Both the position numbers and the translations under genes were made by a program. Shown here piece by piece: positions 1-64,000 of a DNA stretch of 64,000 nt (position 1 is the first letter of the stretch; each line of letters begins with the position of its first letter). The stretch spans positions 8,496,001 through 8,560,000 of the forward strand of contig NC_087250.1 of the NCBI RefSeq assembly GCF_037042905.1, in the 5' to 3' direction. Source of the stretch: Lytechinus pictus. Taxonomy: Eukaryota. Under the pieces are notes generated by a model. That model was not told where the DNA came from. It ran no database searches and saw nothing but the letters and a program-made list of their open reading frames with translations.

Positions 1-218
1 AGAATGTTTGGAATTTATGATATTTTAGCAAAGATTTTATCTGTTATCTTGCACATCATTGTCAAATGTCAAAGATTATAGCCATGAACTTTTAATAATC
101 AAATATCTCAAATCAGTAATCAATATCTGGCAAACATTCTATTAGTGTCATAAGTAGTATTCAGTTGCTGATTATTGACAAACTGATCAATTGCATTCAT
201 TGTTCAAATTCTACTCCC

Positions 219-592
219 TGGTGGGTGTTTCATAAAACTGTTCGTAAGTTAAGAGCGGCTTTAAGAACGACTGGTTAACCTTTCTTACACTCTAAATAAT
301 CACAAATGAACATTGAATGGTGAATATCATTTATCACAAGAAAGGATCACCAGTCGTTCTTAAAGTCGCTCTTAACTTACGAACAGCTTTATGAAACGGC
401 CCCCTGGTGGGTGTTTCATAAAGCTGTTTGTAAGATACGAATGACTTTACGCACGACTGGTGATCCTTTCTTGTGCTATGTGATATCCCTAGATCATCTA
501 GATGTAATTGAGTTATGACCTAGGAACATGTTCCAGTCGTGCATGTAAAGTCGTTCGTAACTTTACGAACAGCTTTATGAAACACCCACCAG
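219..592. mobile_element. Two adjacent ~185-bp MITEs (TIR GGTGGGTGTTTCATAAAGCTGTTCGTAAG)
   Basis: Each unit has terminal inverted repeats; a related copy lies at ~49685-49832. Confidence 0.75.
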
Positions 593-651
593 GTCTATTT
601 TAGACTATCAGACTGCTTGAAGACAGAGTCACTTCAGACCCCGAGACCTAC

Positions 652-762
652 CCTCCATGCCACTTGTTTCTGCTGAGTTGGGGAGGGTGCTTCTGATGCT
701 GACGATCGCTGGATCTTGTACCGCCCATGATGAACCGGTAGGGGAACCCACCCATGATTCAG
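652..762 (-). CDS. CNOT4: CNOT4 exon 17 (ESWVGSPTGSSWAVQDPAIVS...); donor at 651 or read-through to TGA at 629-631
   Basis: Phase-1 acceptor, W..DPAI motif, G|gtaggt donor; terminal exon probably outside the window. Confidence 0.75.
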
Positions 763-1560
763 CTGATTAAAAGAACAATGTGTTCAGTAAATGAATCTCG
801 GGATCGCATGATTGTAATCATTCGAATATATGCATGGAGAGATAATAATCACCCATGATTCAGCAGAATGTATTCCGTTAGCCAAGATTAGGAGATTGTA
901 TGATTGTAATCATGTAAATCCATTCATGAAGAGATTGTAATCCTTCAAACCCAACCAATCAAAGGAGATTTCAATGATGAACCATTAGGGAGGCCACCCA
1001 TGATTCACCTGATTAAATGGAGAATGTATTCAGTCAGCCAATCTTGGGAGATTGCATGATACAGGTAGTAATCATGTTTATCAAATCATGAAGAAATCAT
1101 AATGGTTTAAATCCATCTATATGGAGATTGTAGTCATTTAAATCCATCAATGAAGACATTGCATTGTAATCATTTAAATCCATTCATGAAGACATTGTAA
1201 TCATTTCAATCCATTCATGAAAATATTGTAATCTTCCTAAACCTATCACTTGAGATTAAAATGGTAGAGGAACCCACCCAGATACACCAAATTAAAAGCA
1301 GAATGCAATCAAAAGATATATCTTAGCATGACTGTAATCATTTGAATCCATTCATGAAGAGATTGCAATCATTTAAATCCATTCATGAAGAGAATGCAAT
1401 CATCCTAAACCAATCACACAAGATTGAAATGGTAGGGAAACCAACCCAGATTCTCCTGATTAAAAGAAAGTAATTCAATCTTGGGGATTCGCACGATCAT
1501 AAAGATTTGAATCAATTAATGAAGAGATTGTAATAATCCTAAACCAATCACACAAATCTG
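725..1560. repeat. Degenerate tandem repeat derived from the exon-17 acceptor region, with AATCCATTCATGAAGAGATTGTAATC subunits
   Basis: GAACCCACCCATGATTCA..CTGATTAAA-like blocks recur at ~745, ~995, ~1270 and ~1440. Confidence 0.7.
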
Positions 1561-1953
1561 AGATAGAAGTAATCAATATATGCCAGTCATATCACGATAT
1601 AATAATTTAATAGGATATTGTAATCATGGGAGATTAAATTAATAAATGACAATCATCACAAGTCAATTTTTGGATGAAAATGATTGTAAGCCAATCATAT
1701 AAGAATGCACTCCAATTCTAATAAAAGGATGCCATCATTGTAAAACGATCATCTGGGGATGTAATCATTAAAAGCCAATCATAAGCAAACAATAAGAGAA
1801 TGCAATCATAAGCCAATATCTGCAATCATTATTAGCTATCTTTAACGATTACAATCCTGGGAAATGTAATCAATATAGGATAATGCAATGAGATTGCAAT
1901 CATTGTAAGCCAATCAAAGAGGGTGAAATTGAATGCAATCTTGTGCATCATAC

Positions 1954-2098
1954 CTGCGTTCTGTTGTAGGCTATTGACTCTCGTCATCTCGGGTAGGAAG
2001 GACTGCGGAGGCTGTTGCGACTGACCAAAGCTGATGTTGATGTTGGGAAGAAGCGCCCTCAGACCGTCCTGCCAGGTTTTAAGATGAACATTGTCAGT
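1954..2098 (-). CDS. CNOT4: CNOT4 exon 16 (TDNVHLKTWQDGLRALLPNINISFG...)
   Basis: Conserved DGLRALLPNINI motif of the CNOT4 C-terminal region; cag/gtatga boundaries. Confidence 0.9.
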
Positions 2099-2112
2099 CT
2101 GAAACAAGCAAT

Positions 2113-2186
2113 CAATGCCCTTATTAGGGCAATGCCAAATGCCCTTATTAGGGCAATGCCAAATGCCCTTATTAGGGCAATGCCAC
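2113..2186. repeat. 24-bp minisatellite x3 (AATGCCCTTATTAGGGCAATGCCA)
   Basis: Three perfect copies, each containing a GCCCT..AGGGC hairpin; intronic. Confidence 0.9.
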
Positions 2187-2423
2187 ATTCGCAATGCCAA
2201 TACCAAAATTTCAAACATACCCAAGCCTGCCAACAATTGAAAATGAGGAAAAGGAGTCCGAATCGAACAGCGTATTTTTCTGCTCGATGTCAGGTGTGTC
2301 TCCCTCACCTTTTTTAATTAAGACATGTTTAGCATTCTTATATTAAAAAATTGGGAAATTACAAGTGTTGAAAAACTATATTACTCTTACAGGAAAATTG
2401 TAAGATTCAAGTAGGATGCTTAC

Positions 2424-2596
2424 CAGAGGATTTGGGTTGTGCGGGGAGTGACCTGGCATCGATGAACGAGGGGCAGGAAACCTTGGCACGTGATTGGCTG
2501 GCGGGGGATGGGCGGGGCCTGTCTGTCCAGTGGGTGTGGCTTCTGATGTAGGTGAAGATTGACTGTGGACCCATGGTAGAATTTTACTTCTTCCAG
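2424..2596 (-). CDS. CNOT4: CNOT4 exon 15 (AGRSKILPW...NPNPL)
   Basis: Within ORF 2376..2603; aag/gtaagc boundaries, phase 1 to 0. Confidence 0.78.
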
Positions 2597-3250
2597 CTTT
2601 CATACAAGAGGGAAAACAAAAATTTAATAAATGAAAACCAATATTTTATTGTTCTAAGTAGATATCGTAAATAAAAATACTCTGAAAATTAATTTTACCC
2701 AACTGATCATTGGGCCTGGCAGCCACTGTGCAGCCCCAGATCAAAGTTGCCCTATCCCTTAAATCGTTGAACACCAAACAGGGTAGCAGCAAATAAATAC
2801 TAATTAATTTTGAAATGAAATAAAGAGAGAGACAAAAAAAATCTGAGATATTCAGTGAATTGCACTATTGCATCCAAAATGCACTATCCTGCACTCTGAC
2901 GTCATACCATAAGTACTATCCTGCACTCTGACGTCAGAGTGCAGGATAGTACAAGTTCTGGAATTATCTAGAATTTAGATCAAATATATCATTCGGGGCA
3001 GCTCAGTAACTTGGGTGAGGGGGAGGGGTTGTATAAAACAAACAATACACGCATTCTTGTGCATAGAGGACCTAAATAATGAACTCTGTGCTCGACTCGC
3101 CAAATGGATATACCGCACTCAGTCCTGCGGACCTCGGTGCGGTATATCCATTGGCTCTTCTTGCACATCGTTCATTATTTGGCCCTGCATGCACGCGCTT
3201 ACGTGCATTATTTGTATAATGCACGATGTGTGAGAAGAGCCAATGGATAT

Positions 3251-5055
3251 GATAATAGGTTCTCGTGCTAATCTCAGGAAAATAGATTCTTTCACGATTT
3301 CGTTAAACGGTGATTTGATAGTTCAGTTCAATTCACCAAATGCTTAGGAGTTTTGATAGATGAAGAACTGAAATGGTCAAAACAAATTGAAGTATGTAAA
3401 CTTACTCAGAAAAGTATTGGCATAATAAAGAGAGCGAAAAGTTCTGTGCCTGTGCAGTCCTTAAAGTTGCTTTATAACAGTTTAGTGTTGCCAAGATTTG
3501 ATTACTGTTCTGCTGTATGGTCGAATAGATTTCAATCCCATACAATTAAGCTGCAAAAAATTCAGAGGGGGTGCAAGAATAATATTGAACAAGACATACG
3601 ACACACCGTCGGCTGATTTGTTCGCAAGTCTTAACCCTAATTCTCCCGGGGGGGGGGGGGGCCATAATGGCCCCCCCCTCGACAATTTTCGCGATATATC
3701 TGCTTCGCGAATTTTTTTTACCTCGCCGCTCACTGACTTTTTACTTTCAAGTCTCGCGCAAATTTTGAGACCAAATTTGTGACGCCCGGGTACGCGGTTA
3801 CGACATTACGCAACATTATATAAGTGCATGTCAGACCCAAAATTGCTCATAAACGTGATTTCATGTACAAATCCAATGCAAATAGTGTACTTAGCCAAAA
3901 TTCATAAATGTATCATTATTTCTACTTTTACTGATTAAACTTAATTAATTTTGCCTTGTTTATGATCAGAATTAAGTCTGGAACGATTTCCATTGAAAAA
4001 ACAATAAAAAACCAAAAGTAAAAAAACAAAGAAATACATAAGAAATTCATAAAACAATAAAATACATAAGAAATTGATTTCCAAACCGAAGTTTTTTTTA
4101 ATTGCGCTTGTTAAGAATGCTACAAAGAATATTTTTACCAAAAATTAGCATTCTAGGAGCTTTATTTAGTGAATTAGAGCAAAAAGTATGATTTATGCAT
4201 AAATTAGCATAATTAATTCATATAAAATAAAATCTCAATATTTTGGAAAATTTTACCATACAGCCTTGTAGATTACATCACACACTACCAGCGTGCAAAT
4301 TTTTGCATCGCTCGCGCGATCGGCGGCCGAGATCTTAAGGGGGGGCCATAATGGCCCCCCCCGGGAATGACAAGAATCAAAATACCCCGGGAGCTTGAGG
4401 GTTAAATGGATGACACTAGACAAACGATTTGAGCTCAGTCGCGTTTTGATGATATATAAATGTGTTCATAATTTAGCACCTTCTTACCTTCAGGTAAACT
4501 TAACCAATCCAAATGATGTACATGAACATCATACCAGACAGAGAGACAGTGGATATTTACGCGTGCCCAAGTTTCGCACTGATTGTTATAAGTGTAGTCC
4601 AATTGTTTCTTCAATATTTGAATGGAATAAGCTTGATAATTCAATTAGAACAGCTCCTCCTGTCATTTCATTTAAGAGAATGTTTAAAAGAACTTGTAAT
4701 TTATAAATAACTTGCGGAACATCCACTGTTGTGCGTATTTTGTTTTAGCATGACCTTGATGATTTGGTGTATATCATCAGTATTTTCAAGATGTCGTTCT
4801 TAGTTAATTTGATTTATTGATATTTGATTATACGTCAAACGAGTGTCCGTCTGCGTTTTGTTTGCTGCTAAGTTTGTTAATGTTTCTTTTTACATTCAAA
4901 TCCTAATGTGAATTTTAATGCCGTAACATTCTGTACATACGTTATGCATTTTGTAAATATGTTTATTGTTATTCAGGGCCCCATGGAAGACCACTACTTA
5001 TTGGTGAATGGGCTACCCTGTCAAAATATCAGAAATAAATAAATAAATAAATAAA
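3251..5055 (+). mobile_element. 5'-truncated CR1/L2-type LINE (RT C-terminal part, (TAAA)n tail)
   Basis: LGVLIDEELKW, LYNSLVLPRFDYCSAVW, KCVHNLAPSYL, EWNKL motifs; frameshifted; split by a MITE. Confidence 0.85.
3635..4401. mobile_element. piggyBac-like non-autonomous element, TTAA TSD
   Basis: TTAA|CCCTAATTCTCCCGGGG...CCCCGGGAGCTTGAGGG|TTAA; removing it restores the LINE frame (SLKWMTL). Confidence 0.88.
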
Positions 5056-5501
5056 TATACCGCACCGAGGTCCGAGTGCAGTATATCCATTTGGCGAGTC
5101 GAGCACAGAGTTCACTTTTTAGGTCCTCTATGCACAAGAATGTTTTTTTTTTTTTATACAACCCCCCTCCCTCCCCTATGTTACTGAGTTGCCCCAAATG
5201 CTACATTTGATCTAAATTCTATATGATTCCAGACCTCGCACTATCCTGCACTCTGACGTCAGAGTGCAGGATAGTACTTTTGGTATGACGTCAGAGTGCA
5301 GGATAGTGCATTTTGGATGCAATAGTGCAATTTGCTGAATATCATGTGATCCGATTTGGACCAATCAGATTACAGAACATTCTTGGGAATTATATAATTC
5401 AGAATCACTGATCCTTTACCAAACCTTTTGTCCTATTCCACCTCTAATCCCCCTTCCACCATTCTCTCTTTCTCGATCTTGATCTTCTTTCTCTACCCTA
5501 C

Positions 5502-5654
5502 CTGGTCTTCCATGTCTATGCATGGGCACAAACGGTTGACTGTGACTGTTGAAACCGGGAGGAGGCTGGGTGATCTTTGAAGGTTGATTGAGCTGGAGCT
5601 CCTTCTCCAGCAAGTCTGCTAATCCTTGACTAGATTCCTGCCAGGGGTCAAAGC
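5502..5654 (-). CDS. CNOT4: CNOT4 exon 14, CAF40-binding motif (GFDPWQESSQGLADLLEKEL...PPPGF)
   Basis: Within ORF 5416..5664; EDDLGFDP...LADLLEKE matches the metazoan NOT4 CAF40-binding motif. Confidence 0.92.
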
Positions 5655-5736
5655 CTGCAAACAAAGTTCAACATAAATGCCAATAGCGGTAACAATCTGA
5701 AAAAAAGTTCAAACAGAATCCATTGAAATGACACCA

Positions 5737-6010
5737 GGGCCCCGTCTTACAAAGAGTTAGGATTGATCCAATCAATCGTAACTCTATGGAAATCCATCAG
5801 TGCCATAAATTTTTCTACAGGAAATTTGCAAAATGTACTTTGTAAACAAAGGCGAACGCACCAAATTGTCAAGAAAACAATGATTTGATGGGATACTTCA
5901 TTATCTAAAAAAAACATTTTTAACAAACATGCATTTTAGATGTGGACGTTGCTGGCTTTCCATAGTTGAGGTTGATCGGATCAATCGCAACTCTTTGTAA
6001 GACGGGTCCC
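5737..6010. mobile_element. ~270-bp MITE (TIR GGGCCCCGTCTTACAAAGAGTT); other copies at ~22529-22799, ~23902-24180, ~62087-62363
   Basis: ~45-bp TIRs, four dispersed similar copies. Confidence 0.8.
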
Positions 6011-6569
6011 AGGGGCCCGTTGCATAAAAAGTTATTATTATGGGAACTTTGCCATCCAATGGTAACTACCATGGTAATAATAACAATAATAACGGCATAT
6101 TTACCCAGGGTAGCCACTTCAGTTCCGAAAACTGTTCTCCCAGCGGGCCCTGCTATTATTACCCCGGCTTTAGCACGGCTACCTTGATTGGGCGCTCGAG
6201 TTCAAGGAATTTCTTCCTACCGGGTATCCATTCACCTCACCTGGGATGAGTGAGGCACAATGTGGATAAATTTCTTGCCGAAGGAAATTACGCCATGGTA
6301 ACAATGATCAACAGTCAATCAAAATCAAGGAAACCATGGAAGTTACCATAAAAGTAACTTTTATACAAAGGGCCCCAGAAGTGTTAAGTATTTCATGAAA
6401 AAAAATATCTTCATCGTCATAATCTTCTATTACGGGAATAAGGTGGCGGCCTGTAACTATTACTATTATGGTAACTTCCATGGTTTCCTTGATTTTGATT
6501 GACAATTGTAAATTTTAGTCACATTTACATGTTTCTGAAACATTCCTGGAAATAAGGAAATGAGCCCAC

Positions 6570-6698
6570 CTAAATCATCTTCATTGTGCTTTTCTTTAGG
6601 GTCCGATGTAAAACCAAAAGCAGCTTGCCAGTCTGTTGTATGGCTGTCTACCGGTAAAAGCTCATTGCCAGCTGTCCAATTGCTACCATTGTTCCAAT
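6570..6698 (-). CDS. CNOT4: CNOT4 exon 13 (...TDWQAAFGF...EDDL)
   Basis: Conserved DWQAAFGF motif and start of the CAF40-binding motif; phase 1 to 1. Confidence 0.92.
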
Positions 6699-6819
6699 CT
6701 AAAGAAAGACATACAAAAAAGTTCCTTTATTTTAGTAAGAAACATAAATTTAACATCAGTATCATAAACATGAATGAGAATTCTCTGAATTTGAGACTGT
6801 CTTTCTAAAAACACCAATA

Positions 6820-7302
6820 ATCACCATCATCATCATCACCATAATCATCATCATCATCACTATCACCACCATCACTATCATCATCACCATCATCATCATC
6901 ACATACTTTATCATCATCATCACCATAATCGTAATCATCACCACCACCATCATCATCATCATCATTACTATCATTACAATCATCATCATCATTATCATCA
7001 TCATCACCATCATCACCATCATCATCATCACCATCATCACCATCATCATCATCATTATCATCATCATCACCATCATCACCATCATCACCACCACCATCAT
7101 CATCATCATCATTACTATCATTACAATCATCATCATCATTATCATCATCATCACCATCATCATCATCACCATCATCACCATCATCATCATCATCATCATT
7201 ATCATCACCACAATCACAACCCCCATGACGATCATCCTCACCATAGCCAACACCAACAACATCAACACAACTAACATTAAGTTTATCATCATCCTCATTC
7301 AT
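6820..7302. repeat. (CAT/CAC)n microsatellite
   Basis: Direct reading; source of the spurious poly-D and poly-M ORFs. Confidence 0.95.
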
Positions 7303-7867
7303 CTATAACAATCATAAAACTACAATAATCTCAATCACAATAAACGCCGTTGTACAACGCCTACTTAGCTTGTACGCGAGCAAATGGGAGGCTGAATGTC
7401 TATAAACATCTTTCCTGTTGCACACACAATGTACCATCCAAAATGTACCGTTGCACGGCTTTAGGAGGTGACGTCACAATATGATTCAATTCATTGCGCT
7501 GAGTAAAAAAATGAAGGTAAAATATACGCGTATATTAATAGCCTGGCTAAATACGTAATGCTGCCCGAGGTCATGTGTGCTTGTGGGATTTTGCTTTTCG
7601 CTTTCAATATTTTTGCTCCCTTTTCATGGATTACTTTAGGGAAAACTCGTTTTTCTTTCATTATTTCGCTTAACTCCGAGGCGTACTACAATACAAATAG
7701 CGAATATTCTTATTTGTATAATGGTGCGAGATTTAGCATTTGGTGAAAGAAAGAGACGCTCAATTCAACGAGGCGTTAGCCAAGTTGAATAGAGCATCTT
7801 TATTTCACCTCATGTGAAATCAGATCGTACCTGTGCCAATTTGCTATTTGTATACTATTAGACTCAC

Positions 7868-8087
7868 CATTCTGCGGTGGCATGCCGGGTATGGGCACCG
7901 CCGGCACGTGTCTCTGAAGATTAGCCTGGGGGATGAACCCGTTGCCTCCGAAGAGATGGGCGATGTCACCAAAGGGGGCCCCTCTACCGGGGTGGGGCAG
8001 GTTTGGAGGGGGTCCTGTGGGACCCGACAGGGGTTGTTGCCTGGTGTCTGTCACTGGGGGTGGGGGCAGGTCAGGGACTGATTGCAC
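7868..8087 (-). CDS. CNOT4: CNOT4 exon 12, proline-rich region (VQSVPDLPPPP...PPQN)
   Basis: Within ORF 7800..8108; ag/gtgagt boundaries, phase 0 to 1. Confidence 0.82.
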
Positions 8088-9025
8088 CTGAATAATGACA
8101 AATAACAAAATAATGAATTTTCACCACTTTTGTGAGAACTTCCAAGGGGTAGAAGCCAGGTGTCTGCCACTGGGGGTGGGGACAGGAATGGGGAGTGTTC
8201 AATACTTCATCGGACACATCGTTTCCCTACCCCCTTCTGTAAGAAAATATTGATATTCATCATGAACCATGAAAAAAAGATGGGAATTTATTGAACATAG
8301 ATGTGGCAACTGCCACATAGGAAGCCACAACATGGATATTTCATATACTATCATATTCTTTGCAGGATATTTATATTATATTGGATGGCTCTGAATGGAA
8401 TACCAGAAATATTCCAAGAGTTTGGGCAAATATTCCACGAATCGCAGATGAGTGGAATATTGGCCCTAAGGAGTGGAATATTTCTGGTATTCCATGAAAT
8501 AAAGCCATCCAATATAATTATCATCTATCCCACCCCTTGCAATAAAAAAAGAGAGAAATTTGATTGAACAAGTCATATCCACTTATCACATAATGGCGAC
8601 ATCACTTCATATGATCAAATTTGGTCGTTGACATGCGACTTGCATGTAGTTCATTATGACCGTAATAGAGTGTCATTGTGCTCTTATGCTGCGCATCGCA
8701 TTGCTTTCATTGATGTGCGCGTTGTATATTTCACGCATTCGCGCATGCGCACTATACTGTTGAATATGCTCTCATACTCAATAGCAAATTTTGTACAGGA
8801 GCCTACGGGATATTCTTTGGATTTTGGTCATTCTAGGGATATGCTCTGATACTGCACAGGCAATTGATGCAGACCAAAAATACGCGTTTTTAATGAATGG
8901 CTAAAACACTATATAGATGATAACCATCAATCCTTCACCAATATTCTTCTCTATTCTGTCTCCTTTTATTAAATCCATCTTGTCCTTGGGGTGAGCTTCC
9001 CCTTCAGCGAGAAAATACCACTCAC

Positions 9026-9251
9026 CTGTGGGGAAGCCTCATGCGGCGTGCTGCTCAGGCTACCGGTCTCCGTTATCGCTCTCTTCTGGGGTATATCAAT
9101 AGGGGGCGCCGCGCTGTTATGCGGATGTGGAAGGTTTTCGTGCGCCTCTGTGGTCAATCCGTTGGAGGCCTGCGTTGAGGACTGCGGTAAGCTGGTAGGC
9201 AGGGGGTCTGTTCTGTCCACGATATCTGAAGGTGTGTCTTTTGTTGTGTGG
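9026..9251 (-). CDS. CNOT4: CNOT4 exon 11, S/P/T-rich region
   Basis: In frame with ORF 8969..9220; ag/gtgagt boundaries, phase 2 to 0. Confidence 0.8.
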
Positions 9252-9346
9252 CTGTTTAGGAGGAGGCAATGTAAAATGAATATTGACGTGAACAGCTCAA
9301 TTCTATCCTGGGCCCCGTTGCATAAAAGTCACTGTTATGGTAACTT

Positions 9347-12300
9347 TATGAGGCGCCGAATGTACCAATATTATATAGAACAATTATTTGTTATATAATC
9401 ATTATTTATTAAATAATAACTATTATTTATATATAATTTACATTTTATTTGTAAATAACTACTATTATATAAAATATCATTTCTAATTATTTATATATAA
9501 TTCCAAGTAATACTTCATTATTTGTAAATAATAATAGTTCGACATTCCATTATTTATAAATAATGATTATTTGTTTTTCATTATTTATAAATAATGATTA
9601 TTTGTTTTTCATTATTTATAAATAATGATTATTGGTTTTTCATTATTTACAAATAATGATTATTTGTTTTTCATTATTTATAAATAATTTGTTGAGTTTT
9701 CCATTATTTATAAATAATGATTATTTGTTAAATAATGAAAACGTCTACTTCATTATTTATAAATAATTTTTTCGAGTGCACCATTATTCTCATTATTTAT
9801 AAATAATCATTATTTAATGTTCGAGTTTTCCATTATTTATAAATAAAGATTATTTGTTAAATAATGAAATATCTACTTCATTATTTATAAATAATAATTT
9901 TGTTTCAATATCCCATTATTTATAAATAATCATTATTTATAAACAATTTTTACAGTTTGCCATTATATACAAATAATCATTATTTATATACAAATAACCA
10001 TTATTTATTAAATAATGCCATTATTTATTAAATAATGCCATTATTTATTAAATAATGGTAAACTCGCTATAACATGCAAATGTAGGACCGCCCATGATAT
10101 GAATATTCATGATGCGATTTCCTTTTTCGTGATTTTTCTTCACAATTTTTTGTCCATTTCCTCTTCATAATGACATTTCTTGAAGCAATTTTCTAGGGAT
10201 ATGGTCTGATTGTAATATTCTTCATTTTCTATATAACTTCGTCTTCGTAGAAATATCAAAAAGTGTAATTTTATACGATTTTTCCTACAGTTCACAATCC
10301 CCATAGGCGCGCGTGTATCGTAGGGACAACCGGTGAATCGACGGAGTGCTCTTCATCGAAATACTACGTTGGTTGGTCCCCGGAAGTGGCGGGCGGAATT
10401 TAGCCCGAATCCTCGATGGAAGTCGATCAAGTGCATATGAGCTGAGAGAGTGAAATATCAGTGTACTTGTACACTCAGGCCCTTTCACTTTTTATAAATA
10501 TTTCTTGTTGCTTTTTTTGTTAAGTTAATTTTTCCTGGTGTAGAGATAAGTTTCAGTTCTAATAATGCACTTCAAATACATTGTGGAGTGTCTGTTTATG
10601 AGGCGTTTGGGGCGATTTCACCCTGGCCCCAAAATGCTCGCAACGACAATACGGGGGCATGATGACCCCTAAATTTTTAAAAACTTATTTTTCTATTGAA
10701 AATTATCACAAAATTCACCAAAAGTGTGCACGAAAGCCTTCGTATTTCACTTTTAAAAGTCCAAAAAGTGCCCAAATGACAAGCTTGGTCGCTTCGCTGT
10801 GTCGCTTTCAACTTGAGAACGTTTACGCGTCTGCTTCGATCGATCCCCCCCCCCCCCTCCTCCGTAAGAAATTCTGTATACGGCCATGCTCTAAAGAGCC
10901 TGGCTCATTGATTTATGTATACTTTCATTTTCATTATTTTTATCTCATTATCAACATGGCCTTATACGCAGAATTTTTTCCAGGGGGGCCGGGGCCGGAG
11001 CATGACGCGCGTAAACTTTCTCAAAAAAATCTTGAAAGCGAGACAGCGACGCGACCAAGCTCAAATGAGCTTGGTCGCTTCGCTTTTTCAAGATTTTTAT
11101 GAGAAAGTTTACGCGCGTCCTGCACCCCCCCCCCCCCCCCCCGGAAAAAATTCTGCGTAAGGCCATGTTGATAATGAGATAAAAATAATGAAAATGAAAG
11201 TATACATAAATCAATGTGCCAGGCTCTTTAGAGCATGGCCGTATACAGAATTTCTTACGGAGAGGGGGGGGGGGGGGGGGGATCGATCGAAGCAGATGCG
11301 TAAACGTTCTCAAGTTGAAAGCGACACAGCGAAGCGACCAAGCTTGTCATTTGGGCACTTTTTGGACTTTTAAAAGTGAAATACGAAGGCTTTCGTGCAC
11401 ACTTTTGGTGAATTTTGTGATAATTTTCAATAGAAAAATAAGTTTTTAAAAATTTAGGGGTCATCATGCCCCCGTATTGTCGTTGCGAGCATTTTGGGGC
11501 CAGGGTGAAATCGCCCCAAACGCCTCAAACAGACACTCCACAATGTATTTGAAGTGCATTATTAGAACTGAAACTTATCTCTACACCAGGAAAAATTAAC
11601 TTAACAAAAAAAGCAACAAGAAATATTTATAAAAAGTGAAAGGGCCTGAGTGTACAAGTACACTGATATTTCACTCTCTCAGCTCATATGCACTTGATCG
11701 ACTTCCATCGAGGATTCGGGCTAAATTCCGCCCGCCACTTCCGGGGACCAACCAACGTAGTATTTCGATGAAGAGCACTCCGTCGATTCACCGGTTGTCC
11801 CTACGATACACGCGCGCCTATGGGGATTGTGAACTGTAGGAAAAATCGTATAAAATTACACTTTTTGATATTTCTACGAAGACGAAGTTATATAGAAAAT
11901 GAAAAATATTACAATCAGACCATATCCCTAGAAAATTGCTTCAAGAAATGTCATTATGAAGAGGAAATGGACAAAAAATTGTGAAGAAAAATCACGAAAA
12001 AGGAAATCGCATCATGAATATTCATATCATGGGCGGTCCTACATTTGCATGTTATAGCGAGTTTTCCATTATTTAATAAATAATGGCATTATTTAATAAA
12101 TAATGGCATTATTTAATAAATAATGGTTATTTGTATATAAATAATGATTATTTGTATATAATGGCAAACTGTAAAAATTGTTTATAAATAATGATTATTT
12201 ATAAATAATGGGATATTGAAACAAAATTATTATTTATAAATAATGAAGTAGATATTTCATTATTTAACAAATAATCTTTATTTATAAATAATGGAAAACT

Positions 12301-12778
12301 CGAACATTAAATAATGATTATTTATAAATAATGAGAATAATGGTGCACTCGAAAAAATTATTTATAAATAATGAAGTAGACGTTTTCATTATTTAACAAA
12401 TAATCATTATTTATAAATAATGGAAAACTCAACAAAATTATTTATAAATAATGAAAAACAAATAATCATTATTTGTAAATAATGAAAAACCAATAATCAT
12501 TATTTATAAATAATGAAAAACAAATAATCATTATTTATAAATAATGAAAAACAAATAATCATTATTTATAAATAATGGAATGTCGAACTATTATTATTTA
12601 CAAATAATGAAGTATTACTTGGAATTATATATAAATAATTAGAAATGATATTTTATATAATAGTAGTTATTTACAAATAAAATGTAAATTATATATAAAT
12701 AATAGTTATTATTTAATAAATAATGATTATATAACAAATAATTGTTCTATATAATATTGGTACATTCGGCGCCTCATA
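9347..12778. mobile_element. 3.43-kb palindromic foldback element with 6-bp TSD TAACTT
   Basis: TATGAGGCGCCGAATGTAC...GTACATTCGGCGCCTCATA; arms nearly identical; axis at 11064-11065; TSD at 9341-9346 and 12779-12784. Confidence 0.9.
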
Positions 12779-13299
12779 TAACTTTGCCATCCAGTGGTAA
12801 CTTCAAGGAAATCCTTGATTCTGATTGGCTGATTAGCATCATTACCATGGTAGTTACCATTGGTTGGCAAAGTTACTAGTAATTTTTATTCAACGGGGCC
12901 CTGGTGCTTCCTTTCGAAGCTGTAAATGTTTGAATTCTCGCTATCGAAAAAATAACCAAAATAGTGCTGGGTGATTTTTCGATAAAAAATAATGAATATT
13001 TGATAATGGTTTTATGATAAGGTTGAAACACTGTGGTAACACGATGTTGTTGATTATGAAAACCAAATCACTATTTTTGAACAAAAATGCCGTTTTGTAT
13101 TGCTATAAACCAACTCGGAACTTCAATCCCCGACCATGGCACTTACTGTATGCCTGGGAGCAAGGTCTTTAATCAACAGTGTTCTTTTATCCAACATTGA
13201 AATAAATGGGGGAGAAAAAAATAAAAATCCATATTTCATTGTTCGAAATGATCTATCTGAAATAGAAATACTTTGAAAACTCCTTTTTCCCAATTGATT

Positions 13300-13477
13300 G
13301 TGGGCCCAACAGCCACTGTGCAGCGCCAGATCGACATGGCTCTATCCCTTGAACCATTGAACGCCAAACTGAGTAGCAGCAACTCCCATCTTTAAACGTC
13401 TTTTGGTCTGACGCGGCCGGGGTTTGAACTTCCGACCTCCTGGTTGTGAGATGGACACTTTACCAACTGAGCCAACA
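13300..13477 (-). mobile_element. tRNA-derived SINE; related pieces at ~2712-2792 and ~25988-26352
   Basis: Minus-strand A-box TGGCTCAGTTGG and B-box GTTCAAACC; shared GCCACTGTGCAGCGCCAGATC body. Confidence 0.7.
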
Positions 13478-13544
13478 AACTGGAAATGCTATATGCATTA
13501 TTGCTAACTGTGTGTGTGTGCACTTGGTTTAAAAGTAAATTAAT

Positions 13545-13815
13545 AAATAAAAGTAAATAAATGAAATTAATCAGTTAATAAACAAGTAAATAAATAAATG
13601 AAATAAACAAATAAATTAATAAATGAAATAAATAAACTAATAAATAAGTGAATAAATAAGTAAATAATGAAATAAATAAATCGATTAATTAATAAATAAA
13701 TGAAATAAATATATTAATAAATAAATAAAAAAATAAATAAATGAAATAAATTAATCAATAAGTAAATAAATAAATGAAATAAATAGATTAATAAATAAAT
13801 AAATTAAATAAACAA
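13545..13815. repeat. Degenerate (TAAA)n tract
   Basis: Direct reading. Confidence 0.9.
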
Positions 13816-13829
13816 AATACATAGTTAAC

Positions 13830-13982
13830 CTGTGTATTGTAGATTCTTCTCTTTGTGTAGTTGTTTCATCCCCTCCCTCAGTGTTGTTGGGTTTACTTAA
13901 CGATGGCCAGGAATTTGTCGTTATACTAGGGCTCCCTCTACTGTTCGACTTCTGTGTGGTGGGCGGCGATGGCTGCTTTTTT
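13830..13982 (-). CDS. CNOT4: CNOT4 exon 10, low-complexity region (KKQPSPP...NSWPSL...)
   Basis: Open phase-2 exon with ag/gt boundaries and WPSL motif. Confidence 0.75.
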
Positions 13983-14210
13983 CTGTCAATTTACGACACA
14001 AGGAATAATCATGTTACAGTATGCAATACATGGTTTGGGTTAGGAAAGTTGACTTCAAACGAACAAGACCAATGACAAAATGAGGAAAAGGGAAATATTT
14101 CATAAAATATGTGAAAAGGGGTAAATATCATCATAGAAAGTAACACTACCAGAACACAGTAAGCCCAATGCACAGAAACACAGCCAGTCTGAAGCCCTGT
14201 TAAGATTCTA

Positions 14211-14505
14211 GGCCCGTATTCTGAACTCGGGTTTACATTTGTGGTTTAACTATGGAGAGCCAATTGGAGCACAAATCCCTTACAGTACACGTTCAATATA
14301 TTAACTCATATGACACCCAAATTGATCGTAATTGTCTGGGAATGATAACTGAAGTATTTTTCTTCATTATGAAAGCAAAAGGAAACAAAATAGTGAACAT
14401 AAGGAATATACAGTATAAACAGAATTTTTGAACTTTTGGCTCCCTATAATTTTAGCACAGAGTTAGACCGTGGTCTAAGTTAAACCTGACTTCAGAATAT
14501 GGGCC
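14211..14505. mobile_element. MITE (TIR GGCCCGTATTCTGAA)
   Basis: Imperfect terminal inverted repeats. Confidence 0.6.
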
Positions 14506-14941
14506 TGGGAAGTTACATTCAATATTCAAGATAAATGTGAATGAAAAGTATCATTTATTTGAGGTTCAATCTAACTGTAAGAATACTAATATAAACAATT
14601 TTGAATGATTGCAAGCGTTTATTTTGGAGTAAAGGCCAAATCAGTTTCAAATAGTAGCCAATCGTATGATTGCTATGACGTCATTACAACTAAATAATTA
14701 AATTCGTTTTTTCAGATAGCATGGTCACAGATTTGAACATAGGTATATGTACAATGACATACATTGCATAGTAAGATATACCATGTCTCAATATTAGCAT
14801 CAAATTCTAAAACGTTTTATTCCAAAATCAGGTCGCAGACCAATTGTAAGGTGTGCGGTGGCCTTTAGGCCGCTGATGTGACGTGCATACGGTCTATATA
14901 GGGTCGCCTGAATGGAGATTGATAGAATAGAAGTACGATAC

Positions 14942-15154
14942 CTTGTATTAGATTGTGGTTTTGCTCTTTCCCTTCCCGACGATGTTGCAGCATGGCTTGT
15001 AGCACTTGATGAGTTAGTGGTAGCTGATGTTGATGCTGTAGTTACAGCTGTGTGGTTGTGTGTTGTTGTGGTCGTGGTAGAGGAACCGGGACTGTGACTA
15101 CTACCACCTCCTAAGAGGTCATGTAGTAACTTCTGTTCATACTCTTGATGTTTA
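14942..15154 (-). CDS. CNOT4: CNOT4 exon 9 (KHQEYEQKLLHDLLGG plus S/T-rich linker)
   Basis: Conserved KHQEYEQKLL; open frame; AG|gtatcg donor, phase 2. Confidence 0.9.
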
Positions 15155-15311
15155 CTGCAAGAGAATATTTTGAAATTTACATGTATTCATTTCATTAGTT
15201 ATTTATTCGTTTGTCACTTAAAAAACACATTTATATTACTTATTAGTTACAAAATGAATTTCAATTGAAACATGATAGAGATCATCACACAAACACAAAT
15301 TTTGGCATCAG

Positions 15312-15975
15312 TCTTCCTCCTCCTTCTTTTGCTTCTTCTTCTTCTACTTCCACATCCTTCTTCTTTTGCTCCTCCTTCTACTTCCTCCTCCTCCCCCCTC
15401 TCATCCTTCTTCTTTTGCTTCTTCCTCTTCTACTTCCCCCTCCTCCTTCTACTTCCTCCTCCTACTTCCTCCTTCTGCTACTACCTCCTCCTTCTTCTCC
15501 TTCCACCTCCTCCTTCTTCTACTTCCACCTCCTCCTTCTTCTTCCTCCTCCTCCCCCCTCTCATCCTTCTTTTGCTTCTTCTTCTTCCCCCTCCTCCTTC
15601 CTCCTCCTTATTCTTCTTTTGCTTCTTCTTCTTCTACTTCCCCCTCCTTCTTCTTCCTCCTCCTCCCCCCTCTCATCCTTCTTCTTTTGCTTCTTCTTCC
15701 CCCTCCTCCTTCTTCCTCTTCTCCTCCTCCTCCTTATTTTTCTTTTGCTTCTTCTTCTACTTCCCCTCCTCCTTCTTCTTCTCCTTCTACTTCCTCCTCC
15801 TTCTTCTTCTCTTTCTTCTTCTCCTCCTTCCTCTTCCTCCTTCTTCTCCCTCCTCCTTCTTCTACTTCCTCCTCCTTCTTCTACTTCCTCCTCCTCCTTC
15901 TTCTTCTCCTCCTTCCTCTTCCTCCTCCTTCTTCTTCTTCTCCTCCTCTTCCTCCTCCTCTCCCTCCTCCTTGTT
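15312..15975. repeat. Polypyrimidine (CTT/CCT)n microsatellite
   Basis: Direct reading; source of three spurious stop-free ORFs. Confidence 0.95.
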
Positions 15976-16127
15976 CTTTTTCATTGGGTCAATCACAATC
16001 CACTGTGTTGACCGGGCCTTGGAAGGAGTTTAATGAAGCTTATGACATCATACGCTTTGCACAACTTTGTGAACGAGCAAATTTCAACCCTTGAGGATAT
16101 AAATCAAAAGGCAAATAATGAACTCAC

Positions 16128-16195
16128 CCCATCTGCATATCTTCCTTCGTAAAACTCGCATTCTCGTCACCTAACTCGTGTAAATACATACAGTC
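16128..16195 (-). CDS. CNOT4: CNOT4 exon 8 (DCMYLHELGDENASFTKEDMQM)
   Basis: Manual translation; completes the C3H1 finger; ag/gtgagt boundaries. Confidence 0.95.
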
Positions 16196-16614
16196 CTGAA
16201 ATAACAAGAGAAAAAAAAATTGGTTGAATTGTAGAGTCTTCATAGGTGTTGAAATAGCCCCATTTTAGGGTTAATGTAGGTTGAGCATTATTGCTGTGGT
16301 ATTCACCACTACCAAGTCATGAAAAGGCGAACTTAAAAAGAAAAATAACAAAAACAATCTAGAACCAAAGAACACTGTAAATGGGGTTGGGGATACCCTT
16401 TATGGATATTACAAAACAATAGTGCAAGGTCCTCGAATTGTTGCTCCAAGAACAACCAAATCCTCATTAAACAACAAATGGAACCTTTACTTTAATAGCT
16501 TCGGACATTGCAAATCCATCACAAAATTATAATGCAAGGTCCTCAAATTGTTGCTACAACACCCTCTCTAAACAATCACATCGTCATCAAACATAAAATG
16601 AATCCTTCACTTAC

Positions 16615-16779
16615 TAGCTTCGGACATTGCGAATTCCTCAGAAAGTGACTGCAGTATTTTGTTGTACCTAACGAAGCCTTTAACGTCCTACCATCGACGT
16701 GTACGTTGTTTACCGCTTGTATCGCCCGTAACGAGTCCTCAGCCCTCTGGTAGGTTACATACGCACTTGCACTGGGCCC
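16615..16779 (-). CDS. CNOT4: CNOT4 exon 7, RRM end and C3H1 finger start (GPSASAYVTY...GTTKYCSHFLRNSQCPKL)
   Basis: Within ORF 16576..16791; ag/gtaagt boundaries. Confidence 0.97.
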
Positions 16780-16861
16780 CTGAAGGTTCAAACAAAAAAG
16801 GGGAAAAAAAGTCTAGTACAACATGCAAAGACAAGTAGGAATATATTCCCAAAAGACTTAA

Positions 16862-17239
16862 AGGTATTGTTTAACTTTGGGAGCAGCCGATTTAAAAAAT
16901 TCTCAAACCAAGATGAAACATGTGTACAAGTGCATGTATTAGAACTGATAAACCCTGAAAACAACCATTATTGAGAATGAAAAGCTAAAACTACAAGGCA
17001 AACCCCGATCTTGTAAATAGGCGTCTTATAGACGCCTAAATAGTACACATAAGTGTATGGGATGAAATTAAGATGGTGTTTTTGGTCACTTTATATTTCA
17101 ATTTTTGAAGCACCAAATAATTATTTTCGAACACAATTTTTTCTGGATTTCTTTTTTGTAACATATCACAGACACAGGTGACAAGTGTGACCTTCTAGCT
17201 CAGATTTTTTTAAAGTCAAACCAATGTTAACCAATCACT
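16862..17239. mobile_element. Kolobok-like non-autonomous element
   Basis: TTAA on both sides, AG...CT termini, imperfect 19-bp TIR. Confidence 0.6.
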
Positions 17240-17319
17240 TTAACCGGAAAAAGGGTGAGGGAGAGAGAGAGAGGCACTTCAAATAGAATACAGAGCCCAT
17301 TTGAATGAGTTATGTAGAT

Positions 17320-17593
17320 GTGTTGTAGCTCAGTGGATTAAGTCTTCAGACTTTGAACCACAAGGTCTGGGGTTCGAATCCCACCACAGCACTCGCGCTC
17401 TTTGGCAAGACGTTTTTCTATATTTGCCCCTCTCCACCCAGGTGTAGTAAATGGATCCCCGGTAGGAAGGAATTCCTTGAATGCTCGATGCACCATATCA
17501 GGGTAGCCGTGCTTAAGCCAGGGTAATAGTATGCAGCACTTAGAAACATTTGTTTTAAGTGCTATATAAATGTTGCATATTTTTATTATTATT
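17320..17593 (+). mobile_element. tRNA-derived SINE with CTCTCCACCCAGGTG core and (TTA)n tail
   Basis: A-box TAGCTCAGTGG, B-box GGTTCGAATCC; relatives on the minus strand at ~6150-6296 and ~61470-61683. Confidence 0.8.
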
Positions 17594-18692
17594 ACAGCAG
17601 ATCCCCTGTTTTGGGGTATAACATTTGAGTGATCGCAAACCAGCTCACCTTGTGATTACCCCATGTGGTGAATACACCAAGTTATGGTTTGAACCTAGTG
17701 ACAATTAGACCAACTGACGTTTGGTCCAAATGTCAAGTAATAAGCTCAGAGCACACTATGCGATCCGATACGACACAATTTTTAAATGAATCGCAGTTTG
17801 CATTAAATATTAAACTTCCAAGAAGTAAAATTAATTAGCGGCAAGCCCTTTGGCCGGAGTAAAGTCCATATCAGCTTCAAGTCGCAGCTGATGAAGACAT
17901 CAGTATGATTTGGAATTTAATTATTTGCTTTTATTCCTACAGGGAGGTTTGAACTAGACTGAATTATAGATTGAGCACCCACTGGACTGCCAGGGTCAAA
18001 TAAAGTCCACTGAATTACTGTAGTCAATAAAGACCATTTGACCCTATCCAGTGGGTGCTTACACAAAAAAAGTTACTATTATAGTAACTTTGCTCTCCAA
18101 CGGTATTGGTAACTACCATGGCAACAATGATCAACTGCCTATCAAATCCAAGGATTCCATAAATTTACCATTGGACGGCAAAGTTATAATAATACTAATT
18201 TGTATGCAACAGGACCCAGATGGAATGAAACTCACAATAAAAACCTGATGTACAGACCTGCCAACCTCTGGGAATGAAAAACTGTATTCTTTGATAAAAA
18301 AAATGTATTTTTCCGCAAAAAAGTGAATTTCATAATAAAATGCTTGGCGCACTCGTTCATCGCGGCGCTCAAGCTGCATGCAAGCTAAAATGCGCACTGC
18401 TCTTGCAGATGAAAAAAACACATTGAAACATGTGTATATCTTCACCCTGGTTTTAACAAAATGATTGAAAAAAAAGTTACCTGAAATTACATTGATCTAA
18501 TGACCATATTTGTGTACGTTTTATGAAATAGAGACATATAGAGATGATTTTTCTCAATAAATTACGATTTCGTTAAAAAAAAAAATTAAAAAAAAAAATT
18601 AAAAAAAAAGTATTTTGGTTGCAAAAAACGTACTAAATACGCCTAAAACGTACTGGTTGGCAGGTCTGGATGTATTGTATAAAAACACTTAC

Positions 18693-18785
18693 GTGAGACT
18701 GACTTCCTGCATAGGATGTGTTCTGGTTTATAACCACTTTGAGAATTTTGCCAAATTTCCCAAAGTATTCTTGCTTTCTCAAAAT
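18693..18785 (-). CDS. CNOT4: CNOT4 exon 6, RRM (ILRKQEYFGKFGKILKVVINQNTSYAGSQSH)
   Basis: Manual translation, ag/gtaagt boundaries, 93 nt, phase 0. Confidence 0.95.
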
Positions 18786-19862
18786 CTGAAAACATGAAGA
18801 ACAAAATCTAATGGTAATACTTTAGTTGGTTATTTGAATTTTTACCTCAAGGACAAATGCAGCCGCAAGGCCAGTCACATAGCTTTAGGCCAATACAAAA
18901 TTATTTTCATAACATATATCTAACTACAAAATATGGACGACATGGCGTACCAGTATTTGAAGTTAGCAAAAACATTATTGTTTCAGAATTTACAAGTGGA
19001 GTGTTAAAATATATGCTAAAGCCCAAGATGAAATACTTTGTTTTAACTTTTTAGAAATCTAAAAATTTGACCTTCCTTGAATCAAATAATCGCCAAAGAC
19101 AAAGCATTAATTCAGACCAGGGCTTCGTATAACAAAGGTTAGTGTTTAGTGACTATTATGAAAGAACAATTCTGATTGGTTCCTGGTCAGTCTACTGAGC
19201 AAAATGCACATGCAATGGTGATCTTGATAGGCCATTTTGCTAGCCTTTGTGTTACGGGCCCGAAATAAGCAAAAAATGTGTTAATAAATAATTATGTTCT
19301 TCCACATCAAATTTTGTTATAGTCAAACACATTGTTTGCGGTCCAAAGAAATCTGACTTTCTGCACATTATGTTTTTTTTTGTGACGGCAAAAACAAATT
19401 ATAGTAGGCAAGAGGATGGAACCATTTTATTTTTTAAAGCAGATACGAACCAATAGCGCCATCTGGAGTCCTCAACTACTCATACCTGGCCAGTTTCCTG
19501 AGCCATAATGCTAATGTAGTCTAGTAATATTATAGACCCACTTGAATGATAACATGCTAATTAACTACTAAATACATTTATACCACAATAATTATGTTAC
19601 CAAGTAGCAAAACAATTACTTTTCCTCTCAAAATATTTTAGTTTCTCTATACAAATACAATTATAGGTTAATTTATTCACTGTAGTATTAGTAGATATCT
19701 GAAAACGTATACTTTAAGACTATTTGTTTATAACACACAGTCAATGAGAGACCACACACAGTTCACTCCCCCTTTAAACTACCATGCACAAGAAAGAGCA
19801 AGTTGAAAATTGAAAAAATAAAGAAAATTTGTTGGGAACAAATCTCAGAGAAGGTTACTTAC

Positions 19863-19923
19863 TTCTGTGTCCGCCAATCTTTGTGACAAGCCAACAACAA
19901 AAACAAGATTCTTCTGGACGACT
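19863..19923 (-). CDS. CNOT4: CNOT4 exon 5, RRM start (VVQKNLVFVVGLSQRLADTE)
   Basis: Manual translation, ag/gtaagt boundaries. Confidence 0.95.
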
Positions 19924-20353
19924 CTGTAAGTAAAAAAAAACATAATATCCAAATATTTCAAAAATAAACGCCTATTGTGGTAAAGATTTCAAAGTTAGCT
20001 TGTACAGAATCCAATAAAATGACTATCCAAGTGCGTTTGCATACATACATTAAAAATGATGTGGTAAAGGAATCTGAAAAAAATTGCCACATTGCTGAGA
20101 AATGAGCAAATATGCATGGGATATGGAGTATTTTTCCAAGCAATAATAATAATACACTGTCCCACATGTGCTTATCTGCGTTGGTGCTCTACAGTGTGGT
20201 CATTTATTAGCTTAGATTTCAGGATTAGATTTAACAAAGTTCAGTTTATGCACGTGTACCAGAGCTAGATACTACAGTGACTATTTATCTTGGTTTGAGA
20301 GATTTCCTGTGAAATTATTGTTTACTGCAACTTCTTTCATTCATCTTTATTAA

Positions 20354-21122
20354 CCCTAATTCTCCCGGGGGGGGGGGGGGCCATAATGGCCCCCCCTTGA
20401 CAATTTTCGCGATATATCTGCTGCGCAAATTTTTTTGACCTCGCCGCTCACTGACTTTTTACTTTGAAGTCTCGCGCAAATTTTGAGACCAAATTTGTGA
20501 CGCCCGGGTACACGGTTACGACATTACGCAACATTATGTAAATGCATGTCAGACCCAAAATTGCTCATAAACGTGATTTCATGTACAAATCCAATGCAAA
20601 TTGTGTATTTAGCCAAAATTCATAAATGTATCATTATTTCTACTTTTACTGATTAAACTGAATTAATTTTGCCTTGTTTATGATCAGAACTAAGTCTGGA
20701 ATGATTTCCATTGAAAAAACAATAAAAAACAAAAAGTAAAAAAACAAAGAAATACATAAGAAATTCATAAAACAATAAAATACATAAGAAATTGATTTCC
20801 GAACCGAAGTTTTTTTAATTGCGATTGTTAAGATTGCTACAAAGAATTTTTTTACCAAAAAATAGCATTCTAGGAGCTTTATTTAGTGAATTATAGCAAA
20901 AAGTATGATTTATGCATAAATTAGCATAATTAATTCATATAAAATAAAATCTCATTATTTTGGAAAATTTTACCATACAGCCTTGTAGATTACATCGCAC
21001 ACTACCAGTGTGCAAATTTTTGCGTCGCTCGCGCAATCGGCGGCCGAGATCTTAAGGGGGGCCATAATGGCCCCCCCCCCCCCGGGATTGACAAGAATCA
21101 AAATACCCCGGGAGATTGAGGG
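20354..21122. mobile_element. Second copy of the piggyBac-like TTAA MITE
   Basis: Highly similar to 3635-4401; TTAA at 20350-20353 and 21123-21126. Confidence 0.88.
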
Positions 21123-21402
21123 TTAAAGCAGATACAAACCAATAGCGCCATTTCGAGTCCTCAACTACTCTAACTAGCCAGTTTCCTGACCCATAATGCT
21201 AGTGTAGTCTAGTAATATAGACCCACTTGAATGATAACATGCTAATTAACTACTCAATACAGTTATACTGCAATAATTATGTTACCAAGTAGCAAAACAA
21301 TTACTTTTCCTCTCAAAACAGTTTAGCTTCTCTATACAAATACAATTATAGGTCAATTTATTCTCTGTAGTATTAGTAGATATCTGAAAAAGTTTATTTT
21401 AA

Positions 21403-22069
21403 CCCTATCTAGGCCGGGGTATTTTGGGAGTTCATATGGCGGGGGGGGCCTTGAGATCTCGGCCGTCGACCGCGCCGAAAATTGGCACGCAGGTTGTCTG
21501 ATTAGTATGCGATATCATACTTTTTCCTCTAATTCTGTAAATAAAGCTCCAAATGTTCTAATTTTTGGCATAGAAACTCTTTGTGGTTTTCTTAGCAAGT
21601 TTACATGAAAAAAATTGTGATATCAGATCAATTTCATATGTATTATATTGTTTTTTGCAATTCCTTATGCATTTCTATGTTTTTTGGACCCTTTGTTTTT
21701 CATTGATTTTTCAATGAAATTCGTTGGGGACTCTTCTAAGATCATAAACAGCATAAAATACATACATTTAGACCAGCAAAACTAAAAATAATCATACATT
21801 TATGATTTTTGGTTGAAAACACAATTTACATTGACTTTGTATACGAAATCACGTTTTCGAGCAATTTTTGGTCTGACATGCACTTACATAACGTTGCGTA
21901 ATTTCGGAACCGCGTACCCGGGTGATGCAAAATTGGTCTCAAAAGTTGCGCAAGACTTGAAAGAAAAAAGTCAGCGAGCAGCACGGTCAAAAAAATTTGT
22001 GCGGCTAAAATATCGTGCGGCCCTTTGAAGGGGGCCTCCGAGGCCCCCCCCCCCCCGGCCTAGATAGGG
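21403..22069. mobile_element. Related piggyBac-like TTAA MITE subfamily, opposite orientation
   Basis: TTAA|CCCTATCTAGGCCGGGG...CCCCGGCCTAGATAGGG|TTAA; empty site visible in the paralogous segment near 19714. Confidence 0.82.
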
Positions 22070-22388
22070 TTAAGACTATGTATTTATAACACACAGTCAA
22101 TGAGATACCACACACAGTTCACTCCCCCTTTAAATCAAGTAAATATGTAAGCTAGAGTCGATTTGGTCTGTAAAACTAGTACTGAAGGTCAAGTACTTTA
22201 TCCACAAATGTGCAACGCTCCTAAATTTGGAAAGGCTAAATCAACCAGTTAATACAGAATGGTAGCAAACAAGAGAAAAAAAAAATCCTCCCAGGTTTTC
22301 GTTGGTAGGAATTTATGCCACTTTAAAAGAATTCCTGGAAAACCTACTTTTTGTATCATGATTAGTTTCAGGTCTTTCTCCCACTTAC

Positions 22389-22478
22389 CTTACACTGGCT
22401 AGATGTTTTCTGTTTTCTGTTATCTTCTGCTTGCGCTGAATATCTTTCTGTCTTTTTTCATTCTTTATCCGATGCATC
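22389..22478 (-). CDS. CNOT4: CNOT4 exon 4, coiled coil (MHRIKNEKRQKDIQRKQKITENRKHLASV)
   Basis: Manual translation, ag/gtaagt boundaries, phase 2 to 2. Confidence 0.95.
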
Positions 22479-23135
22479 CTGTCGAAAAATAATGCACGAA
22501 AAAACATATCATGAAAAACAGTTACCAGGGGCCCATCTTACAAAGAGTTGTGATTGATCCGATCAATCGCAACTATGGAAAGCCAGCAAAGTCAACGTAT
22601 AAATTGCATGTTTGCTCAAAATTTTCCCCTACAAATGAATGTATATCCATACATTAATTGATTTCTTGAAAATTTTGTGCATTCTCCTTTGTTTACAAAG
22701 GACATTTTGCAAATTTCCTGTGGAAAAAATTATGACACTGATGGATTTCCAGAGTTGCAATTGATTGGATCAATCGTATCTCTTTGTAAGACGGGGCCCT
22801 GTTGTGGTAACAGTCTAAAAACGATTATGAATTCATAAAATCCAACAAAATTAATAAGATGTGTCTAAAGATTGATAAAATAGATGCAATTCCACCCAGA
22901 AGATGGGCCTTTTTCTAAGCAACAATGATACACAGTCCCACATATGCTTATCTGTGTTGGTGATCTTAACTGTGATCATTTTTCAGCCCAGATTTCATGG
23001 TAATACAAATGATGATGACAACTATAAATGAAAGAAATAATAAAATAATAGAATAAAAGTATTCCATACTCCACTCGTTGTGAAACAACCCCCCCCCCCT
23101 CCATAACAAAATTTTAGACGAGCTTTAAAACTTAC

Positions 23136-23248
23136 TGTTCCTCGGAGAGTGGTTTGAAGTCTGCGGGGCATTCAGGGTAGGCCTTTCTGCATGCAGGACA
23201 CAAACCATTCTCATCTGTGCGAATACGATGCCAACAGAACCGACAAAT
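23136..23248 (-). CDS. CNOT4: CNOT4 exon 3, RING C-half (ICRFCWHRIRTDENGLCPACRKAYPECPADFKPLSEE)
   Basis: Manual translation, ag/gtaag boundaries, phase 0 to 2. Confidence 0.96.
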
Positions 23249-23660
23249 CTATGAAGAAAACAATGAGAAAATTATGATACTAAACCATTATCATCTGTAT
23301 GAATACGATGCCAACAGAACCGACATATCTATAAAGAAAACAATGCGACAAACATGGTAAAAAACCATTATCATCTGTATGAATACGATGCCAACAGACC
23401 TGACAAATCTATTAAGAAAACAATAAAAAAAATTATGATACTAAACCATTATCATCTATATGAATACGATGCCCACAGAACCGATAATTCAATAAAGAAA
23501 TCAATGGGACAATTATAACATTAACATTAAGCCATTCTCATCTGTACGAATACAATGCCAACAAAACTGACAAATCTTATAAAAGAGAAAGACAATTACA
23601 ATAATACATCATTCTCATCTGTAAAATTATGAAGCAAACAGAAATTGACAAATCCATAAA
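23202..23660. repeat. ~80-bp tandem repeat x6 containing the exon-3 acceptor and first ~47 coding nt
   Basis: AAACCATT.TCATCTGT..GAATACGATGCCAACAGAAC.GACAAATCT recurs with an 80-bp period and decays away from the exon. Confidence 0.9.
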
Positions 23661-24943
23661 AAAAACGCAATGAAACAATTAAGATAAGTGATTAAAAGCT
23701 GCACCAAATTACATATTTGGGCACAGGGAAAAAATTTAAATCGGGGCTCAGGGCAATTTCACTCCCGATACCTTAAAAAGAGCTCTGGAAAATGGAAGAG
23801 AGGCTCAGAAAATCTGCATTCACTGCAGTGTTAAAGCTTATCCAATGTTCCAGATTTTAACAGTAGGTTGTCAAAAGTAACCTCTGAAAAAAAAAGTTTC
23901 CTGGCCCCGTGTTACAAAGAGCACTGTTACGATTGATCCAATCAATCTCAAGTTTATGGAAATCCATTAATGTCATAACTTTTTTCTCTAGGAAATTTGT
24001 TCAATGTCCTTTGAAAACAAAAAGAAGCATACTGAATTGTCAAGAAAACAGTGAATGTATAAATATACATCATTTCTAGAAAAGATTTTGAACAAACATG
24101 TATTTTAGATGTTGACATTGCTGGCTTTCCATGGTTACTTTTGATCCGATCAATCGTAACTCTTTGTAAGACGGGGCCCCAGGTCTATCTTGTATGTTGT
24201 CTTCCTGGACTATAGCTTGAGTCTTCTAAAGTTTAATTTTTTTTTTACATTTGGGTTTTCTATTATTAGATCATTATTAAAGATCCCAGATTATAACTAG
24301 ACTGCTTTACATGAATGAGATCGCACAGGTACATGTATGGGGGTGAAAGACCATAGAGGCTTTGAAAACGAGTGTACAAGTCTTTTTAAACTACAGTCAA
24401 TGCTATATAGAGTGTTCAGTGTTTTAAATTATGCAACTCCCCAGAATGTTCTGTAATCTGATTGGTCCAAATTGGATCACATGATATTCAGCGAAATTGC
24501 ACTATTGAATCCAAAATGCACAATCCTGCACTCTGACGTCATACCAAATGTACTATCCTGCACTGTAGGATAGTGCGAGGTCTGGAATTATCTAGAATTG
24601 TCTAGAATTTAGATCAAATATAGCATTCGGGGCAACTCAGTAACATGGCGGAAAGGGGGGGGGGGGATTGTATAAAACAAATAATGCACGTAAGCGTGTC
24701 CATGCAGGGCCAAATAATGAACGATGTGCGAGAAGAGCCAATGAATATACCGCACCAAGGTCCGCAGGACCGAGTGTGGTATATCCATTTGGCAAGTCGA
24801 GCACAGAGTTTATTATTTAGGTCCTCTATGCACAAGAATGCACAAGAAATAGAATTTTATGCACAAGAAATAGAATTTTCTTTTTCACTAGAAAATTGCT
24901 CCCGAAAAAATGCATTACATAATCCCACATTAGCCAAACTCAC

Positions 24944-25012
24944 CTGATAACCGCATGTGCATGGGAAGAAATTGACATCGTCCAATTCCAAAGGTTCCAT
25001 GCATAGTGGGCA
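24944..25012 (-). CDS. CNOT4: CNOT4 exon 2, RING N-half (CPLCMEPLELDDVNFFPCTCGYQ)
   Basis: Manual translation, ag/gtgag boundaries, near identity to the recalled CNOT4 C4C4 RING. Confidence 0.96.
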
Positions 25013-25899
25013 CTGTCATAGAAAAACATGAAGAAATAAGATAAATTAGTACCCTTGAGTGTTCTGTTGCCATAATACCACAATAGAAGAAATAAAGTAT
25101 AGCACAAAACAAAATGCAAATTCATGAAATATTCATAACCATACTTTGTAATATGGGGTGAGCAAAAAAGGAACCTTCTGCAATGAGGGCAAATTTTTTT
25201 TTTTTTCACACAACATTACTATTTACTTTGTTTCATAAAACACCACCCTGAAATTGGGCCATTTATTTTAATCTGAGTAAATGTAGGAAATACGGGAACA
25301 TTGCGCCCTCATAACAGCCAAAAACATCCCTAAAATCTTCAAATAACGTGCTTTAGGGCAATCATATTTTGGACAGAACTTTGCACCAAGAATTGCTACA
25401 AACATTATTCAAAACGATAAGACGTAAGAGAATCAACAATACATCGATGCACTTATTGATGAAACGCCCGACCAATCACACAACGGATCAGTGCCCACCT
25501 ATTGTTCCCGCGTTCGTGCATACGGCCCTGGGGATTGGTATAAATAGACTACGTTATCAGATAATTTTCGTCACTTGATAAATAGTTGCCGCGGCACTCG
25601 AAAGCTCATGAACTTGTAAGCTAGTGAACACTTTTTGCGAGAGTGATCACGAATTTCCTAGCAAGCTAGTGAACACTTTTTGCGAGAGTGATCACAAATT
25701 TCCTTGTTGACCATAGTAGATTGCGAGACAAATGAATACCCTCTAGCGATTATTTCAGTCCGCAATAATGAACCTATTTAGTATTAGTAGAATCAATATT
25801 CTTTCAAATAAAGTGAAACTATAGTTTCACTTAATCTATAATCGCTTGTTGCCCAAAAAGGTAGGCCTTAAAACGCAAGATATCATATTCAGCACTCAC

Positions 25900-25926
25900 C
25901 CCAATGTCCCCAAATCCATAATTCAT
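25900..25926 (-). CDS. CNOT4: Putative alternative CNOT4 start exon (MNYGFGDIG); whole exon 25900-25942
   Basis: tttctgtttcag acceptor, ACAATG, 9 codons, GGG|gtgagt donor in phase 0 with the RING exon. Confidence 0.4.
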
Positions 25927-26682
25927 TGTTAGAAATAGAAATCTGAAACAGAAATACTCTGAAAATTTGTTTTGCCCAATTGATTATGGGGCCCGGCAGC
26001 CACTGTGCAGCGCCAGATCGACAAAGCTCTATCCCTTGTATCGTAGAACGCCAAACAGGGTAGCAGCAACTCCTGATAATTTTCCTGGTATCGCACCGCA
26101 ATTTGCTCCACATTTTTGAAAGACTGCTATGCATAAAGTCTTTTGCATAGCATATTTTTACATAGGACTGAATATTACTTATTTGGGAGCTTTTCTCTTA
26201 TGACCAAAAATGCTCTTCACATTTGTAATCACATTTGTATAAAAGCAAAATTATTCCCTGCCCATCTTTTGAAGTCTTTTGGTCTGACCCGGCCAGGGTT
26301 TGAACACTCCCAACCCCCCGGTTGTGAGACAGACGCTCTACCAATTGAGCCAAAACAAAAACATGCAAAAAGTAATCCCTAAAATATTATTTAAAAAAAA
26401 AACTCTTCCAGGAACTTTCTGTTAGCCAATATCCAATAAAGGAAGGAAAATAAAATAGAACAGACTGGATAATGGGAGAAGATTGCCTAAGATTTTGAGT
26501 GATTTTCAATTCTTGTGTTTTCATGGAATTTTTTGCTGTCTACGATACCCCTGCCAACATAAGTAGCACATCTAATTTTTCTGAAGTAGAGCAGCAATAG
26601 ACATTCTACTTTGATCAATGAACAGGCTTAGTCCTACAACAGCGTTGGAGTAAAATAAACTAACTAAATAAAAGAACATTAC

Positions 26683-26709
26683 CTCAGCTGGGTCATCGAA
26701 GGTCGACAT
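26683..26709 (-). CDS. CNOT4: CNOT4 coding exon 1 (start; MSTFDDPAE)
   Basis: ACAATG start context, 9 codons, GAG|gtaatg donor in phase 0 joining CPLC; DPAE-CPLC resembles the vertebrate CNOT4 N-terminus DPVE-CPLC. Confidence 0.8.
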
Positions 26710-27279
26710 TGTGATTTGACGGTAGGGGAAGAGAAACAGAAGCTCGGGTAATAGAAGACAGACAGTCAGTAGATAAGCTCACTGCAAACTGTTGAAATGT
26801 CAATATGGCTGCTTTACAGTCCCTGTAGAACACTGGAAATGAAATAATAACATTGGAGAAAAAATATGAGTTGAACACTTTTCATTAGAATGTTCAAGAG
26901 ATTTTGCACAATTTTTCACAAAATCTTGCTAAACTTTGACATTCAATGACTTCTTTATTTCTTACCAAAATCTGAAGAAATTTTCAGCATTTTGCTTGGT
27001 AAATTGATACAGGGAATACTTTTCTTGGTATCGCATCACAATTCGCTCCACATTTTTTTAAAGACTGCTATGCATATTAAAGCTCGTGGATAGTGTTGGT
27101 AAAGGATACAAAAATTCCAGTTGAATGGATCTTTCCTATTGAATAACGATTGCTGATGATGATTCAATGCGAAATTGACAGAATTTCTTCTTAGAAATAT
27201 TAAATTTTAAATAAACTCCGAGAAATAAAATCATTCTCCTCGGCTGAATTTCAAAGACAGTTCGCTGAATTTATGCGCA

Positions 27280-27870
27280 CTTATATAGCGCCCACTTTCG
27301 TCCACGACTGATTTTTCCCCCTGTTAGTTGATCACTAGCCGTTCCACTTTTAGCAAACCGAAATATCCCTGCGAGCGTAGTCTGCTAATTCCGTGTACCC
27401 GCTCGTCGATCATTGTTCTTAGTTTCAGCATGGCCTCCGTCGAGTTTCTCCCCCAGCGAGTTCGGCGAGGAGCACAGGAAACCGTTGAATTTTTGTTAGA
27501 TGGGTTAGATAATTATTTAAAAAAATGTGGACTAACTTACCCCTTATGCTGTCCCTCCAACCTGTAGTTCACATGTTACAGTAGTTTATTTTGACGTTCA
27601 TGAAAACGTATTAGAGATGAGTCTGTCAAAATTTTGGCTACAAATTTCCACGTGCGACAAGATTGGTTCATGGTTCTTGAAACTGCGAGATACATTATAC
27701 TGCATGCTGCATGCGATGCTATGCGATGGACATTGGTCACGCTCGCTCAGCTCGGCGCTTCGGCCTGACATTCTCTCACGCTTTATCCAACTCTATGCAT
27801 TCTGTTCATACACAGTTTTGCGTGTACGATGTGTTCATGTCTTTCACGTCATATTTCAGCGCATGCATTG
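27280..27870 (-). promoter_or_regulatory. Probable CNOT4 promoter and non-coding first exon region
   Basis: CpG-enriched relative to flanks, just upstream of the start exon; candidate GGG|gtaagt donor at 27540/27541. Confidence 0.4.
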
Positions 27871-28189
27871 GGGAAGGGAAATTAATTTGGAAGTGGGAAA
27901 AGGGAGAAAAGAAGAAAGGGAAAGGTAAAAAAAAGAGGATAACAAGTAAAGGAAAAGAAAGAACAAATGAGGCAAGGGAAACAGGAAATAAGAATGGAAC
28001 GAGCTAACATGATAGCAGAGGCAGATCAATTTCGCGGCCAATATCACGAATATTGGGGGGGGGGAATTTTTCACCCATTATTTTCCACGATCGACCGCTC
28101 TGAGTTGATTTTTGTTTGTTTCTTTCTTTGAAGGTGTAGACCTAACAGTCAGCTTTATTCTTATAAAACAACATAAATGCAGGGGCCGC

Positions 28190-30420
28190 AGAATGGTTTT
28201 CAAAGTGAGGGGGCTGAGTCAAATGTTTTTTTTTTTGGGGGGGGGGGGTGACCATGCAAAAAATCACAATCAAATGGTCATTTTTACTTTTTTGAACACG
28301 GTTATGGAAAAAAGCAGGGGCTGGAGCCCCCCCTCGCTTCCGCGACCCCTGAAATGTATAATCCTATACGTACTATTCAATATAGTGCGAGTGATGCGCG
28401 AGTTAAAATTTTTCGTAAATGTCATATTTTGTCCTGAAAATAAAACATCTAACTAATAACTATACTGCAAATACGAAGCACGAGCAGATTTTTTTTTCAT
28501 ATATATTCTGGCCTGATAAACAAGGGACCTGTTCTGATTGTAGTAGCCATGAAGACGATACATAGGCCTATATAATTATGATGGCCTATTTCAAGAATGG
28601 AATAATGCGAGCGCGAAGTGCGGGCTGAACATTTTTGACATTCCAACAAGAAAATTGACATTCTAAGCATTAATCCTAAACTGAATAGGTATATAACTAG
28701 ACAATACGAGCGATAAGCGCGATGGGGAAAATTAAGATTTAGAGCTAAAAACGGGACACTAGTTCATGTTTTGTAAGGCGTGAAGATGGGTAATTAGGCA
28801 TCTTCCTACGTAATGCGAGCGGGAAGTGCGAGCAGAATTCTAATCTGAAAACTATTTCAAACACTGAAAATGAAACTGACTGGATGTGGATCGCACTCAA
28901 TAAATGATTCAAGCGCGAAGCTCGAGCGGATATTTTTCGGAAATTATTCTGACCTAGGACGGGAACATTCTAAGGACATTTTGTCATATGAAAATAGAAA
29001 TTATCTACCTATTAAGTGTCCCCAAGCGCGAGATGAAAATTCTTTCAATTATAAAAAAAGACAATATAGTTATTAGCAATTCATGAAATGTTATTGTTAT
29101 TATCTTATTTATTACTCTAATAAGCCCAATAAGAGCGAGAAATTTGTTAATATCAATTTCTGAAAACTGGATATTCTAAGTATTTTTCTATTTATGAATA
29201 GAAGGCATTGGTTGATATATCTTTAACAATTAATGCGAGCGCAAATCACGAACCGATTTTTTTTTAATAAATTGTCATGAAAAGGGATTTTAAATAGTTT
29301 GTTATAGAGATAAATAACTAACCAATCGAAATGTGAGCGCGCAGCGCTAGCTGATAGGTTTTGACAATCAGAGCTGATATGTTTTGACAATCAGACCTGA
29401 ATAAGAATATTTTGAGAATTTATTGTAAATACGAAGACTAGAGATTGGGTACTTGACAAATAATGCGAGCGCGTAGCGCGAGCTGCATTGATACTCGATC
29501 AGACCATAAACGGACTACGGCTGCACATAAAAAAAAATCAATTTGTAAATCAAGCAACGTGATATTTTAAGCTCCATATCAGCCCATTGAGGATTATTTG
29601 TATCTCGATATCAAACATGCAAGTGCGAGCAAAAAATTCATATAGTGATATGAAAGATTCTTATTTTTTTTGTATTTTCCAAGTCTTCTTCTCACCTTAT
29701 TTTTTTCATTTGTCTTCCTCCTCTTTTCCTCCTTTTTTTTCTCCTCTCTTTTCCCTTTTTTATTTTCCCCACTCCTAGAGGGACCCGGGAACTTCGCCCT
29801 GGATCCGCGCTCGCATTATTCATGTTATTAATCTAGAAAGATCCCAAATTACTCATCCTTTTCATTATTTACAAAACATGAATGATGTGTCCCGTTTTAG
29901 TCTAAATCTCTTTTTTTTACTCTCGCGCTTCGCCCTCGCATCAATAGTTCAGTGATATACATATCCTGTTTACGTTTACAAAAAAGCTTAGAATTTCCCT
30001 TCTTTAGGTAAAAATGTACTTCTATTTGATTGTTGAAATATGCAACGCATTCATGGCTAACTGCAAGACGTCCTTGACAGGTGCATGGTTCCTTTTCGAT
30101 CAGATCAAAACGTATATTTAAAATTTCTGTTCACGCTTCGCAGTAATTATTTAGTTGCATATATACACGATTCGTTCAGGCTCACAAACATTGCCCAGAA
30201 TGTTAAAATTTCAAATACAAAATTAGCTCGCGCTTCGCGCTCGAACTATTTATATAAGGCTTATGAGATTATTAAATATTTATGTTGATTTATAGGAATA
30301 CAGCTAATGGACTACCCCTTCAAATAAACATACATAAATCAACTTCGAGCGGCCGATTGTGGAAAATGTGACTGAAAAATCCCCCCCCCCCATATCAGCG
30401 AAGCTGGATCCGCCCCTGTA
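28190..30420. repeat. Interspersed repeat region with recurring GCGAGCGCGAAGCGCGAGC motifs; similar arrays at ~32010-33430 and ~49130-49600
   Basis: More than ten degenerate motif copies, bounded by GC-rich GGATCCGCCCC-type ends. Confidence 0.5.
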
Positions 30421-33400
30421 CCCAACATATCATTTGTAAATATGCCTCTATAAAGGAGCTATATACAGTTCTTTACTTGTGTTTCTGCTCAGACTCATTA
30501 GAAAGGTGCAAACTGGAAACTTGAAACTGATCATGCATCCAGTGCCATTTGGCCAGGGTATACCAATCATGGTACAAGAGCGATTTATATAGTTTATGGC
30601 AATATCGAATTGGACTGTGTCAGGCAAGGTCGCCAATTATAGTAAAAAGATTCTTATAAAATTTTACGTTGTGAAGAAAGTTAAAAAATTGTCACTCGTT
30701 TCGTGTTAGATGTCAAGTAAGATTTTTTATTTATTGGAACGTGGAACAAAAGAAAATGTATCATTTTGGATTTTGAAATAAAAATTGGTGGAAACAGCAA
30801 AACAGACGGGCCCATATTTTATAATGGCAATTTTCGTACATTTAGCTCTATTGTGCAAGACTCTCTTACACTGGGGAAATGAAACAGAATATATGATAAA
30901 TGACCATGCATGAATGAATGAATAAATGCATACAATTATTAAAGTAAATAAATAAAAATGTATGTCTATGAGCAATTTTCAAAATATACCTTGGTCGCCC
31001 CCAGCCCTGATCCGCCAATTTACATGTGGAAAGAAAAATTTGGGAAAACTGGCGTATATGCAGTATTCTCGACCGCTGGTCTTTCTCACATTCATAAAAT
31101 ATTTTGGGAATAAGTTTTGACTTTATAAAATTATGAAGTCAGAGATCTTTTCATTACAAGAGATTCGTACTTTGTTTCGTTGACAAACAAAAATTACACG
31201 TTTTATACAGCCGAAGGCCAAATACTTGCTCGTGCAGTATTATTTTGTCCACCCTATGCGATTGGTGAGGTTGGGGGGGGGGGTAGGCCTATTGGGGAAG
31301 GGATAGGCCATGCAGATGAACAAATAGGCATTTTCACAAGAAAGTGTGTGTGAAGAAATAATATTACTTCAATGCACTATGAATTATGATGCAATTAATT
31401 TAGGCCGATATCGCAACATGTTTGTTTTGGGTTTTTTTGCTTTTCTCTCACTCATAACAATCCGAGTGACAATATATATCCGGTTATTCATGAGGGACGT
31501 GTATCGTTTGGTTGTCAAGTTAGAAACAAAGAATTGCAATAATAAAGTTTGTCAGACTAGACAAATTCCCAACGACTCGTTCCCATGCAGCTCGATCCCC
31601 ACCCAACCCCCCTCCCCTACGTTCTTTCTTTCTCTATATAATTTCTTTCTTTCATTGCATTTTTTCCCCTTCCCGTTCTTTCACCTCCTTTTTCTGATAA
31701 TGACTTGAAAATCGATCAGCGCTTGGCTTGTAAATCATTGTCCCTGCCATTTTTTTTTGCATCTCTCCCACAGTTCAATGTTTAATTAAAGGTCAAGTCC
31801 ACCCCAGAAAAAAAAATGTTGATTTGAATCAATAGAAAAAAATCCAACAAGCATAATTTTGAAAAATTCATCAAAATTGGATGTAAAAATGATTAAATCA
31901 GTATGGCATTTCCAAATTTCACATAGCCTATATTTTTTACAAAATAGTTATATGCACAACTCAGTATTATGCAAATGAGAGTTGATGATGTCCCTCGATC
32001 ACTACCAACCGCGTAGCCAGGATTTCATTTTGGAGGGGGCGGTAAATGCACGCGAAGCGTGCCAACACTTACAGAGCGCGCGAAGCGCGCTCCCTAGGGG
32101 GTGGGTGCAGGGAGGGGGAGTTTCCCCCTCCCTTGCGAAGCTTTTGGTGTTTCATAAATTAAAATGAAAAGGAGCCGTCTCTCTTGTCTTTAGTACCTAT
32201 ATATCGGCTCCAATTCAGTTGACTATATTGTGATTTTGAACATTGTTTTCAAAAAAGATTGTGAACGCACAAAAAAGGAATACAATGGAGGAAATTAAAA
32301 TGATAATAACCCCGCGCGAAGCGCGGAAACTAAAGCGTTTTATCAATTTTTTGCCATGAAAAGGGTCCCGAGAAAACGGTATTCTCAAACACATATTGGA
32401 TACTTCCCTTGGAAAGATCAGATTTGATTACAAACAATTTAGCGACAGTGCATATCTTTAACTCGCAAAACAGAGGAGAAGAAGTGTATATGCCGGGAGG
32501 AAGATATTCCTCCCCGCGCAGAACAACGAAACTCTGAAATTTCAAAGGGCAGACGTTTCATCAAATGCAGATATCTCCAATACCCGATCGGCTCTAATTC
32601 AATTAATTTTCTAAGATTATTGAACTTCATTACAAGGAAAATAGTGCGCAAAAAGTTGAAACTTCTGTGATTTATTGAAATTATATAAAAAGGATACCTA
32701 ATTTCTTTGACTTATCCTGAAGCGCTTCATTTTGAATTATAAAGAAACTTTGGTGTCATTCAAAATTTCAAACTGAGGGCGCAAAACAGGACAGGAGATG
32801 AATGTGCAGGGAAATGACATGAAGTTTAATAGAATTTGATAAAAAATATTGTACTTTTTTATTTAATAAGATACGAATTTTATACCTTCCTCTTTTTAAA
32901 TTAGGAACCTGTTTGCCCCAAAAATTATGGTTGTTTAGTAATGAGCTGAAAAGCGGGAGAAGTTGACTTTATGGAGGTGACGGCAGAAATTGATATAAAG
33001 ATTTCACCCAACCGGAGCCGACCCGACCAGAAGTTGCGCGATCAATTTAAAAAAAAATAACTTCATATACTTCGGCCTAACCATGCCCTAATGTATACAT
33101 TTGAACTTTACCCGGCAAGAAACACATATATAGCTGAGGTGGAAAAACAGGGTTAGAGAAAGGGTGGGGGGAACAATGGAGATCTTCAATATTGTCATTT
33201 AACCGCGCGCAGCGCGGAAGCAAAATTCATATATAAATCTAGAGCAAGAGTGAAGGAGTTTCTCTTTTGAGAAAAAAAAAAGAATAAAAAGAAAAAAAAA
33301 CCTCAAAGCTACCTTTCTTCCCTTTCCTCCCTTCCCTTTTCCTTTTCTCCTCTATTTTTCTCTTTTTTTCTTTTTGGGGACGTTTTTTTTTTTTTTTGGG

Positions 33401-35211
33401 GGGGGGGCGACCGCCCCCACCGCCCCCCTGGCTTGTTTGAATTATATTTCAATTAGAGATTTGAAAATAAGGACCAACTTGACTGAACCATAGATATAAT
33501 CCTCAGCGGTTATTCCACATATTCAGGAAAAAAATAAAATTATGGGGAAATATATAAAATGATATCGAGGCCCTATATCGACGTTACACCCGACCCACAT
33601 TATTATTTTTATTGTTCTTTTGGTAGGCCTATTTAGTTAGTGAGATAGTGGTTATTACCATGTGAAATGGCCATATTATGGAAAGATATACGATCAAACT
33701 GAATAACATTATTTACAGAACTTTATCCAATAAATTACTTATTCCATAGGATAGCCAGTTTTCTGAAACTCGGCATGCTGAGCTGTATACTAGGCCCATG
33801 GTTTCGATTGAATCAAATTATCTCGGGACACGCAGGATCTCTCCATGTACATGACCAGTGAACTGAACTCTTCATGACCTTTAGGAGGCCCGGTATACAA
33901 GATCATTGCATGCAATGTATCTGTTGACCTTATTACGTAACGTCTCCACACGCACTATTCAACACAAACACACACACTCATACCGTACACCCACGCACAA
34001 GTGAATGAAATTCCCGGCCAGTCCTACTGCATACACAGAACATACATCCAACGTGCACACTGTACTAGTCTACGAATTCAGACACAATTAACCCAAAGAC
34101 TGTTTATATATCATTTTAGTGAGAATTAAATCAATGCATTTCCAAAACATAAACATGATGCACAATCTTGGAATTTTCTTTGAATGTAAGGGTTCTTTCT
34201 GTTGGTTTCATTTTCCTTTCTTTTCTTTTGAATCATTAGAATCGTAAAATAAAACTTTTTGTCAATCTGAAACAACATGAGCTGAGGCTAATACGCGGGA
34301 AGTCGGAGAAGAACCAAAAAAAGAAGTTTTTCCAATTCTAATTCTGTGCTGTACGTTATATTCATTCTGATTTATAAATTGTTCCAGTGTTATATTAGCA
34401 ATCAGAGAGCAGATACTTATTTGCAACAGCTAATATCGTGGTTGCATTTTTTTAATGGGGAAGATGGGACGGTCGAGGTTTGTTATATGCAAGCGGCCCC
34501 CAGCCAAGGGCAAGTTCAAACTTCAAGGAAGGTAGGAATGAGGTACGTACTCCTAATATCGATCAAGGCTGTTTAGATCTATTTAAAGTCTGCTCTGCCG
34601 TTCGTTGTAATGTGATGCAATCATGCAAGGAAAGTCTGGAAACGGCAATGTATCTACGACTATGAGCTTTGTAAAACCATAGAGCTGTAATAGCTCTATG
34701 GTAAAACTGATTGACAACGCAATTGTGTAGCGAGGACTACATTATCGTTCTCGCGTAGCACACGCACGGCAGAGGTGGTGGTGCGCACTTTGAGTGTCTG
34801 CATGCAGCTACGTTTCAAAAAGCTGGGTATCCCGGCAAGGTAAAATCCACACATGTAAGAGCATAATTTATCATGAAAAACACCTTTTCATTTCATATCA
34901 TCCACATCATGACTGTTTTAGGACATACACATTCATATAATATACAAATTAATTAGAATGGTGACATGCCGATTTTGAGGAATTACCAAAACTATCCACC
35001 CTCTTTAAAAGTCTTTTCTATAGCATAGTTTTACATAAGAAAAATTTCAAATTTGTAAAGCAAAATTATTCCCTGCTCTATTTTATTTAGAAACATTTAA
35101 AATGATTTTCAGCCCCGAGTACTGGTACGCATTTATCTCCAAGCTCTGAATATTAGAGTAACAATCCAAATAGTGCTCTCATCAAGAAGTCTCTGTCCAA
35201 ACTGCAATTTA

Positions 35212-38200
35212 TAGTATCCCTAAATTAGACCACAAAAGAGCCAATCTGGAATAAAATTATTGGAAATGGTTTTTTGACTGATTTGAGTAGGTATGGGTGT
35301 CAACATTTACCAAAAAAAAGTTAGGAGGAATACGGGTTGGGGAAAGTGCTTTTTTTCAAGGTCAAAGGTCAATGACCTTTTTGTATATACTGTATAATGG
35401 TATATCTGAGATGGAAAGGCGCAGGTTGGTGATAATGGTGTCAAAATGCACAAATTCTTACCAGAATATCAAATAGAATAGAATTAATTACCTAGAATGC
35501 ACATTTACCTATAAAATTCAAGGTCAAAGCCTTTCAAAAGGTCAATCACCTTTTTACATTATATACCATACCGTATAATGGTATCTCTGCGATGATAAGG
35601 TACATGATGGTGATCATGGTTTAAAAATGTACAGATTCTTACAAGAAGATCAAATAAAATAAACTTAAGTACCTAGAATGCACATTCACCAATAAAATTC
35701 AAGGTCAAAGCTTTTCAAAGGTCAATGACCTATTTACATTATATACCATACTGTATAATGGTATCTCTGAGCTGAAAAAGCACAGGTTGGTGATCATGGT
35801 GTCAAAATGCACAGATTCTTACCAGAAGATCAAATAGAATAAAATTAAGTACCTAGAATTCACATTCACGCGTAAAATCTAAGGCCAAAAGTCAATGTCC
35901 TTTTATACTACATGTATATATACCATATTATATAATTGTATCTCTAAGATAAAACGGCGCAGGTTGGTGTTCTTGGTGTCAAAACACGCATATTCTTACA
36001 GGAAGATAAAATAAAATTAAGCATCGAGAATGCACATTCACCCATATAATTCAAGGACAAAGGTCAATGTCCTTTTTAACATTAGATAATAATAATGGTA
36101 TCTCTGAGATAAAACACCGCAGGTTGGTGATCTTGGTGCCAAAATGCAAAGACTTGTACAAGACAATTAAACAACACTAAAATAAGTATAAAGAATAAAC
36201 TTTCACCCTTGAAATCCTAGATCAGAGGAAATATATAATCTATATGACATAAAAATAACCAAAAAAAAACATGAAAACATGGAGGTTTCATAATTTCGGT
36301 CTGAAATAATGAAGGCCATGGAGAATGTACATTGTATTTAGGGGTCAGATGTCAATGAGCCCTTTCCAAAATATCAGTGGAAATTAAGTAAAAAATGTTG
36401 ATAACCAAATAACACTTTTTCATGTACTGCGATGCATTGCCAAAAGCACTGAAAAAATAAATAAAATCAAGTATATAATTTGAAATGATTTTTATTTTAA
36501 GTAGCAGCATTTAATGCATCATTATATCTAAATCAAGGTTGTCATGTCTTTTCTCTGCAGCGATAGGCCACTCACCTCAATGCTACAATAAATACTATAA
36601 ACTATTAGCTTAATCTTTTGAAAATGGATAGGATAGGCCTAACTCTCATGTCACAGCTAGCATCATCTGAGAGCATTTCCAAACAGCAGAGGGATGATGA
36701 TGATGATGAAATGAAGGCCATCATTAGAGCTGCAGCTTCTGTCATACATGTACATGTAGTAAATTACATATATATCAACTTCAACAAAGGTGAATTCCCG
36801 TATTATTATTAATTACCTTTCATCAGTTCGTTGCGAACTGCCAGAATCTCTTGTGATGCTAATGCTGCAGGAGAAAACTTCATATCTGCTCTCTGCCGTA
36901 CGTCACCCATGATGCTATTTCTACTAGGTATCAGTTTGTACAAGGATCATGTTTTTGGTCCAGAACAACTGATTGCTATCATGCACAAATTAGGCATATA
37001 ACAATGAAATTCACAAGGAGATAATAGCTTACAAGTACACATCCATCGACCTAACAAAAGTCCTACAGCACCACTTCCAGTTCTTGAGAATCAAGCTGTG
37101 CAACATATCAGTCATAATATAGATCCTGGTCTGATATCCCTTGACAGAACGTAAGGCTTTCATTGAATGGGCCAGATAAAAGTCTTGAAAATGTCAGAAG
37201 GTTTTCAAGAGTCCAATTACTCTTTGCTGATTGAAGTTGAGACACTTAACTTCATCTATGACAAATTAGCTGCAGCTCTAATGATTGCCTTATCTTAATT
37301 CTTCGTCATTGTCCCTGGCTATATGAAAATGTTACCGGATGATGCTTGCCCTATAAAGAGTTAGGCCTATCCTTTCCATTTACAGATTAAGTTATAGTTT
37401 TATAGTATTGATTGTAGCATTTGAGGTTAGTGACATATTGCTACAGAGAAATTAGTACCTTGATTTAGATTTATAAAATGCATATCTAAATGCTACTACT
37501 TTAGGTAACTTCACCATTGTCACCGCCATTTAAAATTGTATCACACATTATTTTTTTTTACACTTTTGTCAATCCATTACAGTATATTATAAGAAAAAGT
37601 GCTATTTTATCCAATTTTACCTCGAACTTGTATTTTGACATCATAATTGGTCAAGGATTCAACTATTAAATTTGTGTTCTTTTTCCACGCAGGTCAGTCT
37701 TTTTTCCATCAGAATCACTATACCTACATGCCACAATCACGTTATATCGACCTATTTACTTAAATTCCCTGACGTTATTGACATAGTTGATTGACCTTTA
37801 ACTCCTAAATATATTTTCCATGGCCATTTTTTATCCTTATTTCAGAATGAAATTATTTAATAGACTTCCATGTTTTCATTACAAATAGTTATCTTTCTTT
37901 CTATTATTTACAAATAAAATGTGAATATAATGGATTAATTTCTTTTTTGGGGGGGAATCATGCATGGATATATAAATATTTATCAACTTTTGACCTTTGA
38001 CTTTGGATATTGGATTATTCTGTATGATTATTTTGAGTCTTTTTTATCTTCTTGCAAAAATTGCTTTTTGACATCAAAATCACCAACATGCAGCGTTTTA
38101 TCTCAGAGATACCTTTATATGATATATAGCATATGTAAAAAGGTTATTGACCTTTGACCTTGAACTTTATGGATTAATATGCATTCTAAGTGATTAACTT

Positions 38201-39007
38201 TATCTTATTTGACCTTCCTGTAAGAATCTTGGCATTTTGATACAACGATCACCAACCTGTGCTGTTTCATCTCAGAGATACTATTATACAGTACGATACA
38301 TTATGTAAAAAAGGTCATTGACCTTTGAAAGGCTTTGACCTTGAATTTATTGTTTAATGTGCATTCTGGGTACTTAATTCTATTTTATTTGATCTTCCTG
38401 TAAGAACCTCTGCATTTTGACACCAAGATCACCAACCTGCACCTTTTCATCTCAGAGATACCATTATACCGTATATGGTATACAATGTAAAAAAAAGGTC
38501 ATTGAGCTTTGAAAGGCTTTGACCTTGAATTTCATTGGTGAATGAGCATTGTAGGTACTTAATTTGATTACATTTGATCTTTCTGTAAGAACCTCTGCAT
38601 TTTGACACCAAGATCACCAACCTGCACCTTTTCATCTCAGAGATACCAGGATACCGTATATGGTATATAATGTAAAAAAGGTCATTGAACTTTGAAAGGC
38701 TTTGACCTTGAATTTCATTGGTGAATGAGCATTGTAGGTACTTGATTTTATTTTATTTGATCTTCTTGTAAGAATCTATGCATTTTGACACCATGATCAC
38801 CAACCTGTAATATTTTATCTGGGAGATACCATGATACAGTATATTTAAAAAGGTCATTGACCTTTGACCTTGAAAAAAAGCACTTTCCCCAACCCGTATT
38901 CCTCCTAACTTTTTTTTGGTAAATGTTGACACCCATACCTACTCAAATCAGTCAAAAAACCATTTCCAATAATTTTATTCCAGTTGGTTACTAATTACGG
39001 GATACTA
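35212..39007 (+). mobile_element. Decayed Academ-type DNA transposon with long subterminal inverted tandem arrays
   Basis: TAGTATCCC...GGGATACTA termini, 3-bp TSD TTA, ~175-bp units in inverted arrays, internal transposase remnant. Confidence 0.78.
36846..37190 (+). pseudogene. Academ transposase remnant
   Basis: LLGISLYKDHVFGPEQLIAIMHKLGI* and HNIDPGLISLDRT*GFH*MGQI resemble recalled Academ motifs (FGS..LI..L..LG; DN.D....T.DG...FH). Confidence 0.55.
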
Positions 39008-41097
39008 TTAGTGGTTAAAGGAAAATGAAACCTTTGGAACAAGATAACTTGTGTAAACAGAAAAATCAAAGAAACAGATCAACGGAAGTGCGCACTGCCG
39101 ATGGTTATCCTCACAAATTCTTGGCAGGAATGATGAAAGTTATTCACAAAATGTAAAAAAGTACACATATAACAACAAAAACAATGATACTCACATTAAC
39201 CTGAAGAAAAACTCTTTCAAGTTCTTAAATTTTCATACCCATTGCTGACACATAACTCAACTATGACTTCAATGAAATCCTAGCATAATCTACCCATTCA
39301 TACATGATTCCCATTGATCAAGATTTCCGGACCGGAGAATTTGATCTTAAGCGGGAGAGATCGCGATGTGAAGGGTATTTTGAAACTCTATTAGAGGAGT
39401 GATCTTATTGCCCAATTTCATTTTTTAAACCCCCATGTCAAAGTCGAACATTCAGAGTTTACTTCCTTGACAACGAAAATATCCGCAGGGCAAGCAATTT
39501 GAGTATTGGAAGACCGGAACGTCTATCGTTGGTAAATTGATTAGAAGTAATATTTATGAATGTCTAAAGTAACTTACGTCAATTTCGCTTGTGATTGCAC
39601 AATCCTGATTTCTTACACTTTATTTCTAGCCATTTTCATGATGATCTGATAAACTTAATCACTCACATATTTGAGATAATAACCAGTATACCAATTTCAC
39701 TTTCTACAGTAACCGAGTGACGCATTCTTTTGTGTGTGCGCAGAGGAGCAATGGAAAGCGTTGACAAAAACCAGAGTGAACACCCCGGAGTTATCGGGGG
39801 AGATGACAGCTGTGAACTGCACGATTCAGATGCACCCGCCTGTGGAAACTTGGACTCTTTCTCGTCGGACTGTACGATGATATCAACGTGCATGAAATTA
39901 CATGTAACTGGATAGAACCGGCAGGAAATAACCAACTTGGTGGAGGAACAAGTAGTTCCTGGTAAGTACATGAATTGAAATTTCGTATAATTTGCTTGTT
40001 TTGAACTACATTTTGACCGTTTGAAAAACCATGAGGCTTAAAGGGAGTAAAGTCGATAAGCGCAAGAGCGCGTAAACCTTGACTGTGTGGAATTCCCTTT
40101 CCATGTTGTTCACGCATTGCGCATGTGCAATAGTGCCGAAAGCTGTTCCATTTTTGTGACTTTCTCGGGTTTCTCCTACTGGATTAGGTTAAATTTGACT
40201 CATAATCTCATCAGACCCCACCCTCCTTTCCCCAGAAAATGTCAAAACGCTGGCTTTACGTTTTGAAAATCTTCCATGCGTTTCCATCTATTCAAAAACA
40301 ATGTTGGATTTATAGAAATTTATTTTTGATATAGACCTGCCTTTTCCCAATGGTATTACTTAGGTCTTAGGCATAGCCAGGGGGTCAAAAAAAAAAATTG
40401 GGGGGGGGGGGGGCACATGCCCCCCTTTTGAGAATTAAAATTACAAAATTGTAATGTAAACATGCCTTCTTTTTTTTTGCTTGTCAAGTTATTTCTGGTA
40501 CGAAATATCCTTATTTGTGGTTGAAGACTTTATTTATTTTTTGCTTGTCAAAATTTTCCGAAAACTTTGGAAAAATCCTGGATCAGCCCCTGAGGGGGGG
40601 GGGGGGAGGTGAAATGGGAAGTCCCACTTCTACCTATTGTATTTTATTTTTCGCTCATTTTGATTTATTTTTGTATTCTGAGAGGAAATGCAGGGGGTAT
40701 CAGACCTTCACGTTTATAATTTTGTGGAGCTCAATAAATCACTCTCCTTATTTTTTGAGGAGCTCAATTGAGCTCCTCAGAATCGCTCTCCTTTCGAGGA
40801 GCTCAAATCAATTCAATACAATACATGTATGATAAATTGTAGATTTTTCATAACATCGTATATGCAATACATGTAGCTGTGTAGCTAATCTGTGGTGAAA
40901 CTAGGCCTGGGTCAATACGTTTACAAAATATCGCGCTCCTGCTCCAAAAAAAAAAAATTCCTTGAAATTATTTTGATTTAGTTGAAAACTATCAGAAAAA
41001 TGAAGAATATTCACCTCTTTCCCAACTCTGATTTGAACTTACATTCTGTAAATATTGTAGTCCCACATATAGACTTCCATGGTGTTGGAATCCTCCA

Positions 41098-43730
41098 ATG
41101 ACTCGTGAAGGATGGGAAGAACATGAAAGACTTGAAACAGAATACAATCAGTGCCTCCAAAAGGCACTGGAGAAAACACAACAAAATATGTCAGTCCTTG
41201 CCCAGGAACTGCAGAAGGTAGAAAAGTCAAAAGCACGCTGTGAGGTACCGTAAGTAACGGTGTATTAACTGCACCTTTTTCTTGGCGGGATATAAGCAAA
41301 AGTCGGGGGTGCGGTTTATCCACGGTGACGGGTCTGAGCCCGCCCGCGTAACCCCTCCCGAACATGTAAGAAGTCTGCCAGTTCACAACACATCGAGTGG
41401 CCGGGCGTAGCCACCCAGGGCAATGTCGTTTAGAGGGGTATGAGCCGCGGGTAATGGGAAGCGATTATTACGATCTAAATCAAATAGTGTCCATAACAAA
41501 TGCACCCACCTTCATGACACTAATTTCAACTTTATTCTCGATTCAAAGCAGCGAAGTTCCCTGGCTAAGTTCAAAGAGACGCCAAGCATTCTCGGTAATA
41601 ATTTCTCACAGCTGAGCAAGAGCCGAGAGCTAGCTTGCGTTGTATTGTGGTTTGAGTGCGACTTAAGCTGGCGCTATTCATTTTAACCCCTCAAAGTCCC
41701 GTTTCGCGCCAGCTTATTTTTCCTTTCCTGTTTGCTTTTCATAAGATACCATGTACACCGTGCACCACGTATGAGAGAGACAGCACAAAGCCGTAAAACA
41801 ACTGGAAAAAATGCCAATTTCTTTGTTTCTTGAACATTCCTGTAATCCCGTATCCAAAATTCATGCTAAGCCATCGAATGCTAGACGAATTCTGAAAGTG
41901 ATTGTGAGGTTGTGATGCAAGAAATGTGAAAGACACAGTTCACAATTTGATATTAAAGATGTACTGGTAGTGGTACCGTATCGAAGTTTGCAATGTACAT
42001 GTACAAGAACGGCAGTGATGTGTGTGTGTACACTGTGACTGTGAGGTGAGTGTGTAAGTGGCCAATATTGTTGGGACCTTTCTTTCTTGCTAACATTTGT
42101 AGATGAATTGATCAAGAACAGCAGATTTCCGCATACCGGTAATCTCTTTGAATACTTTGAAATCTTTAACTTAGTTTTTTTTTTTTTGGGGTCCAAAGTT
42201 GGGGGTGCGGTTAATACACAGGTGCGGTTAATACACCGTTACTTACGGTACTCAAAGACCAATTCAAAGTTGAGGCTTCAGACCTGAGAACTGAATGTAA
42301 CAGGCTGAAACGACAATTGAAAACTGTGGATGATCATTGTCAGCAACTTGAAGAGCAGATCTAAAAAACATTGACTCCAAGATTAGTTACAGCGACTGGA
42401 CAAAAAATTGAGTGACTGAAAGGAAGGTTCTCAAAAGATCAAAGACCTACAGAAAGAAATCAGACAAAAGAATAGAACATTGACAGAAATGGAACATATG
42501 GTAAACGGAGTAATGGAAGAAGAGAAGGTTATTTCAACATTTGAAAATGGACGTTATAATGAAGACATTCGACTGACTGTATATGAATATGTATCCATGG
42601 GAGTCGGTTCAAAGAAGGTGGCTGACATAATACGATCAGTTCTCCAAAGAGTTGGTAAGTTGAAAGTAGGGAGACTTCCAAAGCCCTCACTTGTGAAATA
42701 CATGGCGACAGAGCAGGGCTTACTAGCAAAACAGGCAGCATTTCATTCCATGAGAAACTCAGAGAATATAACCCTGCATTTGGATGGAACAACCAAAAGA
42801 AGGAAACATTTCGTTACTTACTGTACCTCTCAACAACAAACAGTGGCACAGTTGCTATGGGTCTGGATGACATATACTCTGAAACTGCCGACGAGTTGGT
42901 ACACAAAGCTGAAGAACGTCTTCAAGGAGTAACCAAAATATTACCAAGTGAATTAGCAAATGATAACCAGGAGGAAGTTCTAAAGATGCTCGTGAGTGTA
43001 AAGAATGTCATGACAGATAGTGAGATAGAGCAGCAGTGAAAAAGGCCTTTGTGAAAAAGTTTGCAGATTGGAGAGCTAAAGTCTTGCCAAAAATAATACC
43101 ACAGTGGGAAGAACTCAGCGATGGCATAAAACAGCAAATCAAAGTTCAAATCAATGACATTTACTGTGGAAAGCATCTTGTCTTGAATTTTCAAGAGTAC
43201 GCACAATCTGCACTCTATGAATGGGAGCAAGTTGAATCAAACAGTGGCAAACTTGGAAGAGAGAAACACACATTGTGGACTCGTGGTAATGAATCGGCAA
43301 CAATGCTTGCAGTGCATAGTATCTGCTCGTATTTTGGACCGGATGCTGATCCGCAAAGTGGTTACCAGTATTCTTTTGAGTTTCTAGTAATCTAGTCCAT
43401 CTTGAAGATGTGTACCAAGATCAACCGCATTTGCAAGAATTCAGAGGAAATCGATTCAACATACCTTCTGAGAATTCAAAGGCAGTCTGTTACCACATGC
43501 CACATATCAAGAGTCTTATGCACTCCTATCTTGAAAGTGAGAGAAATCTTGTCTGTGGGACTGCGAGGATCCCATAATTGTTGGCGGGATAAGAGCAATG
43601 GGGATGCTCGAAAGACAGCTGACATCTAATGCTTGACAGTTCAATTCACGTGATGGACACATCAACATACTATCAGAGGGCCTTCAACAAAATAAAGCAG
43701 ATGATGGTCAATCCCACTTTTAGATGAAGA
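41098..43730 (+). pseudogene. Decayed DDE transposase with CxxH motif and N-terminal coiled coil
   Basis: ORF pieces TLHLDGTTK, KNVMTD, IYCGKH joined by frameshifts; the frame runs across the 41248-42248 insertion once it is removed. Confidence 0.7.
41248..42248. mobile_element. Tc1/mariner(pogo)-type non-autonomous element, TA TSD
   Basis: TA|CCGTAAGTAACGGTGTATTAAC...GTTAATACACCGTTACTTACGG|TA. Confidence 0.85.
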
Positions 43731-46700
43731 TTAAACACATTTTCCTTTTCTAAATATCTAAAAAATTGCTCTGAAATGAGTAAAAAACACTATTTTAGGT
43801 ACTTTGCCCAATTTTGGCAGATTTTCGATAATTTTTTAAATCTTAAACTGGCCATATGACATATCGCAAGAACCCCTAGTCCAATTTTGATGATCTTGGT
43901 GTCATTTTACTCGTGTTTTAGAGCTTATTCCAGTTACACTATTTAAAACTAGATTTACAACACTTCAATTTTTGGGGTGGCATCCCGACTTGTAATATAG
44001 CAGTGTATCCTATTGCCGGACACCTTTTTTTCAGTGCTTTAAAAATGACAACTAGAGGAATTACAATCAAGAAAAATTCACACTTGCTATTCCAAATATT
44101 ATGAAAATTATGAATATGATAAAATTATTTTATATTTACCAACCATTTTCTTTGCATCGCACTTGCCGCGTACCCCTCCACGAAAAACAATTATTTTCGT
44201 GCTCGACAAATTACATCATGATTGCGGACGCGCGCCGGACGGGTAAAGATATCCTTGATTATAATGATGTAAGAACAAATTTGTGTGATTTTTTTCTTCT
44301 TATATCATATCATGAGTAAATTCTAAGTTCTTATTTGCTTTTTTTATATCGAATCTGAGCAGATGTTGGTAATAAATTTTTGATTACTTATTTTATTTTT
44401 TCTTGTTAGCTGCATGTTCAATGGCACTTTCCAATAATAATATGCTCGCGTTCGTATTCAAACCATAACAGAAGTTTTTACAGAGCACCTTTTAAAAATC
44501 AATTTGTAAATCAATCAAAATTGTCTGACGCTCATCAAGTTCTATCGATGCGCTGCCGATCGACAGCTCTACTCACGGTAAACCTCGCGCTCGGGTACCT
44601 TGAGAACTAGCCGTCGACGATCACCCACAATACACCACACCTCATCATTCAATCGAAGGAGTGGATGAGATTGAAATTCTGCAAATCAGGCCCATATTTC
44701 CATTAGAAAATATATCAATTGTTAACGCAAACTATGTTATATGATATTTTAAGCATTTTCTATCATTTTAGTCTTTTAGAGATAAATAAGGTAAAACTAA
44801 AAGTTGGATTTTTTCTTCTTGTTCTTGACTTTCTTGTATTTGCAATCTTGTTTTATGTATTGCTCTGTGATTGTGAAATTGAATTACGGAAGTCTTACGG
44901 TAGGAAATTGTTTTCGAACGCAGTAATATGCGCGTCCGGAATCATAATTTTAATTTTTTATGTCATAATGGTGTCTGGTAATACAATACCCGGTACGTGA
45001 CTATACCGGTACATATTTTCAAAGATATTGTAATCACCATACGACCCGCAAATTTGGGCCGGTTCATCATTCATAATCATATTTCTAAATTCTAGGCCTC
45101 TATATTCACGATTATTCTTTCAATAGGGACCCCCCTTTGGCATGTTTGGTAGCACATCTTCTCCAGTAACATTCTATTCACATGCATCAACATCGACTGA
45201 CTCATGCATGCAAAGCCAAACAAAAAATGATAAAGAAAGGCACCGAATTGCGCGAGAACAAAACACAGGCACGACATTGACAGGCCATTCACGTTATATA
45301 CACGTAAACTCAATGGAATGGGAAGGACGCCCAAAATTATTGTAACCGTGCACTGTTACCACACCTAATTTCCTCCATTACAACGACCTTCGAATTCTAA
45401 CTCACAAAACGGATCACATCTTCATGTACATTGGAAATGTTATTTCATACATAATTTATTACAAATCAATAAACCAAATAAGAAACTAATAAGTTTAAGT
45501 TAGAGACACTTACGACAAGATGATCGCAGGGAAATACACTATAATTCAGTCTAGTTGAATTGCGCAAATAGCGCATGCGCAGAAATAGATATGACAAATT
45601 AAATGTCAATATCCCGGATGTAATTGAGCCTCATTGTCAGAATTTGCAATGAGGATATACCGGTAGCATTCGGATATCAGCGCGGCGGTTGCAAAATGGA
45701 AAAATAAGTGTTTTTGTCAAAGAAAATTGTAATTTTATGATAGAGTTTGACAGGGGCCTGGGAAAGATTTTCTAAAAGGGGGTGTTGGCTTGTTAAGAAA
45801 AACAAATGACAAGCCCCACCCCGAAAAGGTTTTCACCGGGTTTTCACCACTCCCGAATAGAATTTAATTGTCAAGCCCGGTTGCTTAATTGGTCAAGGCC
45901 CTCCCAAGGGACTTTTTTTTTCCTTTTGAAATACTGAAGGTACAATGATTTGAGTGCTCCCGGAGTTGACCTCTCAAAAAATTGATTTTTTTTTTTGTAA
46001 CTGAAGAAAAAAAAAACATTTTCAATGACTCAAGAAATTGATCACACTTTCGTATTTTACTACCACATAATACTTTCACACACACACACTAAAAAAAATC
46101 TTTTTACTTTCCGAATCTCGAATCTTCAACAATATCACCCTTTTTCTGCTATTTTAATAAAATAAACTTTCTGTCAGGGTGAACTTAATTTCCTCTTCTG
46201 CATAGTGCACAGTAATAGCCTAGGCCTATAAATAGATCTGACTCCGGTGGTAATATAAGGTCTCCAATTGACATCTCCTGTGTTTAGAAATACCGCCCCC
46301 TTGTGGCCGACGCAACTTAATTGACGTTTGGGCGTTGTGACCATTTCTAGTTCAGTGGTTGTGACAGGGCTGGCGCCTATAATCCAAGCTATATATGTGG
46401 AGACTGAGTTAAAAATGGATGCAGAGGTTCGAGGTTCGAGCCCTGGTCACGCCTTTCAAATGGTAACGTTAAAGGTCGGTCCCAGACGTAAATAATTGAG
46501 TATATGAATGTAAAAAAGGCCCAAGTCCATAGGAGGTCATTTCGAGAAAATGAAAAAAAAAATTGATATTTTTTAAATTTGGGCATCGTAAAACAAATTT
46601 AAGTGTAAATTTTTATGTACATTAATATTTACGTTACTTATGGGCGGGGCCTTTTGTCTAGTGGACTTGTGTCGTTTTTAGAATCATATGGACTTACGTC

Positions 46701-46945
46701 ATTCTTAAATGCATAAACATGGTAAAGACTTTTGTAGTACTGAATGTATAAAAATGATAGAAAAGAGATTTGCTTTATAAATCGGACAAAAAGTGCCACT
46801 TATCTTTTTGTATTTTTAGTTTTTTTCATAGCTGATGTGTTTTGGGATGGGCGAGCGGGTGTGGGCGTTAAATGTGAGGACATATATGTGTTAATTGCGA
46901 ATACTATAAAAAAAACACCAAAAACAGAGTTTGCAAAATGACGTA

Positions 46946-47168
46946 CACTGCAAAAACTCTGGTGTTGATTTAACACCAGCCTGGAATCTATATGTCCACA
47001 CCAGTTTCGTTTTGGTCTAACACCGGAAAGGTGTTTATACAACACCAATTAGTATTAAAACAGCATCGGTTTGATTCCAAACTGGTGTTGTTTCAATACT
47101 TCTCTGGTGCACATGTGGACATATAGATTCCGGGCTGGTGTTAAATCAACACCGGAGTTTTTGCAGTG
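46946..47168. mobile_element. Palindromic MITE, TA TSD (TIR CACTGCAAAAACTC.GGTGTTGATTTAACACCAGCC)
   Basis: ~55-bp TIRs flanked by TA. Confidence 0.8.
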
Positions 47169-48629
47169 TACTATTCATGTATTATAGTTCCCTCTTCCTC
47201 CATCCATGACCAAAAGAAGTCTTAAGCACACAAACAACAGTTCAAGAGTCGGGGGGGGGGGGGGCAGGGGTGGGTGAGTGGGTATGGTCCCAGGGACGGA
47301 TCCAGCATTTTCCAAAAGGGGGACACACTTTTCCGAGGAAAAATTTTGTCAAGCAAAAAAAAAAAGAAGGTTTTTAACAATAAATAATTATGATATTTCG
47401 TCCCCGAGAAAAATTGATAAAAAATATATATAAAAAAGGTCTTCACTTTCAAGAAGGGGGAAATACTTCTGTTTTAATTGCACTTTTACATTACAAATTA
47501 TAATTTTGCTTCACAAGGGGGGGGGGGCACGGGCCAGCTGTGCCCCCCTCCCCTGGATCCGCCAGTGATGGTCTCTCTCTTTGATTTTTATTAAATAGGA
47601 AAACAAGAAATACAGATAGCGTCCTGACTAAAGTTGAGGTTTGGGTGTAAATGAAGTGAGAACTTTTTCTTAGCAAGGATTTTATTTCATGCTTGACAGA
47701 GATTTTGGGAGTAAAATGCTTTTGTAAATGGGTAAAATTTTTCATTGTTTTTTTTCTTGCCAGTGAATTTTTTTTTTTTTTTTTTTTGGGGGGGGATTCT
47801 CAAAAAGTAAAACTTAATTTGTGTTGTGAGCAAATTTTGAAAAACAATCACATCAATCTTGAATCCGTCTCTGCATATGCCCCACATCCACACACGCACA
47901 TCAGCATAGGAATTAATATTTGTTATCATTATCTTTGTGAGGAGCTATTTCTTTTTACATTGACTCACACCCACCCAAACACCCCTCACACACCGTCTGA
48001 CACACACACACACACACCCTCTCTCACAAACACACACACACACATGGTATTATCATACCCAACTAACTCAGAAGCACAAACATTTGCACGTGAACTTAAA
48101 CTTCTTACTTTTTAAACGTTTTAGACAAGGTCCAAAACAAAACAAGATTCCACTTTACATCTGATCAGTATTGAAAATACTCATCTCCTCATGTAGAAAA
48201 GGAAAAAAAAACAATTATGATCTAAAATTGAATAAAGTTAAAGATTCAGATGAATACTTTTAATCCATCACAACGAGTCGGCAACATCTCTTTGTCAAAT
48301 TAATGCAGATTTATAATTTATACACAAGACGAGTCACTGTATAAGGAACAATTTTCGCCCCCAAAATAGACTTGAGCCGTTTTTATATTCAGATATTCTT
48401 GATACACGCCTGACAAAATTAAAATACACACACACACAAACACCCTCACACATGACCTTAGCTCAACTGATATTTGCGTGGCCCTATATGTATAATATGA
48501 CCTGTGCGTATTCTAGGGGGTGCTCGGGACCCGGCCCCCGGGAAAATGGGAAAGAAAAGGAGGGAAAGAATATGAGAAAGAGAAAAAAAGGGGAAAGAAA
48601 GAGAGAAGAAAAACAAGTGGGAAGGGGGG

Positions 48630-49100
48630 GGGGGGCGCCAAATTGACGTTCGACTTAGGGGGGGGGGGGGTGCCGAATTTATATTCAACCTGGAGGCGCC
48701 GAATCGATGTTCTACCTCGGGGCGACAAATTGGAGTTTGATATAGGGGAAGCCGAATTTATGTTCGACTTTGGGGGGGGGGGGGCGCTGAATTGATGTTC
48801 GACTTTGGGGGGGGGGGCTGAATTGATGTTCTACCTACGGGCGCCGAACTGATATTCGACACATAGCCGGGGGCGCCGAATTGAAGTTCGACACAGGGGC
48901 GCAGAATTGATTTTCAACCTAGGGGCGCCGAATTTTTGTTCGACATAGGGGGTGCCAAATTGAAGTTTTTCTAAGGGACACCGAACCGATGTGCGACCTA
49001 TAGGGTGCCGAATAGATGTTCGACATAGGAGCACCAATTTGATGTTTGTCCTGAGGCGCCAAATTCATATTCGACCTTTGGGGCGCCAATTTGAGGTTTG
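48630..49100. repeat. ~31-bp degenerate minisatellite (GGGGCGCCGAATTGATGTTCGAC)
   Basis: About 14 tandem degenerate units. Confidence 0.85.
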
Positions 49101-50195
49101 TCCTTAAAATTACTCATACACATGAGTTTGGCGCTCGCGCTCGTATCAAATACATAGTTAGATGTCCATCCTGTTCATGATTACCAAACGTGCTTAGAAA
49201 GTCAAAATTTGAGGTTAGAATATAAAAAATCTTCAGTTCGCGCTTCACACTCGCATCAATTATTTTAGAAAGATACCTATCATGTCCATGGTTACAAAAA
49301 GTGCTGAGAATGTCCCGTTTTCGGTCGGAAATTCAAAAGCTTTCAACTCGCGCTGAATGTTGAGATAGATATCCATCCCTTTCCTGATTACCAAAAGTGC
49401 TAATACAGACTTTCCAAATTTGAGGTTAATATAAAAAAAAATTCAGCTCGTGTGTCGCACTCGCAGCAATTGTGTAGATATACGTGTATACCCATCATGT
49501 TCACGGTTACAAAAAGTGCTTAAAATATCCGATCGGGAAACATGATATAGAAGAAAATACTTTCCACCCCCCATTAGCGAGAGCTGGATCCGCATCTGGT
49601 AAAGAAATGTCAGCCCGCTCACATAATGTGATGAGAAGTTGAAACCCCAGAGTGCTTAAAATTCTACGCTTTCAGCATGTTCAGGGGGCCGTTTTATAAA
49701 GCTGATCGAAAGTTAAATGCGACTTTATGAACGACTGATGATCCTTAAGTTTCTTTTTGGAGCGTAAGACAGGTTCACCAGTCGTTCTTAAAGTCCCTCC
49801 TAAATACGAACAGCTTTATGAAACACCCATCTGGTCATATTTATTATTTTCAAACAGTGGTATGACAACATATTCATGGATATTTTTTTCATGAACACAT
49901 AAAAGAGTAGTCTTCATACAACATGCATTTAAGGCATGCCTGGCGGCAGTGGCGTAAGTGCTTTACCACCCCCCCAAAAAAAAAACCGGGGGGGGGGGAG
50001 AGGAGAAAAAAGAAAAAGAAATAGTAACGTAGTGGGGAAAGGAAATTATTGTATATTATCATTTACATTATTTGAAATATTATTTGCTTAGGACCTATGT
50101 GTTCTTAATTTTTGGTGCTCGCATTTTCTGTTTAACATGTTTAATGAGATATATAATACTGATTTACTTAAACATCCAGTTTTCAAGTCCATATA

Positions 50196-50411
50196 TAGGA
50201 TCGAAACCTTTATTTTGTATCTTTATTATTACAGTGCCACTGATACTTCGTGTTTAAAAGGTTCCTTCGCATACAAATCATGGCTGAGACACTCAGAAAT
50301 AAGAGTGTTCATTATACATTTCGATTATGAATATTCATTATCAGGTTCCGGTTGTAGGATTTCAATTCTCCAATCATCACCTCCATCATCATTGTCATCA
50401 TTGTCATCATT

Positions 50412-50452
<41 letters not shown>

Positions 50453-53400
50453 AATCACCAACAGCAAATTCGATTTCACATTCATCCTTTATTAGTTTTT
50501 TTAAACTTCATCCTCTCTTCATCTCATCACCATTACCACCATCTTGCTGTTATGACACAGAACATTTACACACAAATCACATATCATACCAATAATCTTG
50601 AGTTTTTGGTAATATCAAATTATCCTCCTGAGTAATGACATGGACATTTTTTCTATTTTCAATACAAACAATATATCATCTGATAATAACTATTACTCAA
50701 CTGAACATTTTACTTCTAGATTTAGAGACATGGAACATAAATTCAGTTTGCTTCATATTAATGCTCGTAGTTTGAACAAAATTTTTGAGTCATTGGAATA
50801 ATTACTTTTCACTTTAAACAATTTCAAATTTTCCATTATTGGTGTCACGGAAACATGGCTTCACAATACTTCACCTAACATATTCAGTTTGGAAAACTAT
50901 AATCTCATTAGGCGTGACCGGGAAGATCAAAGAGGAGGAGGTGTAGCATTTTACATCAGTGAACATTTACAATTCAAAGTAAGGAAAGAAATATCATTAA
51001 AACAGAGTGAAACTTTATTCATAGAAATCACGAAGCCAAAAAGCAAAAATATAATTATTGGATTGATTTATAGACCCCCTCATGATAAAGTAAATTTATT
51101 TTGTGAAGACCTTGAAACGTGCCTTCATACTATTAGAAAAGAAGAGAAACAAATATATTTAATGGGTGATTTTAACATCAACCTGTTATCCCAAAATAAT
51201 GAACATGATTTATTCCTACACACAATGCATTCATTTGGCTATTATCCCCATATAGATAAACCGACCAGAATTGATAGCCATTCATCAACACTTATCGACA
51301 ACATTTTTTTCAAATATATTAAACAGAGATATTACCAGCGGATTGTTAATATCTGATATATCGGATCATTTGCCGGTTTTTTCATTTTGCGATAATGATA
51401 TTCCAAAAGAAAATATACTCAAATCGACAATGTATAGAAAAGAATCTCAAAATAACATTGAATCGTTTAAAAGGGATCTTGCTATTGAAGAATGGTTGGA
51501 TGTATTTCATGAGTCTAATTCAAACATTGCATACACAAATTTTAACAATAAATTGCAGACATTTTACGAGAAAAATTTTCCTCTGATACCACTGGTCAAA
51601 AGAAAAAAGGCAAAAATGCCATGGATTTCTAAAGCAATTTTAAGATCCATACGTACCCGAAATAAACTTTACAAGGCATTTTTAAAGAACCCTTCTATTC
51701 AAAACAAAAATAAATACAAAACTTATAGAAATAGACTAACCAATACAATTCGAGCTTCTCGCAAATTATTTTATTCCGAGAAGCTTTACAAAGTCAAATC
51801 AAACATGAAAGCAACATGGGAGATTATAAATGATTTGATTGGCAAGAAACCCAAAATATTACCCAAAGATAATTTCACAGCTCATGATGTTGCGATAAAT
51901 TCAGAAGATGTAGCTGATACCTTTAATTCCTTTTTTGTTTTCTTAGGACCCTCATTGGCAAACAAACTTGACAGAACTGATGAAAATTTTGGAAAATTTC
52001 TTCCCACACCCATTAACTCTTCTTTATTCTTTAACCCAACAAATGTTCAGGAATTAATTGAAATAACAAAAAATCTCAAATCAAGCAAATCACAGGGAAT
52101 TGATAGAATTAGTACTTTCCTTCTTAAGCAGATCATACACTATATTGCCTCTCCTTTGTGTCATATTTTTAATCTGTCGATTAGCACCGGAATATGTCCT
52201 GATTCCCTAAAAATTGCAAAGGTAAATCCTGTTTTTAAAAAAGACAATCCGCATGAAATAACAAATTACAGGCCTATTTCTATTCTTCCCAGCATTTCCA
52301 AAATATTAGAGAAGATTATTTACAATAGACCTTATAAGTTTCTAGATACTTTTCATTTTCTAAATTCTAACCAATATGGATTCAGGAAAGGACATTCGAC
52401 TGATCAGGCGTTAATACAAATATACGATAAAATTACAAATGCAATGGCAAAAAAAGAACATATAACAGGCGTATTCATGGACTCAAGCAAAGCCTTTGAC
52501 ACTCTTGACCACCAGATATTACTTAAAAAACTTGAAAATTTTGGAATTCGCGGAATTACAATATCTTGGTTCAAGAGTTATTTGTCCAATAGAAAACAAT
52601 ATGTAATTCACAATAATATTCCTTCTGATTTTCAGTTAATACAATGCGGAGTTCCACAAGGATCAATCCTAGGCCCCTTGCTTTTTTAAATATATATCAA
52701 TGATTTGACTTCTGTAACACCTTTATTATCATATGTATTATTTGCAGATGACACCAACATTTTTTGTTCACATAATAGCTTAGAAACTTTAGTAGATATA
52801 ATTAACCGTGAATTACCAAAACTATCTTTGTGGTTTAAGTGTAATAAGCTTTCACTCAATATAGATAAAACAAACTTTATTTATTTCAAGCATACACACT
52901 CACATGATAACGAATTTCCTTACAATATAAACATAGACAATACTCCTCTCAAAAGGAAAAGAGAAACAAAGTTCTTAGGTGTCACAATAGATGAAAATTT
53001 AAATTGGAATGAACATGTACGTTGTATAACTACTAGTATTTCTAGAAACGTTGGTATACTTTACAAAATGAAAAACATTATTCCACATACAACTCTTGTC
53101 ATACTCTACAATTCATTAATATTGCCTTATATATCATATTGCAACATAGTTTCGGCAACATGTGCAAAAACTAAAATTAATACAATATACTTATTACAGA
53201 AAAAAGCAATTCGAATCTGTACTGATTCCCAATATTTATCACACACAAATCCATTATTCCATAAACTAAAGACTCTAACAGTATTTGACATAAATACTAT
53301 TCAAAGTTTACTACTTATGTTTAAGTACGTAAATAACATGCTCCCACCTTCATTCCACAATTTTTATACTCTGAATACATCTATTCATTCTTACCCTACC

Positions 53401-53673
53401 CGTAACTCTTCAAATTTCCATTTAATCAACCCTAAATTGCTTATTGCGCAGAGATCCATAAGACACCATGGTCCAGATTTGTGGAACTCTCTACCAGAGC
53501 CTGTAAAACAATCTTCGTCTCTTCACTCATTTAAGGCAAACGTTAAATCTATGTTATTATCAGAATATTTGAAGTAAAATTTCTGTGTCATATCCTTTTT
53601 ATCGTGAATTTATTCCTCCTTCGATTTAGTCATTACCAATATCTTCATCATGACCACCATCATCTCCATGGCC

Positions 53674-53713
<40 letters not shown>

Positions 53714-54071
53714 CATCATATCACCGTCACCCTCAGCTTTATCATCTTCATCTTCATACTATAATATTGCATGAATTCATGTTTCGTATTTGAAAATGTA
53801 TGCCCATTCTGCTTTATAAATGTATTAATTAATTCAATAAGTATAATTTTGGGATTGTCATTTTTTTCAAGCAATCTGCTTATGATGACAATCCTTCTCC
53901 TGCAAATTGTAAATATCATATAGTTAATCATTTTTTGTCTGAAATTATCTTTTTAATACTCTTTATTTATGATTCATGCCAAAAATGCTAGCATATTATG
54001 TTTATTATGTTATGAAAAATGTATTATACGAATGTTATGGATGCAGAAGAAAACAATAAATCAAATCAAAT
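50196..54071 (+). mobile_element. CR1/L2-group LINE with near full-length ORF2 (APE endonuclease plus RT) and (TCAAA)n tail
   Basis: GVTETW, GGGVAFY, YRPP, MGDFN, SDHLP; NYRPIS, QYGFR, KAFD, GVPQGSILGP, LFADD; frameshift near 51310 and TAA at 52687-52689; candidate TSD CATATA. Confidence 0.93.
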
Positions 54072-54449
54072 CATATACACCAAATATATTTCCTCGCACT
54101 TCGATTTATTATTGTTTTATGTATTATGCGTTATTTTCATGACTGCTTAAAGGGATTGCCCATTTGTAAGGTCTGAATATAAATCATTTCCAGTCCGTAT
54201 TTACGTTCGCATTCAATAGTGGATTAATGAGATATGTCTGCTCTTCATGAATTTCTATAAGCATTAAATGTCAGTGAGTTACGTATGGCCTTAATTCCTA
54301 AGAACAAGCCTTAGATTGCCTTTCTTCAGGTCTGATCGAATTTCAAAAAATTTCAGCTCTCGAAATATTGGATTTAAATTACACATTTACACTATTCTTA
54401 TTATCATTATATTGATATTTTGTATATATTATAGTTATCATTATCATTA

Positions 54450-54498
54450 CTAGTAGTAGCAGAAAAAGAAGAAGAAGTAGTAGAAGAAGTAGTAGTAG

Positions 54499-54554
<56 letters not shown>

Positions 54555-54587
54555 ATAATACTACTACTACTTCTACTACTACTACTT

Positions 54588-54637
<50 letters not shown>

Positions 54638-54641
54638 TCTT

Positions 54642-54681
<40 letters not shown>

Positions 54682-54710
54682 TACTACTACCACTACTACT
54701 ACTACTATTA
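54450..54710. repeat. (TAG)n/(TAC)n microsatellite
   Basis: Direct reading. Confidence 0.95.
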
Positions 54711-55205
54711 TCGTTATTATTTCTATTATATATTATTGTTTTAAAACAAGCTCATTCAGAAATTCAGAAATAACGTGCATGCTGTACGTTCAACAGCTCG
54801 ACACCCCTTCCAAATCACCCTCACACACTCCTCCCTCCCTCACACACACACGCCCACATCATCACACACATCTCCCTATACACACAACCATCACCCACAC
54901 ACAATGAAATAATCACAATTGGTTTAATAGTAAACTGCCCTCAAAACAAAATCGTAGATTTTAAAAGGAGCGTATAGCTCTCAAAATAAAGTCACACTCT
55001 TCGCCCGTGCCCATGATATGACAAAAAATAAAAATGAAATATCCGTTTCTGAAACAGTCGTGAAGAACACTTCTTTCAGAAACGGATTTTGAATTCTCTT
55101 TTCTTGGTCAAATCATGTAATGGGTACTGACAAAGAGTGTGACTCTATCTTCAATTCATACATACATACATAATATATATATATATAATTATATATATAT
55201 ATATA

Positions 55206-55570
55206 TTGTGAAAGAAATGGATGAAGGGAACAATGGTAGGCGTAGCTTAAATCAAGGGTCCCCGGAGCTATCTACCCTTTGGAAAAAAATTGTGATGCCG
55301 AAAAAATGTCTCTGCCGGGAATCGAACCCGGGCTCGCAGCTTTGAACGCCGTTGCCTTAACCATTAGACCACAGAGACGGGTTAGTGGATAGGGCAACCC
55401 CGATCCGATTGACCGTCAGAGAGACGGATTTTTGACACTATACTAATTGTAATTTCCTTTGTCGGGTGTAGGTGGGATTTTGAATTTGATTTTCCAAAGG
55501 GTAGATAGCTCTGGGGAACCTTGATTTAAGCTACGCCTACCATTGTTCTCTTCATCCATTTCTTTCACAA
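55206..55570. mobile_element. MITE with ~80-bp TIRs in a (TA)n tract, carrying a tRNA-like gene
   Basis: 55206-55286 is inversely repeated at 55490-55570. Confidence 0.8.
55308..55378 (-). tRNA. tRNA-like gene or pseudogene with apparent anticodon TCA
   Basis: Manual cloverleaf GTCTCTG-TG-GTCT AATGGTTA AGGC-A-ACGGC GTTCAAA GCTGC-GAGC-CCGGG TTCGATT CCCGG-CAGAGAC followed by ATTTTTT. Confidence 0.55.
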
Positions 55571-57429
55571 AATATTTGAATAAATAAATATATATATATA
55601 TATATGTATACATATATATATAAATTATAAAACCCGTGAATGCAATTGTTGCAAAAAGGAATCTATTATCCCAATTCATTCTTTCTTTTATTATCATAAT
55701 TTTTTTTAGAGGGGGGGGGGGCAAATTAGAATTTTGCAATGGATTTTTCCCAACTACCATACGACTTCCGTGCCATTTCAACCCGAATGGTGGCCCGCCT
55801 TCCTCCCCCCCCCCCCCGTCTTTCACTCATTTGCTTATAAAACCATTATATAGAGAAAAGAGCCAAATACAATGCTTCGTTTTGTTTCAAGTTTGGTTTG
55901 TTTCATTCCATTTCATCTTAACTCAAAAACATGGGAACTCATTACACAGATATGATATGATAATCATAATACAAACGAATAAACAATGTATATAATAATA
56001 GTAACACTAATGGTAAACACTAACTTAGTGTTTAGTGATAAACATATTCATCAATAATTATATATACAATGGAGGTAAAACTACTTGTTGAATATTCTTG
56101 CCTAACATTGCTACCACCAGGGGCGGATCCAGTATTTTCAAAAGGGGGGGGGCACATTTTTCCGATGAAAATTTGACAAGGGGGGGGGGGGTTACCTACC
56201 ACTACCATAATAAATAGATTCAGATTCAGATTCAGATTTATTTCCAACAGAAATAACATGAATATTGATACAAATCATTTTCATACATTATAACAAATAT
56301 TTGCGATACAAATCATTGTCATTATAATCATAGTAAAAAACATCCATGATAATTAATATATAAATATATATACAATCTGTGGAAATAGGAGATTCACTCA
56401 AAAGCAAAGCTTGTATAATGTGAACCTCCCTCAAGGAAGAGAAAAGGGGGGAGAGAGAGAGAAAGAAAGAGGGGGGGGGAGAGAGACGCAATGGTTGCTA
56501 TTTGCCTACGGAGACTTACTGAATAGATTAAAAAGAACAAGATAACCCACAGAACAAGACAAAACTAATAAAGAGTAAAATACCACGAAGAAAAAAAAAA
56601 CAAGAACAAGAACAGGACGACACAAGGAGAAATAAACATAAATAGAAACAGGACGAATTGCGACCGAAATTAGAGAATAAAACAAGATGATAAAGACTAA
56701 TGATAAATGATAAATACTAAGCTACACTGAACATTCGAGGAGTTAGTACCTAATAATAGCAATTCTATTACGTAACATTCGTATAAGTCTTCAGAGGATA
56801 GCATTTCCCAGGTGTTAGGCAGTGAAATTCACACAATGGGATTCAAAGCAATCAAAATTCCACACAGGACCAGTTCTCTATAAAAGGCCCTAACCAATGA
56901 ATAGGAACCATATTTTTCAAGTGTGACGGCAGTGACTACACATCTTTATCTTCATGGTGAGTATTGAGGAGACGTAAGCCTACGGTCTCCTTCAGCCCTG
57001 CTCTCCGTTGGGGAGCAGGCATGGAAAGCCGCCTGGAGTTGAGTAAAAGCGGCAGCTATCATGGCAGTCTCTGATATTTTAAGGCATGCAAGTCATGCTG
57101 ACTTGGGCAGGAGGGCTCCTCCACCCATATTTTTGGTATGTGAGCCATACCTTTCTACATCAGGGGGCTGCCCTACACTGTTTCTTCATTAGGGCGCTGC
57201 CCTATCTTTTCTTCTAGAAATTTCGCTGATTCAGCACACCTTCACATCATTATAATGATTTACTCTGTAAACTCTTTGGTTTATCGAATTAAGCCATATG
57301 CTGATATGACATCGAACCATGTCATTGATTTGGATTGCGAGCCTTACCCTTATTACAGCCTTATTTTGACTTCAATTCATCCGAATAATAAAATTGCTTC
57401 CAACTTTTTCTTACTTGGCATTGCCAAAT

Positions 57430-60030
57430 TTTCTACAATACTCGTTCTAATGTGTGGTTAGTATACCAACCAATAACAGCAACTGTGCTGGACCAAGGGA
57501 TTTAATTTAACCCTTCTTAAAATTGTTGTCGAGTAATTACTACAGTATATACGCCTATATTCCAATCGGATTGTGTACAGAAGAATTCAATACGACACCG
57601 GAGCACCGATAATACTGATGGTCATGGCCAACTGTGTACTGGATTTACTTGTATTAGTTAATACTGCTCTGACAGTCGATTTTGTTTTCACCATCCCAAA
57701 GATGGAGAGTTTCTTACTCTATAGAAGCTACCATTCCTTTGCCATAGATTGGCATGAATCTTTCGCCATATCATAATAATGGGTGACATTCCCGGACATT
57801 ATGAACATGTGTATCTATGTATAAAAATTGTTATGCCTACATTTTGAATTATCCCTCATAGGAATCTTTTACAAGAACCATTTTCGTTTAAACATGTTTA
57901 AAAAGCATCGATTTGGAGTATAAACTGACATCGCTATAACATGGACTGGCACAGGCCTCTCTTTATAACCTAGAGTACATTGTACACAAAAGGCATTTTG
58001 CACAACGCAGGGAATCTTCTTCACTGCTTATAAAACGATGATCGATATGCTCTTGTGTTAAATTTAAAACAAATTAAACAGTTGTACCAAGAGCTTCACA
58101 ACAGCGATATTATCGCTAGATATCTCACAACTCGCGTGGATAATGCATAGACTTACTACTGTGCCATTTTACATATTCGCATAACCCGATTGGTTAGTGG
58201 CAAATTCATAGTCATTTGAATTGCTTTTAAGCTGGGAAAAGCCAAGTTTTGTCACGAAATTCAACTATCATCCATTTGTTGCTTGTAATATGAAGCTTTA
58301 CATTCCTCAAAGGAAAAAAGCATGATAAAAAATGCTTCATTAAATGATTATGGATCTGGAAGGAACTTCATGTTGAAATAAATTTTAATTGCCAAGATGC
58401 AAATCTCATTGTCTGAGGTTTACCAGACAACAATATATAATACACGCAAAATTGTTCCAACTAGTAGTTCATCCGTGCAAGGCGCCTAAATGAATAGCTC
58501 ATTACTATATTCTTATATTAAAAGAGGTATCTAGTACATTTTCACCAGACTTTGTAAATAGGCTACATGCTCAAGCCTGAACATTCTTTTGCTGATAGAC
58601 CTTCCCATTCATTCATGTTGTCCTTGACAACCTACATTGAAGATTTGTCAGACCATGGACCTATATACATGTACATGTATTCTTGTTATCTATTCATTGA
58701 ACAAAGAAGATTTTAATTAAAAAGATTGAACAAGGAAGATTTAAACAGATCGGATTTCTAACTTGACAAAGCACCTAATTATCCTTTCCAACGCAAGCCG
58801 TTGATACTAAGAGTATTCCAAATTCCCGAAGTGTACAACAAGTTGGATTAAGTAACCTTTAAACCTTTCAAAAGTTTAGAATGTATGCAGACATGCATTC
58901 CGACAATTTTGGTATTGGTAAAAACACTGGACAGAGATCCATTGTTTAATCAAAGTTGAAATTTCTTCCACCCTGTACTCATCTTGTACAAGACTATCAA
59001 CCATGAACCATCAACGTTGTGCCATGCAAAATTACACAATATGCTACCAAGAAGACTTAACTATATTTAAAGTAACTTTATATAATACATGGATTCCCAA
59101 GAGAACTTTTCATGAATGTTAACAATCAGTCATCTGATATAAAATATTGTATAAGCCATTATGATCCCTAGAGGATGCTGCTTTGATTTGTACATTTGTA
59201 TCGCTGAAATTGAGTTTTTTCATTACTAACTCCTCGATCACGAGGGAAATACACCAAAAAAAAATATGAAATTGTGTTGATAAATAGTTTGAAAAAAAAA
59301 AAAAAAAAAATGAATAACAATAAAACTGGGATTTCTGGAAGCGAGCTCTCGAGGTCTGTTTTACAGGGGAAAGTTAAAAACCTAACCTGCTTGGTTCTTT
59401 TACTATTTACATCATTCAATCAGACGACTATGTTATGTCATGTATAAAAAAATTGGAGATCGAAGTGTCATCATTTTGGACTTGTATCTCAAATTAATTT
59501 CTGACAATTATCAACATTAAGATTCATTACTTATTGTGCCAGTCAATTATGCTTATACTCAAACCGGATACTCCACAACCTATGATTGATCTCAATCACT
59601 GCTAATATCGTTAGCATGTTTATAGGTGTCGCGATCATGTTTTGTAAGGTATCTGACCTGCTAACTACCAACATAAATGTTTAGGAATCAATTTCTTGCA
59701 CGGCACCTATGCCCTAGAACAATAATTTTTTAAAACAAATTTGTTTTTCACAAACAAATGAATACCAATATCATTAACTATTCAAATTGATACGTATGTT
59801 TGATTAGAAGAATAAACTCCAATTTTGCAAGCTGTGCTGTAAACTACACCCTCGACCACCACTATGCTGATAATCAAGTATTATTGAATCATGGACCTAC
59901 CCATGATTGAATTAAGGCAATTTACTGCCTACAAATCCTTGTTGAACTCCTTGTCTCAATTACAGTATTTGACAGCAATATAACTCTTTATCAATTGTAA
60001 TGATAAAATTCATTAGTCGAACAAAATTTG
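57430..60030 (+). pseudogene. Heavily decayed Penelope-like reverse transcriptase ORF
   Basis: Collinear remnants: LTTYIEDL, KTLDRDP, AKLHNMLP, SDIK/LY, EIVLINS, QSDD, SVIILDLYL, LKPDT, QFLARH, LV(R)TK; many stops and frameshifts. Confidence 0.45.
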
Positions 60031-61469
60031 AAAACATGAAATTTCATTTAATTTAAACCATGGTTATCAAGTTTATAAATCTTTCAGGAAGCTTTTCTTT
60101 TCAGGTATTCTTACATCTAAATTCATTACAGCCTTTTATGGACTTCCAATTCGGGAGAATATCCTTTTACTTGGCACACCAAATTACAAGGAAGTTTGAT
60201 TCAATTTCATTGTACCAAATTGTTGAATGTTAATCTTTTGGGGGCAATCATAAATTATATCTTCTTATTTTGACGTCAATAATTCTGCTCTTCTCTGCTG
60301 ACAGCAATTACGTCCAGCGTGCTCAAACGCTGAATGAACCATCCAAATGTCACTTTCAAGAGTTGTCATGAAAGTTATTTTGTACGATGAGAAAATTATT
60401 TGAACATCACTACTTTGTTCTCTTCAATTATGAATTCTTCTTTGTTGATTGCTTTTTCTAAACTACTCTTCTCAGGTTAAAGGTGCACAAACATGACAAA
60501 GATTACTGTCTAGTATTCACCCATTGGAACCCCCTAAAAATATTTAGTAACCTTGTCTCAGATCAAAAACTGAATTAGTTTTTACATTTTATACCATCTG
60601 ACCATGATGCCTCAGTAATTGTTCCGCGTTTCATCAATAATTAACTACCTCCTTCACCACTAAAACTTTTGATTTGATCATAGAGAAATATCTTGACTTT
60701 TGATATCTGAAGCAAGATATTATTTTCATCCTTATATAGTACGATGAATCTTCCAACATTAGTTATTCTTATCTTAAACGTCGATTATTATATATGGCTC
60801 TTCCAGTGAGGCCATTTTCGCCTCTACTGCTGATGTAGAAAACCTTAAAATGATATAAAAATTATTTGAAAATATTTCACATTTATATCAATGGATTATA
60901 TAGAAGTATGATATGTACTTGATTGATCGGAGATAATTTGCAAGATGAATCGATGAGGAATATTTCACTGATTAATTTCCTCGCCTTCATTGAGAAACAA
61001 TTTATTAATAATTATATAAATATAATCATTGGCTGATTCAGTGTTCCTTAATTACATTTTCATAATGTCAATTCATTCTGAAGTGTTATAAATATTTCTA
61101 GTTTGGCAAGTGGCAACATCGTATGACCACGTTGAGGTAATATGATCTTTATGAGATCATTAGGGGAGATAACTTTCAAATTGTTTGAAATTGACTTCTG
61201 ATATGTGGCTTTGAACATGCTATCCTCTGAAGACTTATACGAATGTTACGTAATAGAATTCGTAAATTATACAAATAGTATGAAGTATAATTAGAATTCT
61301 ATTAGTAATAATGAAGTATAAGTCGAGGAGGATCCCACCCTGCATGACTGCATCAAAACAATTTTATTCCCTCCCGATTATACAGAAGTCAATTTTGAAA
61401 TGCAGAACTTATTTTGTGGGAATATAGCGCCATCTATCTAGAAATAATCTATTCCGAGGCACATTGTTA

Positions 61470-61683
61470 GTATTATTATCCCCGACTTAAGCACGAGCTG
61501 CCTCTTAGCGCTCAGTGCAATCAAGGAGTTGATCCTGTCGGTACCCATTCTCCTCACCTGGGTTGAGTGCAGCACATGGTGGGTATATTTATTGCAGAAG
61601 GAAAACATATCATGCCTGGAATTTGAACCCATGTCCGTCTGATTGAAAGACGAGAGTCGTAACCACTAGACCACGGCGCCCCA
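61470..61683 (-). mobile_element. tRNA-derived SINE nested between the ICR and right ITR
   Basis: A-box TGGTCTAGTGG, B-box GGTTCAAATTCC, CAACCCAGGTG core, (TAA)n tail. Confidence 0.75.
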
Positions 61684-64000
61684 TTCAAACACATACAACA
61701 AATTTGTACAAACCAAATGATTATTTGGTGTGTACATCTTGAAAAATTACTTAAGTGGATTGGAAAGCAATCCTGTTTCTAGTTCTTTACAAGATCTTTG
61801 TGTTTTTGTATGATCTTAGCCGTCTTTGAAAAGATGGTTCCTATTCATTGGTTAGGGCCTTTTATAGAGAACTGGTCCTGTGTGGAATTTTGATTGCTTT
61901 GAATCCCATTGTGTGAATTTCACTGCCTAACACCTGGGAAATGCTATCCTCCTCGACTTATACTTCATTATTACTAATAGAATTCTAATTATACTTCATA
62001 CTATTTGTATAATTTACGAATTCTTGTTACACTTCAGCTCGCGTCAAGTGCATCTGGAAGTTTGAATGCGAAGTTAACGGACACCAGGGCCCTGTCTTAC
62101 TGAGAGTTACGATTGATCCGATTATCCTAAAGTATATGGAAATCCATCAACGTCATAATTTTTTCGTCAGGAAATTTGCACAATGTCCTTTTTATTAACA
62201 AAAAAAAGTACACTGAATTTTCAAGAAAATTATGAATGTACATGAAAATATACGTCATATATAGAAAATATTTTGATCAAACATTTGTTTTAGATGTTGA
62301 TGTTGCTGGCTTTCCATAGTTTTGGTTGATTGGATCAATCGTAACTCTTTGTAAGACGGGTCCAGATATGTTTGAATCACCCAGGTCGAGTCTCAACGGA
62401 GCACAGCTTACCCTAACAGTCATCCTTGAGTACATCTTGGATCCATTTCATAAAACTAGTTATAATAACAAATTTCCATTTGGCAGTCAAAAGCTACTGA
62501 AGGCCTTCAATCTGATTGGCTGATAGTCATATAATATAGGAAATTTGTTTTAACAAGCCTTTATGAAACAGTACTCTTGCTAGTCACCATGATTTACAGG
62601 GAAGTTGTCATGCTCGGGAAATATCCTAGAACGTAAACGTAATAATAACTTAAGCCATGAAGACATTTCAAAAGTATTTACAAGTACATGTATATACAAG
62701 AGATGTAAGACAATTGATACTACAGCAGTTAACATAAATACATCAGGGTCCCTTAGTCCATCGCCTAAATCCACCACTGTTTTTTCTTGTCACTTTCCAC
62801 TTGAGATAGGTCCTATATTCAAAATGTTTTACTCACTCACTTTATTCAGTGTCCAAACTGTACTCTGGGACACGATTAGAAAAGTAAATGTCAAATCAAC
62901 ATTGAAAGGAACTTGGAGGAGTGAAACCTTTTCTAAATGTTGCACTTACCAGCATTGAATGGTTTGAACCAATACTTAAAGGGGTTCTCCAGGGTTAAAA
63001 AAATATGATTTGAACAGATAAAGAAAAAATAAAAACACCGAAAATTTGATCAAAATCGTACAAGAAATAACAAAGTTATGGCATTTTATTTTGGGATTTG
63101 CACTATTCCGACAGTAAGTTCTATAGGCATGTCTTCATCAATATCCAATACGCATACTGATGATCTCATATCCCCACTTTTTATTTTGTATTTAATTATA
63201 TGAAATTAAATTTATTCAATTATTTTCCTCAAGGACAAAAAAAATGGATTGACAACTGATTCAGTGCATTAGATATTCATTGCTACAACTTATTTCATTA
63301 TAAGGGTATCATAATTATCACTCACTTATGCATGAACAATTATGATTTTCTGTAATGATATTAGAAAAAGGAAAGTGGGGATTGACATCATCAGTCCACC
63401 TAATGAAAATTCATGGCGACGTGCGTATAACTGTTTTCACAATATATTGCTAAAATTTAAAATTCAATAACTTCACTATTTGTTATCAGATTTTGATGTA
63501 ATTTTCAGCATTTTGTTTGTGTAAATTTTACTCTATTTGTTTAAATATAAATATTTTCAGCCCGGAGGATCCGGATTCAGCTTTATGCAAAGTTGAATAT
63601 AAAATTCCGAAAATTTTGTCACTCTTCCAGCCTTTTAAATGTTGATTTCATATTTTAGAGTGAAATTAAGTGAAGTCTCTGAAAAAATGCTTAATTCTCA
63701 ATTTTCTCTCTCTTTTCAATACCCAAAGCGTATTAAGACATACGACCATAGAGATATATACTAATTAAGCTGGGCTGATACTTCCTTGTTGATAAAACCT
63801 TCGGCTGATCATCTTTATCCTGAATACATTAATATGTTACAATGAAATAAAATAAAATACCTCAAAATTTGAAAATTAAGAGGGCAACTTAGAAAAGGCT
63901 GTTTAAAAACATGGCATTGGTGTCAGTCTCATATTGTCTGAAAACAGTCTCCTGATGCCCGTGAAGAACTCTTATCGAGGCAAAAGAAGGTTGCTACCCA

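Follow-up and report, generated by a model that had tools for sequence, protein, structure and literature searches.

A palindromic foldback element of probable IS3EU/GingerRoot type inserted in a CNOT4 intron of the sea urchin Lytechinus pictus

TU elements are foldback transposons of sea urchins, with arms made of an outer tandem-repeat domain and an inner unique domain, an 8-bp target-site duplication and a non-palindromic middle. Foldbacks built of three domains, an outer tandem, an inner unique and a middle one, have been reported from flies, plants, nematodes and sea urchin, and most of them were placed in Mutator (PMC4079207, PMC3169594). Tetris, Tm1, Muta1 and Drosophila FB have been described with long, modular, non-coding arms of this plan (PMC4079207, PMC3169594, PMC5499845), and the arms of Tetris reach 1,735 bp (PMC4079207). 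Furthermore, Galileo copy 112 from Drosophila willistoni is 9,021 bp long; its arms measure 4,246 and 4,680 bp, and about 95 bp lie between them (PMC4168063). It is almost all terminal inverted repeat (TIR), is without a transposase, and carries tandem repeats and copied fragments of other transposons in both arms (PMC4168063). Near-spacerless kilobase foldbacks are therefore not new. Outside these groups, complete IS3EU families were reported to have TA..TA termini always and 6-bp duplications usually, and GingerRoot is the same lineage (PMC10045372). TA..TA termini were found in 72 of 77 GingerRoot copies, as were 6-bp duplications (72/77), with TIRs of 100–150 bp (PMC6839031). By comparison, Polinton ends in AG..TC and Ginger in TG..CA (PMC6839031), and the fungal IS3EU end is TAYGG (PMC12730594).

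The DNA analysed here was a stretch of 64,000 nucleotides from L. pictus, called the window below. It contained an element with the structure of a foldback, namely long arms in which a tandem-repeat domain lies outside and a unique domain inside; its features are collected in Table 1. The arms and the loop at the axis lay as expected from the earlier note on this DNA, which had described a palindrome of about 3.4 kb with a 2-nt loop. In a global alignment of arm against arm, 1,725 columns held 14 substitutions and 18 gap columns, two of which were the loop; without the loop, the differences were 14 substitutions and 16 gap columns, or 21 events in all. The arm identity by blastn was 98.1% across the whole palindrome, and the best of the other inverted pairs of comparable size in the window reached 82% over 985 nt. 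The three longest perfect stretches shared by the arms were 376, 371 and 344 nt.

Table 1. Positions of the element, its parts and its surroundings, numbered from the first nucleotide of the window
Feature	Positions	Strand	Basis
CNOT4 exon downstream of host intron; 3' boundary approximate	9014..9251	-	acceptor AG 9253-9252
Interrupted ~160-bp host MITE, left portion	9307..9346	+	empty-site alignment
Left TAACTT copy of the 6-bp target-site duplication	9341..9346	+	sequence
Left arm, 1,717 nt, TA at start	9347..11063	+	sequence alignment
GC-rich tip, presumed primary transposase recognition end	9347..9365	+	base composition
AT-rich outer domain, array of 16-bp perfect palindromes	9366..10060	.	
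Inner non-repetitive CpG-rich domain	10061..10590	.	composition
Module X1, MITE-like, outward-facing, paralogue of the central unit	10597..10888	-	
AT-rich linker separating divergently oriented X1 and X2	10889..10954	.	
Central 213-bp imperfect hairpin (X2L + X2R), truncated X1 paralogue	10955..11167	.	
Loop at axis, 2 nt; folding gives 4-nt loop on 12-bp stem	11064..11065	.	
Right arm, 1,713 nt, mirror image of left arm, TA at end	11066..12778	-	sequence alignment
Right TAACTT copy of the 6-bp target-site duplication	12779..12784	+	sequence
Interrupted ~160-bp host MITE, right portion	12785..12904	+	empty-site alignment
CNOT4 exon upstream of host intron; 5' boundary approximate	13830..13984	-	protein match, donor at 13829

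The host intron belonged to CNOT4, which lies on the minus strand, and was 4,578 nt long, its donor lying at 13829 and its acceptor at 9252. The element began 1,051 nt past the donor and ended 95 nt before the acceptor. The flanking exons were consecutive and, joined in frame, gave the sequence of the L. pictus CNOT4 protein. The RRM exon used as a query found CNOT4 proteins, the best named from Strongylocentrotus purpuratus and L. pictus, and Pfam matched zf-RING_4 and, weakly, RRM_1 at the locus. The variable C-terminal exons matched the L. pictus protein at 76–100% (most at 91–100%) and the S. purpuratus protein at 54–84%, which places the host in Lytechinus or near it. Thus, the location in a CNOT4 intron, read earlier from the letters of the DNA, was confirmed by protein matches, consecutive exons and the restored frame.

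The target site was examined over element starts from -2 to +3, ends from -2 to +3, and repeat lengths of 2–11 bp. The register 9347/12778 with 6 bp was the only one that combined a perfect duplication with ends symmetric from the first base (344 nt). A perfect 7-bp repeat, at register 9348/12778, left the ends asymmetric by one base, and an 8-bp register (9348–12777) kept symmetric ends only with one mismatch; no perfect repeat of 8–11 bp was present in any end register tried. When the element and one repeat were removed, the empty site restored the host MITE, and it aligned with copies at 18078–18226 (114 of 152 positions matching) and 6009–6067 (51/59). The result was in agreement with the earlier proposal that the TAACTT duplication splits a host MITE. 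The unique flanks, the gene frame, the duplication and the split MITE agree with one another, which makes it very likely that the insertion is real. The earlier description held good in so far as it names a young transposon of foldback shape, without coding capacity and with a 6-bp duplication at its insertion.

The arms showed a modular anatomy. The tip (19 bp) had 53% GC, compared with 11–15% in the outer domain, and no other copy of it was present in the window at up to 3 mismatches over 16 nt. The outer domain of about 700 bp was expected to consist of tandem self-complementary units, and this was indeed the case: the 16-bp self-complementary unit occurred in each arm in 9 exact copies, or 15 with at most one mismatch. 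Some of these palindromes extended to 18–20 bp, the units were spaced 17–49 nt apart, and the domain had periodicities of 31 bp (seven times) and 129 bp (twice). Outside the element, the unit was found nowhere in the window at up to one mismatch. A 26-bp array at 48630–49100 was considered as a relative and rejected; it had 12 nt in common with the terminus, was otherwise dissimilar, and was without an inverted partner in the window. The CpG observed/expected ratio of the inner domain was 1.14–1.20, compared with 0.71 for the window, and the domain had no homologue elsewhere in the window. It also contained a single word at 10380 that we take to be ETS-like. Possibly, though this is a weak suggestion, the inner domain is a promoter remnant.

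With regard to coding content, the longest stop-to-stop frame in the element had 166 codons and none of six element frames tested matched Pfam, consistent with the earlier observation that a transposase open reading frame was lacking, and as a non-autonomous copy would lead one to expect. Rfam at gathering thresholds gave no family in the element and one tRNA elsewhere in the window. A window-wide search for other copies of the terminus, the inner arm and the central unit returned only matches that were homopolymer-driven or at most 29 nt long. In addition, no look-alike stretch was found in the other genomes surveyed.

The superfamily had been called unclear in the earlier note; from the TA..TA ends and the 6-bp duplication, the best candidate is IS3EU/GingerRoot. 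The element shares with this group the TA..TA termini, the 6-bp duplication (a perfect repeat, seen in one insertion) and TIRs, which are perfect for 344 nt from the first base. The TA..TA match is weak when taken alone because TA is common, making up 8% of dinucleotides. Compared with the fungal TAYGG, the element end matched at four of five letters and differed in the fifth base. Under the Repbase rule for non-autonomous elements, the first 11 bases must match a classified family (PMC4455052). Unlike GingerRoot copies, with their TIRs of 100–150 bp, the element had arms of 1.6–1.7 kb that span it entirely, and unlike IS3EU/GingerRoot it was without a transposase and possessed a subterminal palindrome array. 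Because the transposase is absent from the element, membership is judged by the ends of one copy, and on these ends IS3EU/GingerRoot membership is likely. Our preferred interpretation, with a probability of roughly 0.7, is that the element, which inserted recently, is a cut-and-paste DNA transposon of the IS3EU/GingerRoot type that is non-autonomous and has a foldback architecture.

The length of the duplication was also compared with that of other superfamilies. The element might instead span 9348–12777 and be a foldback of TU-like or Mutator/P/hAT type, with a duplication of 8 bp of which one copy was mutated beside the element. In its arm domains the element is like TU, the sea-urchin foldback whose duplications are of 8 bp and whose middle is non-palindromic. 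The 8-bp register with one mismatch retains 343 nt of symmetric ends, and most foldbacks are Mutator-type, with duplications of 8–10 bp (PMC4079207, PMC3169594). However, this reading needs a substitution in an 8-bp repeat next to arms in which 2 of 1,474 sites differ, and needs it exactly where the symmetry gains one base. Moreover, the host-MITE look-alikes carry G at that base in three of four cases, so the right-hand A is better read as a base of the element. The 8–10-bp duplication of Mutator-type foldbacks and TU was absent except at 8 bp with one mismatch, and we regard the mutated 8-bp duplication as distinctly unlikely.

A non-autonomous derivative of another superfamily with 6–7-bp duplications, such as Polinton/Maverick, Ginger2 or a Galileo-like P element, appears just as improbable. 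Duplications of 6 bp are given for Polinton and Ginger2 (PMC6839031), and Galileo makes 7–8-bp duplications and near-spacerless copies (PMC4168063), to which the perfect 7-bp repeat at 9348/12778 could correspond. However, the element ends in TA..TA and not in the AG..TC of Polinton or the TG..CA of Ginger. For Polinton/Maverick, then, the duplication fits and the termini do not, and for P/Galileo no perfect 7–8-bp duplication came with symmetric ends, the 7-bp register being asymmetric by one base.

The differences between the arms were unevenly distributed, and 12 of the 14 substitutions lay within 235 nt of the axis. By zone, substitutions numbered 2 in 1,474 nt (outer), 3 in 133 nt (middle) and 9 in 108 nt (inner), with Fisher P values against the outer zone of 1e-9 for the inner and 0.005 for the middle zone, the zones having been picked after inspection of the data. 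Perfect pairing next to the loop covered only 13 bp. It had been stated that the arms differ at only a handful of positions, which is right for the outer 1.47 kb and wrong for the centre. Judged from the divergence of its parts, the palindrome is of two ages, with young outer arms and an older central hairpin. In the 133-nt middle zone, too, divergence exceeded that of the outer zone, so that a gradient fits as well as a step. Some of the central divergence fell within G/C homopolymers and could plausibly be sequencing error.

Of 100 aligned positions in the two halves of the central hairpin, 10 differed, and there were indels in addition. Among these differences were substitutions outside homopolymers and a deletion of 6 nt that lay between short direct repeats. 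Some X1-like states were kept by each half and lost by the other, indicating that the halves diverged independently. X1 and X2 were clearly related, their local alignment scoring 102 where 500 shuffles gave 28 at most. X1 lies nearer to the end in each arm, faces in the opposite orientation to the central unit and differed from it by 15–17 substitutions per 100–103 aligned bases. At 10597, the far end of X1 carried a 9-nt copy of the element terminus, in the left arm only. The axis sits where X2 departs from X1: positions 11062–11068 equal 10773–10779, and a 3-nt gap and 16 identical bases follow. X1 extends about 170 nt past the turn-back point of the central unit, and at the position of the axis it had a mini inverted repeat of only 2 bp. 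No separate target duplication of the central unit (lengths 2–10) and no partner for the bases preceding X1 (lengths 6–9) were detected, so that the data do not show either of them to have inserted on its own. The central unit has what we take to be the look of a MITE; it may derive from an X module that was truncated and, long ago, folded back, or it may belong to that family as a MITE.

Part of this interior might be an assembly artefact inside a real insertion, produced by a fold-back read, by collapse of a longer middle or by polishing that rendered the outer arms alike or introduced errors close to the axis. Fold-back artefacts are known in both Nanopore and PacBio reads (PMC12870357), and several of the central arm differences fall in homopolymers. 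However, unique flanks run on both sides, no CNOT4 coding sequence is lost, and the duplication and split MITE are the expected leavings of transposition. The non-homopolymer differences, the 6-nt deletion and the mutually retained X1-like states are also unlike one duplicated read. An artefact in the interior therefore seems slightly less probable again than the alternatives based on duplication length, and the interior is less secure than the insertion, which is very likely real. A templated insertion with inverted duplication from break repair in the intron, the 6-bp repeat having arisen by chance, is very improbable: fold-back priming does yield inverted duplications at breaks (PMC11724301, PMC7999016), but the arms were not copied from neighbouring DNA, a perfect 6-bp repeat at the same spacing occurred in only 85 of 200,000 random placements, and the tip, the subterminal array and the inner domain form the anatomy of a transposon end.

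For the IS3EU/GingerRoot-type transposon that we favour, the insertion might have proceeded as follows. An IS3EU DDE transposase supplied in trans would recognise the GC-rich tips. The subterminal array of 16-bp palindromes might assist this recognition, by analogy with the subterminal repeats of Muta1, in which more repeats gave more binding and excision (PMC5499845). The ends would then be joined to a 6-nt staggered cut within the MITE, a step whose trace is seen in the duplication.

The palindrome itself could have been formed by either of two routes, which we hold at about even odds. On the first route, the older central hairpin would have primed fold-back synthesis or a template switch, and the inverted copy would have replaced one parental half, giving two identical and usable ends. 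On the second, long TIRs would have grown inward and been kept alike by conversion, with the central unit escaping. Both have parallels in the literature. Inverted repeats of 42, 79 or 229 bp beside a break were reported to seed large palindromes in yeast and hamster cells (PMC7999016), and for Galileo, growth of the TIRs by conversion was proposed and inserted transposons joined both TIRs (PMC4168063). Fold-back was also reported to be driven by mini inverted repeats of 5–9 bp (PMC7999016); the 2-bp repeat at the X1 axis is below this range, an observation against fold-back priming.

The persistence of the palindrome was considered in the same way. The earlier note had called spacerless kilobase palindromes unstable. 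The 2-nt loop stands, but the centre proved to be an older imperfect hairpin of 213 bp with about 10% substitutions, and hence the contrast with known palindrome instability is weaker than claimed. Instability has been reported to rise with repeat similarity and with shorter spacers, and cruciforms to start at the centre (PMC7999016). The mismatched centre, with 13 perfect bp followed by about 10% substitutions and indels, might work as a soft spacer, so that cruciforms or hairpins form less readily. Because instability climbs with similarity and drops with spacer, such a centre should ease persistence.

Compared with other foldbacks, the element was distinguished mainly by its duplication and its middle. 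Its middle is 2 nt or, counting only the arms that are more than 97% alike, the 213-bp imperfect hairpin, as seen in one copy. Tetris, Tm1, Muta1 and FB, assigned to Mutator or suggested to belong there, have 8–10-bp duplications and a distinct middle (PMC4079207, PMC3169594, PMC5499845), in contrast to the 6-bp duplication and hairpin middle found here; the arm length of Tetris is comparable with that of the element. Galileo copy 112 differs in belonging to the P superfamily and in its 7–8-bp duplication, and its middle is not described as a hairpin (PMC4168063). The palindromes primed by short inverted repeats are similar in that a large, near-identical palindrome is centred on a smaller, older inverted repeat with arms of about 100 bp; they are known from broken yeast and mammalian chromosomes, whereas the palindrome here is a bounded mobile element (PMC7999016). 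The element is a variant of known foldback selfish DNA, and no new kind of system is needed. No description of foldback-shaped IS3EU elements was found in the literature searched, which lay for the most part outside subscription journals and Repbase Reports.

In the transcript of CNOT4, the element is predicted to form a long dsRNA hairpin. The central 326 nt of the transcript strand were predicted to fold into a single stem with an energy of -238.8 kcal/mol (z = -25.9), a result to be expected for any repeat of this kind. A stem of 1.7 kb could form in the pre-mRNA, ending 95 nt before the 3' splice site. Six AATAAA words were present on the transcript (minus) strand of the element.

The foldback architecture is known mainly from the Mutator and P superfamilies, and a clean case with the IS3EU signature would extend its range to an integrase-related superfamily. 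Furthermore, the step in divergence at the older central hairpin provides a testable model for the formation and persistence of kilobase palindromes in an animal genome. The 1.7-kb stem near the acceptor in a gene of the conserved CCR4-NOT complex would offer a natural experiment on A-to-I editing and on how far splicing tolerates such a structure, the more so should the insertion be polymorphic. A broader proposal, which we consider unlikely, is that in sea-urchin IS3EU fold-back copying of one end is primed again and again by a MITE-like hairpin inside the element and that the family multiplies as whole palindromes, perhaps via a hairpin single-strand intermediate, with the mismatched centre being kept as priming site and stabiliser. 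If this were true, the insertions would continually give rise to kilobase dsRNA within the pre-mRNAs of the host.

An exact 9-nt copy of the terminus of the near-palindromic foldback-shaped element (9347-12778) was found at 10597-10605, at the far end of the MITE-like module X1 and in the left arm only; the counterpart in the right arm was without the first two bases. The expected number of such 9-nt copies in the inner arm was 0.005. The copy could be a sign of a smaller nested element of the same family. Outside the element, all exact matches of 10-12 nt to its terminal 30 nt in the window fell in a GC-rich array, with 0.0015 matches expected per start position for a 12-mer. Beyond these short terminal words, no similarity between the array and the element was found, and the array had no inverted partner in the window. 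These matches were possibly due to chance.

Other repeats and transposon remnants in the window are listed in the table. The second foldback-like element was older than that at 9347-12778, and possessed two arms of ~970 nt with 82% identity to each other, tandem units of 180-183 bp and a middle of ~1.8 kb. The broken frames, which look transposase-like, had no match in Pfam, and their Atlas features matched unnamed eukaryotic clusters (0.96 and 0.95). The LINE was interrupted by stops. Furthermore, the tRNA-like sequence was flanked by 114-nt inverted arms with (AT)n ends (55173-55603).

Repeats and other features in the window
Feature	Position	Strand	Detail
Second foldback-like element	35241-38987		
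Host MITE family (~160 bp), further copies or fragments	6009-6081, 6293-6378, 6469-6501, 18068-18226		CNOT4 introns
Dispersed repeats	3627-4192, 20350-20909, 21514-22077		inverted orientation
Dispersed repeats	2847-3147, 5055-5343, 24416-24841		inverted orientation
Dispersed repeats	56753-56916, 61829-61992		inverted orientation
Broken reading frames	42420-43395	+	Atlas features
GC-rich array	48630-49100		units of ~26 bp
LINE	50802-53577	+	endonuclease and reverse-transcriptase domains
tRNA-like sequence	55307-55378	minus	bit score of 55.1 in Rfam
Partial RING exon copies	23581, 23408, 23328		matches to residues 31-50

Within CNOT4, in an 80/161-bp tandem repeat at 23135-23583, the beginning of the RING exon recurred in three partial copies ahead of the full exon (23248-23135). 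These copies are possible alternative acceptors or decoy exons. The host MITE fragment near 6469 adjoined an exon boundary region. The dispersed inverted repeats showed 77-93% identity, and those located inside the gene could also pair in the CNOT4 pre-mRNA.

Follow-up and report, generated by a model that had tools for sequence, protein, structure and literature searches.

Does the segment at 56761-62024 of the window, the whole 64-kb stretch of DNA analysed here, open a new class of retroelement, or does it belong to a kind that is already known? A sequence-only reading had combined DIRS-type termini with a Penelope-like RT and proposed an undescribed class. Our analysis gives a different answer: a known kind gains another member, a hitch-hiker on a known family, and no new class is opened, as the proposed pairing of a Penelope-like RT with DIRS termini is absent. 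We consider it highly probable that these 5264 nt are a complete copy of a DIRS1-like tyrosine-recombinase (YR) retrotransposon that is non-autonomous and encodes no protein. The copy is very probably a LARD-like derivative that has kept the cis-acting parts alone, namely two inverted terminal repeats (ITRs), a bipartite internal complementary region (ICR) and a hairpin-forming right extension (rE). In all likelihood it was mobilised in trans, by an RT and a YR that presumably both acted in trans, and integrated at AATTCT by recombination. Its parts are as follows.

56761..56766, + strand: left core AATTCT, an element/target hybrid site; the hexamer recurs at the right end, and the ICR junction carries it as AGAATT.
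56761..56793, + strand: left divergent ITR, 33 nt, exact complement of the left ICR and partial complement of the right terminus (blastn, alignment).
56794..56911, + strand: left conserved ITR, 118 nt identical (128 nt at 98% to 56921).
56880-56887, + strand: TATAAAAG and then CCAAT, inside the left conserved ITR.
56922..61216, + strand: interior, 4.3 kb, non-coding; a multi-copy repeat conserved in a related species.
61217..61260, + strand: left ICR, 44 nt, reverse complement of the left terminus 56761-56804 at 100%.
61255..61260, + strand: circular junction AGAATT, the ICR overlap, common to both ICRs.
61255..61333, + strand: right ICR, 79 nt, reverse complement of the right terminus 61946-62024 at 100%.
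61470..61682, - strand: passenger that resembles a tRNA-derived SINE, in the stretch from the ICR to the right ITR, seen by eye in the sequence.
61834..61951, - strand: right conserved ITR, 118 nt, an identical but inverted copy of the left one.
61952..61984, - strand: right divergent ITR, 33 nt (four-way alignment).
61985..62024, + strand: rE, 40 nt, complementary to the right ICR only (four-way alignment).
62019..62024, + strand: right core AATTCT, the same hexamer as the left core.

The inverted arms (56794-56921 and 61824-61951) are complementary at 98% over 128 nt, and blastn of the element against the window extends them outward at ~92-93% (56753-56916 and 61829-61992; ~92% over 158-166 nt). 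Because the two ICR blocks overlap by the 6 nt at 61255-61260, they form a 117-nt block (61217-61333) that corresponds exactly, in reverse complement, to the right end followed by the left end, with one AGAATT common to both. There are no mismatches in the 118 nt of the ITR or in the 123 nt shared by the ICR and the termini, 241 paired nt in total, and no other inverted pair in the 8-kb region exceeds 48 nt (81%). These inverted and complementary repeats are thus far beyond chance. The sequence-only reading had described the identical 118-nt repeats and the circle-junction block, and both were recovered, with every coordinate it gave. It had also seen a different outer extension at each end. 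This proved half right: a four-way alignment of the termini and ICRs, which delimits the divergent ITR and the rE, gives a 40-nt extension at the right end only, and the remainder is not a pair of unrelated extensions but a 33-nt divergent ITR on each side. The word GAGGAT is common to both ITRs and both ICRs, at the border between the divergent and conserved parts. Together with 61979-61984, the rE folds into a 15-bp terminal hairpin (-10.7 kcal/mol, z -4.97), and none of 200 shuffles folds as well. No direct repeats longer than 33 nt occur in 55500-63500, and the flanks show no duplication beyond the AATTCT hexamer.

We then compared these dimensions with those published for DIRS1-like elements (Piednoel et al. 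2011, PMC3266345), in which the divergent ITR spans 9-36 nt, the conserved ITR 31-304 nt, the rE 9-75 nt and the two ICRs 24-110 and 36-89 nt, the total length is 3.8-6.2 kb, and the ICRs lie near the 3' end. Our element (33, 118, 40 and 44-79 nt; 5264 nt in total) falls within all of these ranges, with its ICR near the 3' end too. One departure is the ICR overlap, which is 6 nt here and 3 nt in the described DIRS1-like elements. Among the animal examples in Table 3 of that paper, LgDIRS2 from Lottia gigantea, NveDIRS6b from Nematostella vectensis and BfDIRS1 from Branchiostoma floridae share the lTer-lICR-rICR-rTer-rE layout with our element, and the sizes are close: 33 nt against 23-34 nt for the divergent ITR, 118 against 118-141 nt for the conserved ITR, 40 against 45-49 nt for the rE and 44/79 against 40-60/67-83 nt for the ICRs. 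As in these elements, both ends carry the same short word, to which the ICR junction is complementary, and AAT/ATT is present at the ends, as in most Table 3 entries. Unlike them, our element has no GAG, YR or RT-RH-MT genes, and its ICR is separated from the right ITR by ~490 nt that include the SINE-like passenger. In DIRS-1 of Dictyostelium discoideum, according to Malicki et al. (2020, PMC7192593), the ICR is likewise the exact complement of the outer ends (33+55 nt, against 44+79 nt here), and there are a right-end extension, a 3' hairpin and repeats that are the likely promoter, as in our element; DIRS-1 differs in being autonomous, in its 300-nt repeats and in inserting mainly into itself. 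The DIRS1-type terminal architecture put forward in the sequence-only reading is therefore supported by both the complementarity and the published dimensions. The element shares with DIRS1-like members the ITRs, the two adjacent ICRs near the 3' end, the junction overlap and a right extension complementary to its own ICR only, and it was found to have neither a tyrosine recombinase nor an RT-RNase H(-methyltransferase) related to Ty3/Gypsy. Because the YR profile is absent, we file it as a non-autonomous derivative and not as a full DIRS1-like member.

Next, we examined public sequencing runs, of which X1 and X5 come from organism A (two studies) and X10 from organism B, a related species. In run X1, which may be the source sample of the window assembly and whose library type is only guessed, a contig with a depth of 103.5 joins 56755 to 62019 with 'GC' between them, so that it reads flank-GC-AATTCT-flank, with the hexamer present once and a 3-nt difference in the flank. 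The contig represents an empty allele, which shows that the insertion is polymorphic and that the 6-nt junction core was present at the target before integration. In the same run, the depth is ~56 on the element contigs and 113-117 on the flank contigs. Thus, the element is roughly single-copy at half the flank depth in this run, and nothing points to a recent burst in organism A, which counts against our reading. In run X5, the depth was 10-21 over 56733-59162 and 0-2.5 in eight of the nine bins in 59163-61349 (14.4 at 59892-60134); with a flank depth of ~15, this drop may mean that coverage of a heterozygous insertion was lost or that another allele is present.

We also investigated how such an insertion could have arisen, on the basis of the Cappello and Poulter-Goodwin model, of which PMC3266345 and PMC7192593 give summaries. 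Transcription would begin close to the interior-facing end of the left ITR, where TATAAAAG with CCAAT is a candidate promoter by analogy with the DIRS-1 model, and the resulting RNA intermediate would be copied in trans by the RT of an autonomous DIRS1-like relative. The ends of the single-stranded cDNA would then pair with adjacent parts of the ICR as splint and template, restoring the termini and closing a circle with the junction ...TTTACG-AATTCT-ATTACG.... The relative's tyrosine recombinase would cross this circle with a genomic AATTCT, leaving one AATTCT on each side of the integrated element and no true target-site duplication. The 6-nt core of the ICR junction is indeed identical to the one hexamer in the empty site, a match that homology-guided recombination would predict, whereas a duplication from a staggered cut would match the ICR core only by a 1 in 4096 coincidence. 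We thus found integration at a genomic word equal to the junction, without a target-site duplication, in a single insertion (n=1), so that the 6-nt core is an upper bound. Parts of this cycle have precedents in DIRS-1 (PMC7192593), in which the 3' hairpin is proposed as a primer, a role that our hairpin may share, and the RT is shown to be active in trans. However, in the one laboratory attempt of this kind, made in Dictyostelium, a truncated DIRS-1 failed to complete retrotransposition in trans (PMC7192593), and full trans-mobilisation is therefore not experimentally established for the DIRS1-like group.

Could the element instead have moved as DNA, either by Crypton-like excision and reinsertion of a circle, the empty allele being a precise excision, or as a TIR transposon with a 6-bp target-site duplication? 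The inverted termini, the hexamer on both flanks and the exact empty site all fit such movement, and none of them alone requires an RNA step. RNA support for the element is indeed minimal, which counts against our own explanation: in the ~6% of run X21 that was covered, there was one small RNA cluster on the element (6 molecules, 56927-57108), and since all four of the four reads at 57166 differ from the window copy, they stem from another copy. Yet a TIR transposon leaves unexplained both an internal exact complement of the right end, hexamer and left end and a 'duplication' equal to the ICR junction; TIR-like repeats and a flanking hexamer are present, but the ends differ in length and the ICR junction also contains the hexamer. 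Moreover, without re-templating on the ICR, the ICR and the termini should drift, as copies differ by 5-12%, whereas no mismatch was seen in 123 nt, and the ICR was shown to be essential for the retrotransposition of DIRS-1 (PMC7192593). Movement by DNA alone therefore appears improbable.

We next considered the interior, where the sequence-only reading had seen eroded ORFs between perfect ends. A six-frame Pfam search by read-through translation, with stops read as X, matched no family at E<=10 (no RT, GIY-YIG, RNase H or recombinase), while the same search recovered the RT of a neighbouring LINE in the window across an in-frame stop (RVT_1, 2.1e-37). This stop-tolerant search for RT, GIY-YIG and recombinase profiles is therefore negative with a working control, and the earlier view that neither GIY-YIG nor a recombinase is present was borne out. 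The longest stop-to-stop frame is 105 aa, compared with 102 +/- 18 in 300 Markov shuffles, and there are 663 stops in the element against 698 +/- 20 in the shuffles. Within the element, ARAGORN detected no tRNA and Rfam no RNA family. Since stop density and the longest open frame match those of shuffled sequence, there are no 'eroded ORFs'. The element is thus non-autonomous, as had been proposed, with an interior that lacks coding capacity. Likewise, the earlier argument for recent mobilisation stands on its perfect ends, now joined by the empty allele, but loses its ORF remnants. Given perfect ends, a non-coding interior and an empty allele in public reads, the evidence supports a young, recently mobilised element.

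The same interior was found in other copies. In organism B, DNA contigs cover 29 of 30 bins, and pieces ~88-95% alike extend across the whole interior (8-29 other letters per 153-374 nt among the pieces listed). The summed depth is 146-1363 in all non-SINE element bins but one (15.4 at 58191-58433), and 9.65 and 0 in the two outer flank bins, the other flank bins lying on abundant repeats. Diverged pieces occur in organism A too (X5 records 19, 22 and 23). The element therefore belongs to a multi-copy family. These data also bear on the idea that a once-autonomous DIRS1-like copy lost its genes by decay in place after insertion. Its 5264 nt is the length of an autonomous element and its ICR near the right end is the standard layout, but the paired nucleotides are without mismatch and the insertion still segregates, although no profile matches the interior and its stops are shuffle-like; decay so complete cannot fit so short a time. 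In addition, the second-species copies have the same interior, and therefore it was already non-coding when the family spread. Decay in place is thus very unlikely.

The SINE-like passenger has ATAATAATA as its tail. Its 3' limit is uncertain (61422-61470), its head carries motifs that we take to be A- and B-box-like, and blastn gives a 75.7% match to window 6154-6287. The bin at 61350-61592 reached depths of 21336 in run X1 and 313690 in run X10. Contigs from other copies span both passenger borders (X10 record 15, 61331-61541; X5 record 23, 61547-61858), and the passenger is thus part of the element family and not a private insertion.

The evidence for a new class, in which a Penelope-like RT would be paired with DIRS-type circle formation and our element would be an eroded member, consisted of eight short residue strings. 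Seven of them are present in the stated order (58624-59692), but they are split over two different + frames with many stops between them, and 'DIK.LY' was found in no frame. For the frame with the most strings, phmmer found no match among 1,835,955,588 proteins at E<=0.001, in line with the Pfam result and its control and with the shuffle-like open frames; there are also no direct repeats resembling pseudo-LTRs. We therefore reject assignment to the Penelope-like elements (no RT of that type, no GIY-YIG, no pseudo-LTR), with which our element has no tested feature in common, and without that RT the claim of an undescribed class falls. No combination of such an RT with DIRS termini is described in the titles or abstracts of the papers listed by the literature searches. 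We regard this explanation as scarcely credible. An assembly artefact is no better placed, since, although inverted repeats are a common product of mis-joining and no contig among those listed spans the whole stretch, the contigs of a public run end precisely where the repeats begin or stop (56794; 61246), which is how a de Bruijn graph behaves at true repeats, second-species contigs cover the ITR and the ICR (records 15 and 16) with raised depth in bin 61107-61349, and the structure follows detailed DIRS1-like rules beyond any artefact.

We also asked which other known systems resemble this derivative. The split direct repeats of Ngaro and PAT-like elements (A1-...-B1-A2-B2) were not found, the repeats here being inverted, not direct. 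TOC1 is of the PAT-like, split-direct-repeat type and not of the ITR+ICR type, and the '-N' in DIRS-N1 marks a non-autonomous Repbase family. These are non-autonomous DIRS-order elements already in print (DIRS-N1 by name), so that this category is not new; they resemble ours in being protein-less or defective and reliant on the enzymes of a DIRS-order relative. LARDs and TRIMs are non-autonomous LTR derivatives with direct LTRs, integration by a DDE integrase and a 4-6-bp target duplication. What they have in common with our element is a set of intact terminal cis-signals around a long non-coding interior conserved in the family.

For the preferred reading, that of a non-autonomous DIRS1-like derivative, it counts as a difficulty that no autonomous partner, recombinase or RT of the element lies within the 64-kb window. 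A metagenome scan with a 24-nt ITR word gave no matches.

DIRS-order elements are the least understood retrotransposons, and integration through a circle and a recombinase is so far a model for them. With its perfect ITRs and ICR and a matching empty allele, this young, polymorphic copy without genes offers a natural before-and-after view of one integration event, which reads as a target AATTCT, a junction AATTCT and a product with AATTCT on either flank. The element also delimits the cis-signals that may suffice for mobilisation. We tentatively suggest that a protein-less DIRS1-type lineage may have parasitised autonomous relatives since before the two species split and may still be moving, as a segregating insertion. 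If this is true, it would be natural proof that reverse transcription, repair of the ends on the ICR template, closure of the circle and integration by the recombinase can all come in trans, and an RNA with only ~0.6 kb of terminal and ICR signals would suffice for the full DIRS cycle in trans. In that case, the right extension would act as a snap-back hairpin, and the recombinase of the lineage would cross over on a 6-nt core, AATTCT, compared with the 3-nt junction described so far.

The inverted arms at 56794-56921 and 61824-61951 proved to be 98% complementary over 128 nt in a repeat scan, with the outer 118 nt identical. The same scan showed that both ends of the element recur inside it as perfect complements: the right end (61946-62024) is the 100% complement of 61255-61333 over 79 nt, and the left end (56761-56804) is the 100% complement of 61217-61260 over 44 nt. 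These internal blocks overlap by 6 nt (AGAATT, 61255-61260) and together form a 117-nt block (61217-61333), and both outer ends of the element read AATTCT. Direct reading and the repeat scan thus confirmed the identical 118-nt inverted repeats noticed in an earlier sequence-only reading, and the internal block that it had described as complementary to both ends was likewise recovered. A blastn search with the element as query and the whole window as target returned the same repeat pairs, showed the terminal repeats extending outward at about 92-93% identity, and gave a 140-nt SINE-like stretch as the sole further match elsewhere in the 64 kb. Chance is ruled out for the arms, because the runner-up inverted pair within the 8-kb neighbourhood was only 48 nt long at 81%.

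A four-way alignment of the two termini and the two internal blocks resolved the ends into three parts and placed GAGGAT, which is common to all four sequences, at the border between the divergent and conserved parts. The right extension and the last bases of the inverted terminal repeat (ITR) fold into a 15-bp hairpin (-10.7 kcal/mol, z -4.97), and 0 of 200 shuffles were as stable.

Parts of the element, with ranges for DIRS1-like elements given in Piednoel et al. 2011 (PMC3266345); ICR, internal complementary region. ITR parts and right extension are from the four-way alignment.
Divergent ITR: 33 nt, both sides; published 9-36 nt
Conserved ITR: 118 nt; published 31-304 nt
Right extension, 61985-62024: 40 nt, right side only; published 9-75 nt
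ICRs: 44 and 79 nt; published 24-110 and 36-89 nt
Total length, 56761-62024: 5264 nt; published 3.8-6.2 kb
tRNA-derived SINE-like unit, about 61470-61682 (-), from the sequence

Piednoel et al. (PMC3266345) define DIRS1-like elements by ITRs with a divergent and a conserved part, and describe two ICRs at the 3' end whose overlap is a 3-bp circular junction, along with a right extension that pairs with the right ICR only and a short word common to both ITRs and both ICRs. Identical trinucleotides, mostly ATT or AAT, are described there at both ends, and the elements are said to integrate without target-site duplication, recombining with a genomic copy of the same word; the definition in Goubert et al. 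2022 (PMC8969392) agrees. The DIRS-type ends proposed from sequence are therefore borne out by the ITRs, the overlapping ICRs, the right extension and sizes within the ranges of PMC3266345, although the overlap in our element is 6 nt rather than 3 bp. As reported by Malicki et al. 2020 (PMC7192593), DIRS-1 retrotransposition requires the ICR, the DIRS-1 reverse transcriptase (RT) is able to act in trans, and a truncated DIRS-1 failed to finish its cycle in trans. The paper also notes that a 3' hairpin has been proposed as the DIRS-1 primer, to which the hairpin of our right extension may be compared. Non-autonomous elements of the DIRS order have already been published, among them TOC1 and the zebrafish repeat named DIRS-N1 (PMC5400779).

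The sequence-only reading had also placed a Penelope-like RT between these ends and proposed an undescribed class. With both strands counted, the longest stop-to-stop frame is 105 aa, against 102 +/- 18 aa in 300 first-order Markov shuffles, and the six frames hold 663 stops against 698 +/- 20. Given that both values match the shuffles, the interior is statistically like non-coding sequence. Pfam searches of all six frames, with stops read as X, gave 0 families at E<=10; on a LINE 5 kb upstream, our positive control, the same read-through bridged an in-frame stop and recovered RVT_1 at 2.1e-37. Most of the residue strings taken for RT motifs fall in the frame-1 read-through of 58450-59760, for which phmmer gave 0 matches at E<=0.001 among 1,835,955,588 representative proteins. 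In these searches no RT of any type, GIY-YIG, RNase H or recombinase was detectable in the element. Seven of the eight strings are present and are separated by many stops; + frame 1 holds five of them and + frame 2 the other two, and 'DIK.LY' was not found. The Penelope-like reading is one of short strings without statistical weight, and the claim of an undescribed class falls with it, whereas non-autonomy stands, there being no coding capacity in any frame. Our search, whose scope was the literature and not Repbase or Dfam, found no description of DIRS termini around a Penelope-like RT.

The only RT in the neighbourhood lies outside the element, in a LINE-type non-LTR retrotransposon at 50802-53577 (+). 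Besides RVT_1 (2.1e-37 in read-through), this LINE has an Exo_endo_phos endonuclease (E 7e-05); one in-frame stop (52687-52689) interrupts it, and its reading frame changes near 51256-51356. Farther away, at 42420-43395 (+), three open frames (123-170 aa) of protein-like composition overlap in successive frames, which suggests a frameshifted gene or transposase remnant; they had 0 Pfam matches at E<=0.01. Long open frames on both strands at 6762-7308, 15247-16094 and 54379-54907 arise from simple-sequence tracts and are not genes.

We also mapped four public runs to 55761-63024 at a likeness of at least 88%. In X1, a run from organism A that is possibly the sample behind the assembly and whose library type is only a guess, a contig of depth 103.5 joins 56755 to 62019 via GC. 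It reads left flank-GC-AATTCT-right flank, an element-free site with one AATTCT, in which the flanking ATAATA is one ATA short. The element is present in X1 as well, in a 2826-nt contig on 56794-59618 (1 other letter, 1 gap, depth 56.5; flank contigs 113-117), and contigs break at 56794 and 61246, where true repeats would break a de Bruijn graph. Since X1 holds both forms, the insertion is polymorphic or heterozygous, and the single AATTCT means that the target held the six bases of the ICR junction before insertion. The paired termini, ITRs and ICRs show 0 mismatches in 241 nt, by which the element is young; together with the empty allele, this upholds the recent mobilisation proposed earlier. 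In X5, a run from organism A in a separate study, depth was 10-21 over the left half and about 15-18 in the flanks, and 0-2.5 in 8 of 9 bins of 59163-61349 (14.4 at 59892-60134), which may reflect lost coverage or an allele of different structure.

DNA contigs of organism B, a second species (run X10), cover 29 of 30 bins, and the eight listed pieces, 153-374 nt long, each differ by 8-29 letters and 1-17 gaps. Summed contig depth, a poor gauge of copy number, was 146-1363 in the non-SINE element bins, except for 15.4 at 58191-58433; in the outer flank two bins stood at 9.65 and 0, the remainder lying on abundant repeats. This contrast indicates a multi-copy related family in organism B that shares the whole interior, not just the ends. 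Diverged paralogues occur in organism A too (X5 records 19, 22 and 23). Bins 61350-61835, around the SINE-like unit, are hyper-abundant (21336 in X1, 313690 in X10). Contigs of other copies (X10 record 15, X5 record 23) span both borders of this unit, which is therefore an old family passenger rather than a private nested insertion. At 61540-61604, thousands of RNA and DNA reads agree only over some 65 nt, diverging at 61539/61540 and 61576-61604, which suggests a conserved central domain common to several SINE families; 6154-6287 matches the passenger at 75.7% (blastn). The RNA run X21, of which roughly 6% was read, had almost nothing on the element. A single cluster, of 6 molecules, covers 56927-57108; it lies immediately interior to the left ITR, about 40 nt past TATAAAAG (56880-56887). 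Its reads mismatch this copy at 57166 in 4 of 4 cases, and it represents at most weak transcription of some family member.

Other repeats lie close by. At 62079-62564, 55 nt right of the element, a hyper-abundant repeat (depth 42759-76840 in X1, 153203-226251 in X10) has inverted arms at 62088-62135 and 62316-62363 (48 nt, 81%) and many 'opposite strands' joints at 62132-62137 / 62324-62326, one with 197+181 RNA reads; it looks like a transcribed MITE or foldback family. Another abundant repeat occupies 56004-56246, 0.5 kb to the left (depth 495 in X1, 7891 in X10, 670 in X5). A tRNA-like gene at 55307-55378 (-), called tRNA-SeC with anticodon TCA by ARAGORN and scoring 55.1 bits with the Rfam tRNA model, could be a true gene or a SINE head.

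Movement as DNA only is less favoured, and so is a TIR transposon that duplicates 6 bp. The flanking hexamer is that of the ICR junction, a coincidence of 1 in 4096 for an unrelated duplication, and ICR and termini match perfectly though family copies differ by 5-12%, as re-templating of the ends from the ICR in each cycle would predict. From this one insertion the crossover core can be put at no more than six bases, of which three might agree by coincidence (1 in 64). Following the DIRS-1 model, transcription would start from the left ITR, and the RT of an autonomous DIRS1-like relative would copy the RNA. Both cDNA ends would then anneal side by side on the ICR, restoring the termini; the circle would close with the junction TTTACG-AATTCT-ATTACG, and a tyrosine recombinase would cross this junction with a genomic AATTCT.

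With its cis-architecture, absence of genes, young age, one-AATTCT empty allele and family in two species, the element is best placed with the DIRS1-like retrotransposons, as a non-autonomous, LARD-like derivative. We take the '-N' in DIRS-N1 to mean non-autonomous as well. The present case is of modest interest, for its pairing of a filled with an empty allele, its 6-nt core and its hairpin extension; it would imply that the DIRS cycle can be provided in trans in its entirety.

Follow-up and report, generated by a model that had tools for sequence, protein, structure and literature searches.

A probable non-autonomous, non-coding family of DIRS1-like tyrosine-recombinase retrotransposons in Lytechinus pictus

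We analyzed a window of 64,000 nucleotides of the Lytechinus pictus genome (contig NC_087250.1, positions 8,496,001 to 8,560,000), and the positions given below are those of the window unless another contig is named. A segment of 5.26 kb (about 5.3 kb) at 56761 to 62024 is most probably a non-autonomous, entirely non-coding DIRS1-like tyrosine-recombinase (YR) retrotransposon, one of a family of about 20 copies, whose ends would be templated by an internal complementary region (ICR) and which would be mobilized in trans. The element keeps only cis parts, namely a left extension (lE), inverted terminal repeats (ITRs) in which a TATA box faces inward, a bipartite ICR, and a right extension (rE), and these flank 4.3 kb of unrelated non-coding sequence plus a nested SINE. 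A first-pass annotation had proposed an undescribed retroelement class, with a residual Penelope-like reverse transcriptase (RT) between DIRS-type ends. We find instead a DIRS1-like non-autonomous family, and non-autonomous members of the DIRS order, TOC1 and SIRE, are already in print.

Terminal repeats, internal complementary region, and junctions

The inverted repeats at 56794 to 56911 and 61834 to 61951 are identical (118/118), and the pair extends to 128 nt at 98% identity (left ITR, 56794 to 56921, plus strand; right ITR, 61824 to 61951, minus strand), the two copies differing at 56912, 56917, and 56918 (3 mismatches). Outside them lie lE (56763 to 56793, plus strand) and rE (61952 to 62022, plus strand), which are unlike each other, matching at 14 of 33 positions. 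The ICR, at 61217 to 61333 (plus strand), is the exact reverse complement (117/117) of 61946 to 62024 joined to 56767 to 56804, with one hexamer shared. Its left half (61217 to 61260) is reverse-complementary to lE together with the adjoining 11 nt of the ITR (pair I3, 56761 to 56804 versus 61217 to 61260, 44 nt, 100%), and its right half (61255 to 61333) stands in the same relation to the final 6 nt of the ITR together with rE (pair I2, 79 nt, 100%). The two identical 118-bp repeats, differing outer extensions, and 117-bp circle-junction block described in the first-pass annotation were thus borne out. That about 20 copies at other genomic sites show the same layout puts it far beyond chance. 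Within the left ITR, a TATAAAAG box points inward (56879 to 56886, plus strand) and has a mirror copy in the right ITR (61859 to 61866, minus strand), and it is a putative promoter; TCTCTATAAAAGG is also kept in the ITR of a related autonomous element, L057, despite diverged surroundings.

The hexamer AATTCT stands at the left junction (56761 to 56766, plus strand) and again at the right one (62019 to 62024, plus strand), and it had been taken for a 6-bp crossover core. When 18 copies were compared, the left hexamers read AATTCT in 13, GATTCT in 2, and TATTCT, CATTCT, and GTTTCT in 1 each; the right ones read AATTAT in 12, AATTGT in 3, AATTCT in 2, and AATTAG in 1. The same hexamer was found at both ends of the window copy only (1/18), so that such a core is not general. 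What the junctions have in common is TT at both ends (18/18 copies) or ATT (17/18), with unrelated flanking bases. At the left end this corresponds to TT at 56763 to 56764, positions 1 and 2 of the hexamer being target-derived; at the right end AATT is element-derived and positions 5 and 6 come from the target. Piednoel et al. (2011, PMC3266345) describe DIRS1-like elements as having a 3-bp NTT/ATT circular junction and no target-site duplication, and the junction rule observed here fits that trinucleotide.

An empty site was also found: a contig from the same species (X1) joins position 56755 to 62019 with GC between them, leaving a single AATTCT. This is one 174-nt contig whose run type (RNA or DNA) is guessed and which may derive from the assembly's own sample; it indicates that the family likely shows presence/absence polymorphism. 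The recent mobilization in trans proposed earlier agrees with this contig and with the perfect match between the ends and their own ICR, and the element is apparently still mobile in the L. pictus genome. We also considered that the copies were never mobile and arose by segmental duplication. Two copies on one contig (L040 and L047 on C8) do agree in their left flanks and resemble each other in their right ones. The other 16 have unrelated flanks on both sides, end at the same bases, and follow the junction rule, and together with the empty-site contig they leave this explanation with practically no probability.

Coding content of the interior

The AT-rich interior (56922 to 61216, plus strand) is family specific and non-coding. 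Stop codons occur at random expectation in all six frames (95 to 138 stops per 1754 codons, versus 6.8 to 7.5% expected), and the longest stop-to-stop frame in the element is 105 aa. Since a whole-frame translation held 114 stops, 89 stop-free fragments and an X-read-through of 58300 to 59951 were searched against Pfam instead. No RT, GIY-YIG, or recombinase was matched in the 89 fragments (E ≤ 1) or in the three read-through frames (E ≤ 10); the same Pfam search scores the true RT of L057 at 3.5e-24. The proteins of the three L057 open reading frames likewise found nothing in the element by tblastn (best E, 0.54). Weak Pfam matches (TAS2R, 0.0053; DUF6122, 0.028; BRAP2, UvsY, AAA_7, and others) fell below the cut-offs, were unrelated to mobile elements, and were dismissed as chance. 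The first-pass annotation was therefore right that the element is non-autonomous and holds no endonuclease or recombinase gene, and of the eroded open reading frames that it assumed there is no trace in these searches.

The residual Penelope-like RT had been read from eight short strings, of which seven are present on the plus strand in the order given, and this is what speaks for a new retroelement class pairing an eroded Penelope-like RT with DIRS-type ends. However, the strings are divided between two frames, five in one and two in the other, 20 stops fall among the 360 codons from LTTYIE to FLAR, and the eighth string, DIK.LY, is absent. The stop density given above and the lack of any RVT_1 or GIY-YIG match, in a search sensitive enough for the L057 RT, point the same way. 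Hammerhead ribozyme motifs are carried by the terminal repeats (pLTRs) of Penelope-like elements; an Rfam search of 55000 to 64000 (E ≤ 1) gave no hammerhead or other ribozyme, its only matches being a tRNA and two weak ones, all outside the element. Nor did ARAGORN call a tRNA inside it. With no Penelope-type RT, GIY-YIG, or hammerhead detected, and with terminal repeats that are inverted rather than direct, the element has no feature that we found in common with Penelope-like elements. Moreover, the related autonomous element carries a Ty3/retrovirus-type RT-RNase H together with a tyrosine recombinase, so that the RT of this group falls, in substance, with the DIRS elements. The supposed Penelope-like RT is an illusion produced by short chance motifs, and a new class built on it is extremely improbable. 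A false lead is thereby removed, there being neither a new retroelement class nor a Penelope-DIRS chimera here, and the case illustrates how AT-rich DNA inspected by eye can yield short motifs that pass for an RT.

Family copies and autonomous partner candidates

A search of the genome with the left end gave 41 matches; counts from these searches are lower bounds, since scoring was confined to the best candidates. Among 19 places compared, 7 were colinear over q1-5262, 7 had deletions, 3 had insertions, 1 was a distant fragment, and 1 was rearranged, with identities of 83 to 99%. The ICR matched at 98 to 100% in 20 copies, and the non-coding interior was found only in family copies plus a few relatives at 67 to 80%; diverged sublineages at 67 to 90% also have it. 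Mean pairwise identity among 13 copies was highest in the ICR (99.2%), followed by rE (98.7%) and lE (97.5%), and was 76.6 to 88.5% in the interior; in each of these copies the ends differed from their own ICR by 0 to 5 mismatches per 117 positions. Between subfamilies, conservation is 97 to 99% in the ICR and ends and 77 to 88% in the interior. This profile marks the ICR and the end extensions as selected cis elements, and it agrees with the need for an ICR and the action in trans known from Dictyostelium, where alone they have so far been proven experimentally.

Two repeats lie in the element. One, of about 120 nt (59130 to 59250, strand not assigned), is not confined to the family: at least 9 unrelated loci resemble q1631-1751, at 81 to 87% identity, and an A-rich run follows the repeat at 59257 to 59311. 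The other is a tRNA-like SINE in antisense orientation (61440 to 61682, minus strand), which lies between the ICR and the right ITR in all full-length copies, the family alignments running colinear through it. A first look at the genome gave 3044 candidates for this SINE, its free copies measuring about 243 nt and matching at 82 to 86%. By eye it shows a likeness to A and B boxes; neither ARAGORN nor Rfam called a tRNA at 61440 to 61682. One locus (L054) lacks q4720-4990, that is, most of the SINE, with borders that differ from those of the SINE and so represent no clean pre-insertion state.

A candidate for the autonomous partner was found in L057 (G000:C6:21255336-21262120), a DIRS1-type autonomous element with an intact 952-aa open reading frame that matches RVT_1 (E, 3.5e-24) and Phage_integrase (E, 1.4e-7) in Pfam. 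Its best solved relatives are the RT-RNase H proteins of foamy virus, CaMV, Ty3, and MMLV. Among the 120 homologous matches listed, PF00589 was found in 17, the Dam methyltransferase domain PF05869 in 14, and RT_RNaseH PF17917 in 9, with no GIY-YIG among these 120. In L057 itself no methyltransferase domain, which in autonomous DIRS1-like elements follows RNase H, was detected, its second open reading frame giving just a PCIF1_WW hint at E 0.22. The element has ITRs of 87 nt (100% identical) and ICR halves that are exact complements of its own ends with a 2-bp overlap. It measures about 5.0 kb without a nested insertion of about 1.8 kb that splits its right ITR, and it was found once at 100%. 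The ends and ICR are 85 to 88% identical between L057 and the window element, which have nothing else in common, and the SINE has no counterpart in L057. In lE, 4 of 42 positions differ between L057 and the window family, and each ICR matches its own ends exactly.

Other partner candidates were also compared with the window family. ICR identity was 91% for an element on C9, 90% for one on C10, and 88% for L057, the comparison of the C9 element covering 1.5 kb of it; the open reading frames of the C9, C10, C8, and C15 candidates carry stops. Only low-complexity frames were found in L049 (C5) and in a 4.9-kb insertion in the C19 copy, which were rejected as coding relatives, and diverged ITR matches on C11, C13, and C16 (L051 to L056) had no RT or YR partner. 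None of the autonomous elements found by the genome search has ends that exceed 92% identity to those of the window family, so that the actual helper may belong to a different lineage or no longer exist. The best protein donor observed is the L057 lineage, a candidate helper.

These comparisons also bear on whether the window element could be a decayed autonomous copy, its interior consisting of long-eroded gag, RT-RNase H, and YR genes and no dedicated non-autonomous lineage existing. Its length is indeed near that of autonomous DIRS1-like elements such as L057 without the nested insertion. Against this, the L057 proteins detect nothing in it, a blastn comparison with L057 shares only the ends and ICR, and even the diverged sublineages retain the same interior. 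Since about 20 copies carry one non-coding interior while their ends and ICRs are nearly perfect, the interior was already non-coding at insertion, and decay in place is very unlikely. We therefore return to a non-autonomous derivative, to which the element is assigned because no tyrosine recombinase is found in it, only in the related L057; about 20 dispersed copies share ends and ICR with the L057 and C9 elements at 85 to 91% and have an unrelated interior. Having no open reading frames, the element must draw its proteins from other sources.

Transcripts, proposed mobilization, and known systems

RNA cover was taken from about 6% of each of three raw RNA runs. In two of them (X21 and X23), the first mates of all reads over 56787 to 58843 mapped to the minus strand, depth reaching 10.8, and the third (X22) gave almost no cover of the element. 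Between 58844 and 61274 there was no cover in any run except X21 (depth, 1.55 at 60153 to 60339). Sense-strand RNA from the element is therefore sparse. Six molecules end at 56927 and are alike at both ends; because they may be copies of one fragment, we claim no transcription start.

Following the published DIRS-1 model, the element would be transcribed from inside the left ITR. Its RNA would be copied into cDNA by RT and RNase H that autonomous DIRS1-like elements in this genome provide in trans, with the ICR serving as the template on which the two ends are rebuilt and joined. A tyrosine recombinase, also acting in trans, would then recombine the ATT of the joined ends with a target ATT/NTT, preferably AATTAT, producing no target-site duplication. 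Rebuilding of the ends on the ICR has been shown to be essential in DIRS-1, and PMC7192593 offers a precedent for mobilization in trans in the form of a DIRS-1 helper/donor assay. Mobilization might instead occur at the DNA level, the recombinase excising and reintegrating the element, or copying it as DNA, in a Crypton-like manner without reverse transcription. Tyrosine-recombinase matches number at least 83 in the genome, and many of them lie in stand-alone open reading frames of about 330 aa; no cDNA intermediate was observed in this analysis. However, the ICR is the best-conserved part and covaries with the ends between families, as would follow from retrotransposition in which it templates the ends; in addition, the family has multiplied to about 20 copies and formed sublineages, and sense-strand RNA exists. 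We consider DNA-level mobilization unlikely and favor ICR-templated retrotransposition.

A broader proposal is more tentative, and we put it somewhat below an even chance: that this is a currently active, wholly non-coding animal lineage of DIRS1 type, with several sublineages whose interiors differ by 10 to 20% and whose ICRs and end extensions are almost invariant, mobilized by autonomous elements whose ends differ from its own by 9 to 15% and whose proteins differ from one another by about 50%. If so, it would be a natural helper/donor system in which the minimal cis needs (lE, outer ITR, ICR, and rE) can be mapped, and the DIRS machinery would show relaxed end specificity. In any case, the analysis documents a DIRS1-type family that encodes no protein and follows a clear junction rule, with the crossover at ATT and AATTAT as the favored target. 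The family offers a natural animal system for studying tyrosine-recombinase retrotransposition.

Overall, the closest known systems are the DIRS1-like elements, that is, DIRS-1 of Dictyostelium and the animal families of PMC3266345, whose ICR lies near the 3' end, with halves that complement both termini and overlap at the circular junction. In that account they have the same ITRs, extensions, and two overlapping ICRs near the 3' end, and the same ATT/NTT at both ends without target-site duplication. Their autonomous members encode RT, RNase H, and YR, which L057 has and the window element, lacking any open reading frame, does not; moreover, the window element has 4.3 kb of unrelated non-coding DNA and a nested SINE between its cis parts. 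No non-autonomous family of ITR + ICR type was described in the literature searched. TOC1 of Chlamydomonas reinhardtii is of the split-direct-repeat type, not the ITR + ICR type, and its host is a green alga, whereas that of the window element is an animal. One study (10.1101/2022.06.16.496473) terms it an "active nonautonomous DIRS retrotransposon". Like the window element, it belongs to the DIRS order, is several kilobases long, and encodes no protein, and it has autonomous relatives (TOC3) in the same genome. SIRE, the partner of VIPER in Trypanosoma cruzi, has VIPER's ends, split direct repeats, and a debated mobility at about 0.4 kb, whereas the window element has 5.3 kb with ITRs and an ICR. 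Finally, LARD and TRIM elements, such as Dasheng with RIRE2, also combine a large non-coding interior with conserved cis ends and live as parasites of an autonomous partner whose ends resemble theirs. They have direct LTRs, a DDE integrase, and target-site duplications, whereas the window element has ITRs with an ICR, would rely on a tyrosine recombinase, and inserts without target-site duplication.

Terminal structure and coding content of the window element

The inverted terminal repeats (ITRs) of the window element (56761-62024), at 56794-56911 and 61834-61951, are identical over 118/118 positions, as the first-pass annotation had reported, and the pair reaches 128 nt with 3 mismatches at the inner edge. 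The left and right extensions outside the ITRs (lE and rE) do differ, matching at 14 of 33 positions, and are unrelated. Also in agreement with that annotation, 61217-61333 is the perfect reverse complement (117/117) of the right end (61946-62024) fused to the left end (56767-56804). Within this internal complementary region (ICR), a single common AATTCT links the two ends.

A Penelope-like reverse transcriptase (RT) had been proposed between these ends, and hence a candidate new retroelement class. The longest stop-to-stop frame there is 105 codons, and each of the six frames carries 95-138 stops per 1754 codons (composition expectation, 6.8-7.5%). A Pfam scan (E<=1) of 89 stop-free fragments of >=30 aa found no RT, GIY-YIG or integrase, and just 8 matches, all weak, below threshold and unrelated. 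The span holding the claimed motifs (58300-59951), read in three forward frames with X at stops, matched no Pfam family at E<=10. Seven of the eight RT strings are present and DIK.LY is absent; the strings are split between frames, five in one and two in another, with 20 stops in 360 codons from LTTYIE to FLAR. Given the stops, the split frames and the null profile scans, the Penelope-like RT is excluded as a chance reading of short strings. The reported lack of a GIY-YIG or recombinase gene held in both the Pfam fragments and the read-through frames, and in 55000-64000 Rfam detected neither a ribozyme nor any other RNA related to the element. Structurally, the window element has every feature of DIRS1-like elements; it has none of their coding features, and is a non-autonomous DIRS1-like derivative.

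Two neighbors were also observed. A 72-nt tRNA gene at 55307-55378 (minus strand) was called tRNA-SeC, anticodon TCA, by ARAGORN and tRNA by Rfam (55.1 bits); at 72 nt it falls short of a canonical eukaryotic tRNA-Sec and may instead be a tRNA copy of suppressor-like or SINE-related type. Directly to the right of the element, a 48-nt inverted repeat pair (62088-62135 and 62316-62363, 81%) looks like a MITE.

Family copies and an autonomous relative

In the 812-Mb eukaryotic host assembly, a 161-nt left-end query gave at least 41 matches (40 of 92 candidates scored), mainly inward-facing pairs spaced about 5.2 kb apart, and an ICR query gave at least 20 copies at 98-100% identity. We compared 20 fetched loci, representing 19 places, with the window element. 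Seven places are colinear over element positions 1-5262, seven have internal deletions, three have nested insertions (4.9, 1.7 and 0.7 kb), one is a distant fragment and one an inverted, rearranged pair; relative to the window copy, identity spans 98.6% to about 83%. It follows that the entire non-coding interior is the unit of the family, not the remains of one wrecked copy. Besides family copies, two interior-piece queries matched a small number of older relatives (67-80%) and, at 59130-59250, one short unrelated repeat. A SINE at 61440-61682 (minus strand; 3044 first-look candidates, free copies about 243 nt long and 82-86% identical) is present in every full-length family copy and missing from L057, an autonomous DIRS1-type relative in the same genome.

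Several side observations concern these copies. The 120-nt repeat in 59130-59311, beside an A-rich run, occurs at >=9 unrelated loci (81-87%) and may be an old, small retroposon that the family has carried with it. Loci L050 and L058 (G000:C1:26127000-26136500) are two copies that meet by their right ITRs in tail-to-tail orientation, with 11 nt between them, lacking the right extension and with oppositely oriented ICRs: an inverted dimer or rearrangement. The deleted copies L047 (G000:C8:22950500-22957300) and L040 (C8:24875600-24880800) share the same left flank and have similar right flanks, and are a single insertion with later segmental duplication about 1.9 Mb away.

L057 (G000:C6:21255336-21262120) was found in a genome search with Pfam Phage_integrase, as the one match of at least 83 lying within a 952-aa frame. 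It is 86%, 88% and 85% identical to the window element in the left end, ICR and right end; its ITRs are perfect across 87 nt, and the two halves of its ICR complement its own ends without mismatch and overlap by just 2 bp. Besides a 340-aa ORF, the 952-aa ORF contains RVT_1 (residues 96-257, E 3.5e-24) and Phage_integrase (757-931, E 1.4e-7), with YLDD and HSFR readable, which we take to be the RT and recombinase motifs. The solved structures closest to this ORF are the RT-RNase H of foamy virus, CaMV, Ty3 and MMLV. Among 120 listed homologues, Phage_integrase occurs in 17, Dam-type methyltransferase in 14, RT_RNaseH in 9 and GIY-YIG in none; this domain set is the DIRS1-like RT-RH-MT-YR series. 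DNA comparison with the window element shows similarity confined to the ends and ICR, and tblastn of the L057 proteins against that element gave no match (best E 0.54). ORF2 of L057 is the sole high-identity copy among scored matches, and the right ITR of L057 is broken by a nested foldback element about 1.8 kb long. This insertion (L057 5180-6961) has its own terminal inverted repeats (5206-5307 and 6821-6924) and a 177-aa frame without Pfam match.

Other RT/tyrosine-recombinase (YR) elements, on contigs C9, C10, C8 and C15, have ICRs 91%, 90%, 88% and 87% identical to that of the window element, and their RT/YR frames contain stops. Across these lineages and L057, ICRs are 86-92% identical and polyproteins just about 50-56%, a conservation that is unusually strong for a non-coding cis element. 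The genome is rich in tyrosine-recombinase elements, with numerous intact frame pairs (RT about 700 aa, YR about 330 aa), representing several DIRS lineages 33-40% identical to L057 ORF2. At G000:C11:14224096-14237773, six ICR-like matches (86-87%) on one strand, spaced alternately about 1.96 and 3.83 kb, suggest three tandem DIRS-like units of 5.8 kb, each with two ICRs.

Junction rule and conservation of cis parts

In 18 copies, the left-end hexamer is AATTCT (13), GATTCT (2), TATTCT (1), CATTCT (1) or GTTTCT (1), and the right-end hexamer AATTAT (12), AATTGT (3), AATTCT (2) or AATTAG (1); the ICR context is invariably ...ACG AATTCT ATTACG... These variable hexamers indicate that left positions 1-2 and right positions 5-6 derive from the target. 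The proposed 6-bp crossover core thus shrinks to what element and target have in common, TT (18/18) or ATT (17/18); the window copy appears to have a longer core because by chance it inserted into AATTCT. L057 obeys the same rule (AG|TTCT ... AATT|TT). Among reconstructed targets AATTAT is preferred, position 6 being T in 17/18 copies.

Mean pairwise identities were calculated from 13 aligned copies; the distant fragment, the rearranged locus, three large-insertion copies and the two with the heaviest deletions were excluded. The ICR reaches 99.2%, rE 98.7%, the outer right ITR 98.1%, lE 97.5% and the left ITR 96.6-97.4%; interior blocks give 76.6-88.5%, a profile that points to selection on the cis parts. 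Each copy's ends differ from its own ICR by 0-5 mismatches in 117, one being expected in any copy whose right hexamer is not AATTCT; copies L041 and L044 therefore look young despite interiors about 10% off that of the window. In a comparison of L057 with the window family, 4/42 lE positions differ, as do several in rE, which also has indels; despite this, each ICR fits its own ends exactly. Ends and ICR thus covary.

Likely insertion polymorphism, RNA and a probable DIRS-1 cycle

Contigs of the same-species set X1 were compared with 56600-62200. The assembly flank left of the element reads ...CCTAATAATAGC followed by AATTCT, and one 174-nt contig joins 56755 to 62019 with GC between, that is, left flank (3-bp indel), one AATTCT and right flank. 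Read against that flank, the contig is an empty site; the type of X1 is a guess. Flank positions of the contig differ from the assembly as well, and X1 may be the assembly's own sample, the empty site then being the other haplotype. Just right of the element, over 62023-62200, the X1 contigs reach a very high depth (6086).

For RNA, we examined about 6% of each of three raw runs. X21 and X23 sparsely cover 56787-58843 (depth up to 10.8, every first mate on the minus strand), which would be sense RNA if the libraries were stranded the usual way. X22 hardly covers the element, and 58844-61274 had no cover in these subsets except X21 depth 1.55 at 60153-60339. High depth over the SINE comes from its other copies, and no transcription start could be identified from these reads. 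An inward TATA box at 56879 in the ITR, within TCTCTATAAAAGG, is conserved and common to L057.

The likeliest mechanism is the DIRS-1 cycle, with every protein provided in trans. We infer the identity of the helper; among genome matches examined, no intact element had ends closer than 85-91% to the window family. In Dictyostelium DIRS-1, the ICR is described as essential at a step after first-strand synthesis, and a donor without GAG, RT and RNase H was mobilized by endogenous proteins (PMC7192593). Literature searches yielded no explicit description of a non-autonomous ITR-plus-ICR family in animals. The window family is of value for a clean junction rule, for the map of cis conservation and for a likely insertion polymorphism. 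TOC1 (10.1101/2022.06.16.496473) and SIRE are published DIRS-order members without proteins. DIRS1-like ICRs are described as overlapping at a 3-bp circular junction, and integration as recombination between identical trinucleotides that produces no target-site duplication (PMC3266345; restated in PMC7192593), with NTT, mostly ATT, at both termini of 23 of 28 annotated elements (PMC3266345). The junction rule of the window family matches this published picture.
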